Assembly: GCA_003694805.1 (NCBI GenBank)
Contig: RFJU01000131.1
Coordinates: 7,976 to 71,975, forward strand
DNA from: Candidatus Woesearchaeota archaeon
Lineage (GTDB): Archaea; Nanobdellota; Nanobdellia; Woesearchaeales; J110
DNA length: 64,000 nucleotides
Reading direction: 5' to 3'
In this document: piece by piece, positions 1-64,000 of the stretch
How the letters are laid out: every line of letters begins with the position of its first letter
Position numbering within the stretch: the first letter of the stretch is position 1
Position numbers and translations under genes: made by a program
Notes under the pieces: generated by a model
What the model saw: the letters and a program-made list of their open reading frames with translations, nothing else
What the model was told of the DNA's origin: nothing
Database searches by the model: none

Positions 1-1
1 G

Positions 2-1630
2 TGCTTCCTTGGTCAAGGTGCTGGTTGGGGGATTTGTGGGCTTGATGGTGTTTGTCACGAGGCAGACGTGGAAATCGAGAGCAATGAATCAAGCAATGGC
101 AGCACAGGTTCTTGTGTGGAAGGAGAGGTTGTTCCTTGTGGCTTGAGTGTTGGGGAGTGCAGGCAGGGAACGAGGGTTTGCTTGGGAGGCAGTTTTAGTG
201 CTTGTCGGGGCGAGAAGAAGCCTGCCTTGGTGGATGTTTGCTTTGATGGGTTGGATAATGATTGTGATGGAGTTGTTGATGAGGGGTGTGGCGAGTCTTT
301 GCAGTGTGCCGCTTCCGAAACATGCGGAAACCTTGTTGATGATGATTGTAACGGCGTTATTGATGACGGGTGTGGGTGTCTTGAGTACGAGTTCTGCGCC
401 GATAATTTCGATAATGATTGCGACGGCTTGGCTGACTGCAAAGACCCTGATTGCGCCAGTGATGCCGATTGCGGGGCGCCTTGTCCTCAAGGGCTTCGGA
501 GATGTGGCGATGCGTGTGTTAACATCCAGGAAGACGGAAGAAACTGCGGGGGTTGCGGGGTCGTGTGTGATCCTGGTTCGTTCTGCCAGGACGGTTTTTG
601 TGTTCAGGAACGCGCGTGTTCGGTCGCGTGTAGGAGGGATAGTGACTGCGGCGCTGGCGAGTACTGCTTGCGGAAAGGTTCGTGCGCCGCCACGTGCGAA
701 GCTCGCGTCCCTATCAATGAAGATTTGCACGAGGAGCTTGCTTCCTTGTTTCGTGAAGTTGTTGCTGCAGCAGAGTTGAAGACGTGGGTGGAAGAGGCAG
801 GAAGCCAGTTCGTCGGCGTGGTGAAGTCTCGCTTTGCGTTTCCCTTGTACAACGTGACTGTCGTGATTGACGGGCCTGAAGAGCTCGTTCCGGGTCCGCA
901 GGCCATTCATGGAGGCGTCCTCACGAGGAGGGAGCGGCCTTTTGAAGTGGTGTTGCCTTTCTTTGAGGGGTATGGTGAAGTTCGTGTCGATCCTTTGCTC
1001 TTGGATCCGAGAAGAGTTAACCATGTCGTTTTTTTTGTGAAGGAGAATAAACAGGTTCAAGAGGAAGTCCTTGCAAGCCGTGCTGTCGCGTTGCTGGGCG
1101 AGTATCGCTTGTTCTTGGCGCGAGAAGAGGAGCGAAGAGGGACGAGGGGGACGAGGTTGGTGTTTTCCCTCATCCCGCAAAAGGGAAGAAAACTCTTGGA
1201 CACGTACGCGCTTGTCCGGCTTCCTCCTTGTGTTACGCAGGGCTTGCCCGGCATCGTCTTTGAGGAAGGGAATGTCCAGGCTGTCCGCCAACCCAGCTTG
1301 CATAGCATTTCTTTTGGGGACGTGAGTGGAAGAGAATCAGCTTCGTTATACGTTCCGTTCTTGGTGAGCCAGTCTTGTATTGAGCAGGTGCAAGGAGTCG
1401 TTGTTGCAAGGCGAGTGGTTCGGCGTCCTTGGCTGTTCTGGGTTCCGCCGCTAGCGTTTGCCGTCTTTCTTGTAGGCTTGGGCGTTTTAGAAACGATTCG
1501 GAGGAGGAGGCAGCCGCCGATGCTGAGCGAAGAAGAGTTTAAGCGCTTGGCAAGGAGAAAGGGGAAGCGTGGCGAGGACGTTGAGCGCGCGTGGAGAAAG
1601 TATAGGAATGCGTATAGGAATGCGAGATGA
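2..1630 (+). CDS. Cys-rich surface protein with repeated C-x-DG-x-DNDCDG-x-x-DE motifs (MopE-type putative metal-binding repeat) and a C-terminal TM helix with basic tail; 5' end truncated by window edge
   Basis: ORF 68..1630 stays open to the window start in the same frame. It has at least 4 CxDGxDNDCDGxxD(E/C) motifs and further Cys-x-Cys blocks. A C-terminal hydrophobic segment RPWLFWVPPLAFAVFLVGLGVL is followed by RRRRQ. Confidence 0.6.
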   Translation, partial: CFLGQGAGWGICGLDGVCHEADVEIESNESSNGSTGSCVEGEVVPCGLSVGECRQGTRVCLGGSFSACRGEKKPALVDVCFDGLDNDCDGVVDEGCGESLQCAASETCGNLVDDDCNGVIDDGCGCLEYEFCADNFDNDCDGLADCKDPDCASDADCGAPCPQGLRRCGDACVNIQEDGRNCGGCGVVCDPGSFCQDGFCVQERACSVACRRDSDCGAGEYCLRKGSCAATCEARVPINEDLHEELASLFREVVAAAELKTWVEEAGSQFVGVVKSRFAFPLYNVTVVIDGPEELVPGPQAIHGGVLTRRERPFEVVLPFFEGYGEVRVDPLLLDPRRVNHVVFFVKENKQVQEEVLASRAVALLGEYRLFLAREEERRGTRGTRLVFSLIPQKGRKLLDTYALVRLPPCVTQGLPGIVFEEGNVQAVRQPSLHSISFGDVSGRESASLYVPFLVSQSCIEQVQGVVVARRVVRRPWLFWVPPLAFAVFLVGLGVLETIRRRRQPPMLSEEEFKRLARRKGKRGEDVERAWRKYRNAYRNAR

Positions 1631-1740
1631 AGCGCGCTCGTGACTTGCCGATGATGCTGGCCCGGATGTAATTTGTTCTCGTCGAGTAAGGCTCGCGCCG
1701 ACCATAAGATATTTATATTCGCTCCTGCATCCTCTTAGTA

Positions 1741-2226
1741 ATGGAGGACTTCCAGGAAGAGCTCGCGTCTGCAAAAAAGCAGCTGCGCTTGGCGGATCAC
1801 ATGCTTGCCGTCACCTTCCCTTTGTTAAAGGAAACAAAGCTCCTCCTCGCTGTTGTTGACAATTTGTTCAGGGCAGTTGACCACGCCGTTTCTGCACTAC
1901 TCCGGTTTGAGCGCTACTACAAGCGAATCCCTGCCGTCCCGAGTAGTTTTGAGGGTCGGCTGGCGGTGCTCCGGCTGCGCGTTGGCAAGAGAGTGGGCCT
2001 GGAAAGCGAACATTTGCGATTCATCCAGTCGCTGAAGAGCTTGGTGGAGGAGCGAAAGAAGAGCCCTGTCGAGTTTGCGAGGAAGGGGAAAGTGGTTATT
2101 TGCTCTTCGACGTATGCTTTGAGGACGTTGAGTGTTGGCGAGTTAAAGAAGCACTTGTCGTCCGCGAAGGGTTTCATAAAGGAAGTTGAGAGGGTTGTAG
2201 AAGAACATGATGGAGTCCTTAGTTGA
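1741..2226 (+). CDS. Hypothetical alpha-helical protein, paralog A of a tandem pair
   Basis: 161-aa ORF preceded by a TATA-like 'agatatttatatt' ~20 nt upstream. It aligns with the next ORF (AKKQLRLADHMLAV...ALLRFERY vs AKEELKRVDHQIFV...ALLRYAIE). No family recognised. Confidence 0.55.
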   Translation: MEDFQEELASAKKQLRLADHMLAVTFPLLKETKLLLAVVDNLFRAVDHAVSALLRFERYYKRIPAVPSSFEGRLAVLRLRVGKRVGLESEHLRFIQSLKSLVEERKKSPVEFARKGKVVICSSTYALRTLSVGELKKHLSSAKGFIKEVERVVEEHDGVLS

Positions 2227-2689
2227 TGCGAAAGAAGAGCTCAAGCGCGTTGATCATCAAATCTTTGTGAGTTTGAAGCACACGAGGACGTGCGATGTCC
2301 TCATGAATATTATTAATAGAATGGTTGATGCGTACGAGTGTATGATTCGTGCTTTGTTGCGGTACGCCATTGAGTGTAAGTTGCTTGATCAAGAGCCTGT
2401 CGGGAAGTTGGAGCGCGCCGAGAAAGTGAAGGCGCTCTTTCCTGAAGAAGTGGTTAAGGATAATATTGGCTTGTATTTTTTGCTCAGAAAGATTCGGAAA
2501 GATGAAAACCCGAAGCGAGAGCGCGAGTACCGTCGGCACGTGACGATGACGTGTATTGTGGACCAGCACGAGGAAATTATTAATATTGATATTATCACAA
2601 ATTATTATTATTTGCAGAGAAAGTTGTTTGATTTTGTGGAAAAGCTCGTTCTTGAGAAGTGGAATGAAGGGAAGAAGATTGATGAATAG
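2207..2689 (+). CDS. Hypothetical alpha-helical protein, paralog B of the tandem pair
   Basis: 160-aa ORF overlapping the previous gene by 20 nt, with a conserved N-terminal D-H motif and ALLRY helix shared with paralog A. Confidence 0.55.
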   Translation: MMESLVDAKEELKRVDHQIFVSLKHTRTCDVLMNIINRMVDAYECMIRALLRYAIECKLLDQEPVGKLERAEKVKALFPEEVVKDNIGLYFLLRKIRKDENPKREREYRRHVTMTCIVDQHEEIINIDIITNYYYLQRKLFDFVEKLVLEKWNEGKKIDE

Positions 2690-2759
2690 GTTATGAGTGG
2701 TTGAGAGGGTTCTTCTTGCTCCTTGCTGTCTTTTGGTTTTTGTTTTGTGCTTCCCATGC

Positions 2760-3635
2760 TTAGTCCGGGAGGGTGATTTGGTTCTTGCGGAAAACAATAA
2801 TGCCGTCGTTGTGTAGGCTTTCAAGAGCGGCTGCTACGCGTTCTGGAGCGATTTGGAGTTGCTTGGCGAGTTCTTTGCTTGTTGTTTCAAATCCTTCCCT
2901 GGAGAGTTTAACGGCGCCTTTGCTGAGGAGGTGTCTGATGATCGCTCCGCGTGCTTGGCGGGTGGATCCTTCAAAAGAGGGTTGCTTCGTTGTGGGGGGT
3001 ATGTTTGTTGTCTTGCTGGTGAGGACGGTTGCGCCATAGTCCATGAGCGCATTATGCCAGTCGCGTGATCGTCCTTTCGGGATGAGTTGCTTGGCAACGG
3101 TTGCGAGGTCTTGGGCTGAGATGGTGTGTGGAAGACTGCATTCGTGGATGAGTACGCGCCTGATGTTCGTGTCTATTACCGGTTCTGGCTTGTTGTATGC
3201 GAAGGCAAGGATTGCACTGGCAGTGTAGGCGCCTATCCCTGGGAGGCGTTGGAGGTCTTCTTTGTTGTGGGGTATTTTGTTATTGTGTTCTTGAACGATT
3301 CGCTTTGCCGTTTGGAGGAGGCGCAGGGCACGCGCGTTGTATCCGAGACCGGACCAGGCTCGAAGAACGTTTGCGGGGCGTTCTCGAGAAAGGCAGGTGA
3401 TGGTGGGCCATTGCGAGAGCCATGCGAGATAATACGGTTTGACGCGTTCGACTTGTGTTTGTTGGAGCATGAATTCTGATACAAGAATCGCGTAGGGGTC
3501 TTTCGTCTTGCGCCAAGGCAGGTCTCGGGCGTTGCGGGCGTACCACGTGAGGATTTTTTTGTGGAGTTGGCGCCTCGTTTTGAGCGGGATGTGAGGCAGG
3601 GCTTCCTTTTTTTCCGGTTTTGGTTTTTTTTGCAT
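2760..3635 (-). CDS. HhH-GPD family DNA glycosylase (MutY/EndoIII-like) with C-terminal winged-helix-like tail; no Fe-S cysteine cluster evident
   Basis: MutY-like N-terminus (LTWYARNARDLPWRKTKDPYAILVSEFMLQQTQV), an HhH motif LPGIGAYTASAI, and a catalytic Asp in ALMDYGATV. It lacks the C-x6-C-x2-C-x5-C cluster. Confidence 0.75.
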   Translation of the reverse strand: MQKKPKPEKKEALPHIPLKTRRQLHKKILTWYARNARDLPWRKTKDPYAILVSEFMLQQTQVERVKPYYLAWLSQWPTITCLSRERPANVLRAWSGLGYNARALRLLQTAKRIVQEHNNKIPHNKEDLQRLPGIGAYTASAILAFAYNKPEPVIDTNIRRVLIHECSLPHTISAQDLATVAKQLIPKGRSRDWHNALMDYGATVLTSKTTNIPPTTKQPSFEGSTRQARGAIIRHLLSKGAVKLSREGFETTSKELAKQLQIAPERVAAALESLHNDGIIVFRKNQITLPD

Positions 3636-3697
3636 GGGCCGTTGGAAGAGAGAAAAAACCTGGGCATTTATAAATTCCTTGCGGATTCTTTCGTTGT

Positions 3698-4837
3698 ATG
3701 GATGCTTGTGTTGTTACGGACCCTGGCCTGGAACGCCTTGCTTGTCAAGAGGTTGAGCGCCTCGTGGGAGGCGACCCTGTTGTGAAGAAAGGCATGGTTT
3801 TTTTCCGTGTTCAGTCCGCTGAGGAGGCGGTCTTGTTTGCATATCGTTCACTCCTCGCGAGGAGGGTGCTCCTTGTCGTTGGAAGAGGAAGTGTGCGCGA
3901 AGGCGTTCATAGCGTGGTGAAGAATATTGAGTGGAAGGTGTTGAAAGCGTTGGTGAAGGATGGCGAAACGTTTGCTGTGCGATGCGAGCGCTTTGGGTTG
4001 TACCGTTTTGGGACGATGGAGGCGCAGGAGATCGTTGGGGGCGCGGTGAAGAAGGAACTCCGGGGCGTGAACGTTTCGTTGTCAAACCCTGACGTCCTTC
4101 TTTTCTTGTGGATTTGTGATGGTGAGGCAGTGCTTGGTGTTGACGTCGTCAAGGTTGATTTGTCCAAGCGGGCGTACCGCGTTTTTTTGGGTAGTGATTG
4201 GTTGAAAGGGTCTTTAGCTTCGGGGGTTTTAGAGCTCGCTGAAGTGAAGGAGGGCGAGGTCTTCCTCGACCCCTTTTGCGGTGCTGGAACGTTATGCATT
4301 GAAGCAGCGTTGCGCCTGAGTGGAAGGTCGCCGAGGAGGTATCAAAAAGACTTGTTTGTGAAGGGTTGCAGGCGAGCTTCCAAGGAGGTGGTGCAATCCT
4401 TGTTGGACGCTGTTGACAAGAAGGAGGAGGATGCCAAAGATCCTTGCATCTTCGGGTTCGATAGCCGGCTCTCCAGTGTTTCTGCTGCGAGAAAGAACGC
4501 GAAGATTGCTGGTGTGCAAAAGCGCATTGCCATTTCTAAAGTGGATGTTGAGTGGATTGACTTGAAGTTCGACGAGGGCGGTGTTGATGTTATTGCCACG
4601 TGCCCTCCTCGTGCGAGTAGACTGCTGCCGGAAAGTAAAATTGAAGTGTTGTACAATGAGTTGTTTCATCAGGCGCGCTACGCACTCTCATCGAAAGGCA
4701 GGGTGTGTGTTGTGACCAGCGCTCCTGATCACTTAAAAAAACATGCTCAGGCGAGAGGTTTTGCTTTGAGAGCGGAAGTTCAGGTGTGGTCAGGGAAGCA
4801 GGAGCTTTGGTTGTTGTTGTGGGAAAAGCGGCCGTGA
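3698..4837 (+). CDS. THUMP-domain RNA methyltransferase (Trm14/Trm11/RlmL-like N2-guanine MTase)
   Basis: The N-terminal region is THUMP-like. The SAM motif I is LDPFCGAGTLCIEAA, and the C-terminal region is a class I MTase. Confidence 0.8.
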   Translation: MDACVVTDPGLERLACQEVERLVGGDPVVKKGMVFFRVQSAEEAVLFAYRSLLARRVLLVVGRGSVREGVHSVVKNIEWKVLKALVKDGETFAVRCERFGLYRFGTMEAQEIVGGAVKKELRGVNVSLSNPDVLLFLWICDGEAVLGVDVVKVDLSKRAYRVFLGSDWLKGSLASGVLELAEVKEGEVFLDPFCGAGTLCIEAALRLSGRSPRRYQKDLFVKGCRRASKEVVQSLLDAVDKKEEDAKDPCIFGFDSRLSSVSAARKNAKIAGVQKRIAISKVDVEWIDLKFDEGGVDVIATCPPRASRLLPESKIEVLYNELFHQARYALSSKGRVCVVTSAPDHLKKHAQARGFALRAEVQVWSGKQELWLLLWEKRP

Positions 4838-4983
4838 AACGCGGTCAGGCACGGATCTTTCTTTGTTTTTCTTTGTTTATTTCTTCTCGCTCAGGAGCTG
4901 GCTCGCCCAGCGGGCCACTCTTTTGAGGGGCGTTCTTGAAAATGCAAAACATATAAATACTTGTTGAGACTATTCTGGTTTAT

Positions 4984-5673
4984 ATGCGAGAGGTGGTCGC
5001 GCTTGTGCTTGCCTTGCTTCTTCTCTTGCTGGCAGGCGCTTGTGAAAAACAGGTGACGCACAGAGAAATTGCACCGGTCCCTGCCGATGAGCCGTTGGTT
5101 GTGAAAAATGATTCTTCATTGGAGCGTTTATTCCAACAAGACGCCTCGGCTAATAGTGTTGCTGCAAAGGAGAGTTTGCTCAAGCGCTTGTACGATGAGC
5201 GGTTGCGGGTGCTCAGGGAGCTTAACAGCATTTATTACGGGCCGCTCTTGAATGCCTCTATCTCGCAAGCTGAGAAGAACATGTTGTATAGGCGAATGGA
5301 TGAGCTTCGCAAGAAAAAAGAGGAGTACACGAGCGAGATTGTTCAGCTTGAGCAGGAGGTGTCGTTGCTGAAGGCTAAGGAAGAGCGTGAGGAGCGACTG
5401 CGTTCGTTGAGAGAGGAGGAAGTCGAATTGGAAGAAGCGTTGGCGTCTTCTAGAAAAACGTTGCTTGCGATTGGCAAGGATATTGTTGACTTGCAAAAAC
5501 AGGTTGCGAAAACGAGCGATCCGCAGGAGGCAGCATACCTGGCCGAGCAGATTGCTCAATTAAGAACTCAGGAGGTTAAGGAGTTGGAGGAGTTGCAGTC
5601 TACGCTTCAGTTGTTGGAGAAGACTCGTTCTGATATTGCTCGTTGGGAAAACCAAGAGGAGGGGATCTCATGA
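4984..5673 (+). CDS. Coiled-coil lipoprotein (hypothetical)
   Basis: The signal/lipobox-like N-terminus LLLLLLAGAC is followed by a long E/K/L-rich heptad-like region. TATA 'aacatataaatac' lies ~25 nt upstream. Confidence 0.5.
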   Translation: MREVVALVLALLLLLLAGACEKQVTHREIAPVPADEPLVVKNDSSLERLFQQDASANSVAAKESLLKRLYDERLRVLRELNSIYYGPLLNASISQAEKNMLYRRMDELRKKKEEYTSEIVQLEQEVSLLKAKEEREERLRSLREEEVELEEALASSRKTLLAIGKDIVDLQKQVAKTSDPQEAAYLAEQIAQLRTQEVKELEELQSTLQLLEKTRSDIARWENQEEGIS

Positions 5674-6179
5674 ATTGCGACTTGTGTGGTGCCGATAAGG
5701 CGTTGGTTAGGGCTGTTGTTGAGGGTGTTGAGCTGAGCGTGTGTGACGCTTGCAGTTCGTTGGGGGAGGTTGTTGCCACCGTCGTATCTAAAGAAGTTGG
5801 GAAAGAGAGGGGTGGAGAGGCTCCGCAGAGTACGAGGCCTATAAGGAGAAGGGCGACTGCTTCCTATGTGGAACATCCGGATTCGGGTGAGAGCGAGGAG
5901 GTCGTTGTATCTGGAGCAGGGTTGCTTGTGAAGCAGGCGAGGGAACGTTTGGGGTTGAAGCAAGAAGAGTTGGCAAGGCGCTTGGCCATAAAGGAGAGTT
6001 TGCTTCACAAAATTGAGAACGGTAGTTTTGAGCCGAGCATTGTTCTGGCACGAAAGCTTGAGCGTTTCTTGAAAATTCGGCTTGTGGAGACGTCGAGCGA
6101 CATCACCGCTTTCAACGCGGCTGCGACGAGTAGCGAGCCCTTGACGTTGGGAGATGTTCTCTCTGTGAAGAAGCGCTAA
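5670..6179 (+). CDS. mbf1: Multiprotein bridging factor 1 (archaeal MBF1: N-terminal Zn-ribbon + C-terminal HTH_XRE)
   Basis: Zn ribbon CDLCGA...CDAC at the N-terminus and an HTH in AGLLVKQARERLGLKQEELARRLAIKESLLHKIENG. GGAGGGG Shine-Dalgarno 6 nt upstream of ATG 5670, and ATGA-type coupling with the previous gene. Confidence 0.8.
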   Translation: MNCDLCGADKALVRAVVEGVELSVCDACSSLGEVVATVVSKEVGKERGGEAPQSTRPIRRRATASYVEHPDSGESEEVVVSGAGLLVKQARERLGLKQEELARRLAIKESLLHKIENGSFEPSIVLARKLERFLKIRLVETSSDITAFNAAATSSEPLTLGDVLSVKKR

Positions 6180-6219
6180 ATACTTTTTTCTCTTTTTAAT
6201 TGCTTTGACACAGAGAGGG

Positions 6220-7911
6220 CTAGTGCCGTTTCGTGTCGGGCGAGGCTGGCTCGGGTGTGGGGTCGTCAAACGTGGTTTGGCGCGGGTACGAATCTGCAAG
6301 GAGTTTTCCGTACGGGTAAGGGTACGTGTGAAACAAGATAAGTTTGTGCCTCGGGTTCTCGTCAAGCCACGCGACGAGGGGGGCGTAGTCGCTTTGGTGG
6401 AAGATTCTTCCTGCTATTGAACTGGCATTGTATTTTTTTGCTGCGAGAACGAGCTTGCTTGTCTGGCCCGGCGCAGTGATGGTTACATACTGTGTTTTGA
6501 GGGGAAAGCTTTTTTCTAATGTGGTGAAGTACTTTGTTGGCGTGTCGTAGTAGAAGGTTGTTGCGTTCATGACAATGATTGTTTCATTTTGGTGCAGGGT
6601 AAGCGGTCTTGAGCCGAGGAGTGCTCCTGCCGGTGTTGCAGTGATAGGCGGGTTTCCTATGATTTTGGTTTTGTGGCCCAAGAGGAGATACGTGAATCGG
6701 TCTACGGTGCAGGCTACGCGAATGCCTGCTTTTTCGAGATAGTTTGCAGCAGCTATTTTTCCTGGGTGGTCGCAGTCGGCGTAAACGAGGCTCGCGTTGT
6801 TCCTGAACGCTTCCGAAACGAGCATGTTGATGCCGTGCGTGTCTACAATGACTGCCAGGTCTTGAGTGAGAAACCTGACTGTGGGGTAGGTAAGTTTGTC
6901 TTCAGGTATGGGGAAGGAGAACCTGCCTTTCTCATCTGAAGCGTACCACGTGCCGTTTTTGCGGGCGGCGAGAGCTGTGAGGGCGGGGATGAACGTTGCA
7001 TCAGAGAGGTGGATTATTTCCTTGATTCGTGCGCCTTCGTGCCAGCCGATGTCTGGCCGGAGGTCTGTTGTGTTGTACACAAGCCGTTCTGAAAAGGTGG
7101 TGAGGGGCTCTGCCCATCGTGACGTGTTGAATGGATTGTAGACGCGATAGCTCAGCCAGTCGCGGACGGTCCTGTCTGCTTGGCTCATGATTCGGTCGTT
7201 TTTCGTGACAAGGATGCTGTCATCGCCGATAAGTATGCTCGTTGCTCCAGCAAGTTGCTGTGCTAGCGCAGTTGTGTCTGGGTTGATCGTTGCAGGTTTG
7301 AATGTGAGATTGGGAGGGGTGTTGTTTGCAAGCGCTTTGATTATGTCTGCCCTCCACTGAACGCCTAGTTGTTGCCAGGAAGCTGCTGCTCGAAGCAGGT
7401 GGGTGTTTCGCTGGTTGTCGCAGTTGAGCTCTGCGAGGGTTTCTTGGATGAAAGCGTTTTCAAGGGGGGTTTGAGGGGTTCTTTGTTCGTATTGCCTCGC
7501 TGCTTTGCAAAGCAAGGTTGGGCTGTTGAGTATTTTTCCTGCCACGTAGTACCGCTCGGCAGGGTCTATGCCTGGTTCATCGGCAAGTCCTTTCAAGTAG
7601 GTTGATTTGTTTGTTTGGAGGTTGTAGAGGAATGTGGTGTAGGTATAGGGCCTGGGCGCGGTTGGGCGGGGCGGCGGGTGAGGATTGTTTTTTTCGGTGA
7701 TTTCCTCAAGAAGTATTGGAACAACGGTGTTTGTAAACGTGTTTGTTGCTGTGAATCTGCTTGCTTGGTTTGTTCTTGCCGCTTGTTGTGTTGGGAGCAC
7801 ACCTTCTTGGAGTGCTTGGGCGTGTATTGCTGTGGCAAGCGCGGAGAGCATTAGCAGGGCGGTGAGGGCTTTTAGTGTCGGGTTGCTTTTTTTTGACATG
7901 TGATTTTTCAT
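6220..7911 (-). CDS. Secreted hypothetical protein (signal peptide, many N-x-S/T sequons)
   Basis: Start taken at MKNHMSKKSNPTLKALTALLMLSALATAIHAQA (signal peptide). The upstream 83 codons of the track ORF look like a spurious extension. Confidence 0.5.
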   Translation of the reverse strand: MKNHMSKKSNPTLKALTALLMLSALATAIHAQALQEGVLPTQQAARTNQASRFTATNTFTNTVVPILLEEITEKNNPHPPPRPTAPRPYTYTTFLYNLQTNKSTYLKGLADEPGIDPAERYYVAGKILNSPTLLCKAARQYEQRTPQTPLENAFIQETLAELNCDNQRNTHLLRAAASWQQLGVQWRADIIKALANNTPPNLTFKPATINPDTTALAQQLAGATSILIGDDSILVTKNDRIMSQADRTVRDWLSYRVYNPFNTSRWAEPLTTFSERLVYNTTDLRPDIGWHEGARIKEIIHLSDATFIPALTALAARKNGTWYASDEKGRFSFPIPEDKLTYPTVRFLTQDLAVIVDTHGINMLVSEAFRNNASLVYADCDHPGKIAAANYLEKAGIRVACTVDRFTYLLLGHKTKIIGNPPITATPAGALLGSRPLTLHQNETIIVMNATTFYYDTPTKYFTTLEKSFPLKTQYVTITAPGQTSKLVLAAKKYNASSIAGRIFHQSDYAPLVAWLDENPRHKLILFHTYPYPYGKLLADSYPRQTTFDDPTPEPASPDTKRH

Positions 7912-7993
7912 GGTTGCGTCGTTGTTATTTTGCGTCGTTGTTATTGTTTCGTATCGTGAGGGAGCGTCGCTGGCGGCGTTGTAGTGGTTAGTG

Positions 7994-9514
7994 TTACTTG
8001 GCTTTGATGTATAGTGTGTGTTTGCACTCGTGCAAATTGAGTGTTCGAACCCCCTGATATTCGTTTTGATATCCATTTTCCTCGCTCGGCCAGTGCGGAA
8101 CCACTTCTTCGCAGTGTGCATGCCAGCGGGATGCGTTGTGTTGGAGGGCGTTCTTATCACATGTGCTTTCTATGAGCCATGTCGCGTTGGCACATTGTTG
8201 TTTTGCATGTGGCGTGGAAGCGGGGAGAAACAGAGGTATCATTTTATTATTGGTAAAGCTTGCAGGGTAAGGCGTTGTTGTTATGCCCAAGCCGTTGGGA
8301 AGGTTGGCGAACCATTCCTTGGCAAAAACGCCTTGCGTGTTTGGTTGTGAGGCATAGAGCGTGGCGTTCAAAAAAAGTAATATCCAGCAAAGTTGGAGCG
8401 TGGCGAGGAGCATCCACGCTACATCCGTTGGTTTTTTTGTTCGCTCAAGAAAGAGTGCCACGAGTTTCCACCCTTCGAGGTGAAAGAAAATGAAAAAGGG
8501 AAGGAGAAGGGCTGTGTTTTCTATGTGTTGGCAGGTGAACAGGAGTGTTGCGGCGCCCGCCGCGGTCATGGTAAGGGCTAAGGTTGAGGCGCTGGTTCTC
8601 TTCTTTGGTGCGATCGCGATGCCGATAAGAAGGAACGCTGCGAGGGGGATTTGGAGGAAGAGGGTTGAAGTGAAGAAGGCGAGGTTGGAGAAGGGGTCTG
8701 TTTGGCATGTTGTTCCTGAGCTTGTTTGAAAGGTGGTTGTGAAGAGGGTTTGGAGAGGGTTTTGCGCGTAATTGATGGTTGTGATGAGAGGCGGGGCGAT
8801 GGCAAGGGTGCTGAGGGTTATGAGGATGAGAAGATGTTTCGCAGCGTCGCGTTTTTCTTTTTTGGTCGTGTGCATCGCAACGAGAGGATATCCTTGCCAG
8901 AGGGCTGCTGCAAGGAAGAAGGGGGCTGTTTTGAGTGTTGTTGCGAGGGAGAGCGCTATGGCGAGGGCAAGGAGGAGTTTTTGCTTGTTGCTCGCTGCGT
9001 AGAGGGCGAGGATGAGAAAGCTGGTTGCTACTGCTTCAGGCAGTCCGAAATTCGTATGAGCGAGGGTTGCTGGAGCAGTTGCTAAGATGAGCGCGCCTAT
9101 GTTGGCTGCTGTGCTTCGATGGAATTTGCGCAAGAAAAGGTAGAAGAGCAGAGTTGATGTGCCGACGGCGGTTGCAGTAAGCAGGTTGGTGGCGGTGACC
9201 GGGTCGACGTGAAGTTTCCAGAGAAGGCCGATGGCGAGGGGGAGGAGGAGTGGCTGGGTCCATACGCCAAATCCTGCTGTGCCGTTGCTGAGGATGTATT
9301 TGCCGTAGGCGATGGTGAGTGCTTCGCTCCATTGGGGGAGCTGCATTGTGCTTGCTATGGCGACTCGAAGGGTTACTACGCCAAGAAAAAGGAAAACAAG
9401 AAGGGTGTTTCTTGAAAGCGTGTGCCAGCAAAAGGCGGTTTCAGTTCGGGCTTGGCGGGTGCTGGTTTTGGTTTGAGCGAGTTTGATTGGTTTGGGTGAG
9501 TTGCGGTTTTGCAT
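7994..9514 (-). CDS. GT-C fold membrane glycosyltransferase (ArnT/PMT GT39/GT83-like)
   Basis: About 11 predicted TM segments and an ArnT/PMT-like N-terminal loop. The start is uncertain because it overlaps the upstream gene by 74 nt. Confidence 0.55.
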   Translation of the reverse strand: MQNRNSPKPIKLAQTKTSTRQARTETAFCWHTLSRNTLLVFLFLGVVTLRVAIASTMQLPQWSEALTIAYGKYILSNGTAGFGVWTQPLLLPLAIGLLWKLHVDPVTATNLLTATAVGTSTLLFYLFLRKFHRSTAANIGALILATAPATLAHTNFGLPEAVATSFLILALYAASNKQKLLLALAIALSLATTLKTAPFFLAAALWQGYPLVAMHTTKKEKRDAAKHLLILITLSTLAIAPPLITTINYAQNPLQTLFTTTFQTSSGTTCQTDPFSNLAFFTSTLFLQIPLAAFLLIGIAIAPKKRTSASTLALTMTAAGAATLLFTCQHIENTALLLPFFIFFHLEGWKLVALFLERTKKPTDVAWMLLATLQLCWILLFLNATLYASQPNTQGVFAKEWFANLPNGLGITTTPYPASFTNNKMIPLFLPASTPHAKQQCANATWLIESTCDKNALQHNASRWHAHCEEVVPHWPSEENGYQNEYQGVRTLNLHECKHTLYIKAK

Positions 9515-10202
9515 TGTTGTTAGGATTTGTTTTGTTCTGCTCGAGTGCGTTTTTTTGTTTGAGTTTTTGGGCGAGAATAGATTCTATTTCTGTTGTGGTG
9601 AGGAAGTGCGGGTAGACTTCGCCGTCGATGATGACCGTGGGGGCCGTGGTAACGTGGTAGATTTGCTTGATGGCCCTGGTTACCGGGTTTTCCATGTTTA
9701 TGTCGTAAGGGTAGGTTCTCACGAAGGGGTATTTTCTTCTGATGTAGGTGAGGATGACTCCTTGTTGTTCGCAGGAGGGGCAGTCTCCCTTGTTGCTGTA
9801 AAAGTAGATTATGAGGGTGAGGTTATTGTTGCATTGTCTTTGTGAGCGTTGCATTAAGAGCCAGTGGCGGGCTTGGAGGAGGGAGTAGTAGTTTTTGAGG
9901 CTGACAACTTCTTTGTTGTCTTTTCCGAGTTGGTTTTCCATAAAGGTCAGTTTTTGGGAAACGTCGTAGAGTTCGTCCGTGAGCTCCCCGGTTTCTATGG
10001 CTTGGCAGGGATCTTCTGCAAAGATTGCGTATTGGATTTCTATGCCGAGGACGTCGAGGCGCAAGTCTCGTTCAAGCTCTTCTACGTGGGATAGTTTTTG
10101 TTCGGCGAAGGTATTACCGATGAAAATGCCAATAACAAATATGGCGATGGTAAGAAGGAGGGAGACGAGGTATTTGCTCTTATTAATACGCCTTCGTTGC
10201 AT
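9441..10202 (-). CDS. Membrane-anchored thioredoxin-fold thiol:disulfide oxidoreductase (DsbA-like)
   Basis: N-terminal TM LVSLLLTIAIFVIGIFIG and a CxxC motif GDCPSCEQ, with thioredoxin-like downstream strands (APTVIIDGEVY). Confidence 0.6.
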   Translation of the reverse strand: MQRRRINKSKYLVSLLLTIAIFVIGIFIGNTFAEQKLSHVEELERDLRLDVLGIEIQYAIFAEDPCQAIETGELTDELYDVSQKLTFMENQLGKDNKEVVSLKNYYSLLQARHWLLMQRSQRQCNNNLTLIIYFYSNKGDCPSCEQQGVILTYIRRKYPFVRTYPYDINMENPVTRAIKQIYHVTTAPTVIIDGEVYPHFLTTTEIESILAQKLKQKNALEQNKTNPNNNAKPQLTQTNQTRSNQNQHPPSPN

Positions 10203-10344
10203 ACTGCTTGAACGGGTTTGTTAAAAGTTTAAAAAATATTGGGTGTGAGCTGGGTGTGAGATCAGGCCTCGTGCCTGGTTGTTTTTTCGTCGTTCCCGTT
10301 CGTTCCCGTTGTTTTCTCCCCCCCCCCAACCCCCTTTGCCGTGT

Positions 10345-10416
10345 GTTGAATTGAAATCAACAGGGAAAAATTTATAAATGATGAGCGCATTCCTTGGTTG
10401 TTGATTTAAAGTCAAC
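10345..10416 (+). promoter_or_regulatory. groES-groEL promoter: TATA box TTTATAAA (10371-10378) flanked by two near-identical palindromes GTTGA-N7-TCAAC (10345-10361, 10400-10416)
   Basis: Read directly: GTTGAATTGAAATCAAC at 10345-10361, tttataaa at 10371-10378, GTTGATTTAAAGTCAAC at 10400-10416. The second palindrome sits where the TSS is expected. Confidence 0.55.
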
Positions 10417-10499
10417 GAAATGACTTGAGTTGTTTCGTGACAGGTTTCAGCAAGAAGGGTTTTCGGCAAGCTCACAAAAAAGCACGGAGGGAGAGAGCA

Positions 10500-10784
10500 A
10501 TGAAGTTTAAGCCATTAGGAGAACGAGTTTTACTCAAACCCGAAAAAGAAGAAGAAAAAACCAAGGGCGGCATCTACATTCCTGACACAGCAAAGGAGAA
10601 GAAGAAGCAGGGAGAAGTCCTTGCTGTCGGCACGTACACAAAGGGGCCGAACGCAGGAAAGCCCCTGCCGCTCTCCAAAGGCGATAAGGTGCTCTATGGC
10701 GGGTACAGCGCTGATGAAATTGAAGTTGACGGAGAAGAGTTCGTCTTCGTTGACTTCAAGGATGTTTTAGCAAAAATAGAATAA
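10500..10784 (+). CDS. groS: Co-chaperonin GroES (bacterial type)
   Basis: MKFKPLGERVLLKPEKEEEKTKGGIYIPDTAKEK...DKVLYGGYSADEIEVDGEEFVFV. GGAGG lies 9 nt upstream of ATG 10500. Confidence 0.9.
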   Translation: MKFKPLGERVLLKPEKEEEKTKGGIYIPDTAKEKKKQGEVLAVGTYTKGPNAGKPLPLSKGDKVLYGGYSADEIEVDGEEFVFVDFKDVLAKIE

Positions 10785-12488
<1,704 letters not shown>

Positions 12489-12558
12489 GCATTCAGGAAT
12501 GAACACGTGTGGTACGAACTCGTGTGGTTCGTGTCGTGACCGCCTTGCTACACCCTAA

Positions 12559-12586
12559 CTTTTTTTGTTTTTTTCTTCTCTTTGAT
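12559..12586 (+). terminator. T-rich archaeal terminator after groEL
   Basis: ctttttttgtttttttcttctcttt immediately downstream of the groEL stop. Confidence 0.45.
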
Positions 12587-12604
12587 TCTTTAGAACGATG
12601 TCCT

Positions 12605-13063
12605 TTATGCGCCGGGAGGCCCGGGGGGGCGTTGCGTGGAGGGCTGCGCGTTCTTGCTTTGATCGCTAATGCGTTCGCCGTCTTCAAAGACTTGCTCGCG
12701 AACAACTTTCCAGTTTTGGAAGGTTAGCTTGACCGTGAACGTGCTCATTTCCTGCTTTGTTTCCGTGTTCGTTTCTGTGTTGTTCGTATCATCTTGCGAG
12801 CCGGGTGCTGGTGCTTTGTAGTTGAGTGTGACATCGTAGCACCCGTTGCATTCCCTTGGTTCAACGCTGGTAACAACAAGTCCTTCCCCTCCTGCACGGT
12901 ATTGCTCTGAGGCTTTAACGTGGGCTTTTGCTAGGGCCTTGGCGCGTGCGTCAGCTTCGGGATAGACGCGTTCTTGCACCGTGTTTTGTGCACAGCTGGA
13001 AAGCACGAACAATGCAACGATGGCAATGAGGAAGATAGTCTGCATGTTTTTTGCTTTTTGCAT
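12605..13063 (-). CDS. Small lipoprotein (hypothetical)
   Basis: MQKAKNMQTIFLIAIVALFVLSSCAQN is signal peptide plus lipobox. The longer track ORF (to 13177) is an N-terminal over-extension. Confidence 0.45.
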   Translation of the reverse strand: MQKAKNMQTIFLIAIVALFVLSSCAQNTVQERVYPEADARAKALAKAHVKASEQYRAGGEGLVVTSVEPRECNGCYDVTLNYKAPAPGSQDDTNNTETNTETKQEMSTFTVKLTFQNWKVVREQVFEDGERISDQSKNAQPSTQRPPGPPGA

Positions 13064-13337
13064 GGTGTTTTGCACCTCTCGCGTAGTTGTTCTTGCGGGA
13101 AGGGATGTGCGTGAAGTATTTAAAACCTCTGAGGGACGAGCCTTGGGTGTGACGAGAGCGCATGGACAAGAGCGCATGCGCCAACAGCACTACAGCACAC
13201 CGCCCTGGCAGGAGAAAAAAAGCAAAAGAGAAGGAAGAGGAGCGCTTGAGAAGAAGGTTATAAAAAAAAGAGAAAATAAAAAAGAGAAAAAAAGCCCTGT
13301 GCGTGCTGGTATGGCCTGCACAAGCCAGTTTGTTTCT

Positions 13338-13517
13338 TTACTGCTTCGACTTGTGTTTGTGAAGCAAGGTTAGGCCCACCAGGATTAAAAATACAGGCCA
13401 CCAAGGCAGCGCCGTAAACACCCAGGCGAACGCTCGTGGCACCCATGTTGCCAGAGCGTAGAGGACTCCTACGATAATCCAGACGTATGCTATCCACGAA
13501 CAATCTTTCTGTTTCAT
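13338..13517 (-). CDS. Possible small 2-TM membrane protein (59 aa), not in ORF track
   Basis: Manual translation gives MKQKDCSWIAYVWIIVGVLYALATWVPRAFAWVFTALPWWPVFLILVGLTLLHKHKSKQ*, with an ATG start and two hydrophobic helices. Confidence 0.3.
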   Translation of the reverse strand: MKQKDCSWIAYVWIIVGVLYALATWVPRAFAWVFTALPWWPVFLILVGLTLLHKHKSKQ

Positions 13518-13689
13518 TCACTCACCCCCTTTTTTTAAGAGGCGCTTCTTTCGCGCGCCGTAGTTGTTATAACTCTTGGTTATGACGTTAAACGCCACTT
13601 ATTGGCTTTACAAAACACTGCCATTTAAAAATATTGTGGAAAGAACGGGCTGGGAAGAGCAGGTTTGGAAGAATTTGCGGGGGCGGCAC

Positions 13690-15045
13690 TTATTGTTTCG
13701 TGACGGTGAGGCCGAGTTCGTCGAGTTGTGCTTTGCTCACCTTGGAGGGTGCCTGAAGCATCATGTCTTCTGCATCTTTGTTCTTAGGAAAGGCGATGAC
13801 TTCGCGGATGCTCTCTTCCCCTACGAGGAGCATGGCGAAGCGGTCAAGACCGAACGCGATGCCGCCGAGTGGGGGGTTGCCGTATTGCATTGCATCGAGG
13901 AGGAAGCCGAATTTTTCTTTTGCTTCATCTTCGTTGATGCCGAGGAGCTTGAAAACACGCATTTGGGTGTTGTAATCAAAGATTCTGAGACTTCCTCCTG
14001 CTATTTCGTTGCCGTTCAGGACGAGGTCATACGCGCGTGCTAGGATTTTTGCAGGGTCTTTCTCCTCAAGGTTCTGGGGGAGGGTGAACGGGTGGTGCAT
14101 GGCTTTGTAGCGTCCTTCTTCTTCGCTGTACTCGAACATGGGAAAGTTAATAATCCAGCTGAAGTGGAAGTCTTCACCAGGGGCGCGCAGATCTGGGCGG
14201 TCCGTGCCGTGTTGTTTCATAACGTCTGCGTAGTTGAGACGTTCAAAAGGGATGGCGATGTCGACGCCGAGGACGTGTTTGAAGACGTGTTGTATCATGC
14301 GTTCGATGACGTCGAAGAGGTCGTCTTCTTCAATGAAGCTCATTTCCATGTCAATTTGGGTGAATTCTGGCTGGCGGTCTGCTCTGAGGTCTTCGTCCCG
14401 AAAGCACCGGACGATTTGGAAATATTTGTCGTACCCTGCGATCATGAGCAGTTGCTTGAAGAGTTGGGGGCTTTGTGGAAGGGCGTAGAATGTTCCTTTG
14501 TGTATTCTACTGGGTACGAGGTAGTCCCTGGCGCCTTCGGGTGTGCTTTTGGCAAGGAACGGCGTTTCTATTTCGAGGAATCCTTCCTTGTCGAGGAAGG
14601 TTCTGACGGCTGTTGTGAGCTTATGCCTGAGGGCGAGGTTGCGTTGGAGACGGGGTTTTCTGAGGTCGAGGTAGCGATACGTGAGGCGGGTTTCTTCTGT
14701 TGAAGTTATGTTTTCGTCAAGTTCCATGGGGAGTGCTTTTGCTTGGCTGAGGACGGTTAGTTTTGTCGCGGCAACTTCCACTGCTCCCGTGGCGAGTTTG
14801 GGGTTCGGGCTTGGCTTCTCCTTGACCGTGCCTTCAACGGTTATGACGCTCTCCCTCTTGAGATTTTTGAGATCTGGCAGGAAGGTTTCGTCAAAGAATA
14901 CTTGGGTGGTTCCGTAGCGGTCGCGGAGGTTGAGAAAGGCGAATTTTTTCATGATTTTGAGGGTGTCAACCCAGCCGGAGAGGATTACTTGCTTGCCTGC
15001 ATCCCCTTTGCGCAGCTCGCCGCACGTATGTGTTCGGTACGCCAT
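13690..15045 (-). CDS. aspS: Aspartyl-tRNA synthetase, bacterial-type core but lacking the GAD insertion domain
   Basis: Class II motifs QSPQLFKQLLM and FRDEDLRADRQPEFTQID. ...DRPDLRAPGEDFHFSWIINFPMFE joins directly where bacterial AspRS carries the ~130-aa GAD domain. A TATA-like 'gttatttaaat' lies ~30 nt upstream. Confidence 0.9.
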   Translation of the reverse strand: MAYRTHTCGELRKGDAGKQVILSGWVDTLKIMKKFAFLNLRDRYGTTQVFFDETFLPDLKNLKRESVITVEGTVKEKPSPNPKLATGAVEVAATKLTVLSQAKALPMELDENITSTEETRLTYRYLDLRKPRLQRNLALRHKLTTAVRTFLDKEGFLEIETPFLAKSTPEGARDYLVPSRIHKGTFYALPQSPQLFKQLLMIAGYDKYFQIVRCFRDEDLRADRQPEFTQIDMEMSFIEEDDLFDVIERMIQHVFKHVLGVDIAIPFERLNYADVMKQHGTDRPDLRAPGEDFHFSWIINFPMFEYSEEEGRYKAMHHPFTLPQNLEEKDPAKILARAYDLVLNGNEIAGGSLRIFDYNTQMRVFKLLGINEDEAKEKFGFLLDAMQYGNPPLGGIAFGLDRFAMLLVGEESIREVIAFPKNKDAEDMMLQAPSKVSKAQLDELGLTVTKQ

Positions 15046-15176
15046 CGTTCTGTTGGGTGGCGAAAGAAAAAGAGTTATTTAAATCTTGTGTGCGTTGAGA
15101 TGCTTGGGCGGGTTGGCCGTTGTAGCGTGTGCTGAGCGGGGTTGGGACTGAGAGACGGAAGGATGAAGGGCGCTTC

Positions 15177-15339
15177 TGCGCCTGCCGGGACTTTCGCCTC
15201 TGGGAGCTTTGCACTGGGTTTTCGGGACGAGGTCCGCTTTGGCGTTCCGCCGTCCTTTCGCTTCGTACAAAATCCCTTCGATTCGAACCCGGGTAGCGAG
15301 CTTGGGAAGCTCGAATCATAGCCACTAGATCACAGGCGC
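15177..15339 (-). tRNA. tRNA-Gly(CCC) interrupted by a ~91-nt intron in the T-arm (exon 1 ~15280..15339, exon 2 ~15177..15189); no encoded CCA
   Basis: Reverse-complement reading gives GCGCCUG-UG-AUCU-AGUGGCUA-UGAU-U-CGAGC-UUCCCAA-GCUCG-CUAC-CCGGG-UUCGAAU-C, then 91 nt, then CCGG-CAGGCGC-A. The acceptor stem GCGCCUG/CAGGCGC is a perfect 7 bp. The anticodon stem is CGAGC/GCUCG with loop UUCCCAA. The T-stem CCGGG/CCCGG can be completed only by joining across the insert. Confidence 0.7.
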
Positions 15340-15421
15340 GAACCCCTCTCCTTCCTGGCCTCTCTTTGTCATCGTCGTGTTTGCTCTGTGCGGGGGCTGC
15401 TCTGGTTGAGTGGCGTTGTAT

Positions 15422-16090
15422 TTATGAATTTTTTGCAAAGGCAATGCCTTCTTGAGTGATGGTGAATGATCCTGTCTTGGGGGGGAGGGCTCTGCTCTTG
15501 CGCAGGTGAAAGAGCGTTTTTTCTTTGGTTTTTTCTAGTTCTATGAGACATTTGCAGCTGTACTTGACGATTTCTCCTCCGACGATTTTGGTGGTTTCTT
15601 TGTTATTGAAGTCGGGGTAGACTTGGGTTGTGATTATCACCGGTATTTGGTCTCTTCTTGCTATTTCTACAAGGTAGCTGAGCTGGAGGCCGAGGGCCCT
15701 GCTGGGGAGGTAGGGGTCTTTTGCCTTGCTGAGTTCGAGGCGGTAGAGGGCGCCTATGGAGTCTACGACGATGAGGGCGGTGTTCTTGCTTGCCATGAGT
15801 CGTATGGCATCGATGGCTTTTCGCTGGTCTGCGAAGGTTGTTGGCTTGAAGAAGGTGATGCGGTTGAGGGAGTCTTCAAAGTCTGGGTTGACTTGTTTGA
15901 ATCGTTCAAGGCTGAAGCCGCCCTCTGTGTCAAGCCAGAGTATGGTTCCTGTTTTTTGTGCTGCGGCGCAGATGAGGAGGAGGTTTGTCTTGCCGCTCCC
16001 GGCGGGACCGTAGATGGCGGTGACAATGTCTTTTTCGTAGCCTCCCCCAAGGAAGTCATCAAGGTCCTTATTTCCAGAGGTGATGCGCAT
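15422..16090 (-). CDS. radB: RadB (archaeal RadA paralog, KaiC/RecA-like ATPase)
   Basis: MRITSGNKDLDDFLGGGYEKDIVTAIYGPAGSGKTNLLL... is a Walker A motif within a short RecA fold of ~223 aa. The track ORF extends 157 low-complexity codons further upstream, which was rejected. Confidence 0.8.
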   Translation of the reverse strand: MRITSGNKDLDDFLGGGYEKDIVTAIYGPAGSGKTNLLLICAAAQKTGTILWLDTEGGFSLERFKQVNPDFEDSLNRITFFKPTTFADQRKAIDAIRLMASKNTALIVVDSIGALYRLELSKAKDPYLPSRALGLQLSYLVEIARRDQIPVIITTQVYPDFNNKETTKIVGGEIVKYSCKCLIELEKTKEKTLFHLRKSRALPPKTGSFTITQEGIAFAKNS

Positions 16091-16128
16091 TATTGCTTTT
16101 GGAAGAAGGCGATGTTTCTTTAAATGAG

Positions 16129-16533
16129 TTATGGGGTTGCTTCCGGAACAGTGTGAAAAAGCGTGTTCAGGCCTTGTTTGAGTGTTTTCTTGTCTGCGAT
16201 GGTGTTGTGATGATACGGACTGATTGCCCAATATTGATTGTGGCGGGGGTTGACAAAGAAGATTTTGAGCGAGGCGTGAGTGGTGAAGTCGTTCCAGTGT
16301 TTTATGAGGAATTGAAGGTTTTCTTTGGTGTTGCGTGTTACGATGGTTTGGTTTTGGGCAGTATCGAGTTCTTTTATTACTTCTTGGTTGAGCCGCTCTC
16401 TGATGAGATAGGTGGTGGTGCGGTCTGTGAAGGTGAAGGTTATTTTGTTTTTTTCTTCCCTGATGTCGCGCAGGGTTCTGAAGATGAGGTCGCGAGCTTG
16501 AACATAGGTTACTGTCCATTCTTGCAGGTTCAT
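16129..16533 (-). CDS. Hypothetical protein (134 aa)
   Basis: MNLQEWTVTYVQARDLIFRTLRDIREEKNKITFTF... Its ATG overlaps the stop of the upstream gene (ATGA-type coupling). The longer track ORF is a His/Pro/Arg-rich extension. Confidence 0.5.
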   Translation of the reverse strand: MNLQEWTVTYVQARDLIFRTLRDIREEKNKITFTFTDRTTTYLIRERLNQEVIKELDTAQNQTIVTRNTKENLQFLIKHWNDFTTHASLKIFFVNPRHNQYWAISPYHHNTIADKKTLKQGLNTLFHTVPEATP

Positions 16534-17018
16534 GGTTCGTCCTCGTGTAAGTGTGCTGCATAGAGAGTGGGCACTAGTGTGGCGGTAAAGAACAGCGCTG
16601 CAACGATGATGAGGGGGGGCTGCGAGAAGAGCATGAACGTGCGTAGTTTGTGGAGAAGCAGTGCGAGCATTGCGCTGCTTGCAAGGGTGATTGCTGTGAT
16701 GGTGATTGTTGTTTTGGCGTTGTTGTCTTTGAAGTGGAGGATGGTGCCGGTGATGAAGAGGCCTGCCATGAAGCCCAGTATTGCTGTGAAGAAGAGGGAG
16801 GGCGGGGGAGGGAGGAGGAAGTGAACGATGAGGACGAGGATGATTGCGTTTACGTGTGCCGCTGCTGCAATGAGGAGTTGAGCATAGGGGAATGTTTTTT
16901 CTATACCCTTGAGTACAGCGTGTTTTTTTCGTTCGGCTTTTTGGATGATTCGTTTGGCATGGCGAATTTCGTGGGGGCGCCATCCTTTCCTGGCCAGTTT
17001 GTGCTCATCGATGTGCAT
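16530..17018 (-). CDS. Membrane protein (about 4 TM), hypothetical
   Basis: MHIDEHKLARKGWRPHEIRHAKRIIQ... is followed by hydrophobic segments. The promoter motif AACACAACCTATTTAAAC lies immediately upstream on the minus strand. Confidence 0.5.
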   Translation of the reverse strand: MHIDEHKLARKGWRPHEIRHAKRIIQKAERKKHAVLKGIEKTFPYAQLLIAAAAHVNAIILVLIVHFLLPPPPSLFFTAILGFMAGLFITGTILHFKDNNAKTTITITAITLASSAMLALLLHKLRTFMLFSQPPLIIVAALFFTATLVPTLYAAHLHEDEP

Positions 17019-17034
17019 GGAGCAATACTCCCTC

Positions 17035-18135
17035 TCACGTTTGTTTAAATAGGTTGTGTTGGTGGGCGAATTCTGTGAGTGTCGAGAGCAGGTCTTGGTA
17101 TACAAGGATTCCTGATTGGTTTTTGAGTGTGATGATGGGGGATTCTCCGTAGACCTGCATTGCTTTTTCGTACGTGGCGACGAAACGGAGATGGCTGAGG
17201 GTGAAGAGGTGTCGGAGAGGGGTTTGGAGGGTCATGAGTATGGCGTGGACAGCGTGAAGTCCGATGTCGTAGGAAGCAGTGTGGGAGACTTCTTTCCACC
17301 TGGCGAGGCGGTTGATGAATGCTTTTTGGTTTGCTTGGACGTCTCCTGCCTTGATTCCAGCGTTGAGTTCGTATGTTCGTTGTCGGAGAAGAGCGTTTAG
17401 TTCGTCGCGTACTTGCTTTGCTTTTTCTTCTGCGAGGAGGTAGAGGTATGAGAAATCTGCGTGGGTGAATGCGATTTTTCCCGATTCTTCTCTGTCGATG
17501 AACCTCGCAAGCCCTTCTGCAAAGATGTTGATGAAGAAGTGGGTGATAAGCATTCTAAGCTGGTCGATGCCGTGTTCTCTCCACTTGGCGGGATCGTTTG
17601 GGATATGTTCTTGCACATGCCGGGTCAGGCGGGGAAGTATGTTTTTGAGGCTACCTAGTATTCCGTGAAAGTAATGGGCGAGGTGGGTGCACTCGTGGAT
17701 TACTTTTTGTTTCGTGAGAAGGGTGACGTCGTGGAGGTACGCGTTCGTGTTGTCAGGGTTTGAGAAGAATTTTTGTTTGAATTGTTTTTTTGTTAGTTCT
17801 TCTCGTGGAACGTTTATGGTGTGTGTTCTGAGGATGTTGGCGATGGCGCGTTCTTCGATATCTCGTGCTGCAATGTGAATGGCGAGGAGTCCTTGTTCGA
17901 CTTCTTTTTGATAGACGCAGGCAACGCCCTTTGATTGGAAGTGGCTGCGAAGGTAGTCTTCCAAGATGAACGTGAGCGCGGGGAGGGTTGTTGCGATCTT
18001 GGAGGTTGCTGCTGCGCTTCTCGCCGCGTTGGTTATGGCTTGGATGGTTATGGCTTGTGCTGAGCTTTTGTTGATAAAAGTGATGGTGCGTCCGTCTCGG
18101 AGCGTGTGGTGTGTTTTTGAGCTGAAAAACCCCAT
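17035..18135 (-). CDS. Putative Zn-dependent metalloprotease-like protein (HExxH motif)
   Basis: VIHECTHLAHYFHG contains an HExxH motif. No further family assignment is possible. Confidence 0.5.
   Translation of the reverse strand: MGFFSSKTHHTLRDGRTITFINKSSAQAITIQAITNAARSAAATSKIATTLPALTFILEDYLRSHFQSKGVACVYQKEVEQGLLAIHIAARDIEERAIANILRTHTINVPREELTKKQFKQKFFSNPDNTNAYLHDVTLLTKQKVIHECTHLAHYFHGILGSLKNILPRLTRHVQEHIPNDPAKWREHGIDQLRMLITHFFINIFAEGLARFIDREESGKIAFTHADFSYLYLLAEEKAKQVRDELNALLRQRTYELNAGIKAGDVQANQKAFINRLARWKEVSHTASYDIGLHAVHAILMTLQTPLRHLFTLSHLRFVATYEKAMQVYGESPIITLKNQSGILVYQDLLSTLTEFAHQHNLFKQT
17044..17060 (-). promoter_or_regulatory. Conserved promoter element AACACAACCTATTTAAA (BRE/TATA) upstream of minus-strand gene starting at 17018
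   Basis: An identical 17-mer recurs at 20784-20800 upstream of gyrA, and a related TATTTAAATAGG occurs at 34925-34938. Confidence 0.5.
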
Positions 18136-18221
18136 TGATTAGTTTGACGGGTCGGGTGCATTTAAACTTTTTGAAAAGAAGATGGTGAAGAAAGGGATTG
18201 TTGGTTGTTTTCGCGTTGGAG

Positions 18222-20741
18222 TTACTTGTCGGTTGTCGGTAGCTCGCCGTTGTCTTCTTTGACGATTTTTGCTGCGGTGATGAGTTTGTCTCCTTCCCGA
18301 AGGTTCATGACTCGTACGCCTTGTGTGTTTCTGCCTATCCTTGAGATGTCCTTGGCCCGTGTTCTGATGATCGTTCCTTGCCGGGAGATGAGCATGACTT
18401 CATCTTCAGCAGTGACGCTGAGGATTGCTGTTGCTTTGCCGTTGCGATTGTTGCAGATGATGTTTCGAACGCCTTTGCCGCCTCGGTTGGTGAGTCGGTA
18501 TGCTGAGATGGGCGTACGCTTGCCGTAGCCGTTTTCCGTGACGGTGAGTATATCATTGTGGTCATAGGCAATGATCATTCCGATTATACTTTCGCCTTTT
18601 GCAAGGGTTGCTCCTCGAACGCCCATGCTTGATCTGCCTGCCGGCCTGACGTCTTTTTCGTGGAACTTGACCGCTCTCCCGTTGGCTGTGGCGAGGATGA
18701 CTTGCTTGGTGCCGTCGGTGAGGAGGACGTTGACGAGTTCATCTCCCGGCTTGAGTGTTATTGCAACGATGCCTCCCGAGCGGGGTCTGGAGTATGCTTC
18801 GAGCTTTGTTTTTTTGACCGTCCCCTTCTTGGTTGCCATGAGGAGGTAGTGTCCTTGCTTGAATTCCTTGATAGGTATAACTGAGGTGACACGCTCGCCG
18901 GGGGAAAGCTTTACGAGGTTGATAAGTGCTCTTCCTTTGGAATAGCGGGAACCTTCAGGGAGGTTGTAGACTTTGAGCCAGTGAACGCGTCCTTTGTCAG
19001 TGAAGATGAGGAGGTGCGCGTGGGTGTTGGCTACGAAGAGGTGTTCGACAAAGTCTTCTTCTTTCGTGTTAGTGGCGCGGATGCCAACGCCTCCTCTTCG
19101 TTGTATTTTGTATATGTCGATGGGTGTGCGCTTGGCATAGCCTGCGTGGGTGATGGTGACAACCACGTCTTCTTCTGCGACGAGGTCTTCGATGTCAAGA
19201 TCTCCTTCTTCCTCTGTTATGGTTGTTCGGCGGTCATCTCCGTATTTTTCTGCTATGGTGGTGAGTTCTTTTTTGATGACGTCTTTGATTTTTTCTTCAG
19301 ATGACAGGAGGTCTTTGAGTTTGGCAATGAGTTCTTTGAGTTGTTTGAGTTCTTCCCGTACTTTTTGTTGTTCCAGGTTTGTGAGCCGCTGGAGGCGCAT
19401 TTCGAGTATTGCGTTTGCTTGTTCTTTGGTGAGGCGGTACGTGCTGATGAGGTCGGCGCTTGCTTTGGTTGCGTCTTTTGCTGCTTTGATGATTTTTATG
19501 ACGTTGTCGATGTGTTGGAGTGCGATGACGAGACCTTCGAGGAGGTGGGCTCGTTGTTCTGCTTTGTTGAGGTCGTAGCGGGTGCGTCGTTTGACAACGA
19601 GGATGCGGTGGTCTATGAATTTTTCAAGGATTTCCTTTATTGTGCACACTCGTGGTTGTCCTTTGTCGATGACGAGGAGGTTGATGCCGAAGGTTGTTTG
19701 GAGACGGGTATTTTTGAAGAGCTTGTTTTTGATAACGTCTGCGTTAGCGCCTTTCTTGAGTTCTATGACGACGCGCATTCCTGTTCGGTCGCTCTCGTCT
19801 CGCAGGTCGCTGATGCCGTCGACGATTTTGTCGTTGACGAGGCGTGCTATTTGTTCGATGAGCTCTGCCTTGTTGACTTGGTAGGGGATTTCTTTGATGA
19901 TGATGTTTTCCTTTTCTCCGCGGGTTTCTGTTGTGAGGACTGCTTTAACCCTGATTTTTCCTCTTCCTGTTGCGTAGGCGTGGGCGATACCTGCTCTTCC
20001 GGCTATAACGCCGCCGGTGGGGAAGTCCGGGCCGGGCAGGATTTCCATGATTGCTTTGGGGTCAAGGTCTGGGTTGTCGATGAGTTTGCAGGTTGCATGG
20101 CAGACTTCTTTGAGGTTGTGCGGGGGTATGTTGGTTGCCATTCCGACGGCGATGCCGCTTGAGCCATTGACGAGGAGGTTGGGGAATGCTGCGGGGAGGA
20201 TGACGGGTTCTTTGAGGGAGCCGTCAAAGTTGTCGGTCATGTCGACTGTGTCTTTTTCTATGTCGCGGAGGAGTTCTTCAGCAATTTTTGCAAGGCGCGC
20301 TTCGGTGTAGCGCATTGCAGCAGGGTTGTCACCGTCGATGCTGCCGAAGTTTCCTTGGCCGTCGATGAGGGGGTGGCGCATGCTGAAGTCTTGGGCCATG
20401 CGAACGAGGGCTTCGTAGACGGCGCTGTCGCCGTGGGGGTGGTATTTGCCGAGGACTTCTCCAACGATGCGTGCGCATTTTTTGTAGGAAGAAGTGGGTT
20501 TGATGCCCATGTCATGCATGGCGTAGAGAATTCTTCGATGAACGGGTTTCAGCCCGTCGCGCACATCAGGGAGGGCTCTGCCGACAATGACGGACATGGC
20601 GTATCCGAGGTAGGAGGTTTTCATTTCCTCCTCGATGACGCGAGGCACGATGCGTTCGGAAGAAGCTTGTGACGTGGTCGCGGTGTTTTGTGGCTCAGGT
20701 TCTGCTTCTTTTTTTGTCATGGAAGGTCTCCGCTTCGTCAC
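18222..20741 (-). CDS. gyrA: DNA gyrase subunit A
   Basis: Active-site region [28 protein letters not shown], a full 839-aa GyrA and a C-terminal beta-pinwheel. Confidence 0.95.
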
Positions 20742-20783
20742 GTGCGTATTTTTGGTTGCGTGCGTGATTGAAACAGCGTTTTA

Positions 20784-20800
20784 TTTAAATAGGTTGTGTT
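20784..20800 (-). promoter_or_regulatory. Promoter element AACACAACCTATTTAAA upstream of gyrA
   Basis: The same 17-mer as at 17044 lies ~45 nt upstream of the gyrA ATG, within an AT-rich intergenic region. Confidence 0.5.
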
Positions 20801-20945
20801 TTTGAATTTGCTAAAATTTATTGGTTTTAGACCCTTAAACACTCAAAACTAAGAATAAATTACTTGATAGTGGTTAAAAAGGAAAAATTTATAAAAAGGG
20901 GAGGGTTGCAAAGTTACGATGCAGCTATAAAAAAAATAAAAAAAC

Positions 20946-21449
20946 ATGGTTGCAGAGGGGAAGAAGACAACGTTATTGAAGCACAAACACACGATGAACA
21001 CAGAAGTGAAGAAAGAAAAAAAAAGCGTGTGGAAGCGAGCGTTGTATGCTGCAACAACAATCGCCCTTGCCAGTTCGCTCTACGCTTGTAGCACGGTTGG
21101 CGCGTTCTACGTTGGAAGAGTTTCTGGGGCGCTGCGCGCAAAGGAACGTGTTGTTTCGGTGCTCAGCGAGGAAGAGCAAAAAATAAGAAGTAATCGTGTC
21201 TTGCGTGAAGACGCGCGTGATCTGTTGGCAGATGGCATCGAAATGAGCGGAGAAGTCGTTAAGAAGTTAAGTCTTGGTGATTTACTATCCGAAAATCGAG
21301 AGGTTGAAAAGCGCTCGATTCGCAAACAAGAAAGGGAACGCAAGCCAGGCGTATGGAGGGACGGCGAGGAACAAGACGCGTATTTAGGCACCCGTCCTGG
21401 CCTTGAAGAGGATGTTCAAGCTGAGACAGCGTATTGGCAGAGGCAGTAG
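20946..21449 (+). CDS. Hypothetical small protein with N-terminal hydrophobic segment and lipobox-like LYAC
   Basis: TATA-like 'gctataaaaaaaat' ~25 nt upstream, with a charged C-terminal half. Confidence 0.35.
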   Translation: MVAEGKKTTLLKHKHTMNTEVKKEKKSVWKRALYAATTIALASSLYACSTVGAFYVGRVSGALRAKERVVSVLSEEEQKIRSNRVLREDARDLLADGIEMSGEVVKKLSLGDLLSENREVEKRSIRKQERERKPGVWRDGEEQDAYLGTRPGLEEDVQAETAYWQRQ

Positions 21450-21467
21450 AGGAGGAGTTTTGCAACA

Positions 21468-21851
21468 ATGAAGTACGAACTCTTGTCAAACCAAGGATCT
21501 GGTAAAGACGACAGCGCTGACGAGTATGTTCCTTTTGAGAAGGAGTCTGCGCACGCCTTTTGGAGAGGAATGGTAGTTGCGGCTGCGCTCTACACCGTCG
21601 CCACGGGGTTTTATGCGTGCAAGGAGTTCTCGTCGGGAAAGATGCACTGGGGAAGCAGGAATAGTGCAAGCCAAAATAGTGCAAGTCCTGTAGGGCAAAC
21701 AAGAGGAGGGGATGCTTGCTCGACAACACGGCATTTTCAAGGCAGAATTTCCTTGGAATCTCTCACGAATGAAAAGTGTGAAAGCCCGCGCGACGATTTG
21801 GCAAAGGAGATGGTGGTGCTCGACCCCGCTCACGCTTCAAGAGATCAGTGA
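21468..21851 (+). CDS. Hypothetical small membrane protein
   Basis: A TM segment MVVAAALYTVATGFYAC resembles the previous ORF, suggesting possible paralogy. Confidence 0.3.
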   Translation: MKYELLSNQGSGKDDSADEYVPFEKESAHAFWRGMVVAAALYTVATGFYACKEFSSGKMHWGSRNSASQNSASPVGQTRGGDACSTTRHFQGRISLESLTNEKCESPRDDLAKEMVVLDPAHASRDQ

Positions 21852-21955
21852 TTTTTTTAAGAGCGAGTCAAGGATAACCGCAGTCAAGGCCGGCTCTGTG
21901 CCCGCTATGCGCCGTGCTCGTGTCTGCCTGCCAGTTGCCAAGACTTTTGCACAGT

Positions 21956-22171
21956 TCACTTGACGGCACGAATGCGTGAGGCGTCGGGCGAGGGGCGGAT
22001 GTTAAAGGTTCTGCCGCAGTAAACACAGCGTTTGCGCTTCTTCGTAATGTCCCCCTTTCTTGGCTGACAGCGTTGGCTTTTTCCGCAGCGAGGGCAGATA
22101 ACAACGAGCATGGTGCAGGGAACGAGCCATAATGCTTTTAAATCTTCCTTCTTCCCGTCCAGTGTTCCCAT
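21956..22171 (-). CDS. Small C4 zinc-ribbon protein
   Basis: CPRCG-x17-CVYCG with a basic linker. The longer track ORF overlaps tRNA-Pro and was trimmed to the internal ATG. Confidence 0.4.
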   Translation of the reverse strand: MGTLDGKKEDLKALWLVPCTMLVVICPRCGKSQRCQPRKGDITKKRKRCVYCGRTFNIRPSPDASRIRAVK

Positions 22172-22211
22172 CCGGTGCATGTGCTGGTCGCGGAAGAGGC
22201 GTTTGTTCGTT

Positions 22212-22284
22212 GGGGCTGTAGTGTAGCTTGGTATCACTGGCGGTTCGGGGCCGCCCAACCGGGGTTCGAATCCTCGCAGCCCCA
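22212..22284 (+). tRNA. tRNA-Pro(CGG), 73 nt, no encoded CCA
   Basis: GGGGCUG acceptor stem pairs with CAGCCCC. The anticodon stem is GGCGG/CCGCC with loop UUCGGGG. The T-arm is CGGGG-UUCGAAU-CCUCG, and the discriminator is A. Confidence 0.85.
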
Positions 22285-22384
22285 TGTGTTTTTTTCGCTA
22301 GCGTATGATGCTGAACGGGTGCGAGAGGGATCGCGTGTTGGATGTTTGGATGTTGTTTGATGGATGGCGCGTGGGGAGGTAGTA

Positions 22385-22807
22385 ATGCGAAAGGAGCGTA
22401 TTGTTTCGTGGTCGTTGCGGGTGTTGTGTGCAGTCATTTTGCTGCAAACGCTATTTTTTAAATTCGGCGGTGCAGAAGAGTCGCGAAGGATTTTTTCTGC
22501 GCTGGGAGTTGAACCGTGGGGGAGGATTGTAGTGGGGTTGTTCGAATTGGTTGCTGCCGTGCTTCTTTTCTTGCCTTCGATGACTTGGCTCGGTGCGCTG
22601 TTTTCAGCGGTTCTTATGGCCGGTGCAATCTTCGCGCACGTGACGGTACTGGGTGTAGCGTTGCAAAACGTTGTGAAGGGAGGGGACGGCGGCCTTCTCT
22701 TCTCGCTCGCGGTGGTTGTTTTTTTCGCCAGCCTCGCCTTATTTGTTCTTGAGTGGAAGGAGGGGAGGCCGAAGGTTTTCGTCGAAGAACACTTGCTAAA
22801 AAGATAA
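22385..22807 (+). CDS. DoxX-family membrane protein
   Basis: Four TM helices with a DoxX-like FGGAEESRRIFSALGVEPWG loop. GGAGGT SD lies before ATG 22385. Confidence 0.6.
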   Translation: MRKERIVSWSLRVLCAVILLQTLFFKFGGAEESRRIFSALGVEPWGRIVVGLFELVAAVLLFLPSMTWLGALFSAVLMAGAIFAHVTVLGVALQNVVKGGDGGLLFSLAVVVFFASLALFVLEWKEGRPKVFVEEHLLKR

Positions 22808-22844
22808 TTTTTTATTGGGACCTGGCCTTCGGTGGTTGCCGGTG

Positions 22845-23276
22845 ATGTCTCTCTATTGCAAGCGGATCGTCAACATTAACGTGAACATTGTTCTTGCTAG
22901 CGCGCTCGCGGCTGTTTTGACTGCGCCGATCATTGAGGTGCTCGAGGAGCACTTGAGAAGCATTGCGCTGGTTGTGCTCTCCTCTTTGGTCATTGATGCG
23001 ATTTTTGATTTCAGCATTTTTTCGCTGTTGCATTGGTTCGCAAACAAATCCTTGCAGGGAACACGATTTTTGAGGGACGTGCTTACGCTGCAAAAACAAA
23101 GGGTGTTTTTGACTCCGCTTTTCTATGGCGTGGCCACGGGAACTCAGACAGCGTTGTTGGTATTGGGCAGGGGTGCTGGATTTTCAGTGGTTGTCGCGTA
23201 TTTTCTTGCCATTCTCGTTACAAGGTGCGTTCACACGCTCTACGGCTTGAAATGCGGCCTTTTTGTAGGAGAATAG
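22845..23276 (+). CDS. Small polytopic membrane protein (GtrA-like?)
   Basis: Four TM helices. VIDAIFDFSIFSLLH resembles the GtrA-family signature. Assignment is weak. Confidence 0.4.
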   Translation: MSLYCKRIVNINVNIVLASALAAVLTAPIIEVLEEHLRSIALVVLSSLVIDAIFDFSIFSLLHWFANKSLQGTRFLRDVLTLQKQRVFLTPLFYGVATGTQTALLVLGRGAGFSVVVAYFLAILVTRCVHTLYGLKCGLFVGE

Positions 23277-23406
23277 AGAAATTGTAAGGCGAATAAAGGC
23301 GAATAGGTGGGAGAATAGGCGAAAATACTGCTGGGTGCCGCCCAGCCGGCTGTATTTCGACGAGAAAAGAGCAAGGTTTATAAAGGTGGAATGCTTTAAC
23401 TCCCCG

Positions 23407-24552
23407 ATGCGCAACCAGTCTGCATCACGCGAAGAGGAAGCTATGTTTTCTTACTCGCTTTCCTTGAGCGACTTAGAAGAGGAAAATAAGATTCTAAAAG
23501 AGACAGTAAACCAGCTCCGATCAGAGCTTAACCGCCTTAAGTCTCCGGCGCTTTTGATTGCAGAGTTCGTCAAGTATGTGAACGAGCACGCCATCATCAA
23601 AGTTTCCAACGGCAATCAGTTCTATGTTGAAATTGCTTCCAATGTGAAAAACCTCTCGCCTGGAGATTCTGTGCTTGTTGAACAGAAGAACTTGACCATT
23701 GTTGACAAGATTCGTTCTCCTAAGAAGTTTAATGTTGAGAGCTTCGTCATTGTTGAAAAGCCAAAACTGAGTTGGAAGGATATTGGCGGGCTTGCTGCGC
23801 AAAGCGAAGAGCTCAAAGAAGTTATTGAGCTTCCCTTGCTCAAGCCAGAATTGTTTCGCAAGGTAGGCATTGTCCCGCCAAAAGGCGTGCTCCTGCACGG
23901 CCCGCCCGGGACGGGGAAGACGTTGCTTGCTAAAGCTGTTGCTGCTTCTACGAAGTCTACGTTTATTGAAGTGGTTGGTTCGGAGCTGGTGCAGAAGTTC
24001 ATTGGTGAAGGCGCGAAGCTGGTGAAGGAGATTTTTCAGCTGGCGCGTGAGAAGGCGCCGAGCATCGTATTCATTGATGAGATTGACGCGTTGGCTGCGA
24101 AGCGCGTTGATGTGGGTACGTCAGGGGAGCGCGAGGTGCAACGGACGTTCATGCAACTCTTGGCAGAGATTGATGGCTTCAAGAACTTGGGGAATGTGAA
24201 GGTCATTGGGTGTACAAACCGGCTTGACATCCTCGACCCTGCTATCACCCGTCCTGGAAGGCTTGATCGGCTCATCGAGGTTGGCACGCCGGACTTGGAG
24301 GGTGTGAAAGAGATTTTCAAGATTCACGCTAAAAACATGCGTTTCAAGAAAAACATTGATTTCAAGAAGGTGTTTTCTAGGTTGAAAGGGCATTCGGGCG
24401 CCGAAATTAAAGCAGTGGTGACAGAAGCTGGTTACTTCGCAATCAGGAACAGGCGCACGGTTATTGCTGAAAGTGACTTGCTGAAAGCCATCCAAAAAGT
24501 GAAGCGAGAAGAGAGTGCTGAAAGCAGCGATTATCGACGCATGTTTGGATGA
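23407..24552 (+). CDS. pan: Proteasome-activating nucleotidase PAN (AAA+ ATPase)
   Basis: N-terminal coiled coil, an OB domain, then Walker A GPPGTGKT and the AAA second region of homology. TATA 'ggtttataaagg' (23368-23378) precedes a near-leaderless ATG; the alternative start is 23443. Confidence 0.9.
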   Translation: MRNQSASREEEAMFSYSLSLSDLEEENKILKETVNQLRSELNRLKSPALLIAEFVKYVNEHAIIKVSNGNQFYVEIASNVKNLSPGDSVLVEQKNLTIVDKIRSPKKFNVESFVIVEKPKLSWKDIGGLAAQSEELKEVIELPLLKPELFRKVGIVPPKGVLLHGPPGTGKTLLAKAVAASTKSTFIEVVGSELVQKFIGEGAKLVKEIFQLAREKAPSIVFIDEIDALAAKRVDVGTSGEREVQRTFMQLLAEIDGFKNLGNVKVIGCTNRLDILDPAITRPGRLDRLIEVGTPDLEGVKEIFKIHAKNMRFKKNIDFKKVFSRLKGHSGAEIKAVVTEAGYFAIRNRRTVIAESDLLKAIQKVKREESAESSDYRRMFG

Positions 24553-24649
24553 GGACAAAAAAATTGTTCAGGGCAGGTTCTGTGCGTTGTTGCTGCACGA
24601 TCTTAATGCAAGCTCGGTGTTCTAGCTGCGTGCGTGGAATGCTTAGCGC

Positions 24650-25663
24650 TTAGACTATTTGTATGTCGTAGCAGACGCGAAAGGTTCCTGGTGCGTGTTG
24701 GCCGCAGAGTTCGGCAGAAAGAAGGCTTGCATCAAATCCTTCTTTTTTGATTGCTTGTTTGAGCTCTTCACCTCGAGAGTGAAGCATTTCTTCTTTGACG
24801 AATTGGTAGAGGTGAATGATGCCTCCTTGAACGATTTTGGGAAGTGCGACGTCGAGGTACGTTTCTGCCGCTTTAGGCAGGGGCATGACTATTCTGTCAA
24901 AGCACCCTTCAAGAAGGGGGGCTTTGTCTCTGACATCGCCTTGGATGAGGTGGACGTGTTGGAGTTTGTTGAGCGAGACGTTTTCGAGTCCGAATTGGTG
25001 GCCTTGGGGGTTGAGTTCGATGCCGATGACTTCGCTAGGTTTTGCGAGCTTGGCTATGACGCAAGGATAAGGAGCGCATCCGGAAAACATGACAAGAACT
25101 CGTTCGCCGGGCTCTACTTGTTCTGCGATGCGTTTGCGTTCAGTCGCGAGGCGGGGTGAGAAGTAGACGGTTTCGACGTTGAGTTTGAGGAGGACGCCGT
25201 TTTCCTTGTGGATTGTTTCTTTTCGTTTTTCTCCTGCGAGGTGTTTGAGGGTTTGCGTTCGGTATGGGCCTTCGTGTTTTCCTTTTTGATAGACTGCTTT
25301 GATGTTGGGAAAGAGTGTTAACAGTGTTTGCGCGATGAGGGTTGCTTTTTTTTGGAGCTTGGCATCAACTTCAATGATCGCGATGTCGCCGATGAGGTCA
25401 TAGGCGGTTTTGAGGCTTGCTTGTTCCTCCGGTGATAGTTTTTTGGCTAGTGCTTCTTTGAGGTTGGTTTGTGGTTGTTTTTTCAGCCCGTCGCGCTCGA
25501 TAAGCGGGTAGTCGAGGTCATCCACTGCTGCGCCTTCTTTGATGGGGAAGTAGACGTAGGATTCGTCGCTCTGTGCCTTCGTCGCGTAGTCTAAAGCGCC
25601 GTGGCTGACGAGCATGCTCTTCGTCACTTCAGCATCTGTTTTGGGGACGCGTAAAAATTTCAT
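24650..25663 (-). CDS. tRNA methyltransferase of the Trm5/Taw2 (Tyw2) class
   Basis: Met-10+-like MTase with VLVMFSGCAPY, an ELNP motif and HLIQGDVRD. Confidence 0.7.
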   Translation of the reverse strand: MKFLRVPKTDAEVTKSMLVSHGALDYATKAQSDESYVYFPIKEGAAVDDLDYPLIERDGLKKQPQTNLKEALAKKLSPEEQASLKTAYDLIGDIAIIEVDAKLQKKATLIAQTLLTLFPNIKAVYQKGKHEGPYRTQTLKHLAGEKRKETIHKENGVLLKLNVETVYFSPRLATERKRIAEQVEPGERVLVMFSGCAPYPCVIAKLAKPSEVIGIELNPQGHQFGLENVSLNKLQHVHLIQGDVRDKAPLLEGCFDRIVMPLPKAAETYLDVALPKIVQGGIIHLYQFVKEEMLHSRGEELKQAIKKEGFDASLLSAELCGQHAPGTFRVCYDIQIV

Positions 25664-25815
25664 GGTTTGTTTGTTAGTACTTTTTGATTGACGGAAGCGG
25701 TCTTGATTAAAAAAGGTTGGTGTGAATGGCGCTCTTGAATAAGTGGTTGTTTGTTTTTCAGTTGTTGATTTCTGTTGTCGATACTGTTTTGTTGCTTGTC
25801 ACAAGGGCGTGCTTG

Positions 25816-26733
25816 CTAGAGTATGATGAGGACGCTTCCCAAAATCATTAGCGTTGATGCGAGGAGTTTTCTTGGGATGTTGTCTTCTTTGAAGAGTTTT
25901 CCTCCGATGAGAACGACAAAGAACGCGCTGGTCCTCCGAACGGGTATGAACAGGCTTATTTTCGTTGACGGCTGGCTTATCGCGGCCAGGGAGATGGTGA
26001 CACTGACGATGTTGATGGCCGCGATGGTGAGGAACCACTTCCAATCTTTTTCAATGTCGGGGAGGATGTCTTTGATGCCGAAGCGGAAGTATTCCAGTAT
26101 GAGAAAGTTGATGGTGATGAAGAGCCAGAGGAGGAAGAGGTAGAGGAGAATGGATGTTCCTACAAACGTGTTGAAGAAGAATTTTTCGACTGCTTGGGCT
26201 AGGCTGAGGACGATCATGGCGAAGACGATGTAGTGGACGTGTTTGCTGGTGAGGAAGAGTTGAATCGGTTTGAGTGGTGATTGGTGGGGGGTGGTTTGGA
26301 GGAGGTATGCGCCGGCGAGCATGGTGAAGACGCCAATGAGTTGAAGGGGGGTTGTTGTTTCGTGCAAGAAGAAAAAGCTGATGACGAGAAGGAAGAGGGG
26401 GCTGAAGTTTTGGAGTGGAGTGGTGAAGCTGACTTGTAGGTGCCGTTGGGCTTTCGTGCGGTAGAGGATGCCTGCGGCAGTCATTACTGCGATGAAGTAG
26501 AGAAGAAGGACTGATTGCCACGTGAGGGTTTGCCAAGGGAGGAAGGGGACGAGGGGAAGGAGAAGGGCTGTATTGAAGAGTGCTCTGACGGAGCTGAACT
26601 CGAGGGCGTGCTCGTGGCCGAGGACGTGCTTGGTGAGGATGGTTGCTGCTGCGATGAGCACTGCCGAGGTAAGCGCGAGAAGATACCAAGGAAGGCTCGC
26701 GATTGTTGTTAGGAGATTGGCGAGTACTGTCAT
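25816..26733 (-). CDS. EamA/DMT-family transporter
   Basis: Ten predicted TM segments with duplicated EamA-like halves. Confidence 0.6.
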   Translation of the reverse strand: MTVLANLLTTIASLPWYLLALTSAVLIAAATILTKHVLGHEHALEFSSVRALFNTALLLPLVPFLPWQTLTWQSVLLLYFIAVMTAAGILYRTKAQRHLQVSFTTPLQNFSPLFLLVISFFFLHETTTPLQLIGVFTMLAGAYLLQTTPHQSPLKPIQLFLTSKHVHYIVFAMIVLSLAQAVEKFFFNTFVGTSILLYLFLLWLFITINFLILEYFRFGIKDILPDIEKDWKWFLTIAAINIVSVTISLAAISQPSTKISLFIPVRRTSAFFVVLIGGKLFKEDNIPRKLLASTLMILGSVLIIL

Positions 26734-26842
26734 GGTGTCGTCGTCCTTTCAATACTGGTTCATTATAAATGCTTTGGTTGCGTGCAGGGTTTGGCGGAGG
26801 GGCTGCGGGGGTGTGGCGGGCGAGGCGCGGTGGTGGTTGGCG

Positions 26843-27874
26843 TTAAAAGTAGTCTGCGAGGCCTTTTTGGTTGAGAATGCGGGAGTTTTCTAGTTTTTTG
26901 ATCGTGTGTTCGACGCGTTCCGGTGAGAAGTCGTGTTCTTGCACGAGAAGATTTCGAATGCGGACCGGGTTCGGCTTTTCTCTCTTGATGGTGTACTGGG
27001 TTGTGATGGCGGGTTGTTTGAAGAGCTTGAATATTTCTTTCCAGGGGATGTTTGTTTGTTCTTCCCATTTGGCTTCTTTGAAGGCGGCTTCAAAGTTGGT
27101 GCCGTGTTTGCGGAGGAGGGCGAGTGCTTTTTTGGGGCCGATGCCTTTTGCGCCTCCCGGGCAGTAGTCTGTTCCGACGAGGATGCCAAGGGCGATGAGT
27201 TGATCTTGGGTGATTTGTAAGTGGTTCAGCGTCTGAGTTAATGTCACGAGTTCAGGGTGGGTGGTTTGATAGATGTGTTTGCCGACTTGTTTTCGTTTTC
27301 CTGCGATGTTAAGGTTTTTGATGAGGCGGGGCGCTCCAAAGAGGAGTGCGTCTGCATCTTGGGAAACGACTGCGTAGGCGTCTCCGTTCTTGACGAGGTA
27401 GGCCGCTTGAGCTTCTCCTTCGCTTGGTGCATCAATGGATGGAACGCCCATGCTTGAGAGGAGTTTTTTGGCTTCTGAGATAAGGTCTGGCGTGAGTTTC
27501 GTCGTTCTGCCTGCATACTTGGCCATGGCTTCAACGTCTTCGCTTGCTTTCGCTTCTTCAAAGGCGGCGGCGGCTGCTTCCTTGAGCGCTCTTCTTCTTC
27601 TGATTTCCTCTTGTTTGAGCTCTGGCGGTTTTCCGTCAAAAACGAAGACGGGGAGTATGTTTTTTTCGATGAGTGTCGCGGTGCGGTTGAAAAGGCCGAT
27701 GAGATGGCTGGTGATATTGCCCTTGCTGTCGCGCAGAGGTGTCCCGTCGCGCATGCGTATGGTCGTGAGGAATTGGTAGATGATGTTGTGGGCGTCGATA
27801 GCGAGTTGCTTGCCTGCTAGTTCTTCGAGGGTTATTGGTGTAGGGGTGAGGAGAGGTGTGATGTTTGTTCCCAT
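26843..27874 (-). CDS. fen: Flap endonuclease FEN-1
   Basis: MGTNITPLLTP...ELAGKQLAIDAHNIIYQFL, the acidic active-site blocks, and a C-terminal PIP-like motif. Confidence 0.9.
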   Translation of the reverse strand: MGTNITPLLTPTPITLEELAGKQLAIDAHNIIYQFLTTIRMRDGTPLRDSKGNITSHLIGLFNRTATLIEKNILPVFVFDGKPPELKQEEIRRRRALKEAAAAAFEEAKASEDVEAMAKYAGRTTKLTPDLISEAKKLLSSMGVPSIDAPSEGEAQAAYLVKNGDAYAVVSQDADALLFGAPRLIKNLNIAGKRKQVGKHIYQTTHPELVTLTQTLNHLQITQDQLIALGILVGTDYCPGGAKGIGPKKALALLRKHGTNFEAAFKEAKWEEQTNIPWKEIFKLFKQPAITTQYTIKREKPNPVRIRNLLVQEHDFSPERVEHTIKKLENSRILNQKGLADYF

Positions 27875-27964
27875 TGTGCGTTTGATTTGTTATTTTTCTC
27901 TTGTTTTTCCTGTGTTTATGTTTTGGTGCTTGATTGCGTGTTGGTGTTTCAGGGCGGGGTTGTT

Positions 27965-29020
27965 TTAGGGGAGGTGTTTGACGGTGATTCCTTTGAGTTC
28001 ATGACTTATTTTTTCCAAGGCTTTCTTCGTGACATCTCCAGTGGTGAGGTAGATGACAGGTAGCTTGCGGAGCTGGCCTTGGAGAAGTGCTGCTGAGAGG
28101 TCTCCTTCGTTGCTGCGTTTTTTATTTTTTGCTTTACAAAAAAATTCTTGTCTTCCTATCGTCGTTGGTATGGTGATGACGAGTTCAATGTCTGTGTTTT
28201 TTCTGATGATTTTTTGTTCTTTTATTTTGATTTTTTTCTCTTCGAAAAACTTCTTGATTTTTTTGTAGAATTTGTCGTTATAGTTGAATGTGTCCTTAGG
28301 CGTTATTGTTTGTTGTTCTTGCGTGGCTTGTTTTTCTGGGGCCCTGCGCGGTCTTTGTAGAGAAGGCGTGGGTGGTGGGGCTTTGGGGTGTAGCGTTTCT
28401 TGACGGGTTTGTTTGTTGTCTGGTGTGTTGGGGCTTGTTTTATGCTCGCTTGCGGGTGTTATCGCTGGAGGCGCTCGTTGATGTTCTGAATAGCGTGCAG
28501 GTTGGTTTTTCTGTTCGTGGAGCGTTGTGCTTCTGTGTTTTTGCTCGGGGCGCGGCGGGGCAGGGGCTGGCGTGTTTTTCTGATGTTTTTGTGCAAGGAG
28601 TGCTTGGATTTGGGCGTCGCTGGCGAGGTAGTATTTCCAGTAGAGTTCTTCTCCTTGGGAGGTCTTGACTATGAGGGGTTTTGCATAGTCCTTGATGGTT
28701 CTGAGCGACACTCGTTCGAGGGGTGTTTGTTCTTTGTCTTTGAGGAGCTTTGCTCGTTTGAGTTTTTCAAGTGTCTTCCTGTCCTTTTCGTTGAGGTAGG
28801 TTGCTAGGCTCTCCAGTCTTGGTTCTTGGCCGGGGAGGTAGTAGAAGGGGCTTGAGCCTATCTTGATGTTGGTTACTTTAACGGCTCCTGAAGCTGCTAG
28901 TTCTGAGAGGATGGCTCCGATGAAGGTCGTGTCTCCGCCGAGTTCTTTTTTTATGCGTGCGGGGTAGAGGGGGCCTTTTTGGCGCAGGAGGGTTGTGATG
29001 TTTTCTTTGGTGAGGAGCAT
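27965..29020 (-). CDS. Hypothetical protein: N-terminal winged-helix domain, P/Q-rich linker, C-terminal alpha/beta domain
   Basis: The wH region is LRQKGPLYPARIKKELGGDTTFIGAILSELAASGAVKV...SSPFYYLP. A ~110-aa low-complexity linker follows, then a C-terminal domain DIELVITIP...EFFCKAK of unknown fold. Confidence 0.5.
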   Translation of the reverse strand: MLLTKENITTLLRQKGPLYPARIKKELGGDTTFIGAILSELAASGAVKVTNIKIGSSPFYYLPGQEPRLESLATYLNEKDRKTLEKLKRAKLLKDKEQTPLERVSLRTIKDYAKPLIVKTSQGEELYWKYYLASDAQIQALLAQKHQKNTPAPAPPRPEQKHRSTTLHEQKNQPARYSEHQRAPPAITPASEHKTSPNTPDNKQTRQETLHPKAPPPTPSLQRPRRAPEKQATQEQQTITPKDTFNYNDKFYKKIKKFFEEKKIKIKEQKIIRKNTDIELVITIPTTIGRQEFFCKAKNKKRSNEGDLSAALLQGQLRKLPVIYLTTGDVTKKALEKISHELKGITVKHLP

Positions 29021-29079
29021 GGGCTGTCTTGTTTATTGTTTTTTGAGGGTTGGGTTGAGGCTGAGGCGGGGAGGGGGTG

Positions 29080-29706
29080 TTATGGGCGCATCCAGCGCAC
29101 TTCCCAGTAGCTTACATCTCCTTCGTCGTCGACGACGCCGAGCATGAGGCGTTTTTTGGTGCTGTGGGCTACGCGGTTTTTGGCGGCGAATTCGTGCCAG
29201 GTGAGGGTTTCTCCTTCGTGGACGGGGAAGACGACCCATCTGGCGTGGTCCTCGCCTGGCTTGACGCCGCGGTCGTAGATGCGAAAATCAGCGCCGAATT
29301 TGAGGGCGGTCTTGATGATGTAGCCTCTATTGCGAATGTCTTTGTAGACCATGTAGCGTACCCAAAAGTCGGGTTCTTCTTTGATGGCGCGTTTGAGGTA
29401 GCGTTCGGTGGTGAATGGTTGGTTTCTGCCATCGAGAATGATGAGTTTTCCTTTCTCGAGGAGGTAGAGTGCTTCAAGGAGGCTGAGTTGCACTTTTCCG
29501 TCTTCGAGGAGGGAGCCGAACCTGTTTTGGTGGTAGAGGTCTCTTGCGGCGTCTGAGTTCTCAGTGATGACTCTGTGAACGGCCCAGTGTGCCTTGGCAG
29601 GTTCTTTTTTCTTCGTGGTTTGTTTGCTTGTTTCTTTGTTTTCTTTTTTCTCGGAGGACTTGCTTGTTTTCTTCTTGGTTGTTGCTTTCTTTTTTGCTGC
29701 TGGCAT
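29080..29706 (-). CDS. endA: tRNA-splicing endonuclease EndA (alpha4-type length) with Lys-rich N-terminal tail
   Basis: Catalytic block FGADFRIYDRGVKPGEDHARW...AHSTKKRLMLGVVD supplies the Tyr/His/Lys triad. N-terminal helical domain LSLLEALYLLEKGKLII. The first ~35 residues are K/T/S-rich. Confidence 0.8.
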   Translation of the reverse strand: MPAAKKKATTKKKTSKSSEKKENKETSKQTTKKKEPAKAHWAVHRVITENSDAARDLYHQNRFGSLLEDGKVQLSLLEALYLLEKGKLIILDGRNQPFTTERYLKRAIKEEPDFWVRYMVYKDIRNRGYIIKTALKFGADFRIYDRGVKPGEDHARWVVFPVHEGETLTWHEFAAKNRVAHSTKKRLMLGVVDDEGDVSYWEVRWMRP

Positions 29707-29904
29707 GGGTTGATTGTGCTCTGATGATGTTTATATATCTATCTTGTGAGGGGGGTTGTCGTCCCCAACAACAATTTTTTTCCATATGGACGATAATTGG
29801 CTGTTTGGATTGGCGGTGCACTGATCTTGAGCGGCGCCGATTCGCCCAGCTCAAACAACGCAAACAAAGATAGTTTAAAAAACAGACAGTGTTTTTCTTG
29901 CTGT

Positions 29905-30801
29905 ATGGAGTTGCACATTTTAGGAACCTCAGGCATGGTGCCCACGAAAGAGCGAAACGTCCAAGGTCTTGCCCTCGTTTACAAGGGAGAAGTGCTTTTG
30001 TTTGATTGCGGAGAGGGAACCCAGCGGCAGATGAACATTGCCGGGCTGAACAGAACGAAGGTGCGCAAGATCTTGATATCTCATTGGCATGGCGATCACG
30101 TAGCGGGGCTTATTGGTTTGCTGCAAACTATTGGTAATAGCGACAACCCACAGCCCGTTTCGTTGTGGGGGCCTCCGGGGACGAAGAAGCACATGGATCA
30201 CTTGGTTCGATCGGTGATTTGGGATGTTAAAGTCGACCTTGCCGTGCATGAAATCAGGCCGCGCTGCGTGTCTGTCTTCTTTGAAAATGAAGACTATGCT
30301 CTTTCTTCTGCCCGTCTAGACCACAGCGCGCCATGTCTTGGCTTTCGTTTTGAAGAAAAAGCAAAGCGGCGTATGTTGCCTGAGAAGCTGAAAAAGGCGG
30401 GCGTGAGGGGTCGCTTGATTGGCGAATTGCAAAGGGGAAAATCGGTGAAGATTGGCGGCAAGGATGTTCATCCTGATGATGTTTCGCTTGTAAAAAAAGG
30501 CCGTTCCTTTGCCCTTGTTGCCGATACGCGTTTGTGCCAGTCTGCTGTTGACCTTGCAGGAGGAGCGGACGTGTTAGTGTGCGAGTCTAGTTTTGATTCG
30601 TCAATGCAGGACAAAGCTGATGAGCGCAAGCACTTAACGGTGAGAGACGCGTGTCAGATTGCGCAGATGAGCGGGGTGAAACGGTTGGTGCTCACGCATT
30701 TCAGTCAGCGGTATAAGTCGCTCAAGGCGTTGGAGGAGGAAGCAAAAACGTTGTTTCCGAACGTGGCGATGGCCCACGATTTTATGGTTGTTCGATTTTA
30801 A
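29905..30801 (+). CDS. rnz: Ribonuclease Z (tRNA 3' processing, metallo-beta-lactamase fold)
   Basis: MELHILGTSGMVP...ISHWHGDHVAGL (HxHxDH) and C-terminal His motifs. It is divergent from endA, and TATA-like 'agatagtttaaaaaac' lies upstream. Confidence 0.85.
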   Translation: MELHILGTSGMVPTKERNVQGLALVYKGEVLLFDCGEGTQRQMNIAGLNRTKVRKILISHWHGDHVAGLIGLLQTIGNSDNPQPVSLWGPPGTKKHMDHLVRSVIWDVKVDLAVHEIRPRCVSVFFENEDYALSSARLDHSAPCLGFRFEEKAKRRMLPEKLKKAGVRGRLIGELQRGKSVKIGGKDVHPDDVSLVKKGRSFALVADTRLCQSAVDLAGGADVLVCESSFDSSMQDKADERKHLTVRDACQIAQMSGVKRLVLTHFSQRYKSLKALEEEAKTLFPNVAMAHDFMVVRF

Positions 30802-30834
30802 GGGCTTGTGTAGGGGTGGTTGTTGCGTCCGATC

Positions 30835-31062
30835 TTAGTTGGTTTTCTGAGCGAGTTTTATGTCAGTTGCTCGCACGGTTTTCCTGCCAGCGTGTTTGGC
30901 TAGCTTAATTGCTTCCTCTCCGAGGACTTGCGAGTATTCTTCCAGAATGTCACGGAGTGCTGATTTCGCATCTTCTGAGACCCTGTAGGCTCCTGCGTTT
31001 TTGAGGAGTCGTTCCATCGCTGCGAGAGGAAGCAGGTGTCGTTTCGTCATGGTTTTTTTCAC
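30835..31062 (-). CDS. Archaeal histone (HMf-like histone fold)
   Basis: LPLAAMERLLKNAGAYRVSEDAKSALRDILEEYSQVLGEEAIKLAKHAGRKTVRATDIKLA. TATA 'cttaaataaatat' lies ~30 nt upstream. Confidence 0.85.
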   Translation of the reverse strand: MKKTMTKRHLLPLAAMERLLKNAGAYRVSEDAKSALRDILEEYSQVLGEEAIKLAKHAGRKTVRATDIKLAQKTN

Positions 31063-31351
31063 CTCTGCGTTTTAGCTCTTCTCATCTTTCTCGCTTAAAT
31101 AAATATCGGTTAATAACGATCAAGGTAACGTTAACCCCCAGGTCGCGTCTCAAGAAAAGTCTCACGACGCGGGGCGAGTATTGCAGTCAAGAAAGAACCG
31201 TTCTTCCCCTCTTTCTTCCCCTCCATTAATGCGGAGTGGATGATTGTTAACGAGAGGCAACAGGCGGTGCGGACGTGGCTCGACGTGACAAGGAAGGACT
31301 GGGGGGAACTAGAAGGAAGAGTTTTAAACAAGAAGGCGTTTTTCACGTCTC

Positions 31352-31753
31352 ATGTCGCAAAAGTCCAGAGGCATTGCCGCTGAGCGGGCGCTCATTCACG
31401 CCTTTAACAGTGCAGGGTGGGTTGCGTTTCGCGCCGCGGGTTCTGGATCGATACGGTATCCTTGTCCTGACATTATTGCAGGGAACAATATGCGTAAGCT
31501 CGCCATTGAAGTGAAGCGGACCACTGCGAAGGCACAGTATTTTTCAAAACAAGAAATTAAGGATTTGCAGTTTTTTAGTGAGCGGTTCGGAGCAGAAGCA
31601 TGGGTGGCGATTAAGTTTTTTCGCAAGGAGTGGGTTTTCTTAGTTCCTGCCGATCTAGAAGAGCGAGAGAAGTCGTTTGTTGCCTCTCAGCGCATTGCTT
31701 CTTTGAGAGGTTTGTCTTTTCGTGAACTGCTGGGTCAGGAGCAAGGGACGTGA
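31352..31753 (+). CDS. hjc: Holliday junction resolvase Hjc
   Basis: AERALIHAFNSAGWVAFRAAGSGS...PDIIAG...IEVKRT is PD-(D/E)xK with the Hjc-specific layout. TATA-like 'gttttaaac' lies ~25 nt upstream (leaderless). Confidence 0.8.
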   Translation: MSQKSRGIAAERALIHAFNSAGWVAFRAAGSGSIRYPCPDIIAGNNMRKLAIEVKRTTAKAQYFSKQEIKDLQFFSERFGAEAWVAIKFFRKEWVFLVPADLEEREKSFVASQRIASLRGLSFRELLGQEQGT

Positions 31754-31862
31754 GGTTCAGCTACGCAGAACGACAGCGTCGAGAAAAAAAGAAGCAGTTT
31801 GTTGAGAAAAAAAAGAACTTAAAAAAAAAGAAAAAGAATTTCTTGTGTCTTTCTCGCCCGTT

Positions 31863-32846
31863 TTATCTTGTGGCGTACCTGCCGCTTGCGAGGGCTTGCT
31901 GCCACCAGGCAAGAGCTTGCTGCTGGACTGCAGGGTCGTTCATATCAACAGGTCCCTGGCCAGGTACTGCGACACCACCAATAGTGCTCCCGTCGCCGCG
32001 AGGTTGTCGTGACGCTGGTTCTTGCTGGACGACGCCGACTTGGCCTCGCTGGTACATATCCCATAGCTGCTGCGCGTTCGGGCCGTACTGCGTCCCTGGC
32101 GGGAGGTCGCTAGATGGGGGCATCGTAGGCGGCAGCGAAGGGTTCGATACTGGGTTAGGCCCTACCGGTTGTGACCTCGGCTGGTTCCACGGCGTCGTGG
32201 ACCTCTGGTTGAGTCCTGGCAGGTTAGTGGATGGCGTGTTGCCGAACGTGTTGCTTCCGTATGCTGCTGCTGAAACCACGCCTCCTTGTTGAAGCGCCGG
32301 GAGGCCTCCCGCAAGTGCTCCGACGGTTCGGTAGCTGAGGCTGCCCTTGGCATCTTCAATGATGTTGATGCACGCCTGGCACGCTTCCGGACTGTACGCT
32401 CCTTGGCATGGGCTGATGTCGCGCAGTGTCCTGACGCAGCCAGCAAGCGCATTTGCCTCGAGGCCGTACGCGCTCGCGACGCAGCTGCGCATGTCCGGAT
32501 CCATTCCGCCAACGCAGAGGGTGTTGTACCTGCGCGGCCTGTTAAGCTTGCCAGGGTAGCAGAACTTTTGCCCTGTTTCTAGTGTGACACAGTCATCAGC
32601 GCATTGGGTGACGCCGTATTGCGCTAGGACGCTGCAGTCCCCTTCAATGATGCCTTGGTCGTTAACGGTGAAGCCAAGGCTGAAGAGTTGTTGAAGCAGG
32701 TTTCCTATGAATTGCCCGCCGGTTGTTTGACCGACTGCTCCTGCTCCGCCGCTCTGCCACCAGTTCTGTGCTGAGGCGACTGACGCTAACACAAGCACTG
32801 CCACGACGGCAACGCTTCCCATATACATTATTTTGTTTTTTTCCAT
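31863..32846 (-). CDS. Secreted Cys-containing protein, paralog 1 (hypothetical)
   Basis: Signal peptide MYMGSVAVVAVLVLASVASA and AAAGGAGGAG SD upstream. Conserved block LFSLGFTVNDQGIIEGDC...C...C shared with the next gene. P/Q/N-rich C-terminus. Confidence 0.5.
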   Translation of the reverse strand: MEKNKIMYMGSVAVVAVLVLASVASAQNWWQSGGAGAVGQTTGGQFIGNLLQQLFSLGFTVNDQGIIEGDCSVLAQYGVTQCADDCVTLETGQKFCYPGKLNRPRRYNTLCVGGMDPDMRSCVASAYGLEANALAGCVRTLRDISPCQGAYSPEACQACINIIEDAKGSLSYRTVGALAGGLPALQQGGVVSAAAYGSNTFGNTPSTNLPGLNQRSTTPWNQPRSQPVGPNPVSNPSLPPTMPPSSDLPPGTQYGPNAQQLWDMYQRGQVGVVQQEPASRQPRGDGSTIGGVAVPGQGPVDMNDPAVQQQALAWWQQALASGRYATR

Positions 32847-32940
32847 TTTTCTTTTCACTCCTCCTTTGTCCTTTGTTGTGTTTGTTTTCTGTTATTGCTG
32901 TGTGTTTGCTCAAGCGTGCGTTGTGTTTCCCTTGCTGTTC

Positions 32941-33495
32941 TTACTTTACTGGTTGAAAGCTCGGGTTGGACAAGAGCTGCGAGCCGATAGCCGCCGCACA
33001 GTCCGCGCATCCCTGTGGTGTTGCAACGTTGTAGGACGCACACACGTTCGGGTCTACAACCGTGTTAACGCAAAAGTTTGCGTTGGAAGGGATGGGCAGC
33101 CCGAGCTGGCTGGTGACGCAGTTCTTTGTTTCCTGAGGAAGATTGAGCCAGCAGATTTTGTTGTACACTCTCGGCTGGTTGAACCCGCCAAAGCGGACCG
33201 TTTTTCCGCCTGGGAGTACCGCTGTTTGAGAAGAGGGGTCGCACGTGACGGGTCCGCCTGCAAGCTCTGTTATTTTGGGGTTGTCACAGTCCCCGACAAG
33301 GTTGCCATTTTCGTCAATGGTGAATCCTAGCTGTGCGAGGAGCGGCAAGATATTTGCCGGGCCTGGCGCTTGCACTGTTTGGAAGTCGAAGGCTTTTCCT
33401 GATGTGTTGGCTTGAATTGCTAAGACTAAAACAACGATGGCCACGACGGCCACAATTCCCACGATGTAGAGGGGGGTTTGTTCTTTTATGTTCAT
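32941..33495 (-). CDS. Secreted/anchored Cys-containing protein, paralog 2 (hypothetical)
   Basis: AGGAGGTGA SD 6 nt before ATG 33495. N-terminal TM IVGIVAVVAIVVLVLA, with LAQLGFTIDENGNLVGDCD...C...C aligning with paralog 1. Confidence 0.5.
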   Translation of the reverse strand: MNIKEQTPLYIVGIVAVVAIVVLVLAIQANTSGKAFDFQTVQAPGPANILPLLAQLGFTIDENGNLVGDCDNPKITELAGGPVTCDPSSQTAVLPGGKTVRFGGFNQPRVYNKICWLNLPQETKNCVTSQLGLPIPSNANFCVNTVVDPNVCASYNVATPQGCADCAAAIGSQLLSNPSFQPVK

Positions 33496-33761
33496 GCTGT
33501 CACCTCCTGTCAGCATAGGCTATTGGCAAAGGCGTGTTTTGCATAGCAGTATGCTTGCATGGTTTTGGTCGCTTCCTGGAATTTTGTTTTTATAAGTCTT
33601 TTGTTTTTTCTCCTTCGTTTTCCGCAGAAAACAAGCAGAGATGAAATCACTTCTGAGTGGTTATTGTTGGCGTGTTGGTTGTTGGTGTGTTCTTCGTGCG
33701 TTCCCTTTCTTGTTCTCTTGCCGTGTTTCTTGCTCGTTTTGGGTGTTGCTGGGAGCCAGGG

Positions 33762-34439
33762 TCATAACGTCATAGTGTGCACTGGCGTTTTGTTGGTGCG
33801 GCCTTGTTGTTCTTGATGATGAGCAATGTCTGCTGGATTGAAGACGAAACAGTGCTGTTCATCAAAATAGCCGCAGCGAATGAGATTGAGAGGGATGTTT
33901 GTTCGCCTGCTGAGCATGCGTGCGTAAAAGAGGGTTTGCGTTGTTGCGTAGCGTTCTTTCTCTGCTCGTGGCTTGTAGTCCCATACCCAGATGATGCCGT
34001 TTTCTATTGAGAGTACGTCGATGTGACCTGAAAGCGGGCCTGATTCCTCGCCAGTTTTTTGAAGGCGGGCGAGAAAGGAATCCTCGTGAGGATCCAGCCA
34101 AACAGGGACTTCAATGCCAACGGTGCTTGCATCGTGTTGAAGAAGAAACATTTGAACGTTGCTGTGTGCAGTGTTGTACTCGTTCCTTGCAAGGCCTTCC
34201 TTTGCAAGCGTGCAGATGGGGTGGTGCGGTAGCGGTGTTGGGGAGATGCCTAGCGGGAACTTGAATTTGCTGCTTCTAGGGCCTGTGAGGAATTTTTCGT
34301 CGGGGCAGTGGCGGAACATGCCTTCGAGGTACTCGTAGAGGGGTTGAAAAAGAGGAGGTGCGCAGAGGGCTCTTGCCTTTTCTACGTGGATGCGATAGTG
34401 GTACCACCACCCGTGCCGCAAACTGAGATGCTTAATCAC
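33762..34439 (-). CDS. Cas4/RecB-family PD-(D/E)xK nuclease (stand-alone)
   Basis: Motif II GHIDVLSIE, motif III WVWDYK (hhDYK), and a QhxxY motif TQTLFYARM. Five Cys present, including C-x7-C after QhxxY. Confidence 0.55.
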   Translation of the reverse strand: MIKHLSLRHGWWYHYRIHVEKARALCAPPLFQPLYEYLEGMFRHCPDEKFLTGPRSSKFKFPLGISPTPLPHHPICTLAKEGLARNEYNTAHSNVQMFLLQHDASTVGIEVPVWLDPHEDSFLARLQKTGEESGPLSGHIDVLSIENGIIWVWDYKPRAEKERYATTQTLFYARMLSRRTNIPLNLIRCGYFDEQHCFVFNPADIAHHQEQQGRTNKTPVHTMTL

Positions 34440-34579
34440 TGAGATGCGTAATCTGTTAATCTGTAGTGGTTGCGGAATTGCCGTTGGTTGTCAATGTGCT
34501 TTTTCTCTTCTGGGGGGTGCCGCCGCGTCTTGGGGGCGAGTTGCACGAGCTGCGAGGAACGCCGAGGAACGCCGCCCGC

Positions 34580-34849
34580 CTATTTTCTTCTTTTGGATTT
34601 TTTTCTGGCGGCTCTTCTCCTCACGAGTGCTTCTTCAAGCTTTCTTTCTTCAGCTTCTATTTCTTTTTCTTCGCGAAGAATTTTCTTTTCGTCGTTTGCG
34701 ATGGAGAGTGTCATGAGTTCAATGTGTCTGTCTATGCGAGCGATACGGCGCTCCATGCGCACGAGGACGCGTAGACTGTACACGATTGCTGCAAGCGTGC
34801 CTATTATTACTGCTAAGATGACATTCTCTATCGCCATAGTTGCTACCAT
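34580..34849 (-). CDS. Small membrane-anchored coiled-coil protein (hypothetical)
   Basis: N-terminal TM ENVILAVIIGTLAAIVY, then an R/E-rich helix. Confidence 0.4.
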   Translation of the reverse strand: MVATMAIENVILAVIIGTLAAIVYSLRVLVRMERRIARIDRHIELMTLSIANDEKKILREEKEIEAEERKLEEALVRRRAARKKSKRRK

Positions 34850-35081
34850 AAACGTCCCACCTCTACCGTTATTTTGTTGTGTCGCGAACTTGCGCTATGC
34901 TGACACGCTTACCTTCACACTGGTTATTTAAATAGGTTTCGATGTTGCCTCTGACCGTGTTCGGTACACTCGCAAGGCTGGGATGAAAGGCAGGAGAGTG
35001 GCTGACAAAAGGAGCAATGGAGAACCAAATCAGAAACATTTATATAGCTCTTGAGGAGTTGTAAACGGTGGTGATGGTACT

Positions 35082-35345
35082 ATGTTGAAGATGAAGCGAA
35101 TTACAGAGTGCTTTGACATGAAAGTGTTCACTGATACGGGAGACTACTTTGGCGACGTTGAGGAGTCCATCCTTGCTGAAACCAAGGTGTTTGGGTGGCG
35201 TGTAAAAGCGACGCGGAATTCATACTTGAATAAAGTGCTTGGTAGTGCGAAAGGAGTCATTGTCCCTCACCAGTTAGTTAAGGCAATTGGAGACATCATG
35301 ATTATCTCGAAGTCTGCCGTGCCGAATTATGAGGGCGCCGAGTAA
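35082..35345 (+). CDS. PRC-barrel domain protein
   Basis: MKVFTDTGDYFGDVEE...GWRVKATR...VIVPHQLVKAIGDIMIIS is typical of an archaeal PRC barrel. Confidence 0.6.
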   Translation: MLKMKRITECFDMKVFTDTGDYFGDVEESILAETKVFGWRVKATRNSYLNKVLGSAKGVIVPHQLVKAIGDIMIISKSAVPNYEGAE

Positions 35346-35483
35346 GCTCCCGTGGCCACATTCGTTTATTTACGCACTGCAGCGTGTGGAGCCGCTTTGG
35401 TGGTAGGCACGCGGGTTGTTTGCAAGCAGGGTTGACGTCTTCAAAGGGGAAGGGATTTAAAGAGTCTTTTCTTTGTTTCTCGT

Positions 35484-36983
35484 ATGGCTAACGCTTGGCA
35501 GAGAGCATGGTGGCTTGTCTGGGCTGTGTTTTGCATTTCGCTGGCTCTTCGGCTCTGGATTGCGCTGCAAGCAGACGGTTTTTCCTTTGACGCATACGAG
35601 ACCTTAACGAAGGCGGCGAGTATTCGAGATCATGGTCTTCCTCCTTTGTACGACGAGCTCGGGTGGGGAGGAAGGAGTGTTGTGGGGTCTCCGCTTTTTG
35701 CTTTTATAATCGCGCTGGGAGGGTTGTTTCTTCCCTTAGGGATCGCTGCAAAAATCACTGCCCACACGTTTGTTGCCTTGTGCATTCCCTTGTCTTTTTT
35801 TGCTGCTCGAACGCTGACGAGAAACTTGCGAGCGTCCGTTTTGGCCGCGGTGTTCGCAGCATTCCTCCCTTCGCTCTTCTTTGACGTTGCCAACTCCCTC
35901 TCCGCGCTCTGTTTACTCTTGCCACTTGTTTTGCTTTGGTTAGCGCTCCTTCCGAACACGAAGTCCAAACCGTTGCCTTCTTTGCTCGTAGGCCTGGTTG
36001 CTATGCTCACGCATCCTTTGAGCTTCCTCGTCTTGCTCGGGATCTTGCTCGGGTTGTTCTTGAAAACGCTCGAGCACAAAAAAGTGGAGCGTTGGGAGTG
36101 GGAGGTTTTGACGCTTTGGGGGTTTGGTGGCTTGTGGTTTCACTTGCTCGTGTACAAGAATGCGCTGCTTTTGCACGGATTTGCTGCGCTTTGGAAAAAC
36201 ATACCGGGGAGGTTCCTTTGGCAAGAATTCTCTTCCTTCTCCCTTCCTCTCGCCGTACACGCAGTTGGTATCATTCCCCTTTTTTATGGCGTGTTTGCCG
36301 TTTTCCACATACTGCACACCCGTCGCGAATCAAAACTCTTTCCTGCGGTAGGGATTTTTCTCGTTGTGCTGGTCGCCTTATTTTTGCAAATGGTTAGTGC
36401 ACGGGAGGGTTTGGCGTTGCTGGGTGTGACGGTTGTTCTCTTGAGTAGCCAAGGAATGAAGTGGTTTTCTGTTTATGTGAGGAAGGTGCAGATTCGTCAG
36501 GTAGGAAGCTGGGAAGCGTTCTCGACAATCGGCATTCTCGTTGCGTTTCTTCTCTCTTCCGGTGTTCCGAGCGTTGTTGCTGCTGCGACTGCAAAGGATG
36601 TTCCTTCACGTGCTTTACTAGAAGCTGTCGAGTGGATTGGTGCTTCAGCGCCGCAGGACGCGGTGATACTTGCTCTGCCCGAGGAGGGTTTTTTGATTAA
36701 GTATCTCGCCCGCAGGGGTGTTGCTGTTGACCAATCCTTCATGCTCGTGAAAAATCCTGAAAAACGGCTTGGAGAAGTTGAAGATGTGTTTTCTGCCGTT
36801 TCGCTCGTTGAAGCGTTGGATTCGTTGGAAAAGCTTGGTGCTACGTACGTTGTGGTTTCTGATGTTGCAAAGCGCAGGTTCGGTATTGAAGGCTTGCGTT
36901 ACGCAGATGATCACTGTCTTCCCCTCGTCTTTGATAACGGGGTTAAGGTATACCACGTACGATGTAGGGTGGTGGCGTCATGA
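35484..36983 (+). CDS. GT-C fold polytopic membrane glycosyltransferase-like protein (first of tandem paralogs)
   Basis: About 12 TM segments with an extracytoplasmic C-terminal domain and a first-loop acidic motif SFDAYETL. Confidence 0.5.
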   Translation: MANAWQRAWWLVWAVFCISLALRLWIALQADGFSFDAYETLTKAASIRDHGLPPLYDELGWGGRSVVGSPLFAFIIALGGLFLPLGIAAKITAHTFVALCIPLSFFAARTLTRNLRASVLAAVFAAFLPSLFFDVANSLSALCLLLPLVLLWLALLPNTKSKPLPSLLVGLVAMLTHPLSFLVLLGILLGLFLKTLEHKKVERWEWEVLTLWGFGGLWFHLLVYKNALLLHGFAALWKNIPGRFLWQEFSSFSLPLAVHAVGIIPLFYGVFAVFHILHTRRESKLFPAVGIFLVVLVALFLQMVSAREGLALLGVTVVLLSSQGMKWFSVYVRKVQIRQVGSWEAFSTIGILVAFLLSSGVPSVVAAATAKDVPSRALLEAVEWIGASAPQDAVILALPEEGFLIKYLARRGVAVDQSFMLVKNPEKRLGEVEDVFSAVSLVEALDSLEKLGATYVVVSDVAKRRFGIEGLRYADDHCLPLVFDNGVKVYHVRCRVVAS

Positions 36984-38386
36984 ACGTTCCTCGCTTTGTT
37001 TGGGGGCTTGCTGGCGTGGCGGTCGTTGCGTTAGTTTTTGGTGCGAGAGTGTTAATCGGGGCGCCAGTGATTCCTTATCAAGAATCGTACGCTCACCTTC
37101 TTGCTAGTTCAGAGGTGCGCAGTGCAATACCGATGTTAAACGGTTTTTGGGGCGTTCAGCCGTCCATGATTGATGTTCTGCTTGCGTGTTTTCCTTCGGT
37201 CGTGTGGCTCGTTGGCTTTCAGCTGTTATTGGCATTCGTTGCGGGGTGGAGCGCGGGGATTGTTGGTGAGCGAGTGTTGGGCAGAAGTGGTTGGTTGGTT
37301 GGCTTGCTCGCGGTGTGTTCGCCGACCTTCCTTTTTCTTTTTAGCACGATCAACCCGTGGAGCGCGGTGGTTGTGGTCTTCCTCTTTGGCTTGGTACTCC
37401 TTCCTCGTTTTCCTCGTGCGGGGTTGTTGTTGTGGAGTTCGGCGTTCTTGTTTGATATGTGGAGCGGGTTGCTTCTCGTGGGATTGGGTTGTATGATTGG
37501 TTCTTTGCGTGCACAGCTCCCGCGCTTGTTTGGGAGGCGGGACGGTAATGAGCGCGGCTTGGTGGTTTTCTTCCTTGTAAGCTGCGTTGTAAGTTTTGCG
37601 TTGCGCCTCGTCTTCGTGCCTCCTTCATGGCGTGCGCATCTTCTTTCGCTGAAATACGGTGCTGGTGCTTTTTTTCCATTTGTCGAGTTCGGGGTTCAAG
37701 AGGGTGTTTCGTTTATCTTGGTCGTGTTGGGTTTGATTGGCTTTGTTCGTTCTTGGCGAAAGTCTTGGCGATGGGTTGTTCTTCAGGTTGGCGTGGTTGT
37801 TTTGTTCGGTTCGGTCGTGATCTTTGAAGGCGCGAGAATTTTTGCTTGGGTTGTTTTGACGTGTTACGCCGCTCTTGCATTGTCATGGATGGGAAGGCGG
37901 AAGTGGGAATTGCAAGAGGTGCAGCGAGTTTCGCTTTTTATTATTGGTTGTTCGCTGCTCTTGGTTTTTGCTTCTGCTTTGAAGGGTTTTATTTTAGCTA
38001 AGCCTGATAAAGAACTGCTCGAGGGGGTTTCTTTTCTTAGTTCCGGGTGGAGTGACGGGATTCTTGCCCACCCTGCTGACGCCCCTTTCGTTGCATTCTC
38101 TACTGGGAAGAAGGTGTTTTTGCTTCATACTCTGCCGTTGGACGATGATTTGCAAGAGAGGGTTCGTGCCTTGCGGGCGATATGGCTGGGGCGGGATTTG
38201 AACACGACGCTATCTTTGCTCAATCGTTACGACATCAGGTTCATTATAGTGACGCCGGAAATGAGAGATGGCGCTGTTTGGGAGCGAGACGAGGAGGGTT
38301 TGCTCTTCTTCCTTGAGCATAGCGAAAGGTTTATTAACGTAAATCCGGACCTGCGTGTTGAGATTTGGCGAGTTATTCAAAAATGA
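36980..38386 (+). CDS. GT-C fold polytopic membrane glycosyltransferase-like protein (second of tandem paralogs)
   Basis: Overlaps the previous stop (ATGA). It has a similar topology and a similar C-terminal soluble domain. Confidence 0.5.
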   Translation: MNVPRFVWGLAGVAVVALVFGARVLIGAPVIPYQESYAHLLASSEVRSAIPMLNGFWGVQPSMIDVLLACFPSVVWLVGFQLLLAFVAGWSAGIVGERVLGRSGWLVGLLAVCSPTFLFLFSTINPWSAVVVVFLFGLVLLPRFPRAGLLLWSSAFLFDMWSGLLLVGLGCMIGSLRAQLPRLFGRRDGNERGLVVFFLVSCVVSFALRLVFVPPSWRAHLLSLKYGAGAFFPFVEFGVQEGVSFILVVLGLIGFVRSWRKSWRWVVLQVGVVVLFGSVVIFEGARIFAWVVLTCYAALALSWMGRRKWELQEVQRVSLFIIGCSLLLVFASALKGFILAKPDKELLEGVSFLSSGWSDGILAHPADAPFVAFSTGKKVFLLHTLPLDDDLQERVRALRAIWLGRDLNTTLSLLNRYDIRFIIVTPEMRDGAVWERDEEGLLFFLEHSERFINVNPDLRVEIWRVIQK

Positions 38387-39621
38387 ATTTTGGCGATGCG
38401 CTCTCGTACACTTCGTCTTTTTTTGGGTTGTACACGTTGATTTTTGTTTTTCTGACGAGTTTGGAGGACGAAGCGGTTCGCAGAGAAAAAGTGTGGAAGA
38501 AGCTTCCGAGAGTTTGTATTGCTGTTCCTTGCTTTAATGAGGAGAAGCGGGTGGGCAGAACGCTTGAGTCCTTGCTTGCTTTAGATTACCCGAAGGACAA
38601 GTTGGAGATCATCGCGGTTGATGACGGGAGCACCGATGGGACGTTGAAGGTGTTGAAACAATTTGAAAAAAGAGGCGTTCGGGTGGTGCACAAAGAGAAC
38701 GGGGGGAAGCACACTGCTCTCAACGTTGCTTTGAGAATGACTTCTGCAGAGTTCTTTGGCGGGTTGGACGCGGATTCTGTAGTTGATCCTAAGGCGTTGA
38801 GAAGAATTTTGCGCAGGTTTTATGCTGATTATGTTATGGCAGTCACGCCGGCCATGAAGATTGAGTCGCCGAATTCTATTTTGCGAAAGGTTCAAAGTGT
38901 TGAGTTTATTGTTGGCATTTTGCTTCGTGAAATATTCACCAAGCTTGGCAGTCAGCATGTAACGCCCGGGCCTTTCACGATTTATCGAAGGGACTTTTTT
39001 GAGAAGTTCGGTCCGTTCAAGAAGGCGCATCTCACCGAGGACATTGAGATTGCTTTGCGCATTCAAAAAAATAATTTTTTTATTGAGAACGCGGTCGATG
39101 CGTACGTGTTCACGCACGGCCCTGCCAAGTTCGCACCGCTTTTCAGGCAGCGATTGCGGTGGTTTTATGGTTATTTGAGTAACGTCCTAGATTATTTTGA
39201 CTTATTAAATCCGAAGAAGTTCGGAAACTTGGGTTTTTTTGTCCTTCCTCAATCGTTTCTTTTTATTGGCTTAATTATCTTAGCTATCGCGTATACAGGC
39301 TTTCGTTTTGTGAAGAACAGCTACACGCAGCTCTTGAATGCGATCGCGGTTCATTTTGACGTGTTGAGGTTGATTCGTTTTAATTTTGAGTGGTTTTTTG
39401 TGAATACGAAGCCGACTATGATTCTTTCCTTGTTTACTTTGGCCGGTTCGTTTTGTATTTTCTTGTTTGCAAGGTTGCTCTCGAGGGATCGAAGACGAAT
39501 AGGCTTTGATTATGCATTGTTTCTTTTGTTGTATTGGTTTTTGTTTGGGTTGTGGTGGGCTGTTGCCGTCTGGCGCAAAGTGTTTCGAATGCCAATCATG
39601 TGGAGTGAAAAGCAGGATTGA
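38383..39621 (+). CDS. Family-2 processive beta-glycosyltransferase (cellulose/chitin/PNAG-synthase-like)
   Basis: Two N-terminal TM segments, then DDGSTDGT and DADSVV (DxD), and QRLRW (Q(Q/R)xRW), followed by C-terminal TM segments. ATGA overlap with the previous gene. Confidence 0.8.
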   Translation: MNFGDALSYTSSFFGLYTLIFVFLTSLEDEAVRREKVWKKLPRVCIAVPCFNEEKRVGRTLESLLALDYPKDKLEIIAVDDGSTDGTLKVLKQFEKRGVRVVHKENGGKHTALNVALRMTSAEFFGGLDADSVVDPKALRRILRRFYADYVMAVTPAMKIESPNSILRKVQSVEFIVGILLREIFTKLGSQHVTPGPFTIYRRDFFEKFGPFKKAHLTEDIEIALRIQKNNFFIENAVDAYVFTHGPAKFAPLFRQRLRWFYGYLSNVLDYFDLLNPKKFGNLGFFVLPQSFLFIGLIILAIAYTGFRFVKNSYTQLLNAIAVHFDVLRLIRFNFEWFFVNTKPTMILSLFTLAGSFCIFLFARLLSRDRRRIGFDYALFLLLYWFLFGLWWAVAVWRKVFRMPIMWSEKQD

Positions 39622-39774
39622 AGGAACGGTTCTCGTTTCGGGGAGCTGGGGCTTGCCGGGTTTTGCTGCCTTCTTCGTTGTTTCATGTTGTGGCACGGTG
39701 GTTTCAGAAAAAGAGTTATCTCGTTTCATCTTTCATAAAGGGTACGAAGCGTGTTTGTTTCGGAGGTGAATAGT

Positions 39775-40371
39775 ATGAACAGTTATGTGAACAATGGCAG
39801 AACCGCTAGAAACGCTAAGGCGGGTAAGGGAGGCGCTACGTTCTTTGCCTTGGCCTTGGTGGGTTTGGTTGTATTGGGTGGCGTTGCACTAGCGCATCCT
39901 TGGGGGTTCGCTCGTGGTGGCGCTGACAGCAACGAGTGGGGCGCGGGTGCCAGAAGTGATGTGCCTGAGTGGCAAGAGCGCCTGCACAATGTGTTATCGT
40001 CTGGAACCTTTGATGAGTTGGAAGCCCTGCGAAGTGAAGCAGGGGTTCCGCTCATGCCAAGAATTGAAGACGCTGAGGATTTTGCTCTCTTTCAGGAGCG
40101 CTTGAAGGAGCGAGAGGCTTGGCAGAGCCAGATGGATGCGCTCGCGTCTTATGATGACCTTGTCGAGTTAAGGGCGTCTAGCGGGAGGACAGTCTTGCCT
40201 TGGGTTTCCTCGGAGGAAGACTTTGCTGAGTGGAAAGAACATCATGAGGCAATGGAGGGTCTGATGGAAAGCCATGGTGTTCTCGGCGGTTTCGGGAGGC
40301 GAGGCGGTTTCGGCGTTGGCAAAGGGCTCGGAAGAGGCTTCGGAATGGGTGCGGGGTGTCCTTGGCACTAA
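39775..40371 (+). CDS. Secreted hypothetical protein with internal repeats and Gly-rich C-terminus
   Basis: GGAGGTGA SD before ATG 39775, and a signal/TM FFALALVGLVVLGGVALA. Two ~40-aa repeats share (F/L)(D/V)EL(E/R)A(L/S)(R/S)S...EEDFAxW. The tail is GGFGRRGGFGVGKGLGRGFGMGAG. Confidence 0.45.
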   Translation: MNSYVNNGRTARNAKAGKGGATFFALALVGLVVLGGVALAHPWGFARGGADSNEWGAGARSDVPEWQERLHNVLSSGTFDELEALRSEAGVPLMPRIEDAEDFALFQERLKEREAWQSQMDALASYDDLVELRASSGRTVLPWVSSEEDFAEWKEHHEAMEGLMESHGVLGGFGRRGGFGVGKGLGRGFGMGAGCPWH

Positions 40372-40539
40372 GCGCTGAACGATACTTTTCTTTTTGTTTT
40401 TTTTATTATTAGCGGTGGTTTTCAGGAAAGATTTTAAAAAAGCGGCTTGCTTTTCGTAGTTGTTGATATGAATTGGTTGTTCAAACGTGGCTTAAAGCGT
40501 TTATAAGATCGCTTATCATTGATGGAAAGGTGATTGTGT

Positions 40540-40764
40540 ATGCAAATGATGATGTATCGTCCATTTTTCCCGTTCGGCATTGTGTTTCAGCTAGGGATCT
40601 TACTTGCGTTCCTTGCCATCCTCTGGTGGCTGTTGAAAGGAGGTGGCGGTCGAGAGGAGAGTGCTAGAGCGGTGTTGGATAGGCGATTGGCTGCTGGCGA
40701 GATTTCAAAAAAAGAGTATAAGGAGTTGCGCAAGCTGATTGAAGACGGCGAAGGCGGCAAGTAA
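40540..40764 (+). CDS. Small membrane protein with SHOCT domain
   Basis: TM FGIVFQLGILLAFLAILWWLL, then LDRRLAAGEISKKEYKELRKLI. AAAGGTGA SD. Confidence 0.5.
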   Translation: MQMMMYRPFFPFGIVFQLGILLAFLAILWWLLKGGGGREESARAVLDRRLAAGEISKKEYKELRKLIEDGEGGK

Positions 40765-40777
40765 GGGTTGTTTAAGG

Positions 40778-41191
40778 ATGGAGATTGAGCCCAAGCGGTT
40801 GATTGTCGGGATGACGTTGGTGTTCTTACTTGGCATATCCTTCGCTATAGTGAACGGGTTTTACGTCCAATCGTCTGGGGAAGCGTTGCCTCTCGTTGTA
40901 TACGGGCTTGCGTTTTTGTCCTTGCTGGTCGGGGCGTCAGTCATGCTGTTATTTCAATGGAAGATTAACAAGGCGCAGGTGTTTCGTCTTGTTAAGCTCT
41001 TGCCTCCGGAAGAGCGAGTGATTGTGAAGATTCTCCTTGAGCATAATAACCGTCTTGAGCAGAATTATGTTGTGGCTTTGTCAGGTCTTTCAAAGGTGAA
41101 GGTTTCGAGAATTCTTGCTCGCTTAAGCGAGCGGGGCGTTGTTGAGAAGAAACCGTTGGGCAATACCAACTTGGTTGTTCTCAAAGTGTGA
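40778..41191 (+). CDS. Membrane-anchored winged-HTH (MarR-like) regulator
   Basis: Two TM helices followed by a C-terminal wHTH (ALSGLSKVKVSRILARLSERGVVEKKPLGN). Confidence 0.5.
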   Translation: MEIEPKRLIVGMTLVFLLGISFAIVNGFYVQSSGEALPLVVYGLAFLSLLVGASVMLLFQWKINKAQVFRLVKLLPPEERVIVKILLEHNNRLEQNYVVALSGLSKVKVSRILARLSERGVVEKKPLGNTNLVVLKV

Positions 41192-41211
41192 GCGGGGCTT
41201 GATTTTTGCTT

Positions 41212-41808
41212 CTATTCCTCAGTGAACTCCTCAACAGGGTAGTTGAACGCGCCTTTTTGGATGAGCCCTCGCTGTTCCATGTACAGCTTGCACAGCAGCC
41301 AAAAGACGAGGCCCAGACTTTTTTTGCCTTTGTTATTGCAGGGAACGACGAGGTCGACGTTGTTGACTTGATTATTCGTGTCGCACAGGGCAATAACAGG
41401 GACGCCGGTCTTAAGGGCGTCCTTGACGGCGTTTCTGTCCGGCCACGTGTCCGCGACGAGAATGATTTTGACTTCACGGAATATTTTGAGGTTGGGGTTC
41501 GTGAGGAGGCCGGGGGGGTAGCGGCCTGCAAAGTAGTGGCAGCCGGTGAGTTCGCCGAACCGCTTGACTGGCTTCCAGCCGTTTTCTCTTCTGCAAACGA
41601 CCATGATGTCTTCGGGTGCGTAGTGGGAGAGGAGGTTTGCTGCGAGGCGGATGCGCTTGTCAATTTCGGTGATGTTGAGGACTGAGAGGCCGTCAGGACG
41701 GGTTTTATAGATGAAGTTGTTCATGTGTTTTGTTTTGAACTTCGTGCCTATTTGTATGCCGCTCTTGAGGTATTCTTCGTTGGGGATGAGGAGTTCTTGG
41801 TCGGTCAT
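41212..41808 (-). CDS. rps2: 30S ribosomal protein S2 (uS2)
   Basis: MTDQELLIPNEEYLKSGIQIGTKFKTKHMNNFIYKTRPDGLSVLN...ALCDTN. GGAGG SD. Confidence 0.9.
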   Translation of the reverse strand: MTDQELLIPNEEYLKSGIQIGTKFKTKHMNNFIYKTRPDGLSVLNITEIDKRIRLAANLLSHYAPEDIMVVCRRENGWKPVKRFGELTGCHYFAGRYPPGLLTNPNLKIFREVKIILVADTWPDRNAVKDALKTGVPVIALCDTNNQVNNVDLVVPCNNKGKKSLGLVFWLLCKLYMEQRGLIQKGAFNYPVEEFTEE

Positions 41809-42015
41809 TGTCTTGTTGCCTCCTGTTTTTCTTCGTTTTTCACGTTTTTCAAAGTGGTTTTCAAACGTGGCGTGTTCGGAAGCTTCTTTGGGAAGAAGGT
41901 CTTCCGCCGTTATTATTACCTCCGGCGCCGCGCACGCTTATGCGTGAACGGCTTGGTCCTCCAGCCTTCTTCGGAGTCCAAGCGAGGTTCTGGCGTGAAT
42001 GGAAACGAGAGGTAT

Positions 42016-42618
42016 TTATAAGCGTTGTTGTTGCAGCTGCTCGTCCTCGCCGTTCTCTTGCGTTGTGTGTTTTCGTGCTCGGGTTTTGGTGAGGGGGAAC
42101 GTCGCGAGGGGGAGGTATTCCGGACCTCGTGGCGTGAGCGTGCTTTGGAAGAGGTGGAACGCATCTACGTCGAAGGTGAGCGGCTTGACGCGTCCTCCAT
42201 GCCATTCGTGAAGGCCCTTGTGGCGCTTGATAACAACGGCGCGAGCTAAGGTAAGGTGGGGGTGGAAGGGCCTGTCTTCTTTGAGGTTCACTGCTTGTGC
42301 CACCTCATTTTGAAGCTTGGAGAGCTGGGCGGACGGAACGATGCCCAGCCAGAAAACGGCCGGCTTGCCTCCTCGCTTGAAAAATCCTCGATGAGACGTG
42401 GTGAGGGTAAAGGGTTCTTGATGTATTCGTTGCAGGGAAGAAATGAGCGTTGGTAGCTCGTCCTTGTTCTTCTCGCCGAGGAAGGCGAGCGTGAGATGTG
42501 CTTTTTTGACTTGAGGGTAGCGGAGAACAGCCCCTTCTACCGAGGCCAGCTTTGCTTGTTCATTGTGTAGGAGTTGTTGAACAGTTTTTGGTAGGGTGAT
42601 GGCTACGAAGAGGCGCAT
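42016..42618 (-). CDS. RNA 2',3'-cyclic phosphodiesterase (LigT/ThpR, 2H family)
   Basis: Two H-x-T-x motifs: HLTLAFLG and HPHLTLARA. Confidence 0.75.
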   Translation of the reverse strand: MRLFVAITLPKTVQQLLHNEQAKLASVEGAVLRYPQVKKAHLTLAFLGEKNKDELPTLISSLQRIHQEPFTLTTSHRGFFKRGGKPAVFWLGIVPSAQLSKLQNEVAQAVNLKEDRPFHPHLTLARAVVIKRHKGLHEWHGGRVKPLTFDVDAFHLFQSTLTPRGPEYLPLATFPLTKTRARKHTTQENGEDEQLQQQRL

Positions 42619-42801
42619 GGAACGGTTTCTTCCGGGTGGCTGAGCAGTTGTTTGTTGGCTTGCTTGCCAAGGCCCTCACGTGAGGACTCGTTGTGGCCGC
42701 CCTTCCTGTGTGGTAAGGTTGGACTGGTTGATGTTGCCAGCTAGTAGGGGAGTGGCCTTCCTTTCTCTCAGAGGAGTTCGAAGAGAGTGTGGAGTGTTGC
42801 T

Positions 42802-43266
42802 TCACTCCTTTTTTTCTTCCGCGTCTTCGGGTGCGGGCACTTCTTCGTCTTCTGCCTCGTCTTGTTTTTCTTGTTCAGACTGCTCGGGTTCGTCTGCGTC
42901 TTCAACGTCTTCGTTGGTGGCAGGTTTTTCGTCTTCAGCGTCTTCTTCCCCGAAGTTTTCACTATCTAAGTGTTCCTGCGGGTCGAAGTCTTCTTCCGGC
43001 TCTTCTTGTGCGGGTTGTTGCTGTTCCTGCTTGGTTTCGCGTTGTTCAGCAGGCCCGAGTACTTCTGTGAAGGCTAAGCTCTTGAGAACGCGCGTGACTT
43101 TGACTTTGACCGAGTCGCCTTGTTTGGCCCCCGGCACGATGAGGACAAAGCCTTCCTTTTTGGCTATGCCGTCGCCTTTCTCGCCGACTGCTTCTATCGT
43201 TACATCTAACTCGTCGCCCTCCCTGACGGGAGCTGCTGGTCTATCGAATCGTTGGTTTCGCATCAT
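42802..43266 (-). CDS. TRAM-domain protein with long acidic C-terminal tail
   Basis: DVTIEAVGEKGDGIAKKEGFVLIVPGAKQGDSVKVKVTRV is a TRAM domain, followed by ~70 aa of E/D/Q-rich tail. Confidence 0.65.
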   Translation of the reverse strand: MMRNQRFDRPAAPVREGDELDVTIEAVGEKGDGIAKKEGFVLIVPGAKQGDSVKVKVTRVLKSLAFTEVLGPAEQRETKQEQQQPAQEEPEEDFDPQEHLDSENFGEEDAEDEKPATNEDVEDADEPEQSEQEKQDEAEDEEVPAPEDAEEKKE

Positions 43267-43457
43267 AGCTTTCTATTCTCCTATCTTCTTTGTAGTGCGT
43301 CTTCCTCTTCTTTGTGAGAAAAAGAGGATTTTACGCTTTGCAAGCCGCAAGAAAGCAGACTATTTAAAACTTGTTGAAAAAAACATGGAAAAAAAATATT
43401 TGCGGCTTTTCTTGCTAAGTCGCTCCCTTGCAAACAAGCGAGGGCCTTGTACGAGTT

Positions 43458-44435
43458 TTAAACGTCTTCTATGCCTTTATCTGTTATTTTGAAGACGCAT
43501 TCGGTGTCTGCAAGGTTGGGTGCGTCAATGAGTTTGGCCACGCGCGTGCCTTTCTTGCCTCTTCGCAAGTAGATGCGGAACGTGCTGTTGTGGGCGACGA
43601 TGTTGCCACCGATGGCTTCTGTCGGGTCGCCGAAGAACTGGTCTGGTTTGTGCATGACTTGATTCGTGACGTAGACGCATAAGTTGTGTTTGTCTGCGAT
43701 TTTGCTGAGCGTGTGCATGTGCTTGTTGAGTTTTTGTTGGCGTTCAGCCAATGTTCCTCTTCCCACGAATTCGGCTCTGAAATGTGCCGTGAGGGAGTCG
43801 ACAATGACGACGCGGACGTTGTTTCCTTGCGCGATGACGTCTTCTATTTTTTCTGCGAGAAGCATTTGATGGTCTGAATTGAATGCCCTTGCTACTTTGA
43901 TGTGTTGAAGAACGTCGTCAGGATCGAGGCCGTGGCCTTGGGCGATTTGCACCGCGCGTTCCGGCCTGAACGTGTTTTCCGTGTCTATGTAGACCGCTAC
44001 GCTTCCGGGTGCTTGTTTTTGGACGAGGACTGCGAGCACGTGTCCGATTTGTGTTTTGCTTGAGCCGTAGGCGCCGAAGCACTCCGTAATGGCTCCTGTT
44101 TCAAAGCCGCCGGCGAGCATGTCGTCGAATGCTTTAGAGCCGACGCTGATTTTCAGGACGGATTCGCGTTTTCTGAGCAGGTCGATGCCTGACTGAAACC
44201 CCATATCAAGGGAGTCTCGTGCTGAGTTAATCATTTTGCGAGCTGCTGCTTCAGTTACGCCTGCTGCGCTGACGAGTTCTCCGGGCGTCGCGACGGCGAT
44301 GGACATGACATCTGAGAACCCTGCGCTGACGAGTTTTTCAGCTGTCGCCGCTCCGACACCGGGGAGGTCTTCGATAAGGAGTTCTTTTTTTGTTTCCATG
44401 ACTATTGCTTCTTGTTTTGTTGGCACAGGTTTCAC
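43458..44435 (-). CDS. radA: DNA repair and recombination protein RadA
   Basis: An N-terminal HhH domain ([12 protein letters not shown]) plus a RecA core ([12 protein letters not shown]). TATA 'aatatttttaaac' lies ~35 nt upstream. Confidence 0.95.
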
Positions 44436-44533
44436 CTCGGGAGTTGTTCTTTGTTTAAAAATATTGGTTTAAAAAAAATAAAACAAAAGAGAATGCCTGC
44501 GTGGCTGCAAGCGTGGCTGCTACGCCTGGCAGA

Positions 44534-44806
44534 TTATGCCACGCCTTCCTCTTTTTGGAGGGCGAGGTACTCATATGCTTTTTGGAGGACGAGCGCTGCT
44601 CGGGGCAGGTCGTTGACGCGCAGAGAGTTTGTGGTTTTCCACATGTCGTTCTTGTCTTTGTAGCTACGTTCGAAGGTCACGGTTGAGTACTCTGTCACGT
44701 TCCCGTTTGTATCGTTGGTTTCGTTGCGCCACACAGTGGCTGTTAATGCGCCCGATCGAAATTTCTTGACGGGCTGGTTTTTTTGGTGGTGTTTGGTTTC
44801 ATTCAT
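44534..44806 (-). CDS. Hypothetical protein (90 aa)
   Basis: Clean ORF upstream of radA with a beta-rich N-terminal half. No motif recognised. Confidence 0.3.
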   Translation of the reverse strand: MNETKHHQKNQPVKKFRSGALTATVWRNETNDTNGNVTEYSTVTFERSYKDKNDMWKTTNSLRVNDLPRAALVLQKAYEYLALQKEEGVA

Positions 44807-45259
44807 GTTGTTCTCCCTCCTTCTTCCTTTCGGTTCTTCTTTCAGCCCACGATCGGCGAGCGCGTTGGGTGTTCGGCTTGCCTCTCCATCACGACGTGCG
44901 GGTTAGGCGCGCCTTTCGCGTCGTCTTCGTGGGTGAAGGAGTGTGTTGGCAGGTGCGGATGGTGGTGTGCATCCGCGATGCTGCCTTTTTGGAAATTCTT
45001 TTTCGGGGGTGTTCGCCACGGCGTCGCGAAACAGTGGTGCGTTCAGCGCCGCTCGCGGCTATCGAAAGAAGGAGTGGTCGGGAGGCTATTTATACGCCAC
45101 GGGAGCGTGCCCAGTGTGTCCAGTGCGGCCTTTGCTGTTTCTCCGCAGTGCCTTCTACACTCCGTGGAGACCTTGTTTGGAGAAGGTGTGCTTGAGCGCG
45201 AAGGAAACCCAAAAGGGAGAGGTTATTTTTGGCCCTTCAGTGAGCGTGTCTGCCGCGTG

Positions 45260-45625
45260 TCAGCCCTCTGTGCCGGTGCGTTGCTCCCGCATTGCTTGCT
45301 CAAGGAGTAGCTTTTCAATTCCTTGGCGAACGCTGGGGGGCATCTTGTCACCGTTTTTTTCGAGTGCTCGGAGGGCGAGGAGTTGTTCAAGGCCAACAGG
45401 GATGCAGACGGCGTTGGGATTGAGGGACGCGCCGGCTCCTGCAGCGGCGCCGCCCTGGAGCGCAACTGCGTGTATGTCTTCAGCTCCCCCGTAAATAATA
45501 ACGTTGGTCGCCTCGCTTCGATCGCAGAAGATGTAGCATTGATCCTGGTAGAAGAGGAGGGAAGGGTTGCTTTCTTTTGGGCCGTCTTTTGCTGCGTCGT
45601 AGGGTCTGATGTAGTGTCGCTCCAT
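45260..45625 (-). CDS. Hypothetical protein (121 aa)
   Basis: The helical C-terminal part looks protein-like. The competing plus-strand ORF 45323..45757 looks like junk. Confidence 0.3.
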   Translation of the reverse strand: MERHYIRPYDAAKDGPKESNPSLLFYQDQCYIFCDRSEATNVIIYGGAEDIHAVALQGGAAAGAGASLNPNAVCIPVGLEQLLALRALEKNGDKMPPSVRQGIEKLLLEQAMREQRTGTEG

Positions 45626-45814
45626 TTGTTGCCAGGGGTTGCCGCTCGGGTTTGGTTGCTGTTGTGTCTTGGCGCCTTTGAGGTAGGTACTAGCGTTTCT
45701 TCGTGCTTTTCCTATTTATATTTTTCTCCTCGTTGTACTTGTTCGGCCTTAAACTGACGCTTTTCTGGAGTGGGGTGTGGACGGGTTGATCAGTCAGTAG
45801 AAGAGGGGTGGTTT

Positions 45815-46378
45815 TCAAGAGGTGTGGTGGCGTTTCCACTTGATGCTGCAGCCTTGGCTGGGAAGGAAGGGTTTGGTTACCTTGCCTTTTGCGAGGAGTT
45901 CTTGGATTGCTTCGTCCATGTCGTGCTGTCTGGGGACCTGGCCGGGGCTGAGTGCGTCATCGATTCTGCCGTGCCACGCCAGTTTTTTTGCTCGATCAAG
46001 CAGGAAGGGGTCCGGGGTGCAGACGGCGCCGTACGCTCGCGCAACGTCTTGGGTTTCGTCAAAGAGGTAGGGGAAGTTCAGAGCGTGTGCGCGGGCAAAC
46101 CGCTGCATGTTATCGAAGCTGTCGTCTGGGACGATGCCTGGGTCGTTGCTGTTGATGCCGATGAGGAGGACGCCTTTATCCTTGTACGTATCTTGGAGGG
46201 TTTTGAGGGTTTCGATTTTGGGGAGGACGTAGGGGCAGTGGTTGCAGATGAAGATGATGAGGAACGCGTTGCCTTCGAGCTCGCTGAGCGTGTAGGTTTT
46301 TCCGTCGACGCCTTTGAGGGAGAAGTCCGGTGCCTTCTCGCCGATGGCAAGTTTTTGTTGCGATTGGAGGAGTACCAT
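45815..46378 (-). CDS. Thioredoxin-fold redoxin (TlpA/AhpC-TSA-like thiol-disulfide oxidoreductase)
   Basis: [36 protein letters not shown] carries the CxxC motif on a typical redoxin fold. Confidence 0.7.
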
Positions 46379-46492
46379 GGTAGCAAGCAGGTTGTGTCGT
46401 TCTGGTCCTTGCTGGCCGTGGTGTTTAATAAAGGTTTCCCAGGCGCCGCGGGAGAAACATTTATAAACCCTTTTTGTTGGTCTCGTCTTGTA

Positions 46493-49400
46493 ATGGTAGG
46501 GGTGAGTTTTCGTTCGCTTCAGAGGGTGCCGCTCTTGGTGGTGTTCTTTGCTCTCGTGCTAGTCCTTGGAGGGGGTTTGTTCGCTTTTTTGGCACTCGCC
46601 AGGCCTACTTCGTGCGAGCCTGTTTGTGATGCGTTTGATGTTTGTACGAGTGGCACAAGCCCGGGTCCTTGCGAGGCGAGTTCATGTGCTCCTGGTGAGA
46701 CGTGTTTAGAAAAGTACTGCAGTGGCTGTTCTGGAGCGACCGATCCTACGTCTCCTTCCTGCACAGGGGGCGTGTTTCACTCGTGTGAGCCAGCGTGTAG
46801 CTCGTGGGATGTGAACAGCGCGGGCGTTTGTTGCGGGGATGATCCTGGCGAGGCGGGGCCGTTTTCCGAGCCGGAAGGGGCTGACGTGTCGTATTGTTTT
46901 GATGGGAACGATAATGATTGTAACGGATATGTTGATTGCGATGATACTGCTTGCTTCGGCGCGAGTGCCGATGTTGAGTTCACGGATACGGGGTCGTCGT
47001 GGGTCGCGCCGGGAGGAATGGTTCCGTACAGTGATGGCAATACGGGTCGCGTTGATAATACGCCGTGCGATGCGTACGATATCGGGGCGAAGCAGGCGTA
47101 TTTCCTGGCGTCGGAGGGTGTGCGCTACGACGCGACGTGGGAGAGAAAAGATGAAACATGCGAGAAAAGAGTTCTGGGTGAATGGACTGACGTAGGAACA
47201 AATTCATTTTGCAAGACGCATATTGTTGATGAAGGCGGCAGCGAGGTTGCGACCATTGAAACGCAGACGGGGTGCCCGACAGGCTCAAGTGTGCGAAACC
47301 CAAAAGATGAGTGGCACGACCAAGGCGACGCGACGGTGGATTGGCATCATTTGGAGACGAGGTCGTGTCCTTCCTGCTCTCCTGCTAGCGAGATTTGCGA
47401 CTACGCAGATAATGACTGTGATAACGAGGTGGATGAGGGGTTCAACGCAGGGGATAGTTGTGGCGGTCCGGGATGTGTTCTTGACTGTCTCAGCGATGGT
47501 TCCGGGACGCAGTGCGTGCTCAACACGACGTGGGCACCGCCGGACGCGACCGAGACGAATTGTGGTGACGGCATTGACAACGACTGCGACGGGAGTCTTG
47601 ACTGTGCAGATAGTGACTGCGACTACCAGGTAGTGCCTAAGTCGTCAACAGGTGAGACGTGGACGCCGCCTGCAGGGAATACGGGATGGGTGCGAGTGAA
47701 GTACACGGAGAGGGGAGTCGCGCATGAAATTTTTTACGCGAGTGTTGATGCTACGAAAACGTACGCGTCTGAACTTGATCGTTCCTGCCAGCAAGTGAAG
47801 TGCGACCCGGGGCCTCCCCTTGCTCAGTACGGCTTGAGTGGTAGGCAAAACCTCTTCTTGGTTGAGGACGGGGCGGATGTTGCTTCAGATAGATCGCTTT
47901 GTCGGTGTGAGGGCTTTGCTTCCGAAGCGGGGTGCGAGGATGGGCAGATGTGCACTTCAAGTTCTGATGGGCAAGCAAGAACGCGTGTCGATGCAACGTG
48001 GGAATGGGAGGAGGAAGTTGGCGATCCGGGTTGCGGGTCGTGCTCGGCTGAAGTGTGTGATGGTCTTGACAACGATTGTGATGGCGTTGTGGACAACGGT
48101 TTTGATCCTGAATCATGCAGACCGCTCTGCGAGTATCAGGGTTTTCAGTGGACGAACAATGGGGGCTCGTTAAATTGTTGTGGGAACGATGCGGGCGAGG
48201 ATAATCCCTTCGAGGGTGTTGAGTCATTGTGTTTTGACGGAAATGACAACGACTGCGATGGCAACATTGATTGTAACGACAATGACTGCGCCGGGTTTGG
48301 TGGAACGTCGGTGGAGAATAGCGTGTCCGGGCGGGATTCATGGTCTGCCCCTGGCAATGTCTCGAACCTCGCCCGGGCGGAGCAGTCTTCGGGGAGCAGC
48401 TTGGTTGAGTTCGCGCCGCGTGGCGGTGAAACGTACAACACCGTTATTCGTACGAAGACGAGTATTGTGCCTGTGACATTTGGCTCGTGCGGTGGCAGCG
48501 CGGGAGTGGGCAGCGTTGGGTGCGCGCCTTACGAGCAGCAGTTCTATGAAGTGCGCGACTCGTTAGGTAACGTGATCGGGACAGATCGCGTCGGGGAAAC
48601 GTGCAGAGCATCGTGTGGTACGGCTTTCGGTGCTGACAGTTGTGGAAGCCATATTCCGGGGTGTGAATCGCAGGCTGGCGAGTCTGAGAGTGATGAGTTG
48701 TCTGACTGGACGTGGGAAGAATCAGCGGGGGACGCGTGTTCTTGCGAAGACAATGATGGTGACGGCGTGAACGCCACGGGAGGGTCGTGCGGCCCTATTG
48801 ACTGCGACGACAACGACGCCAGCGTCAGCTCGACCATCACGTGCACGGACTACAACACCTGCACCGACACGAGCATGTGCACCACGTCCTGCCCTGCAGC
48901 GCCCGCCGAGATTTGCGATGACGGCGTTGACAACGACTGCGACGGGTTGGCTGATTGTCGTGATAGTGATTGTGCCGGTCCGGACAACGATGGTGATTTG
49001 TACTTTTCCTCTTCAAGCAGTTCTGCTTGCCCCGTGGATTGCAACGATTCGGACCCGAACAACTATCCGGGGAACGTCGAGGTTTGCAGTGACGGGGCGG
49101 ATAACGACTGTGATGGCTTCGTTGACGAGGCGGACAGCGCGTGCGTGATTAATTTGACGCTTGCGCCGAGCCCTGCCAACCCTGCAACGACGGTGACTGC
49201 GACGGTTGAGGCGTTCGATGGCGTGTTCCAGACGGGCTCGTACCGGGTGAGCGTGTGCGATTATCAAGGATGTGACCTGAGCGATCCGACCGGGTGCGTG
49301 GCGGGGAGTGCTATTGATCCGAGCTGCGATCGCCTGGACGCGAACGGCCTTGCGAGTGTGGCGTGTTCGTTCACTGCGCCGGGAATCGGGGCGGGTTACG

Positions 49401-52018
49401 GTTATTACGCGTGCGTTGGCGAAAATGCGGATCAGGAGCTCTTGGATGTTGTTGGTGGGGGGCATTGTGGCCTTGGCAGTTCCCACGCTGAGGATGATGA
49501 GGTCTCTCCTGCCGAGTTCTTTCACGAGTGCGACGCGTCGGAGGAGGGGGGTGATTGTTCGGGCGTGACGGATTGCAATTCGTATAATTATTCTTCGTGC
49601 TCGTCGTGCAGGGTGGAGAGCAGTTCCGGCTCGAGCAGGCTGTATTTCTCGTGTGATGATTACTGGTGTAGCGGCCTTGAGGCGGATAGCTCTGCAGGGT
49701 GCCAGGATTCAGGAAGCGACTGGTTCCCTCTTGACGAGGTTTGTGACCTTGTCCGCGCTAATGATTCTTCTGCAGGTCCTGCGTTGGGGCGGGGCTTTTG
49801 TGGGTATAACTGGTGCAGCCCGCCTTCAGAGAACGTGGCGTATCTTTGTCACGTGAACGCGTCGGGCTCGCCGGTGTGGACGCCGAATGCGTCTTTGCCC
49901 TTGACAGCTGAGGCTGGCGTTCTTGGTGGCGATGCTCAGTGTAGTGACGGGTTCGATAACGACTGTGATGGGCTTATTGACTGCGATGATGATGGGTGCG
50001 ATTGTGAGGGAGATAATAATCAGGTGACATGCGAAGATTTGGGTTTTCAGTGGGATGCTTCGCGGTCTCCTCCTGAGCGGCGGTGCTGTGGGGATGAGCA
50101 GAATGCGTCATGGCATGAGGACGACCCGTTCGGCGTTAGCGAGGCGGGGCTTTGCGGTGATGGGCGTGATAATGATTGTGATAATGAGAATGATTGGGAT
50201 ACGCTTGATCGTGACACGGGCGATGGGTGGGATAGCGCGGGGGTTCACGGGGACAACGATTGTGCGGTGAGCATTGTACGTTTCTCGGCGCCTAATTCCT
50301 CAGAGGCGGGAACGCCCTTTGTCGTGAATTGTACCGTGAACAGCCCCGGAGAGTTCAACAGCGTTCACGTCGTGCTTGACGAGAATGAGGATGGCGAGTT
50401 TAACCTCTCAAAAGGGGACGTGCTCTGCCCGTTCATGCAGTGGCTTGCCGCGACCCCCACCGTCGCGCAGTTCAATTGCTCGTCCTCGTTGCCGAGTGGT
50501 TCGTATGCGAGGACGCAGTGCTTCGTGAACACCAGCAGGAGTTACGACGCGACGGGGCCGCTTCAGAACAGCACACTCCTGACCGGTTGTTTTGACAACG
50601 ATGGTGACGGGTACCAAGGGTATGATCCTTTAGGATGCCCGAGCGGCGATGATTGTAACGATGCTGATGTGAGCGTTCACCCGGGAGGTTTGGAGATTTG
50701 CGAGGATGGTGTTGATAGCAACTGCAACGGGAATGATGATGAGGCGTGTCCGTTGCCCCTTGTTTTCCGTGTTGATTTCGAGACGAATGTGTTCGATACG
50801 GCGCCGACGTGGGAGCCGTTCAACGTGAGTGATTACGGAGCGGTGCCGGGTTGGTGGTACGGGTGGCAAGACAGCGTGGGCGACGGAGTCACGAGCAGTG
50901 ACGCTTCCTTGCCCGTGTGGGGGTCTTTGCTTGGCGACCACCATGATGTGAATGGTGTTTGGGATGCTGACGTTCCTGAGAAGACAGGCTATACTGTGAA
51001 CGTGTATACTGGCGACGCGTCTCTTGATTCTGGTTTGTTTGATGTGTATGCTGAAGGCTTCTTGAAGTTATTTGATGTGCAGAGCGGGGCGGGAGAGTAC
51101 AAAGTGGAAACGTTTGAAACGAATGTGACTGACGGCACGCTCTCCTTGCAGTTTGTCGTGAATGGCGATCGCGGGCTCGTGAGTGGCGTGGAGGTGTTCT
51201 ACACGGCGTGTGACTTTGACATGGACGAGGATAATCACTCTGGCGCCTCATGTGGCGGGAATGATTGTGATGATACAAACCCGTTCCGTTCGAGCTTGAG
51301 TACGAACCCGTACTGTGATTGTAATGACGCCGCGCCGTACCAAGACGTGCAGAGCGAGTCTGCGTTCGGGTGTGATGGCATTGACAATGATTGCGATGGA
51401 GAGGTTGATGAAGGCGTTGGCGGTTGCTTTGGAACGTTGGAAGGGTATGTTTTGAATCAGTTTGGTGTCGGGATTGAGCAAGCACTGGTTACTGCACAAA
51501 AGCAAGGCGTTCCCGATAGGAATACTGAGAGTGATGTTAGCGGGTTTTATTCCATGTCACTTTCGTCCGGGAACTACGTCGCGAGTGCACGCAAGTTCGG
51601 GTTCATGCCTGACACTGCACCGGTAAGTATCGTGACGGGTTCGACAACCTATCAGAACTTTACGTTGTTGAATGGGTCGTGCACGGCTGATTGCACGAAT
51701 TGGGAGGGGCGCTGTGACACGTCGTGTGAGGGGTATGTTGATCCCGCAACCGGGGACACGTGCCATTTCTATGATGAGAAAGTAGAGGCGCTCTGCGAAG
51801 GCAAGCTTCTTGGAACGGATGTGTTTTACGGTACGGGGAGTGATGATCGTGATTTGTTTGTGACGTGTTGTGAGGGAGGCCCTGGCGGTGGCGCGCCGCG
51901 GGAGTTGAGGCGCCCGCTTCTCGATGTTGAGGGCAATATGAAGCACTTGGTGAGAAGAACGATTACGTCAAGGTGCGGGGCTCAGCCGTGCAAGGTTATT
52001 GTTTTCACGTGGGAGTAA
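46493..52018 (+). CDS. Giant (~1840 aa) Cys-rich surface protein: N-terminal signal anchor, ~11 DNDCDG-type putative metal-binding repeats, C-terminal carboxypeptidase-regulatory-like beta-sandwich
   Basis: Start set at [36 protein letters not shown], because the upstream in-frame extension is antisense to the redoxin gene. Repeated C(F/G/S)DG(x)DNDC(D/N)G(x)(V/I/L)D(C/E) motifs. The C-terminus is [23 protein letters not shown]...[19 protein letters not shown] (CarboxypepD_reg-like). Confidence 0.8.
47578..51410 (+). repeat. Dispersed intragenic DNA repeats (~30-35 nt, 'gacaacgactgcgacgg...') encoding the DNDCDG motifs
   Basis: Copies near 47578, 48067, 48241, 48925, 49096, 49951 and 51373. 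They are coding, not CRISPR: spacing is irregular and units are imperfect. Confidence 0.6.
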
Positions 52019-52205
52019 TCGAGCATGGTAGGTTTAGGGGGTTTTGTTGCTTCGTGCACAAAAGCTTTTTAAGGTGTGCGTAGTTCCTCATAACAATTGT
52101 TAAGATGGCAGGGTTGCGGTTGCTGGTTCGTACGCACAGCAACACAGCCCTCATTCCCGATTACGGCGTGGTGCGTTACGCATTGAAAAGTAGTAGGTGA
52201 AGAGC

Positions 52206-52808
52206 ATGGATCGTGTGGAAAAGAACGCTGAAGGCGAAGGGCATGAGCAGGAAATGAGTAAGCAGAAGCGTATTAGGAAGGAGATGACTATCGGGGAGGT
52301 TGTGCAGCGTTACCCTTCTGCTGCAGAAGTGTTGATGCGTGAGGGCATTCACTGTGTTGGTTGTGGTGTTGCTCAGTTTGAAACAATCGAGCAGGGGTTG
52401 CTTGGTCATGGCTTGACGCCTGATGAGGTTGATGAGCTTGTGGAAGAGCTCAATAACGCTATTCCTGAGGAGGCAGGGGATCCTGAGAAGATTGTCATCA
52501 CTGAAGTTGCTGCGAGGAAGCTCAAGGATATCCTTGAGGCGCAGGGGAAGAAAGGAGGGGGCCTGCGTATTGCAGTGCAGCCTGGAGGGTGTGCGGGGAT
52601 GTCCTATCATTTTGATATTGAGGATCACGAGCAAGAGGGCGATGTGGTTTTTGATGTGGGCGGCGTTCGTTTCTTCATTGATGCTGAGAGTGCAAAGCTG
52701 CTTCGCGGGGCGAAGGTGGATTATGTTGATGCGCTTCAGGGTGCAGGGTTTAAGATTACCAATCCAAACGCGCAGTCGACGTGCGGTTGCGGGCAGTCTT
52801 TTTCTTGA
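52206..52808 (+). CDS. Fusion protein: DUF1858-like CxxC redox domain + IscA/HesB-type Fe-S cluster insertion domain
   Basis: N-terminal MTIGEVVQRYPSAAEVLMREGIHCVGCGVAQFETIEQG. The C-terminus is ITEVAARKLKDIL...LRIAVQPGGCAGMSYHF...STCGCGQSF, which is IscA/SufA-like. AGGTGA SD. Confidence 0.65.
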   Translation: MDRVEKNAEGEGHEQEMSKQKRIRKEMTIGEVVQRYPSAAEVLMREGIHCVGCGVAQFETIEQGLLGHGLTPDEVDELVEELNNAIPEEAGDPEKIVITEVAARKLKDILEAQGKKGGGLRIAVQPGGCAGMSYHFDIEDHEQEGDVVFDVGGVRFFIDAESAKLLRGAKVDYVDALQGAGFKITNPNAQSTCGCGQSFS

Positions 52809-52990
52809 GGGGATGGCGCGTCGTTCCTCGTGGGTGTGCCCTGTCTCGGGTTCTTTTTCGGGCCGCGTTATTTTTTGGTTTGTGGGTGCGGGAGTAAAAA
52901 AACGACTTTCAAAATTTTGTTTTGATGATTGAAAGGAAATTTTTAAATAAAGGGGGTGTTGGCACGTGATAGTGCAGTGGTGTTTTTTTG

Positions 52991-53791
52991 ATGAGTCAGA
53001 AGAAGCGAACAAAAAAGCGAAGGGAAGACGTCGCGGTAAAAACAGTTGAAGGAGGGGGGAAAGGAGGCAGCGCGGCTGCTAAGACGCGCTGGTCGGCGCG
53101 TTTCGCGGTGCGCCTTGCCCTGCTCGTGCTCATCATAGGCCTCCTTTTCTGGGCCAGGACAAGCCCTGCTGCGCAGTTGCTTTCGCTCTCAGAACTGAAG
53201 GATCAGCGAGGCGCTCTTCTCGCTCAGGTTGACGATCATTACGTGTCCTCTGTTGTGATTTTCGTCGTTGTCTACATCGCAGTTGTTGCGCTTTCCATCC
53301 CGGCCGCTGCGGTTTTGACGCTTCTTGCCGGATTCCTTTTCGGGACAATTCTTGGCGCCGTGTACGTCAATGTTGCCGCTACGGCAGGGGCGGGGATTGT
53401 CTTCTTAGTTGCTCGCTACCTGCTCGGCTCCTGGGTGCAGGAGCGTTATGGAGAGCGGCTTCGCGCGTTCAATGAAGAGTTGCGCGTGCACGGTCATCGG
53501 TATTTGCTCACGCTCAGGCTCATTCCTGTCATTCCTTTTTGGCTTATTAATTTGCTCGCTGCCATGACGAAGGTGCCCTTTCGCACGTTTTTGTGGACGA
53601 CATCGCTTGGTATTTTGCCGGGTTCGCTCGTGTACGCTTATGCAGGCCGCCAGTTTGGCTCGTTGGATTCGCTCGCTGGCTTGCTCTCGCCGGGCGTCGT
53701 AACCGCGTTTTGCTTGTTGGCGCTCTTGAGTGCTCTGCCCCTCTTGCGAGAAAAGTTTTTGCATAAAAAAGCTGGTGGAAGGAGGAGGTGA
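52991..53791 (+). CDS. DedA/TVP38/TMEM64-family membrane protein
   Basis: LLAGFLFGTILGAVYVNVAATAGAGIVFLVARYLLG...RLIPVIPFWLINLLAAMTKVPFRTFL is DedA-like. Confidence 0.7.
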   Translation: MSQKKRTKKRREDVAVKTVEGGGKGGSAAAKTRWSARFAVRLALLVLIIGLLFWARTSPAAQLLSLSELKDQRGALLAQVDDHYVSSVVIFVVVYIAVVALSIPAAAVLTLLAGFLFGTILGAVYVNVAATAGAGIVFLVARYLLGSWVQERYGERLRAFNEELRVHGHRYLLTLRLIPVIPFWLINLLAAMTKVPFRTFLWTTSLGILPGSLVYAYAGRQFGSLDSLAGLLSPGVVTAFCLLALLSALPLLREKFLHKKAGGRRR

Positions 53792-53797
53792 TGGTTG

Positions 53798-54442
53798 ATG
53801 GGCTATGTTTTGGTCGCTCCGGTGGGGGATAATCCTCGGGCGTTGTTTGTGGGGATGAAAGAGTTTCCTACAACAAAGGCTGTGCTGATAGCGCCGCCGG
53901 CGCGGTACGGCCGGGCAAAAAAGCTCAAGAAGCAACTTGAGCAGTTTACTGTCCCGACGGAGATTATTGAAATAAGGGGTAGTGTCATGGAGGAAATGTT
54001 TCGCGTTTTTGGCGCGCTGTGCGAGAAGTACTTGGCAGAAGAGGTGATTGTAAACGTTGCGACGGGCGATAGGATGAGCACGTGCGCAGCGTTGAGTGCG
54101 TCGTACGCTAATGGGCTTCGCGCGTTCGGAGTTGAAGGCGACTCGGTCATGGTCTTGCCGATCTTGCGACTTTCTTACTACCGGGAGCTGAGTGAACGAA
54201 AGCTCAGGATTTTGCAGGCGCTCGATGCAAACCGGTGGACGTCTTTGCAGCAGCTCAGCAAGGCGTTAGGCATGTCTGCCGCCTTGGTTTCCTATCATTT
54301 GAACGGGAATTATAAGTATCTCGGCTTGCGGCAGCACCGCCTCGTTGAGGTGAAAGAAGAGCATCAGCAACTGATGGTTCGGCTTTCCCAGATGGGCGTT
54401 TTGCTCTTGAAAGGGTACGTTGCGCAGAAGAATAATCGATAA
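53798..54442 (+). CDS. Putative regulator with N-terminal Rossmann-like (CARF/Csa3-like) domain and C-terminal winged HTH
   Basis: GGAGGAGGTG SD 8 nt upstream. N-terminus MGYVLVAPVGDNPRALFVG...VNVATGDRMST and C-terminus LRILQALDANRWTSLQQLSKALGMSAALVSYHL (ArsR/wHTH-like). Confidence 0.45.
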   Translation: MGYVLVAPVGDNPRALFVGMKEFPTTKAVLIAPPARYGRAKKLKKQLEQFTVPTEIIEIRGSVMEEMFRVFGALCEKYLAEEVIVNVATGDRMSTCAALSASYANGLRAFGVEGDSVMVLPILRLSYYRELSERKLRILQALDANRWTSLQQLSKALGMSAALVSYHLNGNYKYLGLRQHRLVEVKEEHQQLMVRLSQMGVLLLKGYVAQKNNR

Positions 54443-54547
54443 CGCGGAAAAAAAAGTGGCATAGTGTAACGGGCGGATGAGTGCCTGGCACGTTCGCAAG
54501 CAAAAAAAGGAAGGCTTATAAAACAACGTTTGTGTTATGGTGGTGGT

Positions 54548-55591
54548 ATGGGATCATGGTTGAAGGGATCGTGGTGGCTGGTGTTCGGAAGTGTTCTCGT
54601 GCTTGCACTGCTCTCTGCGTGTTCAAGAAGCGTGGAGGAGGGTGGTGTGGCGAAGGTCGTGGTTCGGCAAGTGTTGACGGTGTGCCCGTCAAGGCTTGGT
54701 TTCTTGGATGTTGAGCGTTGTGAAACGTGGGTGTTGGTTGATTCGCGGGAGGCGCGGCTCGGGTTCCCCTTGGGTTCGGTGAATGCGTCTTCGCTCAACG
54801 TGTCCGTTAATGAATCGCTCTTGGCGAACGTAACAAAGCAAGAACCCTTCGTGCTTTCTTGGAATGGCGTTTCCAGCGTGTTTGTCGCCCCGCTCAAGAG
54901 AGAAGATGGTGAGCGTTTATGCTCTGCGTACGGTTATGATTCTGCGCCGTTAACGCTTCCTTTCGGGTTTTGCGACCTTCTCTTGTATGAAGCGTTTGAG
55001 AAGCAGCCTTGGAAGGAGTTCCCGGCGAGTGCGTGCGGTGGTAGCGTGAGTGAGGAGTGTCTTTTGCGGCATGCTGAGCGCATACCTGACGCGGATCGCA
55101 AGCTCGCCATGTGTGACACGTTTCCTGACGCGTTTCAAACGGCGCGTTTGCATTGCTTTGGGAATTATTTCGAGTCGCTTAAGTTGCGGGGGACGTTTGT
55201 TTTGCGCGAAGAAGCGTGCAAGGGCGTTGTGCATCGCCAGGATTGTTTTGATGCGTATTATTTTTACGCTCCCGCGTGTGGCTTGATTAAGACGGGGTGG
55301 TTGAGTCTGCAGTGCGAGCGAACATACAGCTTCACGGAAGACAAGGCAAGGAGCTTTAACAATGAATGTTTGTTCTTGCTCGAGGATGGACAGCTCAAGG
55401 GCGCCCTTGCCGCGTGCAATAAGGCGTTGGATTTGAGCGAAGGAAGGGAAGGGTTTATTTGGGACTCGAAAGGGCAAGTGCTTGAGGCGTTGGGGAGGCT
55501 TGACGAAGCAAGGCAAGTGTACGAGGTTGCTTTGCGGTTAGATCCTCGTTTGCATGAGACAAGAGAACGGCTTGATCGGCTTCAGGATTGA
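54548..55591 (+). CDS. Cys-rich lipoprotein with C-terminal TPR repeat
   Basis: Signal plus lipobox LVLALLSAC. Sixteen Cys. The C-terminus KALDLSEGREGFIWDSKGQVLEALGRLDEARQVYEVALRLDP is a TPR. Confidence 0.5.
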   Translation: MGSWLKGSWWLVFGSVLVLALLSACSRSVEEGGVAKVVVRQVLTVCPSRLGFLDVERCETWVLVDSREARLGFPLGSVNASSLNVSVNESLLANVTKQEPFVLSWNGVSSVFVAPLKREDGERLCSAYGYDSAPLTLPFGFCDLLLYEAFEKQPWKEFPASACGGSVSEECLLRHAERIPDADRKLAMCDTFPDAFQTARLHCFGNYFESLKLRGTFVLREEACKGVVHRQDCFDAYYFYAPACGLIKTGWLSLQCERTYSFTEDKARSFNNECLFLLEDGQLKGALAACNKALDLSEGREGFIWDSKGQVLEALGRLDEARQVYEVALRLDPRLHETRERLDRLQD

Positions 55592-55657
55592 AGGAGGAAA
55601 ACTGGCATGTTTGTGTTCGAAGCGTGTTTGATTGGTTAAGAAGGAGGTGGTGCGCGT

Positions 55658-56005
55658 ATGGCTGTTGAAGAAAGATCGGTGTTTTTTATTTCGTTGGTTG
55701 CCGTTGTCGCCTTGGTTTTTCTTGGCGTCCTGAGTTTTGGCGCTGGAAGGGCGGGGTTGCCCGCAGTTGGTTTTGCTGCCGGGGGGGATGACGATGAAGA
55801 TTGCGGGTGTGATGACGCATTTAAGCAGTGTATTCGTGGCTGTGGCGATTGGAACAATCCGGGGTACGCTTCTTGTGGGAAGCGTTGCATTGATACGCAC
55901 GAGCAGTGTTTTATTTGGTGTATGATTGGACAAGGAAATCTTGATTTGGGTATTGACGATATGGAGCCGGATACTGATGATGATGGTATTGGCTATGGCG
56001 GGTGA
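55658..56005 (+). CDS. Small secreted Cys-rich acidic protein (hypothetical)
   Basis: AAGGAGGTGGTG SD, a signal peptide and eight Cys in ~60 aa, with a D-rich C-terminus. Confidence 0.45.
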   Translation: MAVEERSVFFISLVAVVALVFLGVLSFGAGRAGLPAVGFAAGGDDDEDCGCDDAFKQCIRGCGDWNNPGYASCGKRCIDTHEQCFIWCMIGQGNLDLGIDDMEPDTDDDGIGYGG

Positions 56006-56027
56006 GGGGTTGTTCCTGTGCGGGGCG

Positions 56028-56426
56028 TTATGCTGTTGTTGATTCGACCATGATGCACATGCCGTGAATGGCGTCTATGCCTTGTTTTTTGCAGAACGAG
56101 AGGGCTTCGGCGCTTTCGCTTCCGGGTTGGAACCACGCCTTGCGTATGCCTTGTTTTGCAGCTTGGTGCAGTACGTCGAGCGCGATGGGCGGGGGGACAA
56201 CAAAGACGACGACGTCGATCGTTCCCGGGTAGTCTTTCAGTGTTTTGTATGCGGGGATGCCGTCAACGTCTGGTGCGTTGGGATTGACGGGGATGGCGAG
56301 GTAGCCTGCTTGTTTGAGGGTGTGGAAAACCTTGTAGCCGTATTTTTCTTTGTTCGGCGTCGCTCCTATTACTGCATAGATGTTCTTTTTGTCGAGGAAA
56401 TGTTTGAGGTCCTGGTCAGGATGCAT
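56028..56426 (-). CDS. CoA-binding domain protein (YccU/YneT-like)
   Basis: IYAVIGATPNKEKYGYKVFHTLKQAGYLAIPVNPN...TIDVVVFVVPP. The longer track ORF adds a low-complexity N-extension, which was rejected. Confidence 0.6.
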   Translation of the reverse strand: MHPDQDLKHFLDKKNIYAVIGATPNKEKYGYKVFHTLKQAGYLAIPVNPNAPDVDGIPAYKTLKDYPGTIDVVVFVVPPPIALDVLHQAAKQGIRKAWFQPGSESAEALSFCKKQGIDAIHGMCIMVESTTA

Positions 56427-56541
56427 GTCAAGTAGGGGCGCCGTGTCTTGGAGCAGGTTTTGCTCCTCAACGATGTCAGGGCGTCGTCTTTTATGGTGTG
56501 TGTTTGAGGGGGTGTTTGTATAGGTTGGTTTATAGGGTAGT

Positions 56542-56862
56542 TTATAGGTTGGCCTCGATGAATTGTTTGAGTTCTGCTTCGGGGCGCATTCCCACGCTTT
56601 TTGCGACTGGTTCGCCGTTCTTAATGATGAAGAGGGTGGGTATGCCTTGGACGCCGAAGGTTTGCGGGAGGCTTTGTTCTTCATCTACATTGCACTTGGC
56701 AAACTTCATTTTGCCTGCGTATTCTTCGCTGAGTTTCTCAAAGACTGGAGCCATCATTTTGCAGGGGCCGCACCAGGGCGCCCAGAAGTCGATGATGACG
56801 GGCTTGTCGCTGTTTTTGACTTCTTGTTCGTAATTTTCCGCGGTTAAGTTGACGATTGCCAT
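56542..56862 (-). CDS. trxA: Thioredoxin
   Basis: The WCGPC active site is in context (IIDFWAPWCGPCKMMAPVFEKL). AAGGAGG SD and TATA 'gcatttaaaaag' upstream. Confidence 0.9.
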   Translation of the reverse strand: MAIVNLTAENYEQEVKNSDKPVIIDFWAPWCGPCKMMAPVFEKLSEEYAGKMKFAKCNVDEEQSLPQTFGVQGIPTLFIIKNGEPVAKSVGMRPEAELKQFIEANL

Positions 56863-57027
56863 TGGGGTTTGTTCCTCCTTTTTCTCTTGGGTTGCGGGGT
56901 TTCACCCTGCTTTTTTTGAATAAACCCTTCTTTCTTTTTAAATGCTTCTTTAAACAGCTCAAAACTGCTCTTTTTTTGCAGGACTGCAGGGGCGGGTCTT
57001 TTGCTTCCGTTTTGCGTTGTGCGGATG

Positions 57028-57477
57028 TTATACGGCGATGAGGAGGTATGCATCAACGAGCACCAGCGTCCAGAAAAGCACGTGTTCTGTGGTTTTCCCG
57101 ACTCGGACCGGCCCCTTGAGCCGGAGCGTGCTGGGAAAGAAGGGTCTCACGCCGCGGGGGGTTATGGCTTCGGAGAAAATGTGGGAGAGATAGCCGAGGA
57201 GGAAGAAAAGGGCGGCTCCTTGCCGTGGTGCGATGCCGTAGAGGAGGATGGTGAAGAACACGGCGAAGAGGACGGAGTGGAAGACGCCGCGGTGGGGGAA
57301 GAGCCACGCAATAATTTTTGCTTTCCTGCCGAGGGCGCTCTTGTGTTCGTCAAGGTCTGGCAGGAGGGCGCCGAGAAAGAGGGCGATCGTGCCAAGAATG
57401 CCTATGCGGATTCCTGTCATGTGCTCAACGAGGAGGCCGAAGAAGAGGGCGATGGCGAGATGGGTTTTTCCAAGCAT
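57028..57477 (-). CDS. Membrane-bound metal-dependent hydrolase (DUF457/YdjM-like)
   Basis: LPDLDEH, HRGVFHS and GYLSHI His/Asp motifs on 4-5 TM segments. Confidence 0.6.
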   Translation of the reverse strand: MLGKTHLAIALFFGLLVEHMTGIRIGILGTIALFLGALLPDLDEHKSALGRKAKIIAWLFPHRGVFHSVLFAVFFTILLYGIAPRQGAALFFLLGYLSHIFSEAITPRGVRPFFPSTLRLKGPVRVGKTTEHVLFWTLVLVDAYLLIAV

Positions 57478-57677
57478 GGTCTGACTGTTCAGGCGTTTTT
57501 CCTTTTTTATCTCTTTATTTTTTTATCTTTTTGTGTTTCTGGGTGTTCTTTTTTGAGTTCTTTCAAGTGAGGGAGCGTTGTTGGTCAGGGTTGACAAGAG
57601 CGTATTTCTCCCATGCGAGGGGGAAAGTGTTATAAACTCGCCGGTTTCCCTCGTGCCGAGCCACAAGAGGTTGTTGT

Positions 57678-58154
57678 ATGGAAGAAAACACAGGTGCAGT
57701 TGGGAAGAAGCGATTGCGTGTCGTCAGTGCGAAGGTTCTTGTCGGGCCTGGCGGATCCGTTTCGAGGCAGGTCACGCTGAAGTCTTCCCTGGAGACGCCT
57801 ATCTTCGAGTATGGTCGAGGAAGCGGGGACGACAGCGGTCGTGGCAGGGTCCGTAGTTGGTCGTATGTTATTCAGCAAAGCGGCGCTTCATCCAACTACT
57901 TGCGTGTTCTTCAAGAAAACGAAATGGGTGTTTGTGAGGTGGCCAGGACTGTTCCTCGCCGGGCTGCTCACGGATTGTCCTCCTTAGTTAACGAATTATT
58001 TGAGAACGTTGCGAATGTTACTCATCATTATCAGGACACGAGGCATCCTGACGGCCCGCATCCTGACGGCCCTTTAGTTGAGGAGCAGTCGCCGTACATA
58101 CGAGAGGACGAGCTGAGACGGGAGTTGACCAGGCACGGCTTTTACGAAACGTAG
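57678..58154 (+). CDS. Hypothetical protein (low confidence)
   Basis: An ORF with TATA-like 'gttataaac' ~35 nt upstream. Composition is Gly/Ser/Arg-rich and no domain is recognised. Confidence 0.25.
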   Translation: MEENTGAVGKKRLRVVSAKVLVGPGGSVSRQVTLKSSLETPIFEYGRGSGDDSGRGRVRSWSYVIQQSGASSNYLRVLQENEMGVCEVARTVPRRAAHGLSSLVNELFENVANVTHHYQDTRHPDGPHPDGPLVEEQSPYIREDELRRELTRHGFYET

Positions 58155-58251
58155 CGTCGTTCGAAGAACTGCGCGTTGAGATGTCTTGCGTGTCGTGCTG
58201 ATTTTTTTGGCGTCTTCAGCAAGCGCCACAGCAGAAGCGCCCTTCGCGTTT

Positions 58252-59469
58252 TTAGTCGAGATCTTCTAAGTCTTCCAGGCTGAGAAGGTCTTCTTCAAAG
58301 GCTTCTTCGTCCTCTTCTTGTTGTGTCGTTGGGGAAGGAGCGTCGGCGGATGTGTCCTTGGCGGTGTTTATTTGCTCTGCCTCGATGTTTTCCGGGTTCT
58401 CTACTTCGGCTTCATTGGCTGCTTCCTGGTCGAGTCCGCTCGGTTTTTCTTGAGGGCCTGCCTCGTTGCTTGCGCTCCTTTCTTGTTCTGCTTCGATGAG
58501 GGCGAGTTCTTCTTTGGGAGACACGTTGGGGAAGACGAGGTTCGCGACGAACTCTGTTCGGTCAAACATGGTGTTGTGTTGCGCTTTTCCAACAAGTTTG
58601 ATGATGGTGCCGAGAAGGTCGGTCTTGACAGCTTCGAACTCGTGGGGGGCTTCTTTGTAGGCAAGGATTTCTTCGTGGGTTTTGCCGAGGAGTTTTTGGA
58701 CTTGGTTTTGCCAGAGAACGACTTGCATATTCGCGGTTCCGTCATCGAGGTAGAGGTTGAGGACGTAGCTCGTGTTGGGCGTGATGGGTCCGTGCACGTC
58801 GCACACGGCGCCTTTGGCGTCTGCTCTGACACGCTTGCCGCATTGAGGGCACTTGTCGAAGAATCGGGGGCTGAATACTTGGACGATGGTGCCGAGTACT
58901 TCGACTTGCTCTTCTCCGGGCGTGAGTTCGCCGAGGTGTTTGCGCTTTGGCTTTTGGATGATGTCGTCGGGGTTGACGTTGAGTGGGTTGATGGTTAGCG
59001 TGCTTGAGTCGCTAAGGTGGACTTCTGCCCTGCCGTTATTGTCTCGTACGGTGGCGCCTTTGATGAGCACGACGGTTCCTTCGTGGAGCTGGTTGAGGTG
59101 GTCTGCTTGCTTGTTCCAGAGGACGACCCGGGTCGTTCCTGTTCCGTCGTTGAGAATGAAGTTCGCTACTTTCCCTTCTTTCCCGTCTTTGTTGAAGGTT
59201 CGTTGTTCGAACACGCGTGAAACCTTTCCGAGAAGTTCTACGGCGCGCATGCCTGGGAGGAGGTCTTTGATGGAGAGTTTTCCCCGCGGGGGTACTTCAA
59301 TGACTTTGACGCCGAGTTCGTTGGCTATGATGTGCGCTGCGCCTTCTTTGGAGATGAGGCCGCTGAGTTGGTCGAGCTTTTCTTTAATGCGTTCCTCAAG
59401 CTCTTCTCGCGATATGCCTTGCTGCTCCTGTATTTTTTGGAGAATGGTTTCGTAGGGTACTTCAATCAT
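58252..59469 (-). CDS. rpa: Replication protein A (RPA)-like ssDNA-binding protein with OB folds, Zn ribbon and acidic C-terminal tail
   Basis: N-terminus MIEVPYETILQKIQEQQGISREELEERIKEKLDQLSGLISKEGAAHIIANELGV, as in euryarchaeal RPA41. Zn ribbon CPQCGKRV...CDVH. C-terminus DLLSLEDLEDLD. Confidence 0.75.
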   Translation of the reverse strand: MIEVPYETILQKIQEQQGISREELEERIKEKLDQLSGLISKEGAAHIIANELGVKVIEVPPRGKLSIKDLLPGMRAVELLGKVSRVFEQRTFNKDGKEGKVANFILNDGTGTTRVVLWNKQADHLNQLHEGTVVLIKGATVRDNNGRAEVHLSDSSTLTINPLNVNPDDIIQKPKRKHLGELTPGEEQVEVLGTIVQVFSPRFFDKCPQCGKRVRADAKGAVCDVHGPITPNTSYVLNLYLDDGTANMQVVLWQNQVQKLLGKTHEEILAYKEAPHEFEAVKTDLLGTIIKLVGKAQHNTMFDRTEFVANLVFPNVSPKEELALIEAEQERSASNEAGPQEKPSGLDQEAANEAEVENPENIEAEQINTAKDTSADAPSPTTQQEEDEEAFEEDLLSLEDLEDLD

Positions 59470-59623
59470 GCTCGTGATGTACCAAGCACGGCTGCGGTGA
59501 TGTTGCAGTTCTGCCTCGTGCTCCTGTGTTCGATGTGATTCTTGGGTTCAGGGCCAGTTTTATATGTTTTGCGCTCAAGAATGCGGGGAGGTGATTTCCT
59601 GTGTTTTCCGAGCGAGGAAGGCG

Positions 59624-62600
59624 TTATTGCGTGCATTCGAGGGGTTCTGGCTGGAAGAGCGAGGTGTTTTGTTGGATGATGTGGTCGGGGGTTTTCCACT
59701 GGTTCTGACCTTTAGGAGGCAGGTAGAGGGCGAAGGGGATTCTCACAGGGGGTGTTGCGAGCGTTGTGTTTTGGCAAACGTAGGGTATGGGCTCTGCGAG
59801 AGGAAGCTCTGCACAGAAGGTGTAGTAGCGTTTTTCTTGATTACAGAGCGGTATTGCTCCTTGTTTTTGTGTGTTGTTAAGGAGTGTTTCGTCGAGGATT
59901 TCGCCGGTGACGTAGTCAAAGAAGGCGCCTTGGGGGTTTTGGAAGATGCCAAGGTATTGGCTTCCTTGCTCACAAAAGGGGGAGGCGAACTTGTCCAAGA
60001 CGTTGCCGACGCCGAGTGCTCCGGCAAAATTTGCTAGGGATCCGATGCCGCTTTGGCTTGCTGCTTGGTCTTTGTTGCATGCGTTGAGTTGTTGGAGGAG
60101 CGTGATGGTCGGGTGTTGCGTGTTAGGAAGGAATTTTCCGAGCACGTAGCGTGGCGTGGAGTTTTTGTAGAGGAGGAGTGTCGGGTACGGGTCTCTGAGG
60201 GTTCTTGTGTTGTTGCTTGCAAGGTCTTGTGCGGCGAGGAAGGGTTCTGGCGTGGAGGCGTTTATGGTGCTCCAAAGGGTGGCTTCTTTGAGGTTTGGTC
60301 TTTGTGTTTCGTCTTCTGCGTTGGCGAATTGGGTTGTGAGGGCGACATCGTAGATGATTGTTGTTTTGTTGATGAGTTGGACGTGGCCGTCCGGGGTGAG
60401 TCGTATGGCTGTGCCTGGTGGAGGGGGCGGGAGGCGTGTTGTTTGCGGGTCGCAGAGGCAGCCTTGGTTTGGCTGGGCGTGGCAGTCCGCAAGCGCTTCC
60501 ACGACCGTGGCGAAGGCGGAGAGGCGGTCGTTGTTCGGGCAAGCGCCTCTTGTTATTGTTCCTGGGCCTTGGTAGTGGTTGATCCTGTCTTCAACGCAGG
60601 ATTGGATGTTTGCGCCGTTCTCTGTTGCACAGCGCTCCGTTGTTGCTTTCGCCCAGGCAATAAGGGAGGTGAAGCTGGTGAAGTTGAAGGGGAGGGTGGT
60701 TGTTGCGTTGGGTACGAAGGTCAAGGTGCCGAAGACTCGTTCGGACGGCGTTGGCGGGGTTTTCTTGGTTGGATCTTGCGTGGCGAGGAGGGCGTCTCCC
60801 CCCCATGCGGAGAGGTAGGCCATGACTTTTTCTACGTAGTCGGGGTCGCCGACGGTTTTTCCGTTTCTTTCGCAGTACCAGCCGTTGTAGCCGCGCAGAG
60901 TGGCTTGCCAGCCTGTGTAGGTGAGCCACTTGTCGTGGTTGGGGTTGCCGCGTGGGCAGTACTGTTGGGCTTTGCTCTTGCTGATGCCGTTCGAGAAGAT
61001 GTTTCGTTTTTGTTTCAGGATGGCTACGCCGCAGCAGATGTTTTTTTGGACATCGAAGAGTTCTTCGGGGGTGGTGATTTTGCATGCTTGCTGGCATTCG
61101 GGGAGTGATTTATCGTTTATCATCATGAGGCCTCGGTCCGTAGAATCTTTATTGTACCCTATGGCGTTCTTGTCGCCTTTGCTTTCTACAGTGATGATGG
61201 CGAGGACGAGGCTGGCGGGGAGGTCGGTGAAGTCGTGCAGGGTTTTTGCGTTCTCAATTGCGTTTAGAATGGTATTCATGCCGATGGCTTCAAGGTTCTT
61301 CTTGGTTGCTTCAAAGTTTTTTTGCTGGGAGGGGGTGAGGAGCTGTCTGGCTTGAGTGGTGCTGATGCCTTGGGAGAGGGCTGCTTGCGGCGCGGTTGGG
61401 AATGCGAGGGTGTTGATGGTGTGTTTGTTCCAGTACGGTGCGCATTCTTGGGCAAGGACGGGGTCGTCGGGGCTGATGCTGTAGGGGTTTTTGCTGTACT
61501 TAGCGCAGCTGCGCGCGCTGGCTCCTCTTTGTAATCGTTTGAATTCTTCGGGTTTGAGAAAGCAGAGGGGGTTGACGCCTTTGTCCGTTGCGGGCCCTGT
61601 TTGGGGGAGGTAGATGCTCCAGTGAAGGTGTTTTGCTTCGGAGTACCCGGTGTTGCCGACTTTTCCAACGAGGGCGGTGATTTCTTTGTGAAGGGGTGTG
61701 TCGCCTTTGTTGACGTTGTAGACGACGTCGTCGAGGTGGGCAAAGCGGGTGTAGAGGCCGTTGTCGTGTTTGGCGATGAGGGTGTTTCCGTAGCCGGTGC
61801 CATAGTCTGCGCATTTGTTTCGGCACGTTCGGGGGCAGGTGGTGTCGACGAGGGTGCAGTGGCAGGCATTGTTCCAATCGCCGCAGGAGTAGATGATGTC
61901 TGCGCTTGCTGGGAGGATGACGTTGTCTTCATTGTTAATGCCTGTTGCTGGATCTTTGAAGGGCATGCCGATGAGGTCGATGCCGTCGTGGAAGTCTCGT
62001 TGCCCGTTTTGGAGTGTTCGCTCGCCCCAGCAGGACGTGATAATAATTTTCCTTCCTGGGAGGGGCAAGAGGAGTGTTCGTATTGCAGTTGGATCTGCTG
62101 CGGGCGACGCTTCGAGTTGGTTGGCGAGGGTGATGGGGAGGTTGATGGTGTCGTTTCCTTCGAGGAGGAGGGTGAGAGGGTCGTCGTTTAGTTTTTTGAG
62201 GTTGTACGGGACGGCGCCAATGGCAGGGTGGGTGATGAGTGCCGTGTCGAGAAGGGGTTGGAGGGCGGTGGTAAGTGCGGGTAGCGGGTTCGGGTAGCAC
62301 TCTTTGCCAGGGGCGGTCCAGAGTGGTACGAGGTAGGTTCCGCACGTCGTGTTGCGTGGTGTGAGGCTCGCGTTTGCTGTGTTGAAGAGGGCTTCTTGTG
62401 CTGTGAGGGTGAGTGCGCGCGTTAAGTAGTGGCGGAGGAGGCCTTCTTCTTGGATGGTGGCGGAGAGCGCGCTTTGCCTGAGGCCGAGGTACTCGTTGGT
62501 CGGGTTGGTGAATTTGCCAAGGACTAGGCCGAAGAGGAGGGCTACTGCGACGATGACGGTGATGTAGATGAAGAGGGGTATGAGGGGGATGGCGTCGCTG

Positions 62601-62644
62601 GTTCCTTTTTTGTTGGTTCTGGCGTTCATGGAATATTTCCTCAT
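59624..62644 (-). CDS. Large secreted protein with M23 (LytM) peptidase and SLT lytic-transglycosylase domains
   Basis: N-terminal TM anchor. M23 motifs HDGIDL ... HLHWSIY with a Cys-rich insert. SLT block LAIITVESKGDKNAIGYN...DRGLMMIN. Long Cys-containing C-terminal region with many N-x-T sequons. Confidence 0.75.
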   Translation of the reverse strand: MRKYSMNARTNKKGTSDAIPLIPLFIYITVIVAVALLFGLVLGKFTNPTNEYLGLRQSALSATIQEEGLLRHYLTRALTLTAQEALFNTANASLTPRNTTCGTYLVPLWTAPGKECYPNPLPALTTALQPLLDTALITHPAIGAVPYNLKKLNDDPLTLLLEGNDTINLPITLANQLEASPAADPTAIRTLLLPLPGRKIIITSCWGERTLQNGQRDFHDGIDLIGMPFKDPATGINNEDNVILPASADIIYSCGDWNNACHCTLVDTTCPRTCRNKCADYGTGYGNTLIAKHDNGLYTRFAHLDDVVYNVNKGDTPLHKEITALVGKVGNTGYSEAKHLHWSIYLPQTGPATDKGVNPLCFLKPEEFKRLQRGASARSCAKYSKNPYSISPDDPVLAQECAPYWNKHTINTLAFPTAPQAALSQGISTTQARQLLTPSQQKNFEATKKNLEAIGMNTILNAIENAKTLHDFTDLPASLVLAIITVESKGDKNAIGYNKDSTDRGLMMINDKSLPECQQACKITTPEELFDVQKNICCGVAILKQKRNIFSNGISKSKAQQYCPRGNPNHDKWLTYTGWQATLRGYNGWYCERNGKTVGDPDYVEKVMAYLSAWGGDALLATQDPTKKTPPTPSERVFGTLTFVPNATTTLPFNFTSFTSLIAWAKATTERCATENGANIQSCVEDRINHYQGPGTITRGACPNNDRLSAFATVVEALADCHAQPNQGCLCDPQTTRLPPPPPGTAIRLTPDGHVQLINKTTIIYDVALTTQFANAEDETQRPNLKEATLWSTINASTPEPFLAAQDLASNNTRTLRDPYPTLLLYKNSTPRYVLGKFLPNTQHPTITLLQQLNACNKDQAASQSGIGSLANFAGALGVGNVLDKFASPFCEQGSQYLGIFQNPQGAFFDYVTGEILDETLLNNTQKQGAIPLCNQEKRYYTFCAELPLAEPIPYVCQNTTLATPPVRIPFALYLPPKGQNQWKTPDHIIQQNTSLFQPEPLECTQ

Positions 62645-63225
62645 ATGTTTTGGTTTGCGGTGAAGGAGATTCTTTTGAGTGTGACTCGGTACGTTGTTTG
62701 ATTATATCCTAGCACTGGCGTTGTTGCTTGGGTGGTTAGATATTTTTTTGCTGCTAGTGCTTTGCTCTGTGCTGTAGAGGTTCCTGTGTAGATTTTGCTT
62801 CCTGCATGCGTAAATGCGCTGTCTTGGAGGAGCAGTTCCCCCGTTGTTGCTTTGGTAATTGTTAGTGTGAACTGTGCAGGTTTTGTTTGTTCGAGGACGA
62901 ATCGTTTGAAGTGTTCCTTTGTCTGAGGAAATCCTGTGCCGAGTGTTGCTTCGTACGTGATGAGGTCTGCGATGTATTTCACGTAGGGTCGTGGAGGAGT
63001 TGTTACGGGTGTTTGAAGGAAGGCTTGGAGGTCGTAGCCTATCGTGTTGTCCGGGAATTCTGCCGCTGAGGAAGGGTTTTGCTTGGTGACTGTTGTTGCG
63101 GGGAGGAAGATGAAGATGAGAATGGCAATGAGAGCGATGCTTAGGATAACGAAGGCGTCAATAAGGCCTTCTCCTTGTTTTCTTGCGGGGCGGTGGTTGT
63201 TCGGATTACGAGTTTGTTGTTTCAT
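62641..63225 (-). CDS. Pilin-like protein (short charged N-terminus + hydrophobic helix, T/S-rich body)
   Basis: MKQQTRNPNNHRPARKQGEGLIDAFVILSIALIAILIFIF... ATGA overlap with the downstream hydrolase gene. Confidence 0.45.
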   Translation of the reverse strand: MKQQTRNPNNHRPARKQGEGLIDAFVILSIALIAILIFIFLPATTVTKQNPSSAAEFPDNTIGYDLQAFLQTPVTTPPRPYVKYIADLITYEATLGTGFPQTKEHFKRFVLEQTKPAQFTLTITKATTGELLLQDSAFTHAGSKIYTGTSTAQSKALAAKKYLTTQATTPVLGYNQTTYRVTLKRISFTANQNI

Positions 63226-63799
63226 GGGGGAGGAGTATGGTTATGCGCAGTGTTCCTGGCTTCCAGTGCGTTTCTTGTTCTTCCTTGTAGGTGATGGTGA
63301 AGTTGCGAAGGACCATAGTTGCGCCTCCGCGCCCTTTGATGGCGGCGAGGGCGGTTGGTTCGGTGCGGTTGTATCCTTTTTCGTTGATGTAGGCCGTCTT
63401 GATGCGTGTTTGGTTGGCGTCGAAGAGTTCGAGCTTTGCTGACACAGTGATTTCGCTTGGTTGTGGGTGTTGGTAGATGGTGTTGAGGTGGTTGTTGTCA
63501 AAGTGGTCAAGGATGATTCGTCCTGGTTGCGCCGTTCTCGTGAAGGGGTTTTGTGCTACGATGCCGTTGGGTGCATACATGACGCGCGTCCAGAGGGCTG
63601 TTGCTTCTGCTTGTCTTGAGTCAATGGTTTTGTCGGTGAGGTAGTAGGTGAGCGAGAGAATGATGCCTACCGTTACGAGAATGAAGATGAAGCGAAAGAT
63701 AAGAATGGGTGCGTAGCTGATTTGTCCTCGTTTGTTGCGCAGTGGCTTCATCGCGAGTGGTTTCTGGCAGCGCGGCTTGTGTGTCTGGTTGGTCTTCAT
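63206..63799 (-). CDS. Type IV pilin-like protein with archaeal class III signal peptide
   Basis: ...LRNKRGQISYAPILIFRFIFILVTVGIILSL fits [KR]G|Q followed by a hydrophobic stretch. Overlaps the next gene by 20 nt. Confidence 0.55.
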   Translation of the reverse strand: MKTNQTHKPRCQKPLAMKPLRNKRGQISYAPILIFRFIFILVTVGIILSLTYYLTDKTIDSRQAEATALWTRVMYAPNGIVAQNPFTRTAQPGRIILDHFDNNHLNTIYQHPQPSEITVSAKLELFDANQTRIKTAYINEKGYNRTEPTALAAIKGRGGATMVLRNFTITYKEEQETHWKPGTLRITILLPHETTNS

Positions 63800-64000
63800 C
63801 TTCTTCTTTTTCGGCGATGATTCTTCTTTGGCGCGGTTGCGCGCTTAGGGGGGCGTGTTTTGGCGTTGTCGCGTCGAGGGGGGTGTTGTGGTGTAGGTGT
63901 AGATGTAGATGGTGTTGTTGGTTTTGTAGAGGGGGATGGTGGATGGTTTTGAGATGGAGGATTTGGCGACGGTCGTTGTCGGGCTGGTTGGGATGGCGTA

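Follow-up and report, generated by a model that had tools for sequence, protein, structure and literature searches.

To our knowledge, heat-shock regulation in Archaea is understood in a few Euryarchaeota only, through Phr and HSR1. In bacteria, the HrcA/CIRCE and HspR/HAIR systems rely on spaced inverted-repeat operators located at the promoter, as does the regulon proposed here, and they too include cases in which a pair of sites brackets core promoter elements. Phr of Pyrococcus furiosus and HSR1 of Archaeoglobus fulgidus are winged-helix DNA binders, like the regulator family considered below, and a repressor seated on a palindrome downstream of the BRE/TATA is their documented mode of action (PMC10746257, PMC2396416). 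Our literature searches for a heat-shock regulator of DPANN archaea or Woesearchaeota found no published description. Here, we analyze a 64,000-nt stretch of DNA (hereafter the window), in which the initial annotation had noticed twin GTTGA-N7-TCAAC palindromes bracketing the TATA box of a groES-groEL operon and had read them as a heat-shock operator whose downstream copy lies where transcription should start. This reading is strongly supported by the comparative genomics presented below, and we estimate at about 0.78 the probability that the palindromes are operators of a Woesearchaeota-specific heat-shock (proteotoxic-stress) regulon, in which a dimeric winged-helix (wHTH) protein of the P0121 type would bind and repress groESL until stress occurs.

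The archaeal background assumed for the window is borne out by its GroEL, which is 100% identical to RME52402.1 from a Candidatus Woesearchaeota metagenome-assembled genome (MAG). On the plus strand, groES (Cpn10, 94 aa, positions 10500–10784; Pfam PF00166, E-value 2e-29) is directly followed by groEL (Cpn60, 536 aa, 10878–12488; PF00118, E-value 2e-83), and this adjacency of Cpn10 and Cpn60 genes is that of a Group I (bacterial-type) chaperonin operon. The operon had been presented as a bacterial-type chaperonin in an archaeal setting; the Pfam assignments uphold this description, but such an operon is not unusual for the lineage. More than 100 GroELs from Woesearchaeota, 'Nanoarchaeota' and Methanosarcinales are 70–76% identical to that of the window, versus at most 65% for bacterial GroELs; a bacterial-type chaperonin is hence normal for Woesearchaeota. 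Bacterial-type GroES/GroEL are indeed common in this lineage (PMC8407392). A search of the 64-kb window for other heat-shock genes (htpX, grpE, dnaK, and small heat-shock protein genes) gave none. The window (1–64000) also displays a marked strand asymmetry: long ORFs lie mainly on the minus strand, the GC skew is strongly positive throughout (+0.09 to +0.40), and the AT skew is mostly negative.

Sequence reading and motif counts confirmed the two palindromes and their position around the groES TATA box. Putative operator site 1, GTTGAATTGAAATCAAC (10345–10361), sits directly 5′ of a purine-rich run, GGGAAAAA (10363–10370, plus strand), which the sequence suggests to be BRE-like and which abuts the 5′ side of the TATA box TTTATAAA (10371–10378, plus strand). 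Beyond the latter come putative operator site 2, GTTGATTTAAAGTCAAC (10400–10416), and a Shine-Dalgarno-like GGAGGGAG (10486–10493, plus strand), located 6 nt 5′ of the groES ATG (10500), itself 83 nt beyond the end of site 2. The palindromes thus flank the TATA box as described, with measured gaps of 9 nt (site 1 to TATA) and 21 nt (TATA to site 2) in place of the 10 and ~22 nt given initially; their starts are 55 bp apart. Site 2 is predicted to cover the transcription start of groES. For the divergent gene upstream of groES (9441–10202, minus strand), a distinct TATA-like stretch, rich in AT, is present ~25 nt from the gene start and over 110 bp away from site 1; this separate, distant element indicates that the palindromes belong to the groES promoter.

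GTTGA-N7-TCAAC has two exact matches in the 64-kb window, sites 1 and 2, versus 0.08 expected, none of 100 shuffles of the window reaching two matches (0/100); with one mismatch allowed, no site other than these two was found across the window. Such numbers already speak against the idea that the palindromes are fortuitous or nonfunctional, for example remnants of a small repeat element, an idea that could draw on the abundance of short tandem repeats and on the C10 run in the surrounding spacer. The conservation of the motif, with matching geometry, at chaperone promoters from more than 55 independent loci (detailed below) effectively refutes this explanation, to which we give a negligible probability. 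The spacer itself, upstream of site 1 (10240–10327), is made of short repeats: TGGGTGTGAG occurs twice (10240–10249 and 10251–10260), TCGTTCCCGT twice in tandem (10290–10309), and GTTGTTTT(T/C)TC twice. It ends with the C10 run, which does exist but at 10318–10327 and not, as first reported, at 10322–10331.

The palindromes had also been distinguished from bacterial CIRCE, correctly so: the window contains no match to CIRCE, TTAGCACTC-N9-GAGTGCTAA, with up to three mismatches. It likewise contains no match to HAIR (CTTGAGT-N7-ACTCAAG) with up to two mismatches, and none to the HSR1 box (CTAAC-N5-GTTAG), whose half-sites and spacing differ from those of the palindromes. A clear CIRCE (TTGGCACTC-N9-GAGTGCTAA) was observed elsewhere, at the groES promoter of an Omnitrophota bacterium whose GroEL is a relative of that of the window (locus L011, 5573–5599), and makes this locus a convenient positive control for the bacterial system.

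The first lead to a regulator was locus L005, from an 'archaeon' MAG whose GroEL is 65% identical to that of the window. In this locus, GTTGATTTAAGTTCAAC lies 6 nt upstream of ATTTATAAA, ahead of an htpX-groES-groEL-grpE...dnaK operon, a further copy of the motif, with one mismatch, extends over the start codon of htpX, and a divergent gene encodes P0121, an ArsR-like winged-helix protein of 135 aa. Among the GroEL-based loci examined, L005 was the only one with the motif in a promoter (a match in L032 being left out); matches in three bacterial loci (L011, L037, and L042) fall within the coding sequence of groES or at its ends, and chance probably accounts for them. We detected 116 relatives of P0121, all of ~135 aa and all (116/116) from MAGs of Woesearchaeota, 'Nanoarchaeota' or unclassified archaea. 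An HMM scan of 1.84 billion protein representatives gave 281 matches at E ≤ 1e-10 and 524 at E ≤ 1e-3, and these figures, together with the taxonomy of the MAGs, indicate that the P0121 family is compact and lineage-restricted.

By using the family profile, we collected 80 metagenomic regulator loci totaling 419 kb, in which the exact motif occurs 60 times, versus 0.5 expected from shuffles. Fifty-eight of these 60 copies are located in the intergenic region between regulator and chaperone genes, 3–176 nt upstream of the regulator ATG and mostly 75–100 nt from it. The sites define the consensus GTTGAyTTwAArTCAAC, in which T8 and A10 are invariant (48/48 sites). The initial annotation had proposed looking for the motif upstream of other heat-shock genes, and this is where it was found: when neighbor classes were assigned by pattern rules, with representatives checked by Pfam, the exact motif was present in 31 of the 34 loci in which the divergent neighbor is grpE, in all 8 with hsp20, all 6 with htpX, 1 of 2 with groES/EL, and both loci with a CxxCxxCC gene, that is, in 48 of the 52 loci of these five classes. 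Among the other four, L121, L134, and L156 carry the motif with one mismatch and L160 only a degenerate version. The motif is also present in 6 of the 14 loci whose neighbor was left unclassified by the rules used, three of the six neighbors resembling grpE according to Pfam (L112) or to visual inspection (L150 and L148). It is absent from the six loci with a large secreted protein as neighbor and, more generally, from all 14 loci classed as having a secreted-protein or other unrelated neighbor. Four loci (L147, L099, L110, and L151) display a second full site just 5′ of the regulator ATG, which suggests autoregulation. Scanning 5 kb on either side of the regulator loci yielded only four one-mismatch sites, similar in sequence and lying 1.6–2.7 kb into the divergent operon; we set them aside as presumed coding sequence, their frame not having been confirmed.

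Both window sites are 17-bp palindromes of this family. Site 1 fits the consensus, including the invariant T8 and A10; site 2 likewise retains both positions, has at its center the 7-mer found most often in the family (TTTAAAG), and is identical over all 17 bp to sites in L101, L102, L138, and L141. The gene downstream is a heat-shock chaperone gene, groES-groEL being also the target in L005, L094, and L156. Absence from orthologous promoters had been put forward as grounds for rejecting the operator reading, and here the outcome is divided: the groES promoters of L005, L094, and L156 (one mismatch) carry the motif, whereas ten other Woesearchaeota groES promoters (P0002, P0003, P0004, P0007, P0009, P0014, P0016, P0023, P0036, and P0107), including those associated with the most similar GroELs, do not; neither do the Methanosarcinales groES promoters L001–L003. 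Its presence in some groES promoters and absence from others indicate that membership of groESL in the regulon is lineage-dependent.

Other lineages of Woesearchaeota display a second wHTH subfamily, of ~135 aa and 29% identical to P0121 (E-value 9e-21), encoded divergently from groES (e.g., L081 7175–7582 and L168 1373–1780, both on the minus strand). This distant paralog is found at some of the ten groES promoters without the motif (L081–L083 and L168), where the intergenic sequence is different and GTTGA-N7-TCAAC is absent; it may control the chaperonin, as a paralog, through another operator. Another near-perfect palindrome, CACAAATGTGA-N5-TCACATTTTGTG, was observed ~60 nt upstream of groES in L085 (5470–5512), from the Woesearchaeota MAG GCA_016185625.1.

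The position of the motif relative to core promoter elements is also conserved. Read toward the chaperone gene, 50 of 55 unique loci have a TTTAWATA-type box that ends 23–26 nt before the palindrome, and 34 of these 50 also have, on the far side of the box, a purine-rich BRE-like run (GAAA-type, often cGAAA). The location of this run indicates that the promoter is oriented to the chaperone gene and that the palindrome covers the predicted start of transcription, which is where archaeal repressors that prevent the recruitment of RNA polymerase classically bind. In L094 and L156, the succession of BRE/TATA, gap, and palindrome directly precedes groES (with one mismatch in the L156 site), and site 2 of the window matches this geometry, its 21-nt gap beyond the BRE/TATA being 2 nt under the usual ~23–26 nt. 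A second arrangement, in which the palindrome is followed after 5–6 nt by a TATA-like box, was observed at htpX, hsp20, and groES loci; site 1, which precedes the TATA box by 9 nt, resembles it. The window promoter hence joins both arrangements at a single TATA box (site 1, 9 nt, BRE/TATA, 21 nt, site 2). The related promoters (L087–L166, e.g., L143 and L130) also contain a conserved half-site-like element, GTTGATATTAC when read toward the chaperone gene, which immediately follows the TATA box and precedes the palindrome by ~9 nt; this element is missing from the window promoter.

Sites upstream of the BRE/TATA occupy an activating position for some archaeal regulators, and position-dependent activation and repression are known from TrmBL1, SurR, and other regulators of Thermococcales. 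A P0121-type regulator acting on this motif could therefore obey an activating or dual logic, with site 1 recruiting TBP/TFB and activating under stress while site 2 represses. The location of site 1 and the second arrangement, in which the htpX, hsp20, and groES palindromes would also be upstream of a possible second promoter, are both in line with this proposal. Yet in 50 of the 55 loci the palindrome is downstream of the BRE-TATA, at the start site, most grpE promoters have no TATA-like box within 14 nt beyond the palindrome, and the known archaeal heat-shock regulators are repressors (PMC10746257, PMC2396416). We consequently regard activating or dual logic as unlikely, and the predicted repressor-operator arrangement as well supported by these comparisons.

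Site 2 is also inside the predicted 5′ leader (~98 nt) and could form a 5-bp stem, so that it might instead act once transcribed, as a hairpin or RNA thermometer controlling translation or stability. The predicted fold of this leader, however, is not significantly more stable than those of shuffled sequences (z = −0.79), the Shine-Dalgarno is free in the MFE structure, and site 1, being 5′ of the TATA box, would escape transcription. In addition, a perfect DNA palindrome with invariant T8 and A10 in the would-be loop is the pattern of protein–DNA recognition, the opposite of the compensatory stem changes with a free loop that an RNA element would show. An RNA-level role thus seems to us extremely doubtful.

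If the palindromes are bound by a protein, the P0121-type regulator is the foremost candidate. The family alignment reveals a conserved N-terminal module (RKP...N.ELQWF..SLGLF..RDKDKSCFR), which includes a conserved cysteine (Cys44), a wHTH recognition helix, (S/T)RGTV(I/V)HH, and a conserved long helix at the C-terminus. A structure model (pLDDT 88) consists of a wHTH followed by this long C-terminal helix, and such a predicted architecture fits a dimeric palindrome binder. The closest solved relative by sequence profile is ST1889 (PDB 2D1H, E-value 3.8e-8), while NCBIfam Sta1 and Lrs14 scores amount to 25 bits versus cut-offs of 80–90. The recognition helix is invariant, also in family members whose loci lack the motif, which makes the covariation between protein and motif weak; the sole difference in the regulator that tracks motif absence is a change in the wing, from YMLR to YMLA. 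In six loci without the motif (L109, L114, L123, L133, L155, and L161), the regulator gene adjoins that of a ~845-aa secreted protein devoid of Pfam domains, and the wing reads YMLA for YMLR, except in L161 (YMLS); these regulators may form a branch of the family with a function of its own.

This constancy of the recognition helix, and the fact that adjacency of gene and motif is no proof of binding, could be taken to mean that another factor binds the motif, the gene of the 135-aa wHTH protein being merely coregulated. A motif located in the upstream region of a regulator's own gene is, on the other hand, what is typically expected of a factor that is autoregulated or acts divergently, and 58 of the 60 motif copies are so placed, in highly diverged loci. 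The alternative binder could also be the wHTH protein encoded at 40778–41191, which the initial annotation had offered as a candidate regulator. That proposal was not supported: the product (40739/40778–41191) is a membrane-anchored DUF7343 wHTH protein unrelated to the motif-linked family (E-value 7.7), no exact or one-mismatch motif lies near its gene in the window scan, and no DUF7343 protein was seen to adjoin chaperone genes in the loci examined. Binding by a factor outside the P0121 family is thus, in our opinion, very improbable. The region 40541–41191 comprises a small ORF with a hydrophobic N-terminus (ending ...GEISKKEYKELRKLIEDGEGGK) followed by the DUF7343 wHTH, whose N-terminus is also hydrophobic, and gives the impression of a distinct membrane-associated module with no connection to the groESL promoter.

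When P0121-type or L081-type regulators were sought in the 64-kb window by tblastn, only spurious matches were obtained (E-values 0.1–0.5). The wHTH protein encoded at 53795–54442 has HFX_2341_N and HTH_24 domains and is outside the P0121 family. None of the NCBI accessions of nine regulators belongs to the RME series of the window's MAG. The window encodes a DUF1858 + HesB/IscA Fe-S biosynthesis protein (52197–52808, plus strand) 62% identical to that of L156 (5415–5945, minus strand), the only regulator locus with a GC content near that of the window (51%), in which the Fe-S gene is immediately downstream of the regulator; this shared gene led to no regulator in the window. The window is the only case found in which the motif does not adjoin a regulator gene.

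The motif, its statistics, its conservation, its geometry, and its tight linkage to the regulator gene and to chaperone genes are observations; from them we infer binding by a P0121-type protein, repression, and heat as the signal. On the repressor-operator reading, the window would be a two-operator version of the regulon, with a groESL promoter controlled in trans and unlinked to the regulator gene, the candidate regulator being presumably encoded elsewhere in the genome of the organism, outside the 64-kb window. In unstressed cells, a regulator dimer would occupy each GTTGAyTTwAArTCAAC palindrome: at site 2, it would occlude the predicted start and block RNA polymerase recruitment, and at site 1, next to the BRE, it could reinforce occupancy or hinder TFB binding. 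The spacing of 55 bp is about five helical turns, which places the two sites roughly on one face of the DNA. Upon stress, the regulator would be released and groES-groEL derepressed. Thermolability has been proposed for Phr and HSR1, and titration by chaperones for HrcA and HspR; by analogy, either could be the sensing mechanism here, and the conserved Cys44 leaves room for redox sensing. That DPANN Woesearchaeota and 'Nanoarchaeota' possess a heat-shock regulon of their own, with a 135-aa wHTH repressor acting at the starts of grpE-dnaK, hsp20, htpX, and groESL is a moderately probable extension of this scheme.

The proposal amounts to a first candidate heat-shock switch for Woesearchaeota, and it supplies, for mostly uncultured organisms, a concrete predicted regulator–operator pair with its consensus, geometry, and target set, while the motif may be used to annotate stress regulons in Woesearchaeota MAGs. 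If it is true, bacterial-type chaperone genes (groESL, dnaK/grpE, and htpX) have been wired into archaeal-type promoter control, under BRE/TATA-type repression, by a switch without detectable kinship to Phr or HSR1; no specific homology of the regulator to Phr (PDB 2P4W) was indeed found. The closest solved relatives by profile and fold are small archaeal ArsR/Lrs14-like wHTH proteins (ST1889, PDB 2D1H; AbfR2, PDB 6CMV), but these, unlike P0121-type proteins, have no link to chaperone genes or to the operator, and the likeness reflects a generic wHTH core. The layout, by contrast, is shared with the euryarchaeal systems, in which a palindrome around the start is found at hsp20-type and other chaperone genes as well as at the regulator's own locus, and HSR1 and Phr repress under normal conditions, as we propose for P0121-type regulators (PMC2396416, PMC10746257). 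With HrcA/CIRCE and HspR/HAIR, the P0121 regulon has targets in common (groES-groEL and grpE-dnaK), and the hrcA and hspR genes are often located at a chaperone locus, as are those of the P0121 type.

Follow-up and report, generated by a model that had tools for sequence, protein, structure and literature searches.

A tRNA-Gly(CCC) gene with a probable 91-nt intron at T-loop position 59/60 in a Woesearchaeota genome

Introduction

Can a tRNA gene that is interrupted in its T-arm by about 90 nt give rise to a functional tRNA, and which enzyme would remove the interruption? This question is raised by a tRNA-Gly(CCC) locus in a 64-kb stretch of archaeal DNA (hereafter the window) that belongs to a Ca. 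Woesearchaeota (DPANN) MAG.

Introns at non-canonical sites in the D- and T-loops are familiar from Crenarchaeota/Thermoproteales and from Nanoarchaeum (Marck & Grosjean 2003; Sugahara 2008; Hirata 2011, PMC3241643), where the splicing enzyme is an (alpha-beta)2 EndA with a crenarchaea-specific loop (PMC3241643). T-loop introns at position 59/60 have already been described in DPANN archaea (PMC3239211, PMC5829648). Those of ARMAN-2, which have relaxed motifs, were published in 2011 (PMC3239211), and a 13-nt ARMAN-2 intron of this kind (59/60, hBH) was cleaved in vitro by archaeal EndA (PMC3239211). It has also been pointed out that DPANN tRNA sets look incomplete (Kaneta et al. 2018, PMC5829648). 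The analysis presented here indicates that the tRNA-Gly(CCC) gene of the window is very probably functional, interrupted at 59/60 by an EndA-type intron in a relaxed BHB motif.

Exons and interruption of the tRNA-Gly(CCC) gene

The gene was resolved into two exons and an intervening sequence:

15282..15339, minus strand: tRNA-Gly(CCC) 5' exon (sequence; ARAGORN on the in-silico spliced product; partial Rfam tRNA match)
15191..15281, minus strand: 91-nt intron, UCGAAGGG...GGCGAAAG (ARAGORN splice tests; predicted fold; pair probabilities)
15177..15190, minus strand: tRNA-Gly(CCC) 3' exon (sequence; ARAGORN; 13-mer count)

Along the minus strand (15339..15177), the 5' part reads GCGCCUG-UG-AUCU-AGUGGCUA-UGAU-U-CGAGC-UUCCCAA-GCUCG-CUAC-CCGGG-UUCGAA and, after 91 nt, is followed by U-CCCGG-CAGGCGC-A. 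The 58-nt 5' exon (standard positions 1-59) contains the acceptor 5' strand, D-arm, CCC anticodon arm, 4-nt variable loop, T-stem 5' strand and T-loop UUCGAA, whilst the 14-nt 3' exon contributes U60, the T-stem strand CCCGG, the acceptor strand CAGGCGC and the discriminator A73, with no encoded CCA. The sequence therefore reads as an earlier, sequence-only reading of the window had claimed, namely as a tRNA-Gly(CCC) on the minus strand running from GCGCCUG to UUCGAAU. The same reading had located the 3' half of the T-stem, the acceptor strand and the discriminator A some 90 nt further on, and these were indeed found as the 13-mer CCCGGCAGGCGCA at 15189..15177. This 13-mer occurs once in the 64 kb, both strands considered, against a chance expectation of 0.10 with one mismatch allowed. 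As the single copy lies on the same strand, 98 nt downstream of its T-stem pairing partner, the arrangement is not attributable to chance.

ARAGORN did not call the unspliced native sequence. With the Rfam tRNA model the native gene also fell below threshold, the 5' exon alone being matched (15284-15339) at 18.6 bits versus 29. Deletion of the insert gave a 72-nt sequence that ARAGORN called as tRNA-Gly(ccc). Its acceptor stem is a perfect 7 bp, its anticodon and T stems are 5 bp each, and it has G18G19 as well as the T-loop UUCGAAU. Two further claims, that removal of an insert of ~91 nt restores the tRNA and that a 7-bp acceptor stem and a 5-bp T-stem then form, were thereby upheld. The spliced tRNA also carries C2:G71, G3:C70 and A73, which we take to be archaeal/eukaryal glycine identity elements.

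Placing the splice point after raw position 58, 59 or 60 yielded an identical product owing to repeated letters at the junction. The boundaries can slide by 1-2 nt without changing the product, and it is the modelled BHB geometry that picks 59/60. Two other arrangements were considered and ruled out: a split or permuted tRNA gene, since the exons are collinear, on the same strand and 91 nt apart, and a self-splicing group I intron, which needs a core of >200 nt, the insert being 91 nt long with no Rfam match at E up to 10.

Predicted fold of the precursor and position of the splice sites

The minimum-energy fold of the 163-nt precursor had a free energy of -67.6 kcal/mol (z = -3.3 versus shuffles) and contained the acceptor stem, the T-stem, a 4-bp helix and a 3-nt bulge on the 3' side, with pair or unpaired probabilities of at least 0.9. 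The elements surrounding the junctions were as follows:

15284..15287, minus strand: central helix 5' strand, T-loop U54 U55 C56 G57 (fold; pair probability 0.90-1.00)
15193..15196, minus strand: central helix 3' strand, intron-end CGAA (fold; pairs with 15284..15287)
15190..15192, minus strand: 3-nt bulge A-G|U with the 3' splice site (unpaired probability 0.97-1.00)
15282..15283, minus strand: A58 A59, unpaired, just 5' of the 5' splice site (fold; pair probabilities)

In outline, the predicted fold mirrors the canonical 37/38 arrangement, with the T-stem in place of the anticodon stem and the elements in the order outer helix, 3-nt bulge on the 3' strand, 4-bp helix and 5' site two nucleotides past the helix. 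The AG|U bulge is predicted between the CGAA helix and the T-stem strand CCCGG. At the 5' site, A58 A59 lie opposite G-G (15197-15198) in a 2x2 internal loop, with no 3-nt bulge, and the next nucleotides form U-A and C-G pairs with probability 0.99. A strict hBHBh' (3-4-3) motif was tried and rejected, as a 3-nt AAU bulge leaves just one C-G pair. Folding of the junctions in search of a BHB or BHL, as the sequence-only reading had proposed, thus does yield a motif, and with U60' paired (0.99) and the 5' site in the 2x2 loop the predicted motif is a relaxed BHB of the hBH/BHL class and not a strict one.

Cleavage two nucleotides past the ends of the central helix is the rule derived from canonical 37/38 geometry. 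This rule agrees with published work (PMC3239211). Cuts placed accordingly, at AA|U and AG|U, would join UUCGAA to UCCCGG and restore the T-loop UUCGAAU. The relaxed BHB geometry in this way picks 59/60, in keeping with the original placement of the intron near that position and not at 37/38.

Taken as a pathway, transcription of the gene would yield a pre-tRNA of about 163 nt, not counting leader and trailer, whose acceptor stem and T-stem would be those of the mature tRNA. The UUCG of the T-loop (54-57) would pair with the CGAA at the intron end, giving the 4-bp central helix of the relaxed (hBH/BHL) motif. EndA would then cut two nucleotides past each end of this helix, the first cut falling after A59 in the 2x2 AA/GG loop and the other after the AG of the AGU bulge, and an RNA ligase would join the exons to produce the T-loop UUCGAAU.

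Introns at the same site in related genes

A scan of species-representative genomes with a pattern built on the 5' exon gave at least 120 matches; the window's own genome was not among the matches listed. Those listed included 115 intact tRNA-Gly(CCC) genes, four of them labelled Woesearchaeota. T-loop inserts were present in two of the 120 matches listed, which represent a rough sample: a 12-nt intron in an Aenigmatarchaeota genome (L088) and a 33-nt intron in a second genome (L016), both in tRNA-Gly(CCC) and both at the 59/60 site. A single contig (L123) emerged from a narrower scan of metagenomes; its tRNA-Gly(CCC) is about 90 % identical to that of the window and has a 13-nt intron, UUGAUUACGAAAG, at the same site and with the same ACGAAAG|UCCCGG junction. 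The predicted T-arm of L123 comprises the T-stem, a 4-bp helix, a 9-nt loop and a 3-nt bulge, a textbook BHL, as does that of L088. Finally, two introns were found in a tRNA-Ser(CGA) of L127, from a Woesearchaeota MAG with an AspRS 67 % identical to that of the window: one of 12 nt at 37/38 and one of 23 nt at 59/60 that ends in UGAAAG|UCCGGG. Helices of 4 bp equivalent to that of the window were found in all four genes (L123, L088, L016 and L127), and the AG|U bulge recurs in L123 and in the L127 tRNA-Ser. ARAGORN called the four genes only once the T-loop insert had been removed.

The closest intact relative (L018) is a tRNA-Gly(CCC) without an intron. We aligned this gene with four spliced tRNA-Gly(CCC) sequences, including that of the window (n=5). 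The cloverleaf was 97 % paired and the acceptor helix, which spans an intron in four of the five genes, was 100 % paired, compared with 26-43 % in slid registers. Compensatory double changes were seen in four of the seven acceptor pairs; as the search pattern itself prescribed the 5' strand of the T-stem, the invariance of that strand is uninformative. Compensatory changes that link the two sides of the intron indicate selection on the spliced molecule and run counter to a pseudogene. Introns of 13, 23 and 91 nt at a single site in related genomes, with another relative having none, show rapid gain, loss or growth there.

Two other routes to relatives were tried and set aside. Synteny of radB, tRNA and aspS did not serve as an ortholog finder, as four candidate loci (L122, L124, L127 and L128) had no tRNA-Gly at that place; the nearest RadB was 54 % identical and the nearest AspRS 68 %. 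A custom scan for further T-loop-interrupted tRNAs was far too permissive, and its known cases alone were credible.

The splicing endonuclease encoded in the window

An EndA gene at 29080..29706, the enzyme that would excise the intron, had also been claimed from the sequence, and its identity was substantiated:

29080..29706, minus strand: EndA (tRNA-intron lyase), 208 aa (NCBI identity; PF01974, PF02778; PDB relatives)

The protein matches both PF01974 and PF02778 and is 100 % identical to the NCBI entry 'tRNA-intron lyase [Ca. Woesearchaeota archaeon]'. Its gene lies 14 kb from tRNA-Gly(CCC), and thousands of homologues of ~200 aa exist in Woesearchaeota and Nanoarchaeota MAGs. A Lys-rich N-terminal tail precedes an alpha4-like core. 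Relatives of solved structure are the Nanoarchaeum equitans alpha subunit (3IEY_A, 5e-37), the Methanopyrus kandleri fusion and the Methanocaldococcus jannaschii alpha4 enzyme (1A79, 4e-30). At the positions that align with the catalytic Tyr, His and Lys the residues are retained (Y144, H154 and the STKK motif), and the core (63-208) is collinear with M. jannaschii but for one 1-residue gap. No second EndA-like ORF or beta subunit was found within the 64-kb window.

Broad cleavage specificity has been linked to additional loops: alpha4 and alpha'2 EndA need a strict motif, and specificity is broadened by a Lys in an extra loop (PMC3239211, PMC3241643, PMC5829648), loop-less EndA cleaving relaxed or non-anticodon introns poorly (PMC3241643, PMC5829648). 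None of the known broad-specificity loops (CSL/L1, ASL/L2, L3) was found in the window's EndA. A longer Tyr-His segment corresponds to a Lys-rich insertion in the C-terminal domain (PMC3239211), named the L3 loop in PMC5829648. The catalytic Tyr and His are separated by 9 residues both in the window's EndA and in M. jannaschii, versus 15 in the N. equitans alpha subunit and 14 in the ARMAN-2 alpha unit, which indicates that the L3 insertion is lacking. Alignment of the N-terminal domain to the loop-less M. kandleri unit required just two 1-residue gaps, arguing against a CSL- or ASL-like insertion. Across fifteen woesearchaeal homologues the YDRGVKPGEDHA segment was invariant, whilst the Lys-rich N-terminal tails ranged from 0 to about 60 residues.

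The one feature of this system that lacks an existing explanation is the combination of a loop-less EndA with a relaxed T-loop motif. Tentatively, and with rather less than even confidence, we propose that the woesearchaeal loop-less alpha4-like EndA (~200 aa) may by itself cut relaxed hBH/BHL T-loop introns. If so, broad specificity would have been reached by a fourth route, for which the variable Lys-rich N-terminal tail and the invariant Lys149 in the Y-DRGVKPGED-H segment are candidates, and the rule tying loop-less alpha4 enzymes to a strict 3-4-3 motif would be broken.

Genomic setting and expression signals

The tRNA-Gly(CCC) gene is flanked by radB upstream and the AspRS gene downstream, all on the same strand:

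15422..16090, minus strand: radB (Pfam Rad51, 3.5e-24; homologues named RadB)
13690..15045, minus strand: aspS, aspartyl-tRNA synthetase (Pfam tRNA-synt_2, 2e-122; homologues named aspartate--tRNA ligase)

The Rad51 domain and the names of the homologues endorse the earlier identification of radB immediately upstream. A separately assembled 9.3-kb Logan contig (SRR7905024) was 99.9 % identical to this region, with the tRNA and insert identical, and may derive from the same sample.

No TATA box was present at the usual distance upstream of tRNA-Gly(CCC). The sole upstream TATA-like box, ATAAATA at 15419-15425, overlaps the radB stop codon and lies 80 nt before the tRNA; judging by its sequence, it may be the tRNA-Gly promoter. 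The window's other tRNA, tRNA-Pro(CGG) (Rfam, 51 bits), has TTTTAAAT about 70 nt upstream, and boxes at about -30 were found in L123 and L127. Long leaders, or co-transcription with radB, are possible on this sequence pattern.

Of the glycine codons counted in 14 of the window's genes, about 20 % are GGG, so a tRNA that reads GGG is needed. A tRNA-Gly(UCC) isoacceptor encoded elsewhere could read GGG, and given such an isoacceptor the tRNA-Gly(CCC) gene might be dispensable.

The intron body and its origin

Most of the intron is predicted to form a single structure:

15202..15276, minus strand: long imperfect hairpin forming the intron body (predicted folds)

The hairpin consists of GGGAUUUUGUAC / GUGCAAAG-C-UCCC with an inner GGACG...CGUCC hairpin, and the 91-nt intron folded alone had a free energy of -31.1 kcal/mol (z = -2.6). 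Neither a C box (RUGAUGA) nor a D box (CUGA) occurs within the 91 nt, and no Rfam family matched the intron at E up to 10, C/D families included. The window contains no second copy of the intron, and its 25-mer core had no exact match in viral contigs. A weak sR28 C/D-box match on the opposite strand (15125-15181) scored 12.6 bits versus a threshold of 39 and was taken as chance.

Intron positions 21-58 align collinearly, at ~68 % identity, with the intron end, 3' exon and trailer 64 nt downstream. In a shuffle test this self-alignment gave p of about 0.05-0.07. We hypothesize that the long intron may have originated when 64 nt comprising the intron end, 3' exon and trailer were duplicated in tandem, the copy having since decayed.

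Alternative explanations

Several observations count against a functional gene spliced by EndA: the 5' site lies outside a 3-nt bulge, the EndA is collinear with the strict-specificity M. jannaschii alpha4 enzyme and with the loop-less one of M. kandleri, no beta subunit is encoded in the window, a UCC isoacceptor is possible and the TATA box is 80 nt away. It could be supposed that tRNA-Gly(CCC) is dead, disabled by a 91-nt insertion in its T-loop, and that the palindromic UUCGAA gives rise incidentally to the BHB-like fold. Such a pseudogene would be in line with a 5' site that has no canonical bulge, with an EndA that has no known broad-specificity loops, with the absence of an intron from the closest intact relative (L018) and with a possible UCC isoacceptor that could cover GGG. 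The resemblance of part of the insert to a decayed 3' exon and trailer would likewise suit a duplication accident, albeit at p of just about 0.05-0.07. Yet all stems and conserved tRNA positions are intact in both exons, the 4-bp helix and 3-nt bulge fall exactly where splice geometry requires them, and at least four further genes have introns at this site, their acceptor stems showing compensatory changes on the two sides of the intron. We therefore regard a pseudogene as unlikely. An assembly artefact or chimera is considerably more remote and, to us, scarcely credible: although the source is a MAG of unusual composition with strong GC skew, the insert is structured and compatible with the motif, the flanking radB and aspS are intact, and the SRR7905024 contig reproduces the region at 99.9 % identity over 9.3 kb, from reads that are perhaps of the same sample and hence incompletely independent.

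It is also conceivable, and compatible with the functional gene favoured here, that the intron serves mainly to carry a functional small RNA, such as a guide or a stable circular RNA, that is freed by splicing. A cargo of this kind would account for the unusual length of 91 nt, versus 12-33 nt in the related 59/60 introns, and would fit the stability of the hairpin (z = -2.6). The intron nevertheless has no C box, D box or Rfam family (E up to 10), and no homologous long intron appeared among the genome matches listed, in the metagenome scan or in viral contigs; we judge this role quite improbable. A functional tRNA-Gly(CCC) gene with an intron at 59/60 thus remains our preferred account of the locus.

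Comparison with known systems and implications

The closest published parallel is ARMAN-2, likewise a DPANN host in which the motif of a 59/60 T-loop intron is of the relaxed hBH (BHL) kind and the T-stem serves as outer helix. In both cases splicing is by protein endonuclease, demonstrated in vitro for the ARMAN-2 substrate and predicted from sequence here. The two differ in that the window's tRNA is a different one (Gly-CCC), the intron measures 91 nt versus 13 nt, and the 5' site lies in a 2x2 loop closed by a long hairpin versus a terminal loop. Moreover, ARMAN-2 has a three-unit epsilon2 enzyme, whereas the window encodes a 208-aa alpha4-like EndA without ASL/L2 or L3. The introns of Crenarchaeota and Nanoarchaeum are similar in having a BHB or BHL outside 37/38, including in the T-loop, in being recognized independently of the mature domain and in their frequent gain and loss among close relatives. 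Their enzyme, in contrast, is a heterotetramer with a Lys-bearing extra loop, and the window shows neither a beta subunit nor such a loop.

Methanopyrus kandleri provides a further comparison, its pre-tRNA-Glu(UUC) having a D-loop HBh' intron and its EndA being loop-less (Kaneta et al. 2018, PMC5829648). The window resembles it in combining a relaxed-motif intron outside the anticodon loop with an EndA without specificity loops, but the M. kandleri enzyme belongs to the (alpha-beta)2 class and cuts the relaxed intron inefficiently. DPANN alpha4-type EndA have been associated with more disrupted tRNA genes in a survey that included Woesearchaeota (PMC5829648), the coincidence being noted for L3-bearing alpha4 enzymes in several DPANN lineages (Kaneta et al. 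2018, PMC5829648). Those enzymes are reported to carry the L3 loop, unlike the window's EndA as judged by its Tyr-His spacing.

With regard to intron length, the tRNA-Trp intron of Haloferax volcanii (about 105 nt) carries a box C/D guide RNA. It too is unusually long for a tRNA intron of archaea and is excised at a BHB motif, but it sits at 37/38 in a strict BHB and has C/D boxes, in contrast to the 59/60 position and absence of C/D boxes here.

The intron class and its position are thus already known in related archaea, to which this gene adds a Woesearchaeota member and, together with the tRNA-Ser(CGA) of L127, Woesearchaeota examples of 59/60 introns. What is unusual is the length of the intron and its occurrence alongside an alpha4-like EndA without the known broad-specificity loops; the host lineage, the tRNA and the hairpin-closed internal loop at the 5' site are further differences from known cases. 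There is a consequence for annotation, as the gene is invisible to both ARAGORN and the Rfam tRNA model and the MAG would seem to be without tRNA-Gly(CCC). Other DPANN genomes with T-loop introns of this type would present the same apparent gap. In addition, the pairing of a relaxed motif with a loop-less EndA allows the model that relates EndA architecture to specificity to be tested biochemically, both directly and at low cost. Both the annotation consequence and the question of enzyme specificity are incremental advances.

Other genes in the window

The genes beside the tRNA and in the rest of the window are of kinds usual for information processing in archaea. Adjacent to EndA is a gene for a protein of the metallo-beta-lactamase fold with an HxHxDH-type motif, possibly RNase Z. 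A LigT-like 2H phosphoesterase, distinct from RtcB, is encoded at 42016-42618. Elsewhere the window encodes RadA, FEN-1, Hjc, RPA, Trm5/Taw2 and a THUMP methyltransferase.

Interrupted tRNA and tRNA-like genes in a related locus

An interrupted tRNA gene and an interrupted tRNA-like gene were identified in L127, a locus from the Woesearchaeota MAG GCA_043812815.1 whose AspRS is 67 % identical to that of the window:

L127 476-597, + strand: tRNA-Ser(CGA) with two introns
L127 3344-3472, - strand: interrupted tRNA-like gene directly upstream of aspS, reading GGCGAAG...GGACTCATAAT...CCCGGGTTCAAAGCCCGGCTTCGCC

The introns of tRNA-Ser(CGA) measured 12 nt at 37/38, the canonical site in the anticodon loop, and 23 nt at the T-loop position 59/60, and ARAGORN called the gene only once the T-loop intron had been taken out. 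The insert in the tRNA-like gene was about 50 nt long and included GATGAC. ARAGORN reported this gene as a tRNA-Ser with a 1320-nt intron, which we judged to be a mis-call.

Intron interior of tRNA-Gly(CCC)

The interior of the predicted tRNA-Gly(CCC) intron (15224-15261, - strand; GCGAAAGGACGGCGGAACGCCAAAGCGGACCTCGTCC) was identical at about 26 of 38 positions to 15161-15197 (- strand), a region 64 nt downstream that comprises the true intron end, the 3' exon and the trailer. Shuffling placed this similarity at p about 0.05-0.07, and the 5' junction of the intron reads TCGAA|TCGAA. The sequence comparison hints at a decayed tandem duplication behind the intron interior. Antisense to the trailer, 15125-15181 (+ strand) gave a weak match to sR28, an archaeal C/D-box sRNA family. 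Its score of 12.6 bits is below the threshold of 39, with E = 0.54 for the 321 nt searched, and the match is probably due to chance.

tRNA-Pro(CGG) and tRNA leaders

An intact tRNA gene was present elsewhere in the window:

22211-22285, + strand: tRNA-Pro(CGG), with a T-run 3' of it

This gene was missed by the Rfam search in gathering mode despite scoring 51 bits. Its closest TATA-like box, TTTTAAAT, lies at about 22136-22143, approximately 70 nt upstream, close to the 80 nt seen for tRNA-Gly, and these distances suggest that tRNA leaders are long in the source organism.

EndA and other RNA-processing genes

The tRNA-intron lyase EndA carries a Lys-rich, low-complexity N-terminal tail (residues 1-37; 29596-29706, - strand; MPAAKKKATTKKKTSKSSEKKENKETSKQTTKKKEPAK). 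In woesearchaeal EndA homologues, comparable tails range in length from 0 to about 60 residues, while the core is very conserved. Being located on an RNA endonuclease, the basic tail could have a role in substrate binding. The following genes were also annotated:

29905-30801, + strand: metallo-beta-lactamase-fold protein (Pfam Lactamase_B_2; HxHxDH-type motif ISHWHGDH)
42016-42618, - strand: LigT-like 2H phosphoesterase (2'-5' RNA ligase family), RNA processing/modification
24650-25663, - strand: Trm5/Taw2 methyltransferase, RNA processing/modification
3698-4837, + strand: THUMP-domain methyltransferase, RNA processing/modification

The metallo-beta-lactamase-fold gene adjoins the EndA gene in divergent orientation, and its product may be RNase Z, the tRNA 3'-end nuclease, in which case two tRNA-processing nucleases would be encoded as direct neighbours.

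Other features of the window

An adjacent ORF pair at 10500-12488 (+ strand), one with the N-terminus MKFKPLGERVLLKP, resembled bacterial-type GroES and GroEL; judged on N-terminal sequences only, these ORFs read like putative GroES/GroEL.

On the + strand, GC skew was positive in all 2-kb bins of window 1-64000 (+0.09 to +0.40), and AT skew was negative in nearly all of them. Since ORFs divide evenly between strands (34/69 on the minus strand in a greedy ORF set), the strand skew is not simply due to gene orientation.

Follow-up and report, generated by a model that had tools for sequence, protein, structure and literature searches.

We argue that p1, the giant Cys-rich protein described here, is probably an exported, heavily disulfide-bonded, Ca2+-binding modular surface protein of a tiny Woesearchaeales (DPANN) archaeon, most likely working at the surface or in adhesion as a molecule rich in disulfides and stiffened by Ca2+. 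The window, by which we mean the whole 64,000-nucleotide stretch of DNA analysed, encodes a RadA that is 80% identical to a Woesearchaeota MAG protein; together with the thermosome and with nearest relatives that fall in Woesearchaeota, it bears out the archaeal host assumed in the preliminary description. Features are listed in Table 1.

The p1 gene and its surroundings

The longest ORF around p1 (45770-52018, plus strand) comprises 2,082 codons, of which the first 723 nt are spurious because they run antisense to a genuine AhpC/TSA-Redoxin gene; their earlier exclusion was right. We list that gene simply as a neighbour of p1. The remaining product of 1,841 residues agrees with the roughly 1840 originally proposed and is a real giant Cys-rich protein, predicted to be exported. 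The TATA-like box TTTATAAA preceding its ATG, if it acts as a promoter, would leave the archaeal transcript with little or no leader.

The earlier concern that resequencing might expose frameshifts or stops is answered by an independent Logan assembly (public run), in which the same 2,082-codon ORF is open with a single substitution. Moreover, an ortholog (P0121) is 46% identical to p1 across residues 877-1840 (965 residues, E=3.2e-240) and is followed by the same downstream genes, IscA-DUF1858 and VTT. Since this syntenic ortholog retains 57 of the 58 aligned Cys (98%), p1 is not a pseudogene. A second relative, P0002, aligns with the N-terminal, central and C-terminal modules of p1, is 32% identical to it at residues 572-878 and contains homologues of X module 1. 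The GenBank annotation covers just the last 240 residues of p1 (RME52462.1). The surrounding genes (IscA, VTT/DedA, an HTH regulator, TPR) are uninformative on adhesion. Because none of 80 relatives carries a p1 homologue near RadA (1.18 Mb of related Woesearchaeales loci), the gene is lineage-restricted.

Table 1. Features of the p1 locus and of the second Cys-rich protein, p2 (window positions; residue numbers refer to the respective protein)
Feature	Position	Strand	Basis or remark
p1, giant protein gene	46493..52018	+	1,841 codons plus stop; same ORF in independent assembly; ortholog P0121, E=3.2e-240
AhpC/TSA-Redoxin gene, divergently transcribed, without signal peptide	45815..46378	-	PF00578, E=1.9e-25
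TATA-like box TTTATAAA	46460..46467	+	25 nt 5' of ATG 46493; read from sequence
Putative signal region, residues 1-37: basic n-region, 25-residue hydrophobic core, ALA/RP boundary	46493..46603	+	Kyte-Doolittle scan
N-terminal Cys-rich stretch, residues 38-112, 11 Cys	46604..46828	+	no Pfam match
CCGDD...PF motif and type-A acidic unit 1, residues 113-156	46829..46960	+	repeat analysis
X module 1, residues 157-297, SW.APG start, W.W/H.E end	46961..47383	+	internal repeat analysis; no Pfam match
Type-B (MopE-type) unit, residues 298-326	47384..47470	+	
Type-A unit 2, residues 352-381	47546..47635	+	8/8 acidic ligand positions of teneurin-4 C-rich domain
X module 2, residues 382-516	47636..48040	+	
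Type-B unit, residues 517-546	48041..48130	+	
GFQW...CCGND...PF motif and type-A unit 3, residues 547-603	48131..48301	+	8/8 ligand positions
X module 3, residues 604-744	48302..48724	+	
Tandem MopE-type region, residues 745-893: two DNDGDG loops, type-A unit 4, one type-B unit	48725..49171	+	
Beta-rich domain 1, residues 894-1000	49172..49492	+	phmmer against collected relatives; no Pfam match
Cys-rich region, residues 1001-1145, 12 Cys	49493..49927	+	no Pfam match
Type-A unit 5, GFQW...CCGDE motif, DNDC unit, DWD..DR..GDG acidic motif, residues 1146-1262	49928..50278	+	
Beta-rich domain 2, residues 1263-1365	50279..50587	+	also in P0121; twice in P0002
Full MopE-type unit (DNDGDG...), residues 1366-1421	50588..50755	+	best Pfam stretch; aligns to MopE* residues 11-51
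Cys-free beta-rich domain, residues 1422-1571	50756..51205	+	conserved in P0121
MopE-type unit, residues 1572-1647	51206..51433	+	directly adjoins CarboxypepD_reg domain
CarboxypepD_reg / transthyretin-like beta-sandwich, residues 1648-1725	51434..51667	+	
Terminal 8-Cys domain, residues 1726-1841	51668..52015	+	alignments A2 and A4, 13 proteins
p2, C-terminal 542 residues, open at window edge	2..1630	+	
p2 residues 76-157, three DNDC units	227..472	+	third is type A, 7/8 ligand positions
p2 single TM helix, residues ~476-499	1427..1498	+	then Arg/Lys-rich predicted cytoplasmic tail to 1627

Repeat units, cassette and relatives

p1 has 132 Cys (7.2%), 326 acidic against 74 basic residues (D+E and K+R) and a net charge of about -250. 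The core pattern D[NDS][DN]C[DN][GN] occurs in it exactly 11 times (residues 140, 306, 362, 526, 585, 813, 870, 1155, 1226, 1408 and 1631). Shuffling the p1 protein 20,000 times yielded a mean of 0.018 cores and a maximum of 2, so that the earlier count of at least 11 units stands far above the 0.02 expected by chance. Four DxDxDG-type loops come in addition. We distinguish type-A units, with the pattern ExxCxDGxDNDCDGxxDCxDxDC, from type-B units, which are MopE-type. Both Pfam families named in the preliminary description were matched, Cu-binding_MopE (PF11617) in six stretches (E=1.2e-22, 80.2 bits, cut-off 27) and CarboxypepD_reg (PF13620) once (E=1.4e-9, 38.6 bits, cut-off 32.3), as was the NCBIfam 'acidic double-disulfide repeat' NF033662 (45.3 bits, cut-off 41). 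The repeats belong to a widespread class of repeat proteins, of which p1 is a new member; other PF11617 proteins bearing type-A units contain Big_1 and Invasin_D3 domains. Between the units, beta-rich domain 1 recurs in P0136, P0121, P0166 and P0214 among the collected relatives (phmmer), and the Cys-free domain gives a below-threshold match to PF21254 (E=0.013), which hints weakly that its fold may resemble a galactose-binding domain.

The CarboxypepD_reg match confirms the C-terminal beta-sandwich noted at the outset; its fold is transthyretin-like (TTR), and the teneurin TTR domain is among the fold matches, none of which reaches across the domain that follows. This terminal domain (NFTL.NG.C..DC....G.C...C.G....C.FY....C.G...G...YN....V.CCEG....G.M..L.....PVK..V..W-end) has eight Cys that are invariant in the 13 aligned proteins, in all of which it ends 0-6 residues from the C-terminus. 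It has no match in Pfam, nor among PDB sequences at E<=10. Judged from these alignments and searches, it is a novel, conserved domain absent from domain libraries, and the cassette that it forms with the TTR-like domain defines a family. The cassette occurs in at least 14 DPANN proteins, including one beyond the 13 aligned, in a 173-kb archaeal contig; where a source is named, it is given as Woesearchaeota, Nanoarchaeota or 'archaeon'. These proteins range from 285 to 1,858 residues and carry differing passengers. One of the genes is grouped, as if in an operon, with T2SSE and two copies of T2SSF (type IV filament machinery), a setting that, like the Big_1 and Invasin_D3 domains mentioned above and the VKOR neighbour described below, speaks for a surface or adhesive role.

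The second Cys-rich protein, p2, had been called a second copy. Its visible part does have Cys-rich repeats (37 Cys, three DNDC cores, PF11617 E=1e-8) and the TM-plus-basic tail originally described; however, similarity to p1 by BLAST is limited to its first ~228 residues. It lacks the CarboxypepD_reg domain and the C-terminal module and, unlike p1, is anchored by a C-terminal TM helix. Since only the three repeat units are common to both, p2 is not a copy of p1.

Predicted export and disulfides and a proposed role at the cell surface

Where the preliminary description placed an N-terminal signal anchor, a Kyte-Doolittle scan shows a hydrophobic segment (residues ~4-39), the sole one in p1, which we interpret as part of a putative Sec signal peptide or uncleaved signal anchor. 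Nearly all full-length relatives likewise have a signal-peptide-like N-terminal segment and no further TM segment, and p1 contains 21 N-x-S/T sequons (14.8+-3.4 expected). The oxidising extracellular compartment proposed earlier can be upheld in part. Extracytoplasmic disulfide formation gains independent support from the near-complete Cys conservation in the ortholog and from another archaeon, in which the gene for VKOR, an enzyme that generates disulfides, lies upstream of a family member at a distance of two genes. The redox genes of the window add nothing to this support: the thioredoxin (56545-56901, minus strand) and the AhpC/TSA redoxin look cytoplasmic, since neither product has a signal peptide or TM segment, and the label 'DsbA-like' could apply only to a CPSC protein 36 kb away (9441-10202, minus strand), which has a TM anchor and whose match to Glutaredoxin is sub-threshold (17.4 bits, cut-off 22.9). 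With VKOR also searched for and absent, the window contains no recognisable disulfide-forming enzyme, and none of 80 related loci links these genes to RadA. Many Woesearchaeota have an anoxic lifestyle.

We propose the following model. p1 would be exported by its Sec-type signal, which may be cleaved after ALA or kept as an anchor, and essentially all 132 Cys would be structural outside the cell, paired in as many as about 66 disulfides. Together with the four DxDxDG loops, the 11 DNDC units would act as acidic double-disulfide mini-domains chelating Ca2+, in the manner of the teneurin C-rich domain and thrombospondin type-3 repeats. Bound Ca2+ would in turn render the linkers between the beta-rich modules rigid and protease-resistant, such that the 1,800-residue ectodomain could form an extended stalk. 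The C-terminal cassette, consisting of an acidic unit, the TTR-like sandwich and the 8-Cys domain downstream of passengers that vary in length and content, most likely docks p1 either onto the cell envelope or onto a partner. The protein may serve adhesion to, or contact with, other cells or surfaces, a role that would suit an episymbiotic member of the DPANN.

Two other readings deserve consideration. p1 and the cassette family could be S-layer or S-layer-associated structural components rather than adhesins; p1 is indeed large, very acidic, sequon-rich and predicted to be exported, with an N-terminal TM segment only, and S-layers commonly assemble in a Ca2+-dependent manner. However, the position of the gene is not conserved, with no homologue in the Woesearchaeales loci around RadA, and the range of lengths and passengers in the family is not what a lattice-forming protein would lead one to expect; we regard this reading as unlikely. 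Ranking next, and equally doubtful in our opinion, is a type II membrane anchor as in teneurins, with the TTR and 8-Cys cassette as a distal ligand-binding head. At 25 residues, the hydrophobic core of p1 exceeds the usual length in cleaved signal peptides; this would speak for anchoring at the N-terminus, the C-terminus then forming the tip. Teneurins are type II proteins in which an acidic C-rich unit precedes the TTR domain (PMC9058538). Yet the signal peptides of most relatives are short and of classical type, with AxA-like sites (VSA/A, AFA/A, AHA/A), and would be cleaved, and, by analogy, a constant C-terminal cassette with variable passengers would usually signal a sorting or anchoring module, not a head.

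Calcium, copper and the teneurin comparison

The designation of the repeats as MopE-type, binding Cu or Ca, is supported for the family match and for calcium; it is not supported for copper. That p1 scavenges or buffers extracellular copper like MopE/CorA is suggested by the Pfam family name and by IMAC experiments, according to which MopE* may bind Cu(II) weakly (micromolar) in part through its first 24 residues (PMC3423442). The alignment to p1, however, is limited to MopE* residues 11-51, whereas the first 46 residues are invisible in the crystal and the Cu(I) site (His132, His203 and kynurenine-130, formed from Trp130) lies elsewhere in the protein (PMC3423442), in a beta-core domain that p1 lacks. 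As, in addition, p1 contains just 1.1% His and its units resemble a site at which Ca2+ binding has been proven by structure, we consider a copper function very improbable. Hardly credible at all, and effectively refuted, is the reading of p1 as a decaying pseudogene or an artefact of the strongly G+T-rich strand: despite the extreme strand asymmetry of the window, its many overlapping ORFs of >150 residues on both strands and the short NCBI call, library domains are distributed over the full length of p1, its TATA box is correctly spaced, and the ortholog, P0002 and the independent assembly all agree with an intact gene.

In contrast to copper, calcium is supported by the match to Ca2+-binding teneurin domains. 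A profile built from six type-A units retrieved teneurin C-rich domains only from 177,635 PDB sequences (best E=3.5e-6), which suggests that the acidic repeats are a Ca2+ module like that of animal teneurins. In the teneurin-4 crystal this domain binds three Ca2+, at two thrombospondin type-3 repeat-like sites and one LDLR-A-like site, and calcium stabilises the protein (PMC9058538). In the archaeal unit the position of teneurin Gly846 is taken by an additional Cys, and the CC....C.....C tail of teneurin is missing, so that both the disulfide pattern of the unit and its third Ca2+ site could be different. Type-B units retain just 5-6 of the 8 acidic ligand positions. The p1 units at residues 362 and 585, by comparison, have all eight together with N844, and three more units retain seven: the acidic residues that bind Ca2+ in teneurin-4 are exactly the positions conserved in the archaeal type-A units.

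Reading frame, annotation and conservation of the giant gene

An ORF scan of the window gives 45770-52018 (2,082 codons) as the longest frame on the plus strand, the first 723 nt of which are antisense to an AhpC/TSA-Redoxin gene at 45815-46378(-) (PF00578, E=1.9e-25); on account of this overlap the preliminary description rightly left these 5' 723 nt out. The remaining gene, 46493-52018(+), encodes a protein of 1,841 aa that we call p1. The motif TTTATAAA lies at 46460-46467, 25 nt 5' of the ATG at 46493, a distance that would be as expected for an archaeal TATA box preceding a leaderless or near-leaderless mRNA. At its N-terminus p1 has 11 residues followed by a 25-residue hydrophobic core and the sequence ALA-RP, and this is the sole hydrophobic segment of the protein. 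It contains 132 Cys (7.2%), 326 Asp and Glu residues versus 74 Lys and Arg, and exactly 11 cores of the form D[NDS][DN]C[DN][GN], compared with a mean of 0.018 and a maximum of 2 in 20,000 shuffled versions. The giant Cys-rich, DNDC-repeat protein with an N-terminal signal or anchor that had been described is thus borne out. Inspection of the N-terminus revealed no class III (prepilin-like) signal, in that no [KRDE][GA] precedes the hydrophobic core. Archaeal C-terminal sorting signals of the PGF-CTERM/archaeosortase type consist of a C-terminal motif, a TM helix and a basic tail; p1 has no C-terminal hydrophobic segment and so does not end in such a signal.

The public record of this gene is RME52462.1 (D6783_04985, on a 74,974-bp contig), a 'hypothetical protein' of 240 aa that corresponds to 51296-52018(+) of the window, uses a TTG start and comprises the C-terminal 240 residues of p1. 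With 1,601 upstream codons outside that product, the GenBank annotation spans only 13% of the gene, and the Logan assembly calls the over-long version of 2,082 aa. Large surface proteins in such MAGs may be systematically under-called. In an exact look-up neither the 1,841-aa product nor its redoxin neighbor was on record, and a 40-mer of the gene was absent from the GTDB representative genomes.

The Logan product matches the maximal ORF of the window except for one Glu/Gln difference, and the two assemblies therefore agree on an unbroken frame. An exhaustive HMMER search further identified P0121 (NJL44161.1), which is 46% identical to p1 residues 877-1840 (E=3.2e-240) and whose contig goes on with DUF1858-IscA and then VTT/DedA genes in the same order as in the window; it is an ortholog cut short, its frame extending past the start of the contig. 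The question whether resequencing would expose frameshifts, and hence a pseudogene, is thereby answered in part, a second assembly showing none. Whereas overall identity between p1 and P0121 is 46%, and that of Ser, Thr, Lys, Leu and Glu only 18-35%, 57 of the 58 aligned Cys are identical, which at the sequence level is the mark that strong purifying selection leaves on structural cysteines. The 5.4-kb contig that carries P0121 together with IscA-DUF1858, VTT and a TPR gene (L082; JAAUVG010000053.1, GCA_012030845.1) was deposited as 'Nitrosarchaeum sp.'; because it agrees with the Woesearchaeal window in synteny, GC content (56%) and strand skew, it is probably mis-binned.

The provisional reading of p1 as an orphan was overturned by the same exhaustive search, which returned P0121, P0122 (the gene's own GenBank fragment) and about a dozen relatives that carry its C-terminal cassette. 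A word-indexed search with full-length p1 had given only repeat-driven matches covering no more than 37% of the query; with all repeats masked it gave no match, and with a profile of the cassette it recovered only 6 proteins.

Genomic neighborhood and redox genes

The window encodes RadA (43458-44435), a thermosome subunit, tRNA-splicing endonuclease, Fen1 and a proteasome-activating ATPase. The first of these shares 80% identity with its counterpart in a Candidatus Woesearchaeota MAG, which, with the thermosome, confirms the archaeal host proposed earlier; its best genomic matches (80 of 80) are all Woesearchaeota/Nanoarchaeota-type MAGs, some of them deposited as 'Methanosarcinales'. A second, divergent Rad51/RecA-family protein, RadB-like, is encoded at 15422-16561(-) (PF08423, E=1.9e-24), and DNA gyrase subunit A at 18222-20741. 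ARAGORN calls a tRNA-Pro(CGG) at 22211-22285(+), though Rfam, scanned over the whole window at gathering thresholds, gave no match to any family, tRNA included.

All or many relatives share the synteny of RadA, LigT and a small protein (44534-44806). The distance from the small-protein/RadA pair to an RPA-like gene is 2-3 kb in 47 related loci and about 14 kb in the window (58252-59469), and the block at ~45-58 kb is therefore lineage-specific at this position. The interval in question (~44806-58252) contains the redoxin gene, the p1 gene, IscA, VTT, an HFX_2341-like HTH gene, TPR and thioredoxin. No homolog of p1, or of the second Cys-rich protein of the window (p2, ORF 2-1630(+)), was found near RadA in 1.18 Mb of related loci, nor, among 80 loci of Woesearchaeales, at 10 kb or less from RadA. 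The ~1 kb between the small gene and the redoxin gene (44807-45814) holds only overlapping ORFs on both strands, with no family match and no Rfam match at E<=0.1; no Rfam family was found in 42500-45900 either. A 270-aa ORF at 42680-43492(+) with 6.7% Cys gives short, high-identity tblastn matches downstream of RadA in 23 relatives; what is conserved there is probably the gene on the other strand, 42802-43266(-).

The 64 kb display an extreme strand asymmetry (GC skew +0.24, AT skew -0.22) in which every 2-kb bin is positive (0.09-0.40) and which is independent of gene orientation, minus-strand genes having a coding-strand skew of -0.1 to -0.4. The contig with P0121 is alike (0.26/-0.24), and the median |GC skew| is 0.08 in a set of 82 fetched loci, of which 80 surround RadA in Woesearchaeales. 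There is no skew switch within the window, and hence no origin or terminus there; many long spurious ORFs arise because of the asymmetry.

The preliminary description saw in the thioredoxin, redoxin and DsbA-like genes of the window support for an oxidising compartment, and this part of the argument holds up less well than its conclusion. Neither the thioredoxin (WCGPC, 56545-56901(-)) nor the AhpC/TSA protein carries an export signal, and judged by sequence both are ordinary cytoplasmic redox proteins. The DsbA-like assignment is sub-threshold: the CPSC protein at 9441-10202(-) is TM-anchored with a thioredoxin-fold-like context and scores 17.4 bits for Glutaredoxin against a Pfam threshold of 22.9. 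It has 41-43% identity to proteins in three related loci (L012, L043 and L056) and is the sole candidate in the window for an exported thiol oxidoreductase, a putative extracytoplasmic thiol-disulfide oxidoreductase. There is no VKOR homolog within the window; in another archaeon, however (locus L084, 6883-7299(+)), a VKOR gene (29.2 bits, cut-off 27.5) stands two genes upstream of P0180, a relative of p1. This gene and the conservation of the Cys appear to be better support for extracytoplasmic disulfides than the redox genes of the window itself. Near-perfect Cys conservation in a lineage that is usually anoxic raises the question of how and where disulfides form, for which the VKOR gene beside P0180 is a testable lead.

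A PMT_2-like glycosyltransferase gene (7994-9514) adjoins that of the CPSC protein, and 35484-39621(+) encodes two family-less proteins with hydrophobic N-termini followed by a family-2 glycosyltransferase, possibly a surface-glycan cluster that could serve the sequon-rich p1. A 1,005-aa protein (59624-62644(-)) combines an N-terminal TM segment with Peptidase_M23 and lytic transglycosylase (SLT) domains, a pair that degrades bacterial peptidoglycan and that, in an archaeon, hints at interaction with bacterial cells.

Modular architecture and the C-terminal cassette

A Pfam search found both families predicted for p1: PF11617 (Cu-binding_MopE, putative metal-binding motif) over six stretches with 80.2 bits (E=1.2e-22; gathering cut-off 27 bits), and PF13620 (CarboxypepD_reg, E=1.4e-9), for which p1 passes the HMM cut-off and has the 7-strand beta-sandwich of the transthyretin-like (TTR-like) fold. 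For NF033662, the acidic double-disulfide repeat, p1 scores 45.3 bits against a curated cut-off of 41. Two flavors of acidic unit can be told apart. Type A, ExxC.DG.DNDCDG..DC.D.DC, occurs five times in p1 and once in p2; type B, C.DG.DNDCDG..DEG, often after DxDxDG...DC(N/D)D....P...E, is the classical MopE/myxobacterial repeat. The account of p2 as a second Cys-rich protein ending at 1630 with a TM segment and basic tail proved correct: in its visible C-terminal 542 residues there are 37 Cys and three DNDC cores, as well as a single TM helix near 476-499 and a tail rich in Arg and Lys; it scores 35.7 bits for PF11617 and, below the cut-off, 25.4 for NF033662. No PGF-CTERM-type model was matched in p2 by NCBIfam, though the TM helix and basic tail are present.

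Self-comparison of p1 resolves three divergent super-modules, each composed of a CCG(D/N)D...PF motif, an acidic unit and an X module, the latter a family-less segment of ~140 residues that begins SW.APG and ends W.WEE. Ten isolated segments of the non-repeat parts matched no Pfam family and gave sub-threshold hints only (AGA-YXIM_GBD, E=0.013; DUF5726; DUF3830). For residues 1258-1841, AF2 run on the single sequence gave no usable model (pLDDT 36.7).

Segments of p1 in order from the N-terminus
Feature	p1 residues	Remark
Super-module 1	97-330	
Super-module 2	331-552	
Super-module 3	553-790	
Tandem MopE-type region	745-893	
Beta-rich domain	894-1000	
12-Cys region	1001-1145	
More acidic units	1146-1262	with 'DWD..DR..GDG' motif
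Second beta-rich domain	1263-1365	
MopE unit	1366-1421	
Cys-free beta-rich domain	1422-1571	sub-threshold galactose-binding-domain-like hint
MopE unit	1572-1647	
CarboxypepD_reg domain	1648-1725	PF13620
Cys-rich end	1726-1841	116 residues

About a dozen proteins from the exhaustive search match only the last ~200 residues of p1. In 13 aligned proteins, CarboxypepD_reg is followed by a domain of ~115 residues with eight invariant Cys that finishes ...PVK..V..W, 0-6 residues before the stop codon, and in most of them an acidic Cys unit stands immediately ahead of the sandwich. A 14th member, on a 173-kb archaeal contig, came from a JGI metagenome scan with a 3-sequence alignment (one locus); the scan with a single-protein query found nothing. 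Named sources are Woesearchaeota, Nanoarchaeota or 'archaeon'. The proteins range from 285 to 1,858 aa and differ in their upstream content, and nearly all full-length ones carry a classical signal peptide at the N-terminus and no further TM segment. p1 carries every feature of this DPANN 'TTR + 8-Cys' cassette family, the N-terminal signal sequence included. With the 13-sequence alignment AlphaFold2 modeled the cassette confidently (pLDDT 85.5). A PDB fold search of the two-domain model was dominated by TTR matches, none of which extends over the 8-Cys domain, and a profile of that domain found no PDB match at E<=10 and no Pfam match. One relative, P0002 (1,858 aa), has an X module, the CCGDD motif, a DWD-plus-beta-rich module and the cassette in common with p1 at 28-35% identity, and therefore the whole architecture, beyond the repeat alone, has relatives. 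NCBI names two cassette-bearing relatives 'MopE-related protein [archaeon]'. At locus L085 (7901-11268(+)) another family member, P0198, belongs to a series of closely spaced genes on one strand that leads on to T2SSE and two T2SSF genes of the type IV filament machinery.

A C-terminal cassette that stays constant while its passengers vary is the pattern of a docking or sorting module, and for this reason we favor the C-terminus as the probable attachment end of p1. Alternatively, though less probably, p1 would be anchored by its N-terminus, its C-terminus being the distal head as in teneurins, and the unusual length of its hydrophobic core speaks for this arrangement. An extension of C-terminal attachment, which we consider unlikely as a whole, would make the cassette a DPANN-specific surface-docking or sorting module that displays variable passengers on the surface of the symbiont, among them a Ca2+-stiffened stalk in p1, and that in relatives acts jointly with the machinery of type IV filaments and with oxidative folding driven by VKOR; it would then be an archaeal counterpart of dockerins and of T9SS C-terminal domains. 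If this were true, the animal teneurin pair of C-rich unit and then TTR would descend from such prokaryotic surface proteins, and not from an algal enzyme, the origin proposed elsewhere (PMC3278476).

The putative metal site, the proposed role and known systems

The preliminary description allowed for either copper or calcium in the acidic repeats, and only the calcium half of that reading stands. Against all PDB sequences p1 has just two matches, MopE* residues 11-51 (E=4.5e-4) and the teneurin-4 C-rich domain (E=0.035), and a profile of the six type-A units finds 13 distinct sequences, all of them teneurins (best E=3.5e-6). The 1.5 A structure of teneurin-4 contains three fully coordinated Ca2+, at two thrombospondin type-3-like sites and one LDLR-A-like site, with E835, D840, D843, N844, D845, D847, D851, D854, D856 and three backbone carbonyls as ligands, and the protein becomes less stable once calcium is removed (PMC9058538). 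The type-A unit, ExxCxDGxDNDCDGxxDCxDxDC, lines up with the teneurin core ExxCx(D/N)xxDx(D/E)xDxxxDCxxx(D/E)C (PDB 7PLP/7BAM) in register: p1 units 362 and 585 keep all eight acidic ligand positions and Asn844, p1 units 813 and 1155 and p2 residue 137 keep seven, and type-B units keep five or six. Copper fares differently. The ~40-residue N-terminal segment of MopE* that carries the motif (MopE/CorA of methanotrophs) lies outside the Cu(I) site, which is formed by His132, His203 and kynurenine-130 (from Trp130) in the beta-core domain, and residues 1-46, home of the motif, are invisible in the crystal (PMC3423442). That copper-binding beta-core, with its two His and kynurenine, is absent from p1. 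The sole copper link of the motif is an IMAC experiment that implicated the first 24 residues of MopE* in weak Cu(II) binding (PMC3423442), and the 'copper' label is without structural basis for motifs of PF11617 type; Ca2+, on the other hand, stabilises both MopE and CorA (PMC3423442, PMC3912023). For these reasons, the matching ligand positions and the baseless copper label, we read the p1 units as putative Ca2+-binding, double-disulfide mini-domains. The Pfam 'Cu-binding' label has been propagated to thousands of proteins, while the evidence assembled for p1 is for a Ca2+ site of the teneurin/T3 type in a motif that is not known to have been observed with bound copper.

On this reading p1 would be exported through its N-terminal signal and folded oxidatively with ~66 disulfides, some 15 acidic loops would then load Ca2+, and the outcome would be a long, rigid and protease-resistant ectodomain in which beta-rich modules alternate with Ca2+ connectors. 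An adhesive role may be inferred from this architecture itself, from the Big_1/Invasin domains of other proteins with type-A units, from the filament-gene run around P0198 and from the episymbiotic life with which DPANN archaea are generally credited. Hardly any of the proteins by which they contact other cells has been characterised, and p1, a conserved, putatively exported protein of ~190 kDa with a recognisable repeat of the presumed Ca2+-binding kind and the terminal cassette that defines its family, is a candidate host-contact protein.

The comparison with teneurins has clear bounds. The resemblance of their core to PF11617 has been on record since 2012 (PMC3278476), and teneurins share with p1 and its family the placing of an acidic Cys unit directly before a TTR domain. 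However, the teneurin C-rich unit occurs once, that of p1 many times; teneurins have six Cys (C...C....CC....C.....C, paired 1-3, 2-5 and 4-6), whereas the archaeal type-A unit has four (C1, the Gly846 position, 852 and 857). With an extra Cys in place of Gly846 and no conotoxin-like CC....C.....C tail, its disulfide map would therefore differ, as possibly would the third site. Teneurins also have EGF, NHL, YD-shell and toxin domains, none of which p1 contains at Pfam E<=0.1; p1 ends 116 residues after its TTR domain, with no NHL, YD-shell or RHS-core downstream, as teneurins and bacterial YD-repeat proteins have, at the same threshold. Thrombospondin type-3 repeats are alike in that Asp-rich DxDxDG-type loops pinned by disulfides wrap Ca2+ with little secondary structure of their own, but their spacing and Cys pattern differ, and PF02412 (TSP_3), present in some other PF11617 proteins, has no match in p1 at E<=0.1.

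Its repeats make p1, on sequence grounds, a member of the very large MopE-related/PF11617 class. PF11617/NF033662 proteins share its repeat, for which p1 passes both curated cut-offs, and have a similar build (1,000-3,000 aa, 5-9% Cys, 10-26 DNDCDG cores mixed with beta-sandwich domains); the exhaustive search counted 4,056 cluster representatives at E<=1e-3. The named ones come mostly from Myxococcota, Acidobacteriota, Nitrospirota and Patescibacteria, with some archaea, whereas the host of p1 is a Woesearchaeales archaeon. Outside its repeats p1 has parts that are missing from those proteins and recur only in a small DPANN set: the X modules, of which it has three, the CCGDD motif, two beta-rich domains and the 8-Cys domain at its end. 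That a DPANN genome should encode a large acidic surface protein with Cys repeats would not surprise a specialist. What appears in neither the libraries nor the literature searched are the DPANN-restricted TTR + 8-Cys cassette, the X modules, the putative assignment of archaeal units to a teneurin-type Ca2+ site and the gross under-annotation of the gene; through the cassette family the surface biology of DPANN archaea can be approached in concrete terms, and a functional label that misleads is put right. The nanohaloarchaeal SPEARE proteins, which are thought to mediate host contact, can be likened to p1 by description only, both being very large, exported and from small-genome, host-associated archaea; the domains ascribed to SPEARE proteins are of protease, adhesion and nuclease type, and p1 has acidic Cys repeats.

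Follow-up and report, generated by a model that had tools for sequence, protein, structure and literature searches.

Within the 64-kb stretch of DNA analyzed in this work (hereafter the window), three minus-strand genes, which we call pilin1, pilin2, and giant (Table 1), are coupled in the manner originally predicted: the open reading frames were verified, and the direct reading of the sequence revealed a 20-nt overlap between pilin1 and pilin2 (63206-63225) and an ATGA overlap between pilin2 and giant (62641-62644). These overlapping reading frames suggest that the trio is co-translated. A further open reading frame, noticed earlier as running off the window, is real and corresponds to the 3' end of the position -3 gene (three positions upstream of giant), which encodes 156 aa and is complete in L001, a locus of the same genome. 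The host contig bears the NCBI name Candidatus Woesearchaeota (a MAG of an uncultivated tiny archaeon). This assignment, together with the archaeal markers identified on the contig (RPA with DUF2240, FEN1, RadA, PAN, tRNA-splicing endonuclease, and Trm5), shows the contig to be archaeal.

Table 1. Features of the locus; a slash marks the putative cleavage site
Feature	Position	Strand	Description
pilin1	63206-63799	minus	197 aa ORF; basic leader ending NKRG, hydrophobic helix (QISYAPILIFRFIFILVTVGIILSL), α/β head
pilin2	62641-63225	minus	194 aa ORF; leader RKQG/EGLIDAFVILSIALIAILIFIFL; adjoins giant on its upstream side
giant	59624-62644	minus	1006 aa ORF
giant, aa 1-44	62513-62644	minus	Prepilin-like N-terminus (MRKYSMNARTNKKG/TSDAIPLIPLFIYITVIVAVALLFGLVLG); AF2 helix 21-44
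giant, aa 45-190	62075-62512	minus	Family-specific N-module; conserved columns in alignments A1, A2, and A6
giant, aa 195-365	61550-62062	minus	Peptidase_M23 domain with Cys-rich insertion; H219xxxD223, H303, H339xH341, then NPLCF
giant, aa 460-615	60800-61267	minus	SLT (GH23-type) lytic transglycosylase/lysozyme-like domain; E487 in VES, GLMMIN, RGYNG
giant, aa 620-1006	59624-60787	minus	Conserved Cys-rich C-terminal module; conserved columns in alignment A1
Position -3 gene, 3' end	63845-64000	minus	Whole gene L001:2970-3440, 156 aa; N-terminus GKRG/DMTAFKFLTLFELLFGG
RPA-like ssDNA-binding protein	58252-59469	minus	Pfam match; downstream neighbor, context rather than part of the apparatus
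YdjM	57028-57477		Syntenic context gene

Domain architecture of the giant protein

The original prediction placed an M23 and an SLT domain in a protein of about 1000 aa, and both were recovered above the Pfam cut-offs with their catalytic residues intact: Peptidase_M23 (PF01551) matched aa 280-346 with 38.2 bits (cut-off 28.7) and SLT (PF01464) matched aa 475-552 with 43.3 bits (cut-off 21.3; 3.1e-11). The M23 motifs are HDGIDL (219-224), FAHL (301-304), and HLHW (339-342), and those of the SLT domain are VESKGD (486-491) and GLMMIN, the latter inside 500-510. The HxxxD and HxH motifs align with the solved M23 enzymes 2hsi, 5j1l, and 9k2v, and the alignment check on which the prediction had been made to depend found H219, D223, H303, H339, and H341 of M23 and E487 of SLT all in place. 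The columns of H219, D223, H303, and H339 and that of E487, the catalytic Glu of the E-S motif, are nearly invariant in the family alignment, HxD replacing HxH in many relatives. When the family profile was compared with the PDB, it retrieved the M23 proteins ShyA (8e-30) and also lysostaphin, LytM, and zoocin A, as well as MltC, MltF, Slt70, and MltE at about 1e-10; the SLT domain gave a weak match as a single sequence. On the basis of the profile and of the HxxxD...H...HxH residues, giant can be assigned to peptidase family M23 (LytM/lysostaphin type), and on the basis of the profile and of the catalytic Glu to the SLT/GH23 enzymes, the sequence being compatible with either a lytic transglycosylase or a muramidase chemistry. 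Giant is, in other words, a predicted enzyme able to cut the bacterial cell wall.

The protein is anchored N-terminally through a hydrophobic helix, in agreement with the membrane anchoring proposed for it. Its N-terminal signature reads NKKG/TSDAIPL, and 66 of 96 long family members likewise have [KR][KR][GAS] directly ahead of a hydrophobic helix. The N-module comprises G54, Q57, a long helix (55-93), a C101-C116 hairpin, a helix (120-137), and a β-hairpin; no structural match was found for its AF2 model (pLDDT 79, with a break after the membrane helix), in which no pilin fold is detectable. The C-terminal module, with its landmarks GTxxxxP..., C672, C683, C702, C721, C729, C731, C934, C944, and IPFALYL, had no Pfam match at E<=0.1 and none among the best 60 of 98 PDB profile matches, and in longer relatives it is extended by an FN3-like tail. 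About 79 cluster representatives match giant at E<1e-10, the named ones being all archaeal (Woesearchaeota, Nanoarchaeota, or "archaeon").

The surprise expressed earlier at murein hydrolases in such archaea was overstated, since they have been reported since 2013-2022 (PMC8204110, PMC9723730, PMC12352652). Large murein-hydrolase proteins of Woese- and Pacearchaeota are already published (PMC8204110; Vigneron et al. 2022, PMC9723730), and they share with giant the lineages, the size, the secreted or anchored state, the SLT/GH23 domain, and a proposed role in the binding and degradation of bacterial walls; by description (1006 aa, SLT, Woesearchaeota MAG), giant fits fam00969 (PMC8204110), the large murein-LT proteins of DPANN that are confined to Woese- and Pacearchaeota. 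Giant and these lytic transglycosylase (LT) proteins are probably one family. However, only an LT domain was reported there, to which giant adds an intact M23 domain, a prepilin-like N-terminus, and its place at the end of a conserved row (7 to about 18 genes) whose products share this N-terminus. We found in the literature no published account of the genomic context of these large proteins, and full-text searches of PMC8204110 and PMC9723730 revealed no mention of a pilus, a type IV system, or gene clustering.

A conserved gene row with prepilin-like N-termini

Other assemblies supplied eight further loci, in which giant closes a row of 10 to about 18 genes that all point the same way, the row genes being without Pfam matches; in the window's own genome at least seven genes of the row are visible (L001). 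In these eight loci, giant is again preceded by the position -3 protein, pilin1, and pilin2, in that order, and RPA usually follows giant (L002, L003, L005/L006, L007/L008, L010, and L011/L012). Position -3 proteins were recovered in all eight leave-one-out HMM tests (E=1.9e-7 for the window copy) and pilin1 in 6/6 loci by BLAST. Pilin2-position proteins were recovered in five of eight leave-one-out tests, the window copy not being among them; the latter, whose N-terminus parallels NKRG/EEMLIDFWAIL of L007, can be read as a divergent occupant of a conserved slot directly upstream of giant. The row also includes tiny proteins of 80-97 aa in which one helix carries a small head. Some position -3 orthologues reach about 300 aa, and one of them (L003:4861-5844) carries Amidase_3 (1.2e-9; CwlD 3.7e-7); Amidase_2 domains are present in the giants of some relatives, so that the same system harbors additional murein-hydrolase modules. 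To judge from this comparison, the trio forms the 3' end of an operon that is conserved among Woesearchaeota-type DPANN archaea and that reaches about 17-18 genes in relatives. The coupling of giant to prepilin-like genes is, in this respect, stronger than first claimed: giant shares their type of N-terminus, the row is longer, and the gene order is conserved in eight further loci.

An N-terminal hydrophobic helix is present in 101 of 102 row proteins, and G, A, or S immediately follows the last K/R in 80 of 95 (84%), compared with 4 of 19 controls (21%; p=1.5e-7), the controls being other N-terminally anchored proteins. The +1 residue is most often Q, and in L013 fourteen of fifteen row proteins start with M(x)[KR][KR]G. 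The predicted class III-like site of pilin1 (NKRG/QISYAPILIF) is indeed present, that of pilin2 (RKQG/EG) being atypical. Taken together, the row proteins display, at the sequence level, what would be expected of a class III leader, i.e., a short basic segment ending in G/A followed by about 20 hydrophobic residues. The strict FlaFind pattern, [KRDE][GA][ALIFQMVED][ILMVTAS]x3, does not describe the row, as it fits 14 of 102 row proteins, 6 of 71 controls, and none of the three window proteins (pilin1, pilin2, and giant).

The description of the two small proteins as type IV pilin-like holds, therefore, for their N-terminal signature, but no pilin HMM and no solved pilin structure matched them. 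Neither pilin1 nor pilin2 matched any Pfam or NCBIfam model; among 61 row proteins no pilin, archaellin, or class III HMM (Pfam, NCBIfam/TIGRFAM) gave a match at E<=1, one marginal GspG match being recorded at 0.073, and PDB profile searches returned no pilin. The model of pilin1 (pLDDT 82) consists of a helix of about 45 residues and a globular α/β head, without structural match to solved pilins. It had also been suggested to look for a PilB/PilC-type ATPase, a platform protein, or a prepilin peptidase, but none was found in the 64-kb window, which also lacks a Peptidase_A24, or in the examined parts of the other loci. The extension of the contig past position 64000 (L001) yielded the row of at least seven genes. 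By analogy with stand-alone pilin loci, the three assembly components may be encoded elsewhere.

Possible nature and origin of the apparatus

The finding that giant closes a row of prepilin-like genes points to, but does not prove, a surface structure with which the archaeon could attach itself to bacterial walls and open them. The attachment and wall-breaching apparatus originally proposed is sustained in part, by the intact hydrolases, the anchoring, and the coupling to prepilin-like genes, the pilin identity of the small proteins being unconfirmed. We consider the chances about even that the row encodes an apparatus resembling a type IV filament, which would expose bacterial walls to murein hydrolases. 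According to this model, the row proteins would be inserted N-in into the membrane and cut after G/A by a class III signal peptidase whose gene lies at another locus, and they would then be joined through their N-terminal helices into a surface structure of the type-IV-filament kind, either a pilus or a short pseudopilus. The tiny 80-97-aa subunits, with a Cys knot, might form the bulk of the filament, and the four conserved proteins at the end of the row (position -3 protein, pilin1, pilin2, and giant) a priming or tip complex. Giant would be a modular subunit presenting to the bacterial sacculus an M23 endopeptidase, acting on peptide cross-links, and an SLT enzyme cleaving glycan strands, joined in some lineages by amidase domains. 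In this way the archaeon might fasten itself to a bacterium, be it host, prey, or carcass, and breach its wall locally.

This model is compatible with what is known of related systems. DPANN have TFF "system 1" machineries, separate pilin loci are possible, and in archaea binding domains are found grafted onto class III proteins (10.64898/2026.04.22.720090); for bacteria, modular pilins are well established (PMC8179133). Like the latter (S. sanguinis PilB, PilC, ETEC CofB, and T2SS GspK), giant combines a class III-type, prepilin-like signal with grafted effector modules, minor-pilin-like neighbor genes, and a proposed position at the filament tip. However, modular pilins are bacterial and have a G/F..E5 motif, a recognizable pilin module, and mostly adhesin modules, whereas giant is archaeal, with an N-module lacking a detectable pilin fold and with murein-hydrolase modules. 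The Epd pilus of Methanococcus maripaludis (TFF "system 1"; 10.64898/2026.04.22.720090, PMC3875500) resembles the row in its multi-gene class III operon, its KG/Q-type sites, its very small major pilin, and its reported presence in DPANN; nevertheless, the Epd locus carries genes for an ATPase and a peptidase of its own as well as two platform genes, nothing of this kind was seen at the row locus, and the row proteins did not match Epd or other class III HMMs. The halobacterial M23 hydrolases ("Woldo"; PMC12352652, where M23 homologues were also noted in four Nanoarchaeia genomes) are likewise archaeal M23 enzymes aimed at bacterial murein, but they are small, secreted, two-module proteins with PG_binding_1 that are patchy, horizontally acquired, and kill bacteria, whereas giant is very large, anchored, vertically conserved, and embedded in an operon.

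Other interpretations have to be considered. It is possible, even though we regard it as rather unlikely, that the N-termini are uncleaved signal anchors and that the row encodes bitopic membrane proteins forming an anchored surface complex without a filament; in that case the hydrolase would sit at the archaeal membrane or at a contact site, acting by cell-cell apposition or scavenging wall fragments. Plain signal anchors would not be expected, though, to show so uniform a [KR][KR]-G/A junction (the 84% versus 21% given above), the 80-97-aa subunits resemble major pilins, and seventeen co-oriented genes with one leader type suggest a common processing or assembly route. Giant might also be a housekeeping autolysin, remodeling a murein-like or other envelope polymer of its own cell during division or the passage of a structure, as do VirB1, FlgJ, and PleA in bacteria. 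The locus is vertically inherited, is single wherever seen, and lies among RPA, RadA, YdjM, and SpoIIM across deep divergence, which matches the expectation for a core cellular function; yet no mur genes were found in the 64-kb window. It is well established that archaea lack murein. Pseudomurein is built with β-1,3 linkages and L-amino acids, which SLT and M23 enzymes are not known to cut. In the published view, moreover, these lineages have no murein and their enzymes target bacteria (PMC8204110, PMC9723730), and we hold the autolysin to be improbable.

A recently acquired lysin of a mobile element or virus (e.g., a tape-measure or internal virion protein, or a PrgK/VirB1-type conjugation hydrolase) appears to us very improbable indeed. 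It is true that the best single-sequence PDB match is a phage internal protein (9k2v), that among the weak matches there are bacterial proteins in which M23 and SLT occur together with a phage tail tape-measure domain, and that PrgK of the enterococcal pCF10 T4SS shares with giant an N-terminal anchor, the LytM(M23)+SLT architecture, and the attachment to a surface machine (PMC11323569). However, the LytM domain of PrgK is degenerate and the protein opens the producer's own wall, whereas giant has an intact M23 domain, a producer without known murein, and no T4SS genes around it; no VirB4, VirD4, relaxase, capsid, terminase, or integrase domains were found in the window or in the examined parts of the other loci. 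Against a lysin stands also the exclusively archaeal membership of the named family. A recent horizontal acquisition of the locus, and with it the "horizontally acquired bacteriolytic weapon" of the original prediction, is unlikely because the synteny with the housekeeping genes RPA, YdjM, and RadA is conserved even among relatives with giants of only about 25% identity, and because the GC content of the locus (0.541) is near that of the window (0.518).

Returning to the filament model, its most specific version is that of a hitherto undescribed type-IV-filament-like organelle of Woesearchaeota-type DPANN, with about 10-18 dedicated class III-signal subunits, a body of tiny pilins with six-cysteine β-defensin-like heads, and a tip bearing a complete set of murein-degrading enzymes (M23, SLT, and, in some lineages, amidase); we put it forward tentatively and regard it as rather unlikely. 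If true, it would represent a cross-domain "wall-opener", and these archaea would live on bacteria, as episymbionts or predators, and not on other archaea.

The coupled genes and their contig

Direct reading of the sequence agrees with the original prediction of three genes on the minus strand that overlap by ATGA and by 20 nt: pilin1 and pilin2 (labels that we keep here) share 20 nt, and the ATGA is common to pilin2 and the long third gene, hereafter the giant. The further ORF expected to run off the end of the window is also real, its gene being whole in L001, a window-identical Logan contig that continues for about 3.3 kb past the window end. The contig is archaeal: it carries RPA with DUF2240, FEN1, PAN, the tRNA-splicing endonuclease and Trm5, as well as two RadA-type proteins and an AspRS of archaeal length. 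The bacterial-type GyrA and the Cpn60 of this otherwise archaeal contig fit the bacterial gene content already reported for DPANN. A very strong strand asymmetry extends over all 64 kb (plus-strand GC skew +0.09 to +0.40, AT skew mostly negative); since plus-strand genes are G+T-rich and minus-strand genes A+C-rich, the skew belongs to the strand and not to the coding direction.

Coordinates of the features discussed (window positions, unless a locus of a relative or the overlapping contig L001 is named)
Feature	Position	Strand	Remarks
pilin1	63206-63799	-	197 aa
pilin2	62641-63225	-	194 aa
giant	59624-62644	-	1006 aa; NCBI hypothetical protein D6783_05045, Candidatus Woesearchaeota MAG, 74,974-bp contig
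SLT stretch of the giant, aa 486-510	61115-61189		VESKGDKNAIGYNKDSTDRGLMMIN
H341 column of the giant	61619-61630		HLH retained
ORF fragment	63845-64000		3' end of a 156-aa gene, complete in L001
RPA	58252-59469		directly after the giant
YdjM	57028-57477		after RPA
80-97-aa row protein	L001:1557-1895 (~65390-65728 window-equivalent)	-	just outside the window
80-97-aa row proteins of relatives	L002:2211-2477; L007:2065-2313; L010:3781-4029; L013:4275-4520
larger row protein with the six-cysteine domain	L001:64-1524		domain after the membrane helix
position -3 protein with amidase match	L003:4861-5844		Amidase_3/CwlD-like (1.2e-9 and 3.7e-7)
giants with inserted Amidase_2	L009:8001-11636; L013:10001-13750		NRKGD subfamily
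DNA gyrase subunit A	18222-20741	-	bacterial-type, 2.8e-174
Cpn60	10878-12488	+	N-terminus appears GroEL-like on our own reading
RadA	15422-16561	-	full, with HHH_5 domain; RadA/Rad51 family, 6.2e-83
RadA/Rad51 paralogue	43458-44435	-	divergent, 1.9e-24
2082-aa ORF	45770-52018	+	two MopE-type putative metal-binding motifs (1.6e-21) and CarboxypepD_reg; start codon uncertain; probably another giant surface protein
253-aa N-terminally anchored protein	9441-10202	-	weak matches to glutaredoxin (E=0.005) and TraF (thioredoxin-fold, E=0.11); may act as a disulfide oxidoreductase outside the cytoplasm, which would bear on the many surface proteins rich in Cys

The hydrolase domains of the giant and its family

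The presence of M23/LytM and SLT blocks in one protein, as originally predicted, was borne out by Pfam, where both exceed their cut-offs (SLT, 43.3 bits against 21.3; Peptidase_M23, 38.2 bits against 28.7), and by alignments in which the catalytic residues are present. The M23 motifs (H219xxxD223, H303 and H339xH341) align with the matching motifs of solved M23 enzymes, E487 in VES represents the SLT catalytic glutamate, and H219, D223, H303, H339 and E487 are nearly invariant in the family alignment. A profile built from 24 family members matches ShyA (8e-30), lysostaphin, LytM and zoocin A on the M23 side, and MltC, MltF, Slt70 and MltE at about 1e-10 on the SLT side. Both hydrolase domains are thus real and, as far as can be judged from these alignments, look active. 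At the H341 column, many family members carry H-L-D (PHLDLKIY, PHLDFKVY) and not the canonical H-x-H.

The SLT stretch resembles the Glu...Asp arrangement of C-type lysozymes (FES...STDYGILQIN); the region matched the Pfam family Lys at E=0.0037, below the cut-off, and α-lactalbumin at E=0.14. The closest bacterial architecture to the giant is that of PrgK (LytM+SLT+CHAP), and because the “SLT” domain of PrgK turned out to be a muramidase (PMC11323569), that of the giant may hydrolyse its substrate instead of forming anhydro-muropeptides.

An exhaustive HMMER search retrieved 829 proteins at E<1e-3, 79 of them at E<1e-10. The better matches are 900-1450 aa long and have more in common than the two catalytic domains. 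Their shared order runs from an N-terminal segment through a conserved N-module to M23, which contains a Cys-rich insertion, and on to an NPLCF motif, SLT and a C-terminal module rich in cysteines; in some members Amidase_2 is also inserted, or an FN3-like tail added. Every member whose source is named is archaeal (Woesearchaeota, Nanoarchaeota or “archaeon”), and 66 of the 96 long members start with [NS][KR][KR][GA]/[QD]xF (the slash in sequences marking the predicted cleavage site here and below), followed by about 20 hydrophobic residues. The giant itself contains 30 cysteines, many in conserved columns, as would fit an extracellular protein. Amidases are found both in the row of genes upstream of the giant and within the giants of one subfamily (see the table); together with M23 and SLT, they would allow the system to cover, across lineages, all three murein bond classes.

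A conserved row of genes with prepilin-like N-termini

The gene order was compared across eight more loci, all distinct and taken from other assemblies (L002, L003/L004, L005/L006, L007/L008, L009, L010, L011/L012 and L013), in all of which the giant is the final gene of a co-oriented row of at least 10 genes without Pfam annotation. In most of them RPA directly follows the giant, with YdjM or SpoIIM and RadA close by, matching the arrangement of the window; in L013 the following gene encodes an archaeal Hef helicase and not RPA, which indicates that the unit formed by the row and the giant is conserved more widely than the synteny with RPA. In the window genome, L001 brings at least seven row genes into view. 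On the JGI contig that underlies L011 and L014, about 17-18 genes make up the row, which begins after a soluble 116-aa protein. An exact-tag metagenome scan added only 1.4 kb of upstream sequence. Pilin1, always the second gene before the giant, forms one orthologous group in six of six loci (BLASTP, N-termini stripped), an orthologue also occurs in L010, and a profile search returned 17 homologues, all unannotated. With leave-one-out HMMs, the protein encoded three genes upstream of the giant was recovered in eight of eight cases, including the ORF off the window edge (E=1.9e-7), and the pilin2 position in five of eight, with no off-target matches. The pilin2 of the window was too divergent for these searches to recover it or to show its orthology by sequence; its leader (RKQG/EGLIDAF) parallels that of L007 (NKRG/EEMLIDFW). 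The giant ends an operon of 7 to about 18 genes that is deeply conserved and has been inherited vertically.

An N-terminal hydrophobic segment is present in 101 of the 102 row proteins. When the residue after the last K/R before this segment was scored, with no preference for G, A or S built into the rule, it was G (56), A (20) or S (4) in 80 of 95 row proteins, as against 4 of 19 control proteins, which are likewise anchored N-terminally and encoded on these contigs (Fisher p=1.5e-7); a further K/R precedes the last one in 73 of the 95, and the commonest +1 residue is Q. In L013, M(x)[KR][KR]G opens 14 of 15 row proteins. Judging from their sequences, the row N-termini have the form of the archaeal class III (prepilin) signal, although only 14 of the 102 conform to the strict FlaFind pattern. 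The comparison with the control proteins led us to reject the positive-inside rule as a sufficient explanation of the [KR][KR]G junction.

The original assignment of the upstream genes as pilin-like holds in part. Their prepilin-type leader and the operon logic support the idea that the row proteins work like pilin-type subunits with a class III signal; no support emerged for placing them in any known pilin family, as no pilin, archaellin or class III model of Pfam or NCBIfam matched any of 61 row proteins at E<=1 (the sole real match being Amidase_3/CwlD in L003) and profile searches against PDB sequences returned no pilin. The model of the giant's N-module (pLDDT 79) places a membrane helix at 21-44, which an interruption of 10 residues separates from a long helix (55-93); a disulfide hairpin, another helix and a β-hairpin follow. 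It gave no structural match. Candidates for the major subunits are proteins of 80-97 aa, one or two per locus, in which KKG/xELSMNVIIIAAIALLVL is joined to a six-cysteine domain.

This domain, which larger row proteins carry as well, after their membrane helix, reads C-x6-C-x3/4-C-x9-C-x6/7-CC, with GGxC inside. Its best PDB matches are of the β-defensin type (gallinacin-11, E=0.0042; tick carboxypeptidase inhibitor, 0.0044), the platypus defensin-like peptide, crotamine and big defensin are also matched, and weak Pfam matches to Defensin_beta and Inhibitor_I68 agree. The likeness is short and Cys-biased and could be due to convergence.

Possible functions and their bearing on host range

The hydrolase itself is an already known kind of DPANN protein. 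Large murein-type lytic transglycosylases of Woesearchaeota and Pacearchaeota have been read as tools to bind or degrade bacterial walls (PMC8204110; PMC9723730), one such family, fam00969, sits in “Module 98” (PMC8204110), and M23 homologues occur in Nanoarchaeia, halobacterial M23 enzymes being experimentally bacteriolytic (PMC12352652). Pili, class III signals and clustering are not mentioned in these three papers or in PMC11537232. A 2026 survey of archaeal type IV filaments assigns a “system 1” to DPANN and describes pilin loci that stand alone as well as class III proteins that carry binding domains, with no mention of peptidoglycan or M23 (10.64898/2026.04.22.720090). We did not find described the coupling of the hydrolase to the row, the giant's prepilin-like N-terminus, the intact M23 domain or the extra amidase modules.

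The most economical reading, to which we would give roughly even chances, is that of a type-IV-filament-like apparatus presenting murein hydrolases to bacterial walls. Its subunits would all derive from one operon, the giant, largest and last-encoded, would present the hydrolases, and the assembly genes would be located elsewhere in the genome. The surface apparatus originally proposed is thereby partly supported, and extended by a conserved row with prepilin-like N-termini. No type IV filament ATPase, platform protein or prepilin peptidase was found within the 64 kb of the window or the portions read of the other loci, nor did permissive Pfam scans of the unannotated window ORFs reveal any of the three. 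The main rival has the same enzymatic purpose but no filament: a surface complex anchored in the membrane, which we regard as possible, if rather unlikely.

Were the giant an autolysin acting on the archaeon's own envelope, its vertical conservation would be expected, but what is known of archaeal walls is at odds with this idea, and we consider it improbable. A horizontally acquired weapon, as also suggested originally, is disfavoured; recent horizontal transfer was rejected on synteny and composition, and a recent origin from a mobile element, which taxonomy contradicts as well, appears highly improbable.

If the pilin reading holds, the idea of modular pilins, established in bacteria (PMC8179133), would be extended to archaea, with enzymatic cargo. 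The row also offers a physical account of some of the 51 unknown families whose co-occurrence in these lineages was reported as “Module 98”. Far from being a stray enzyme, the hydrolase is the end product of an operon, with a prepilin-like N-terminus of its own. Few uncultivated archaea are as abundant as Woesearchaeota and Pacearchaeota. The cultivated DPANN known so far all have archaeal hosts, with which the murein hydrolases of these two lineages contrast. What was a loose genomic hint thus becomes a defined, testable apparatus, and the host range of these archaea becomes directly testable.
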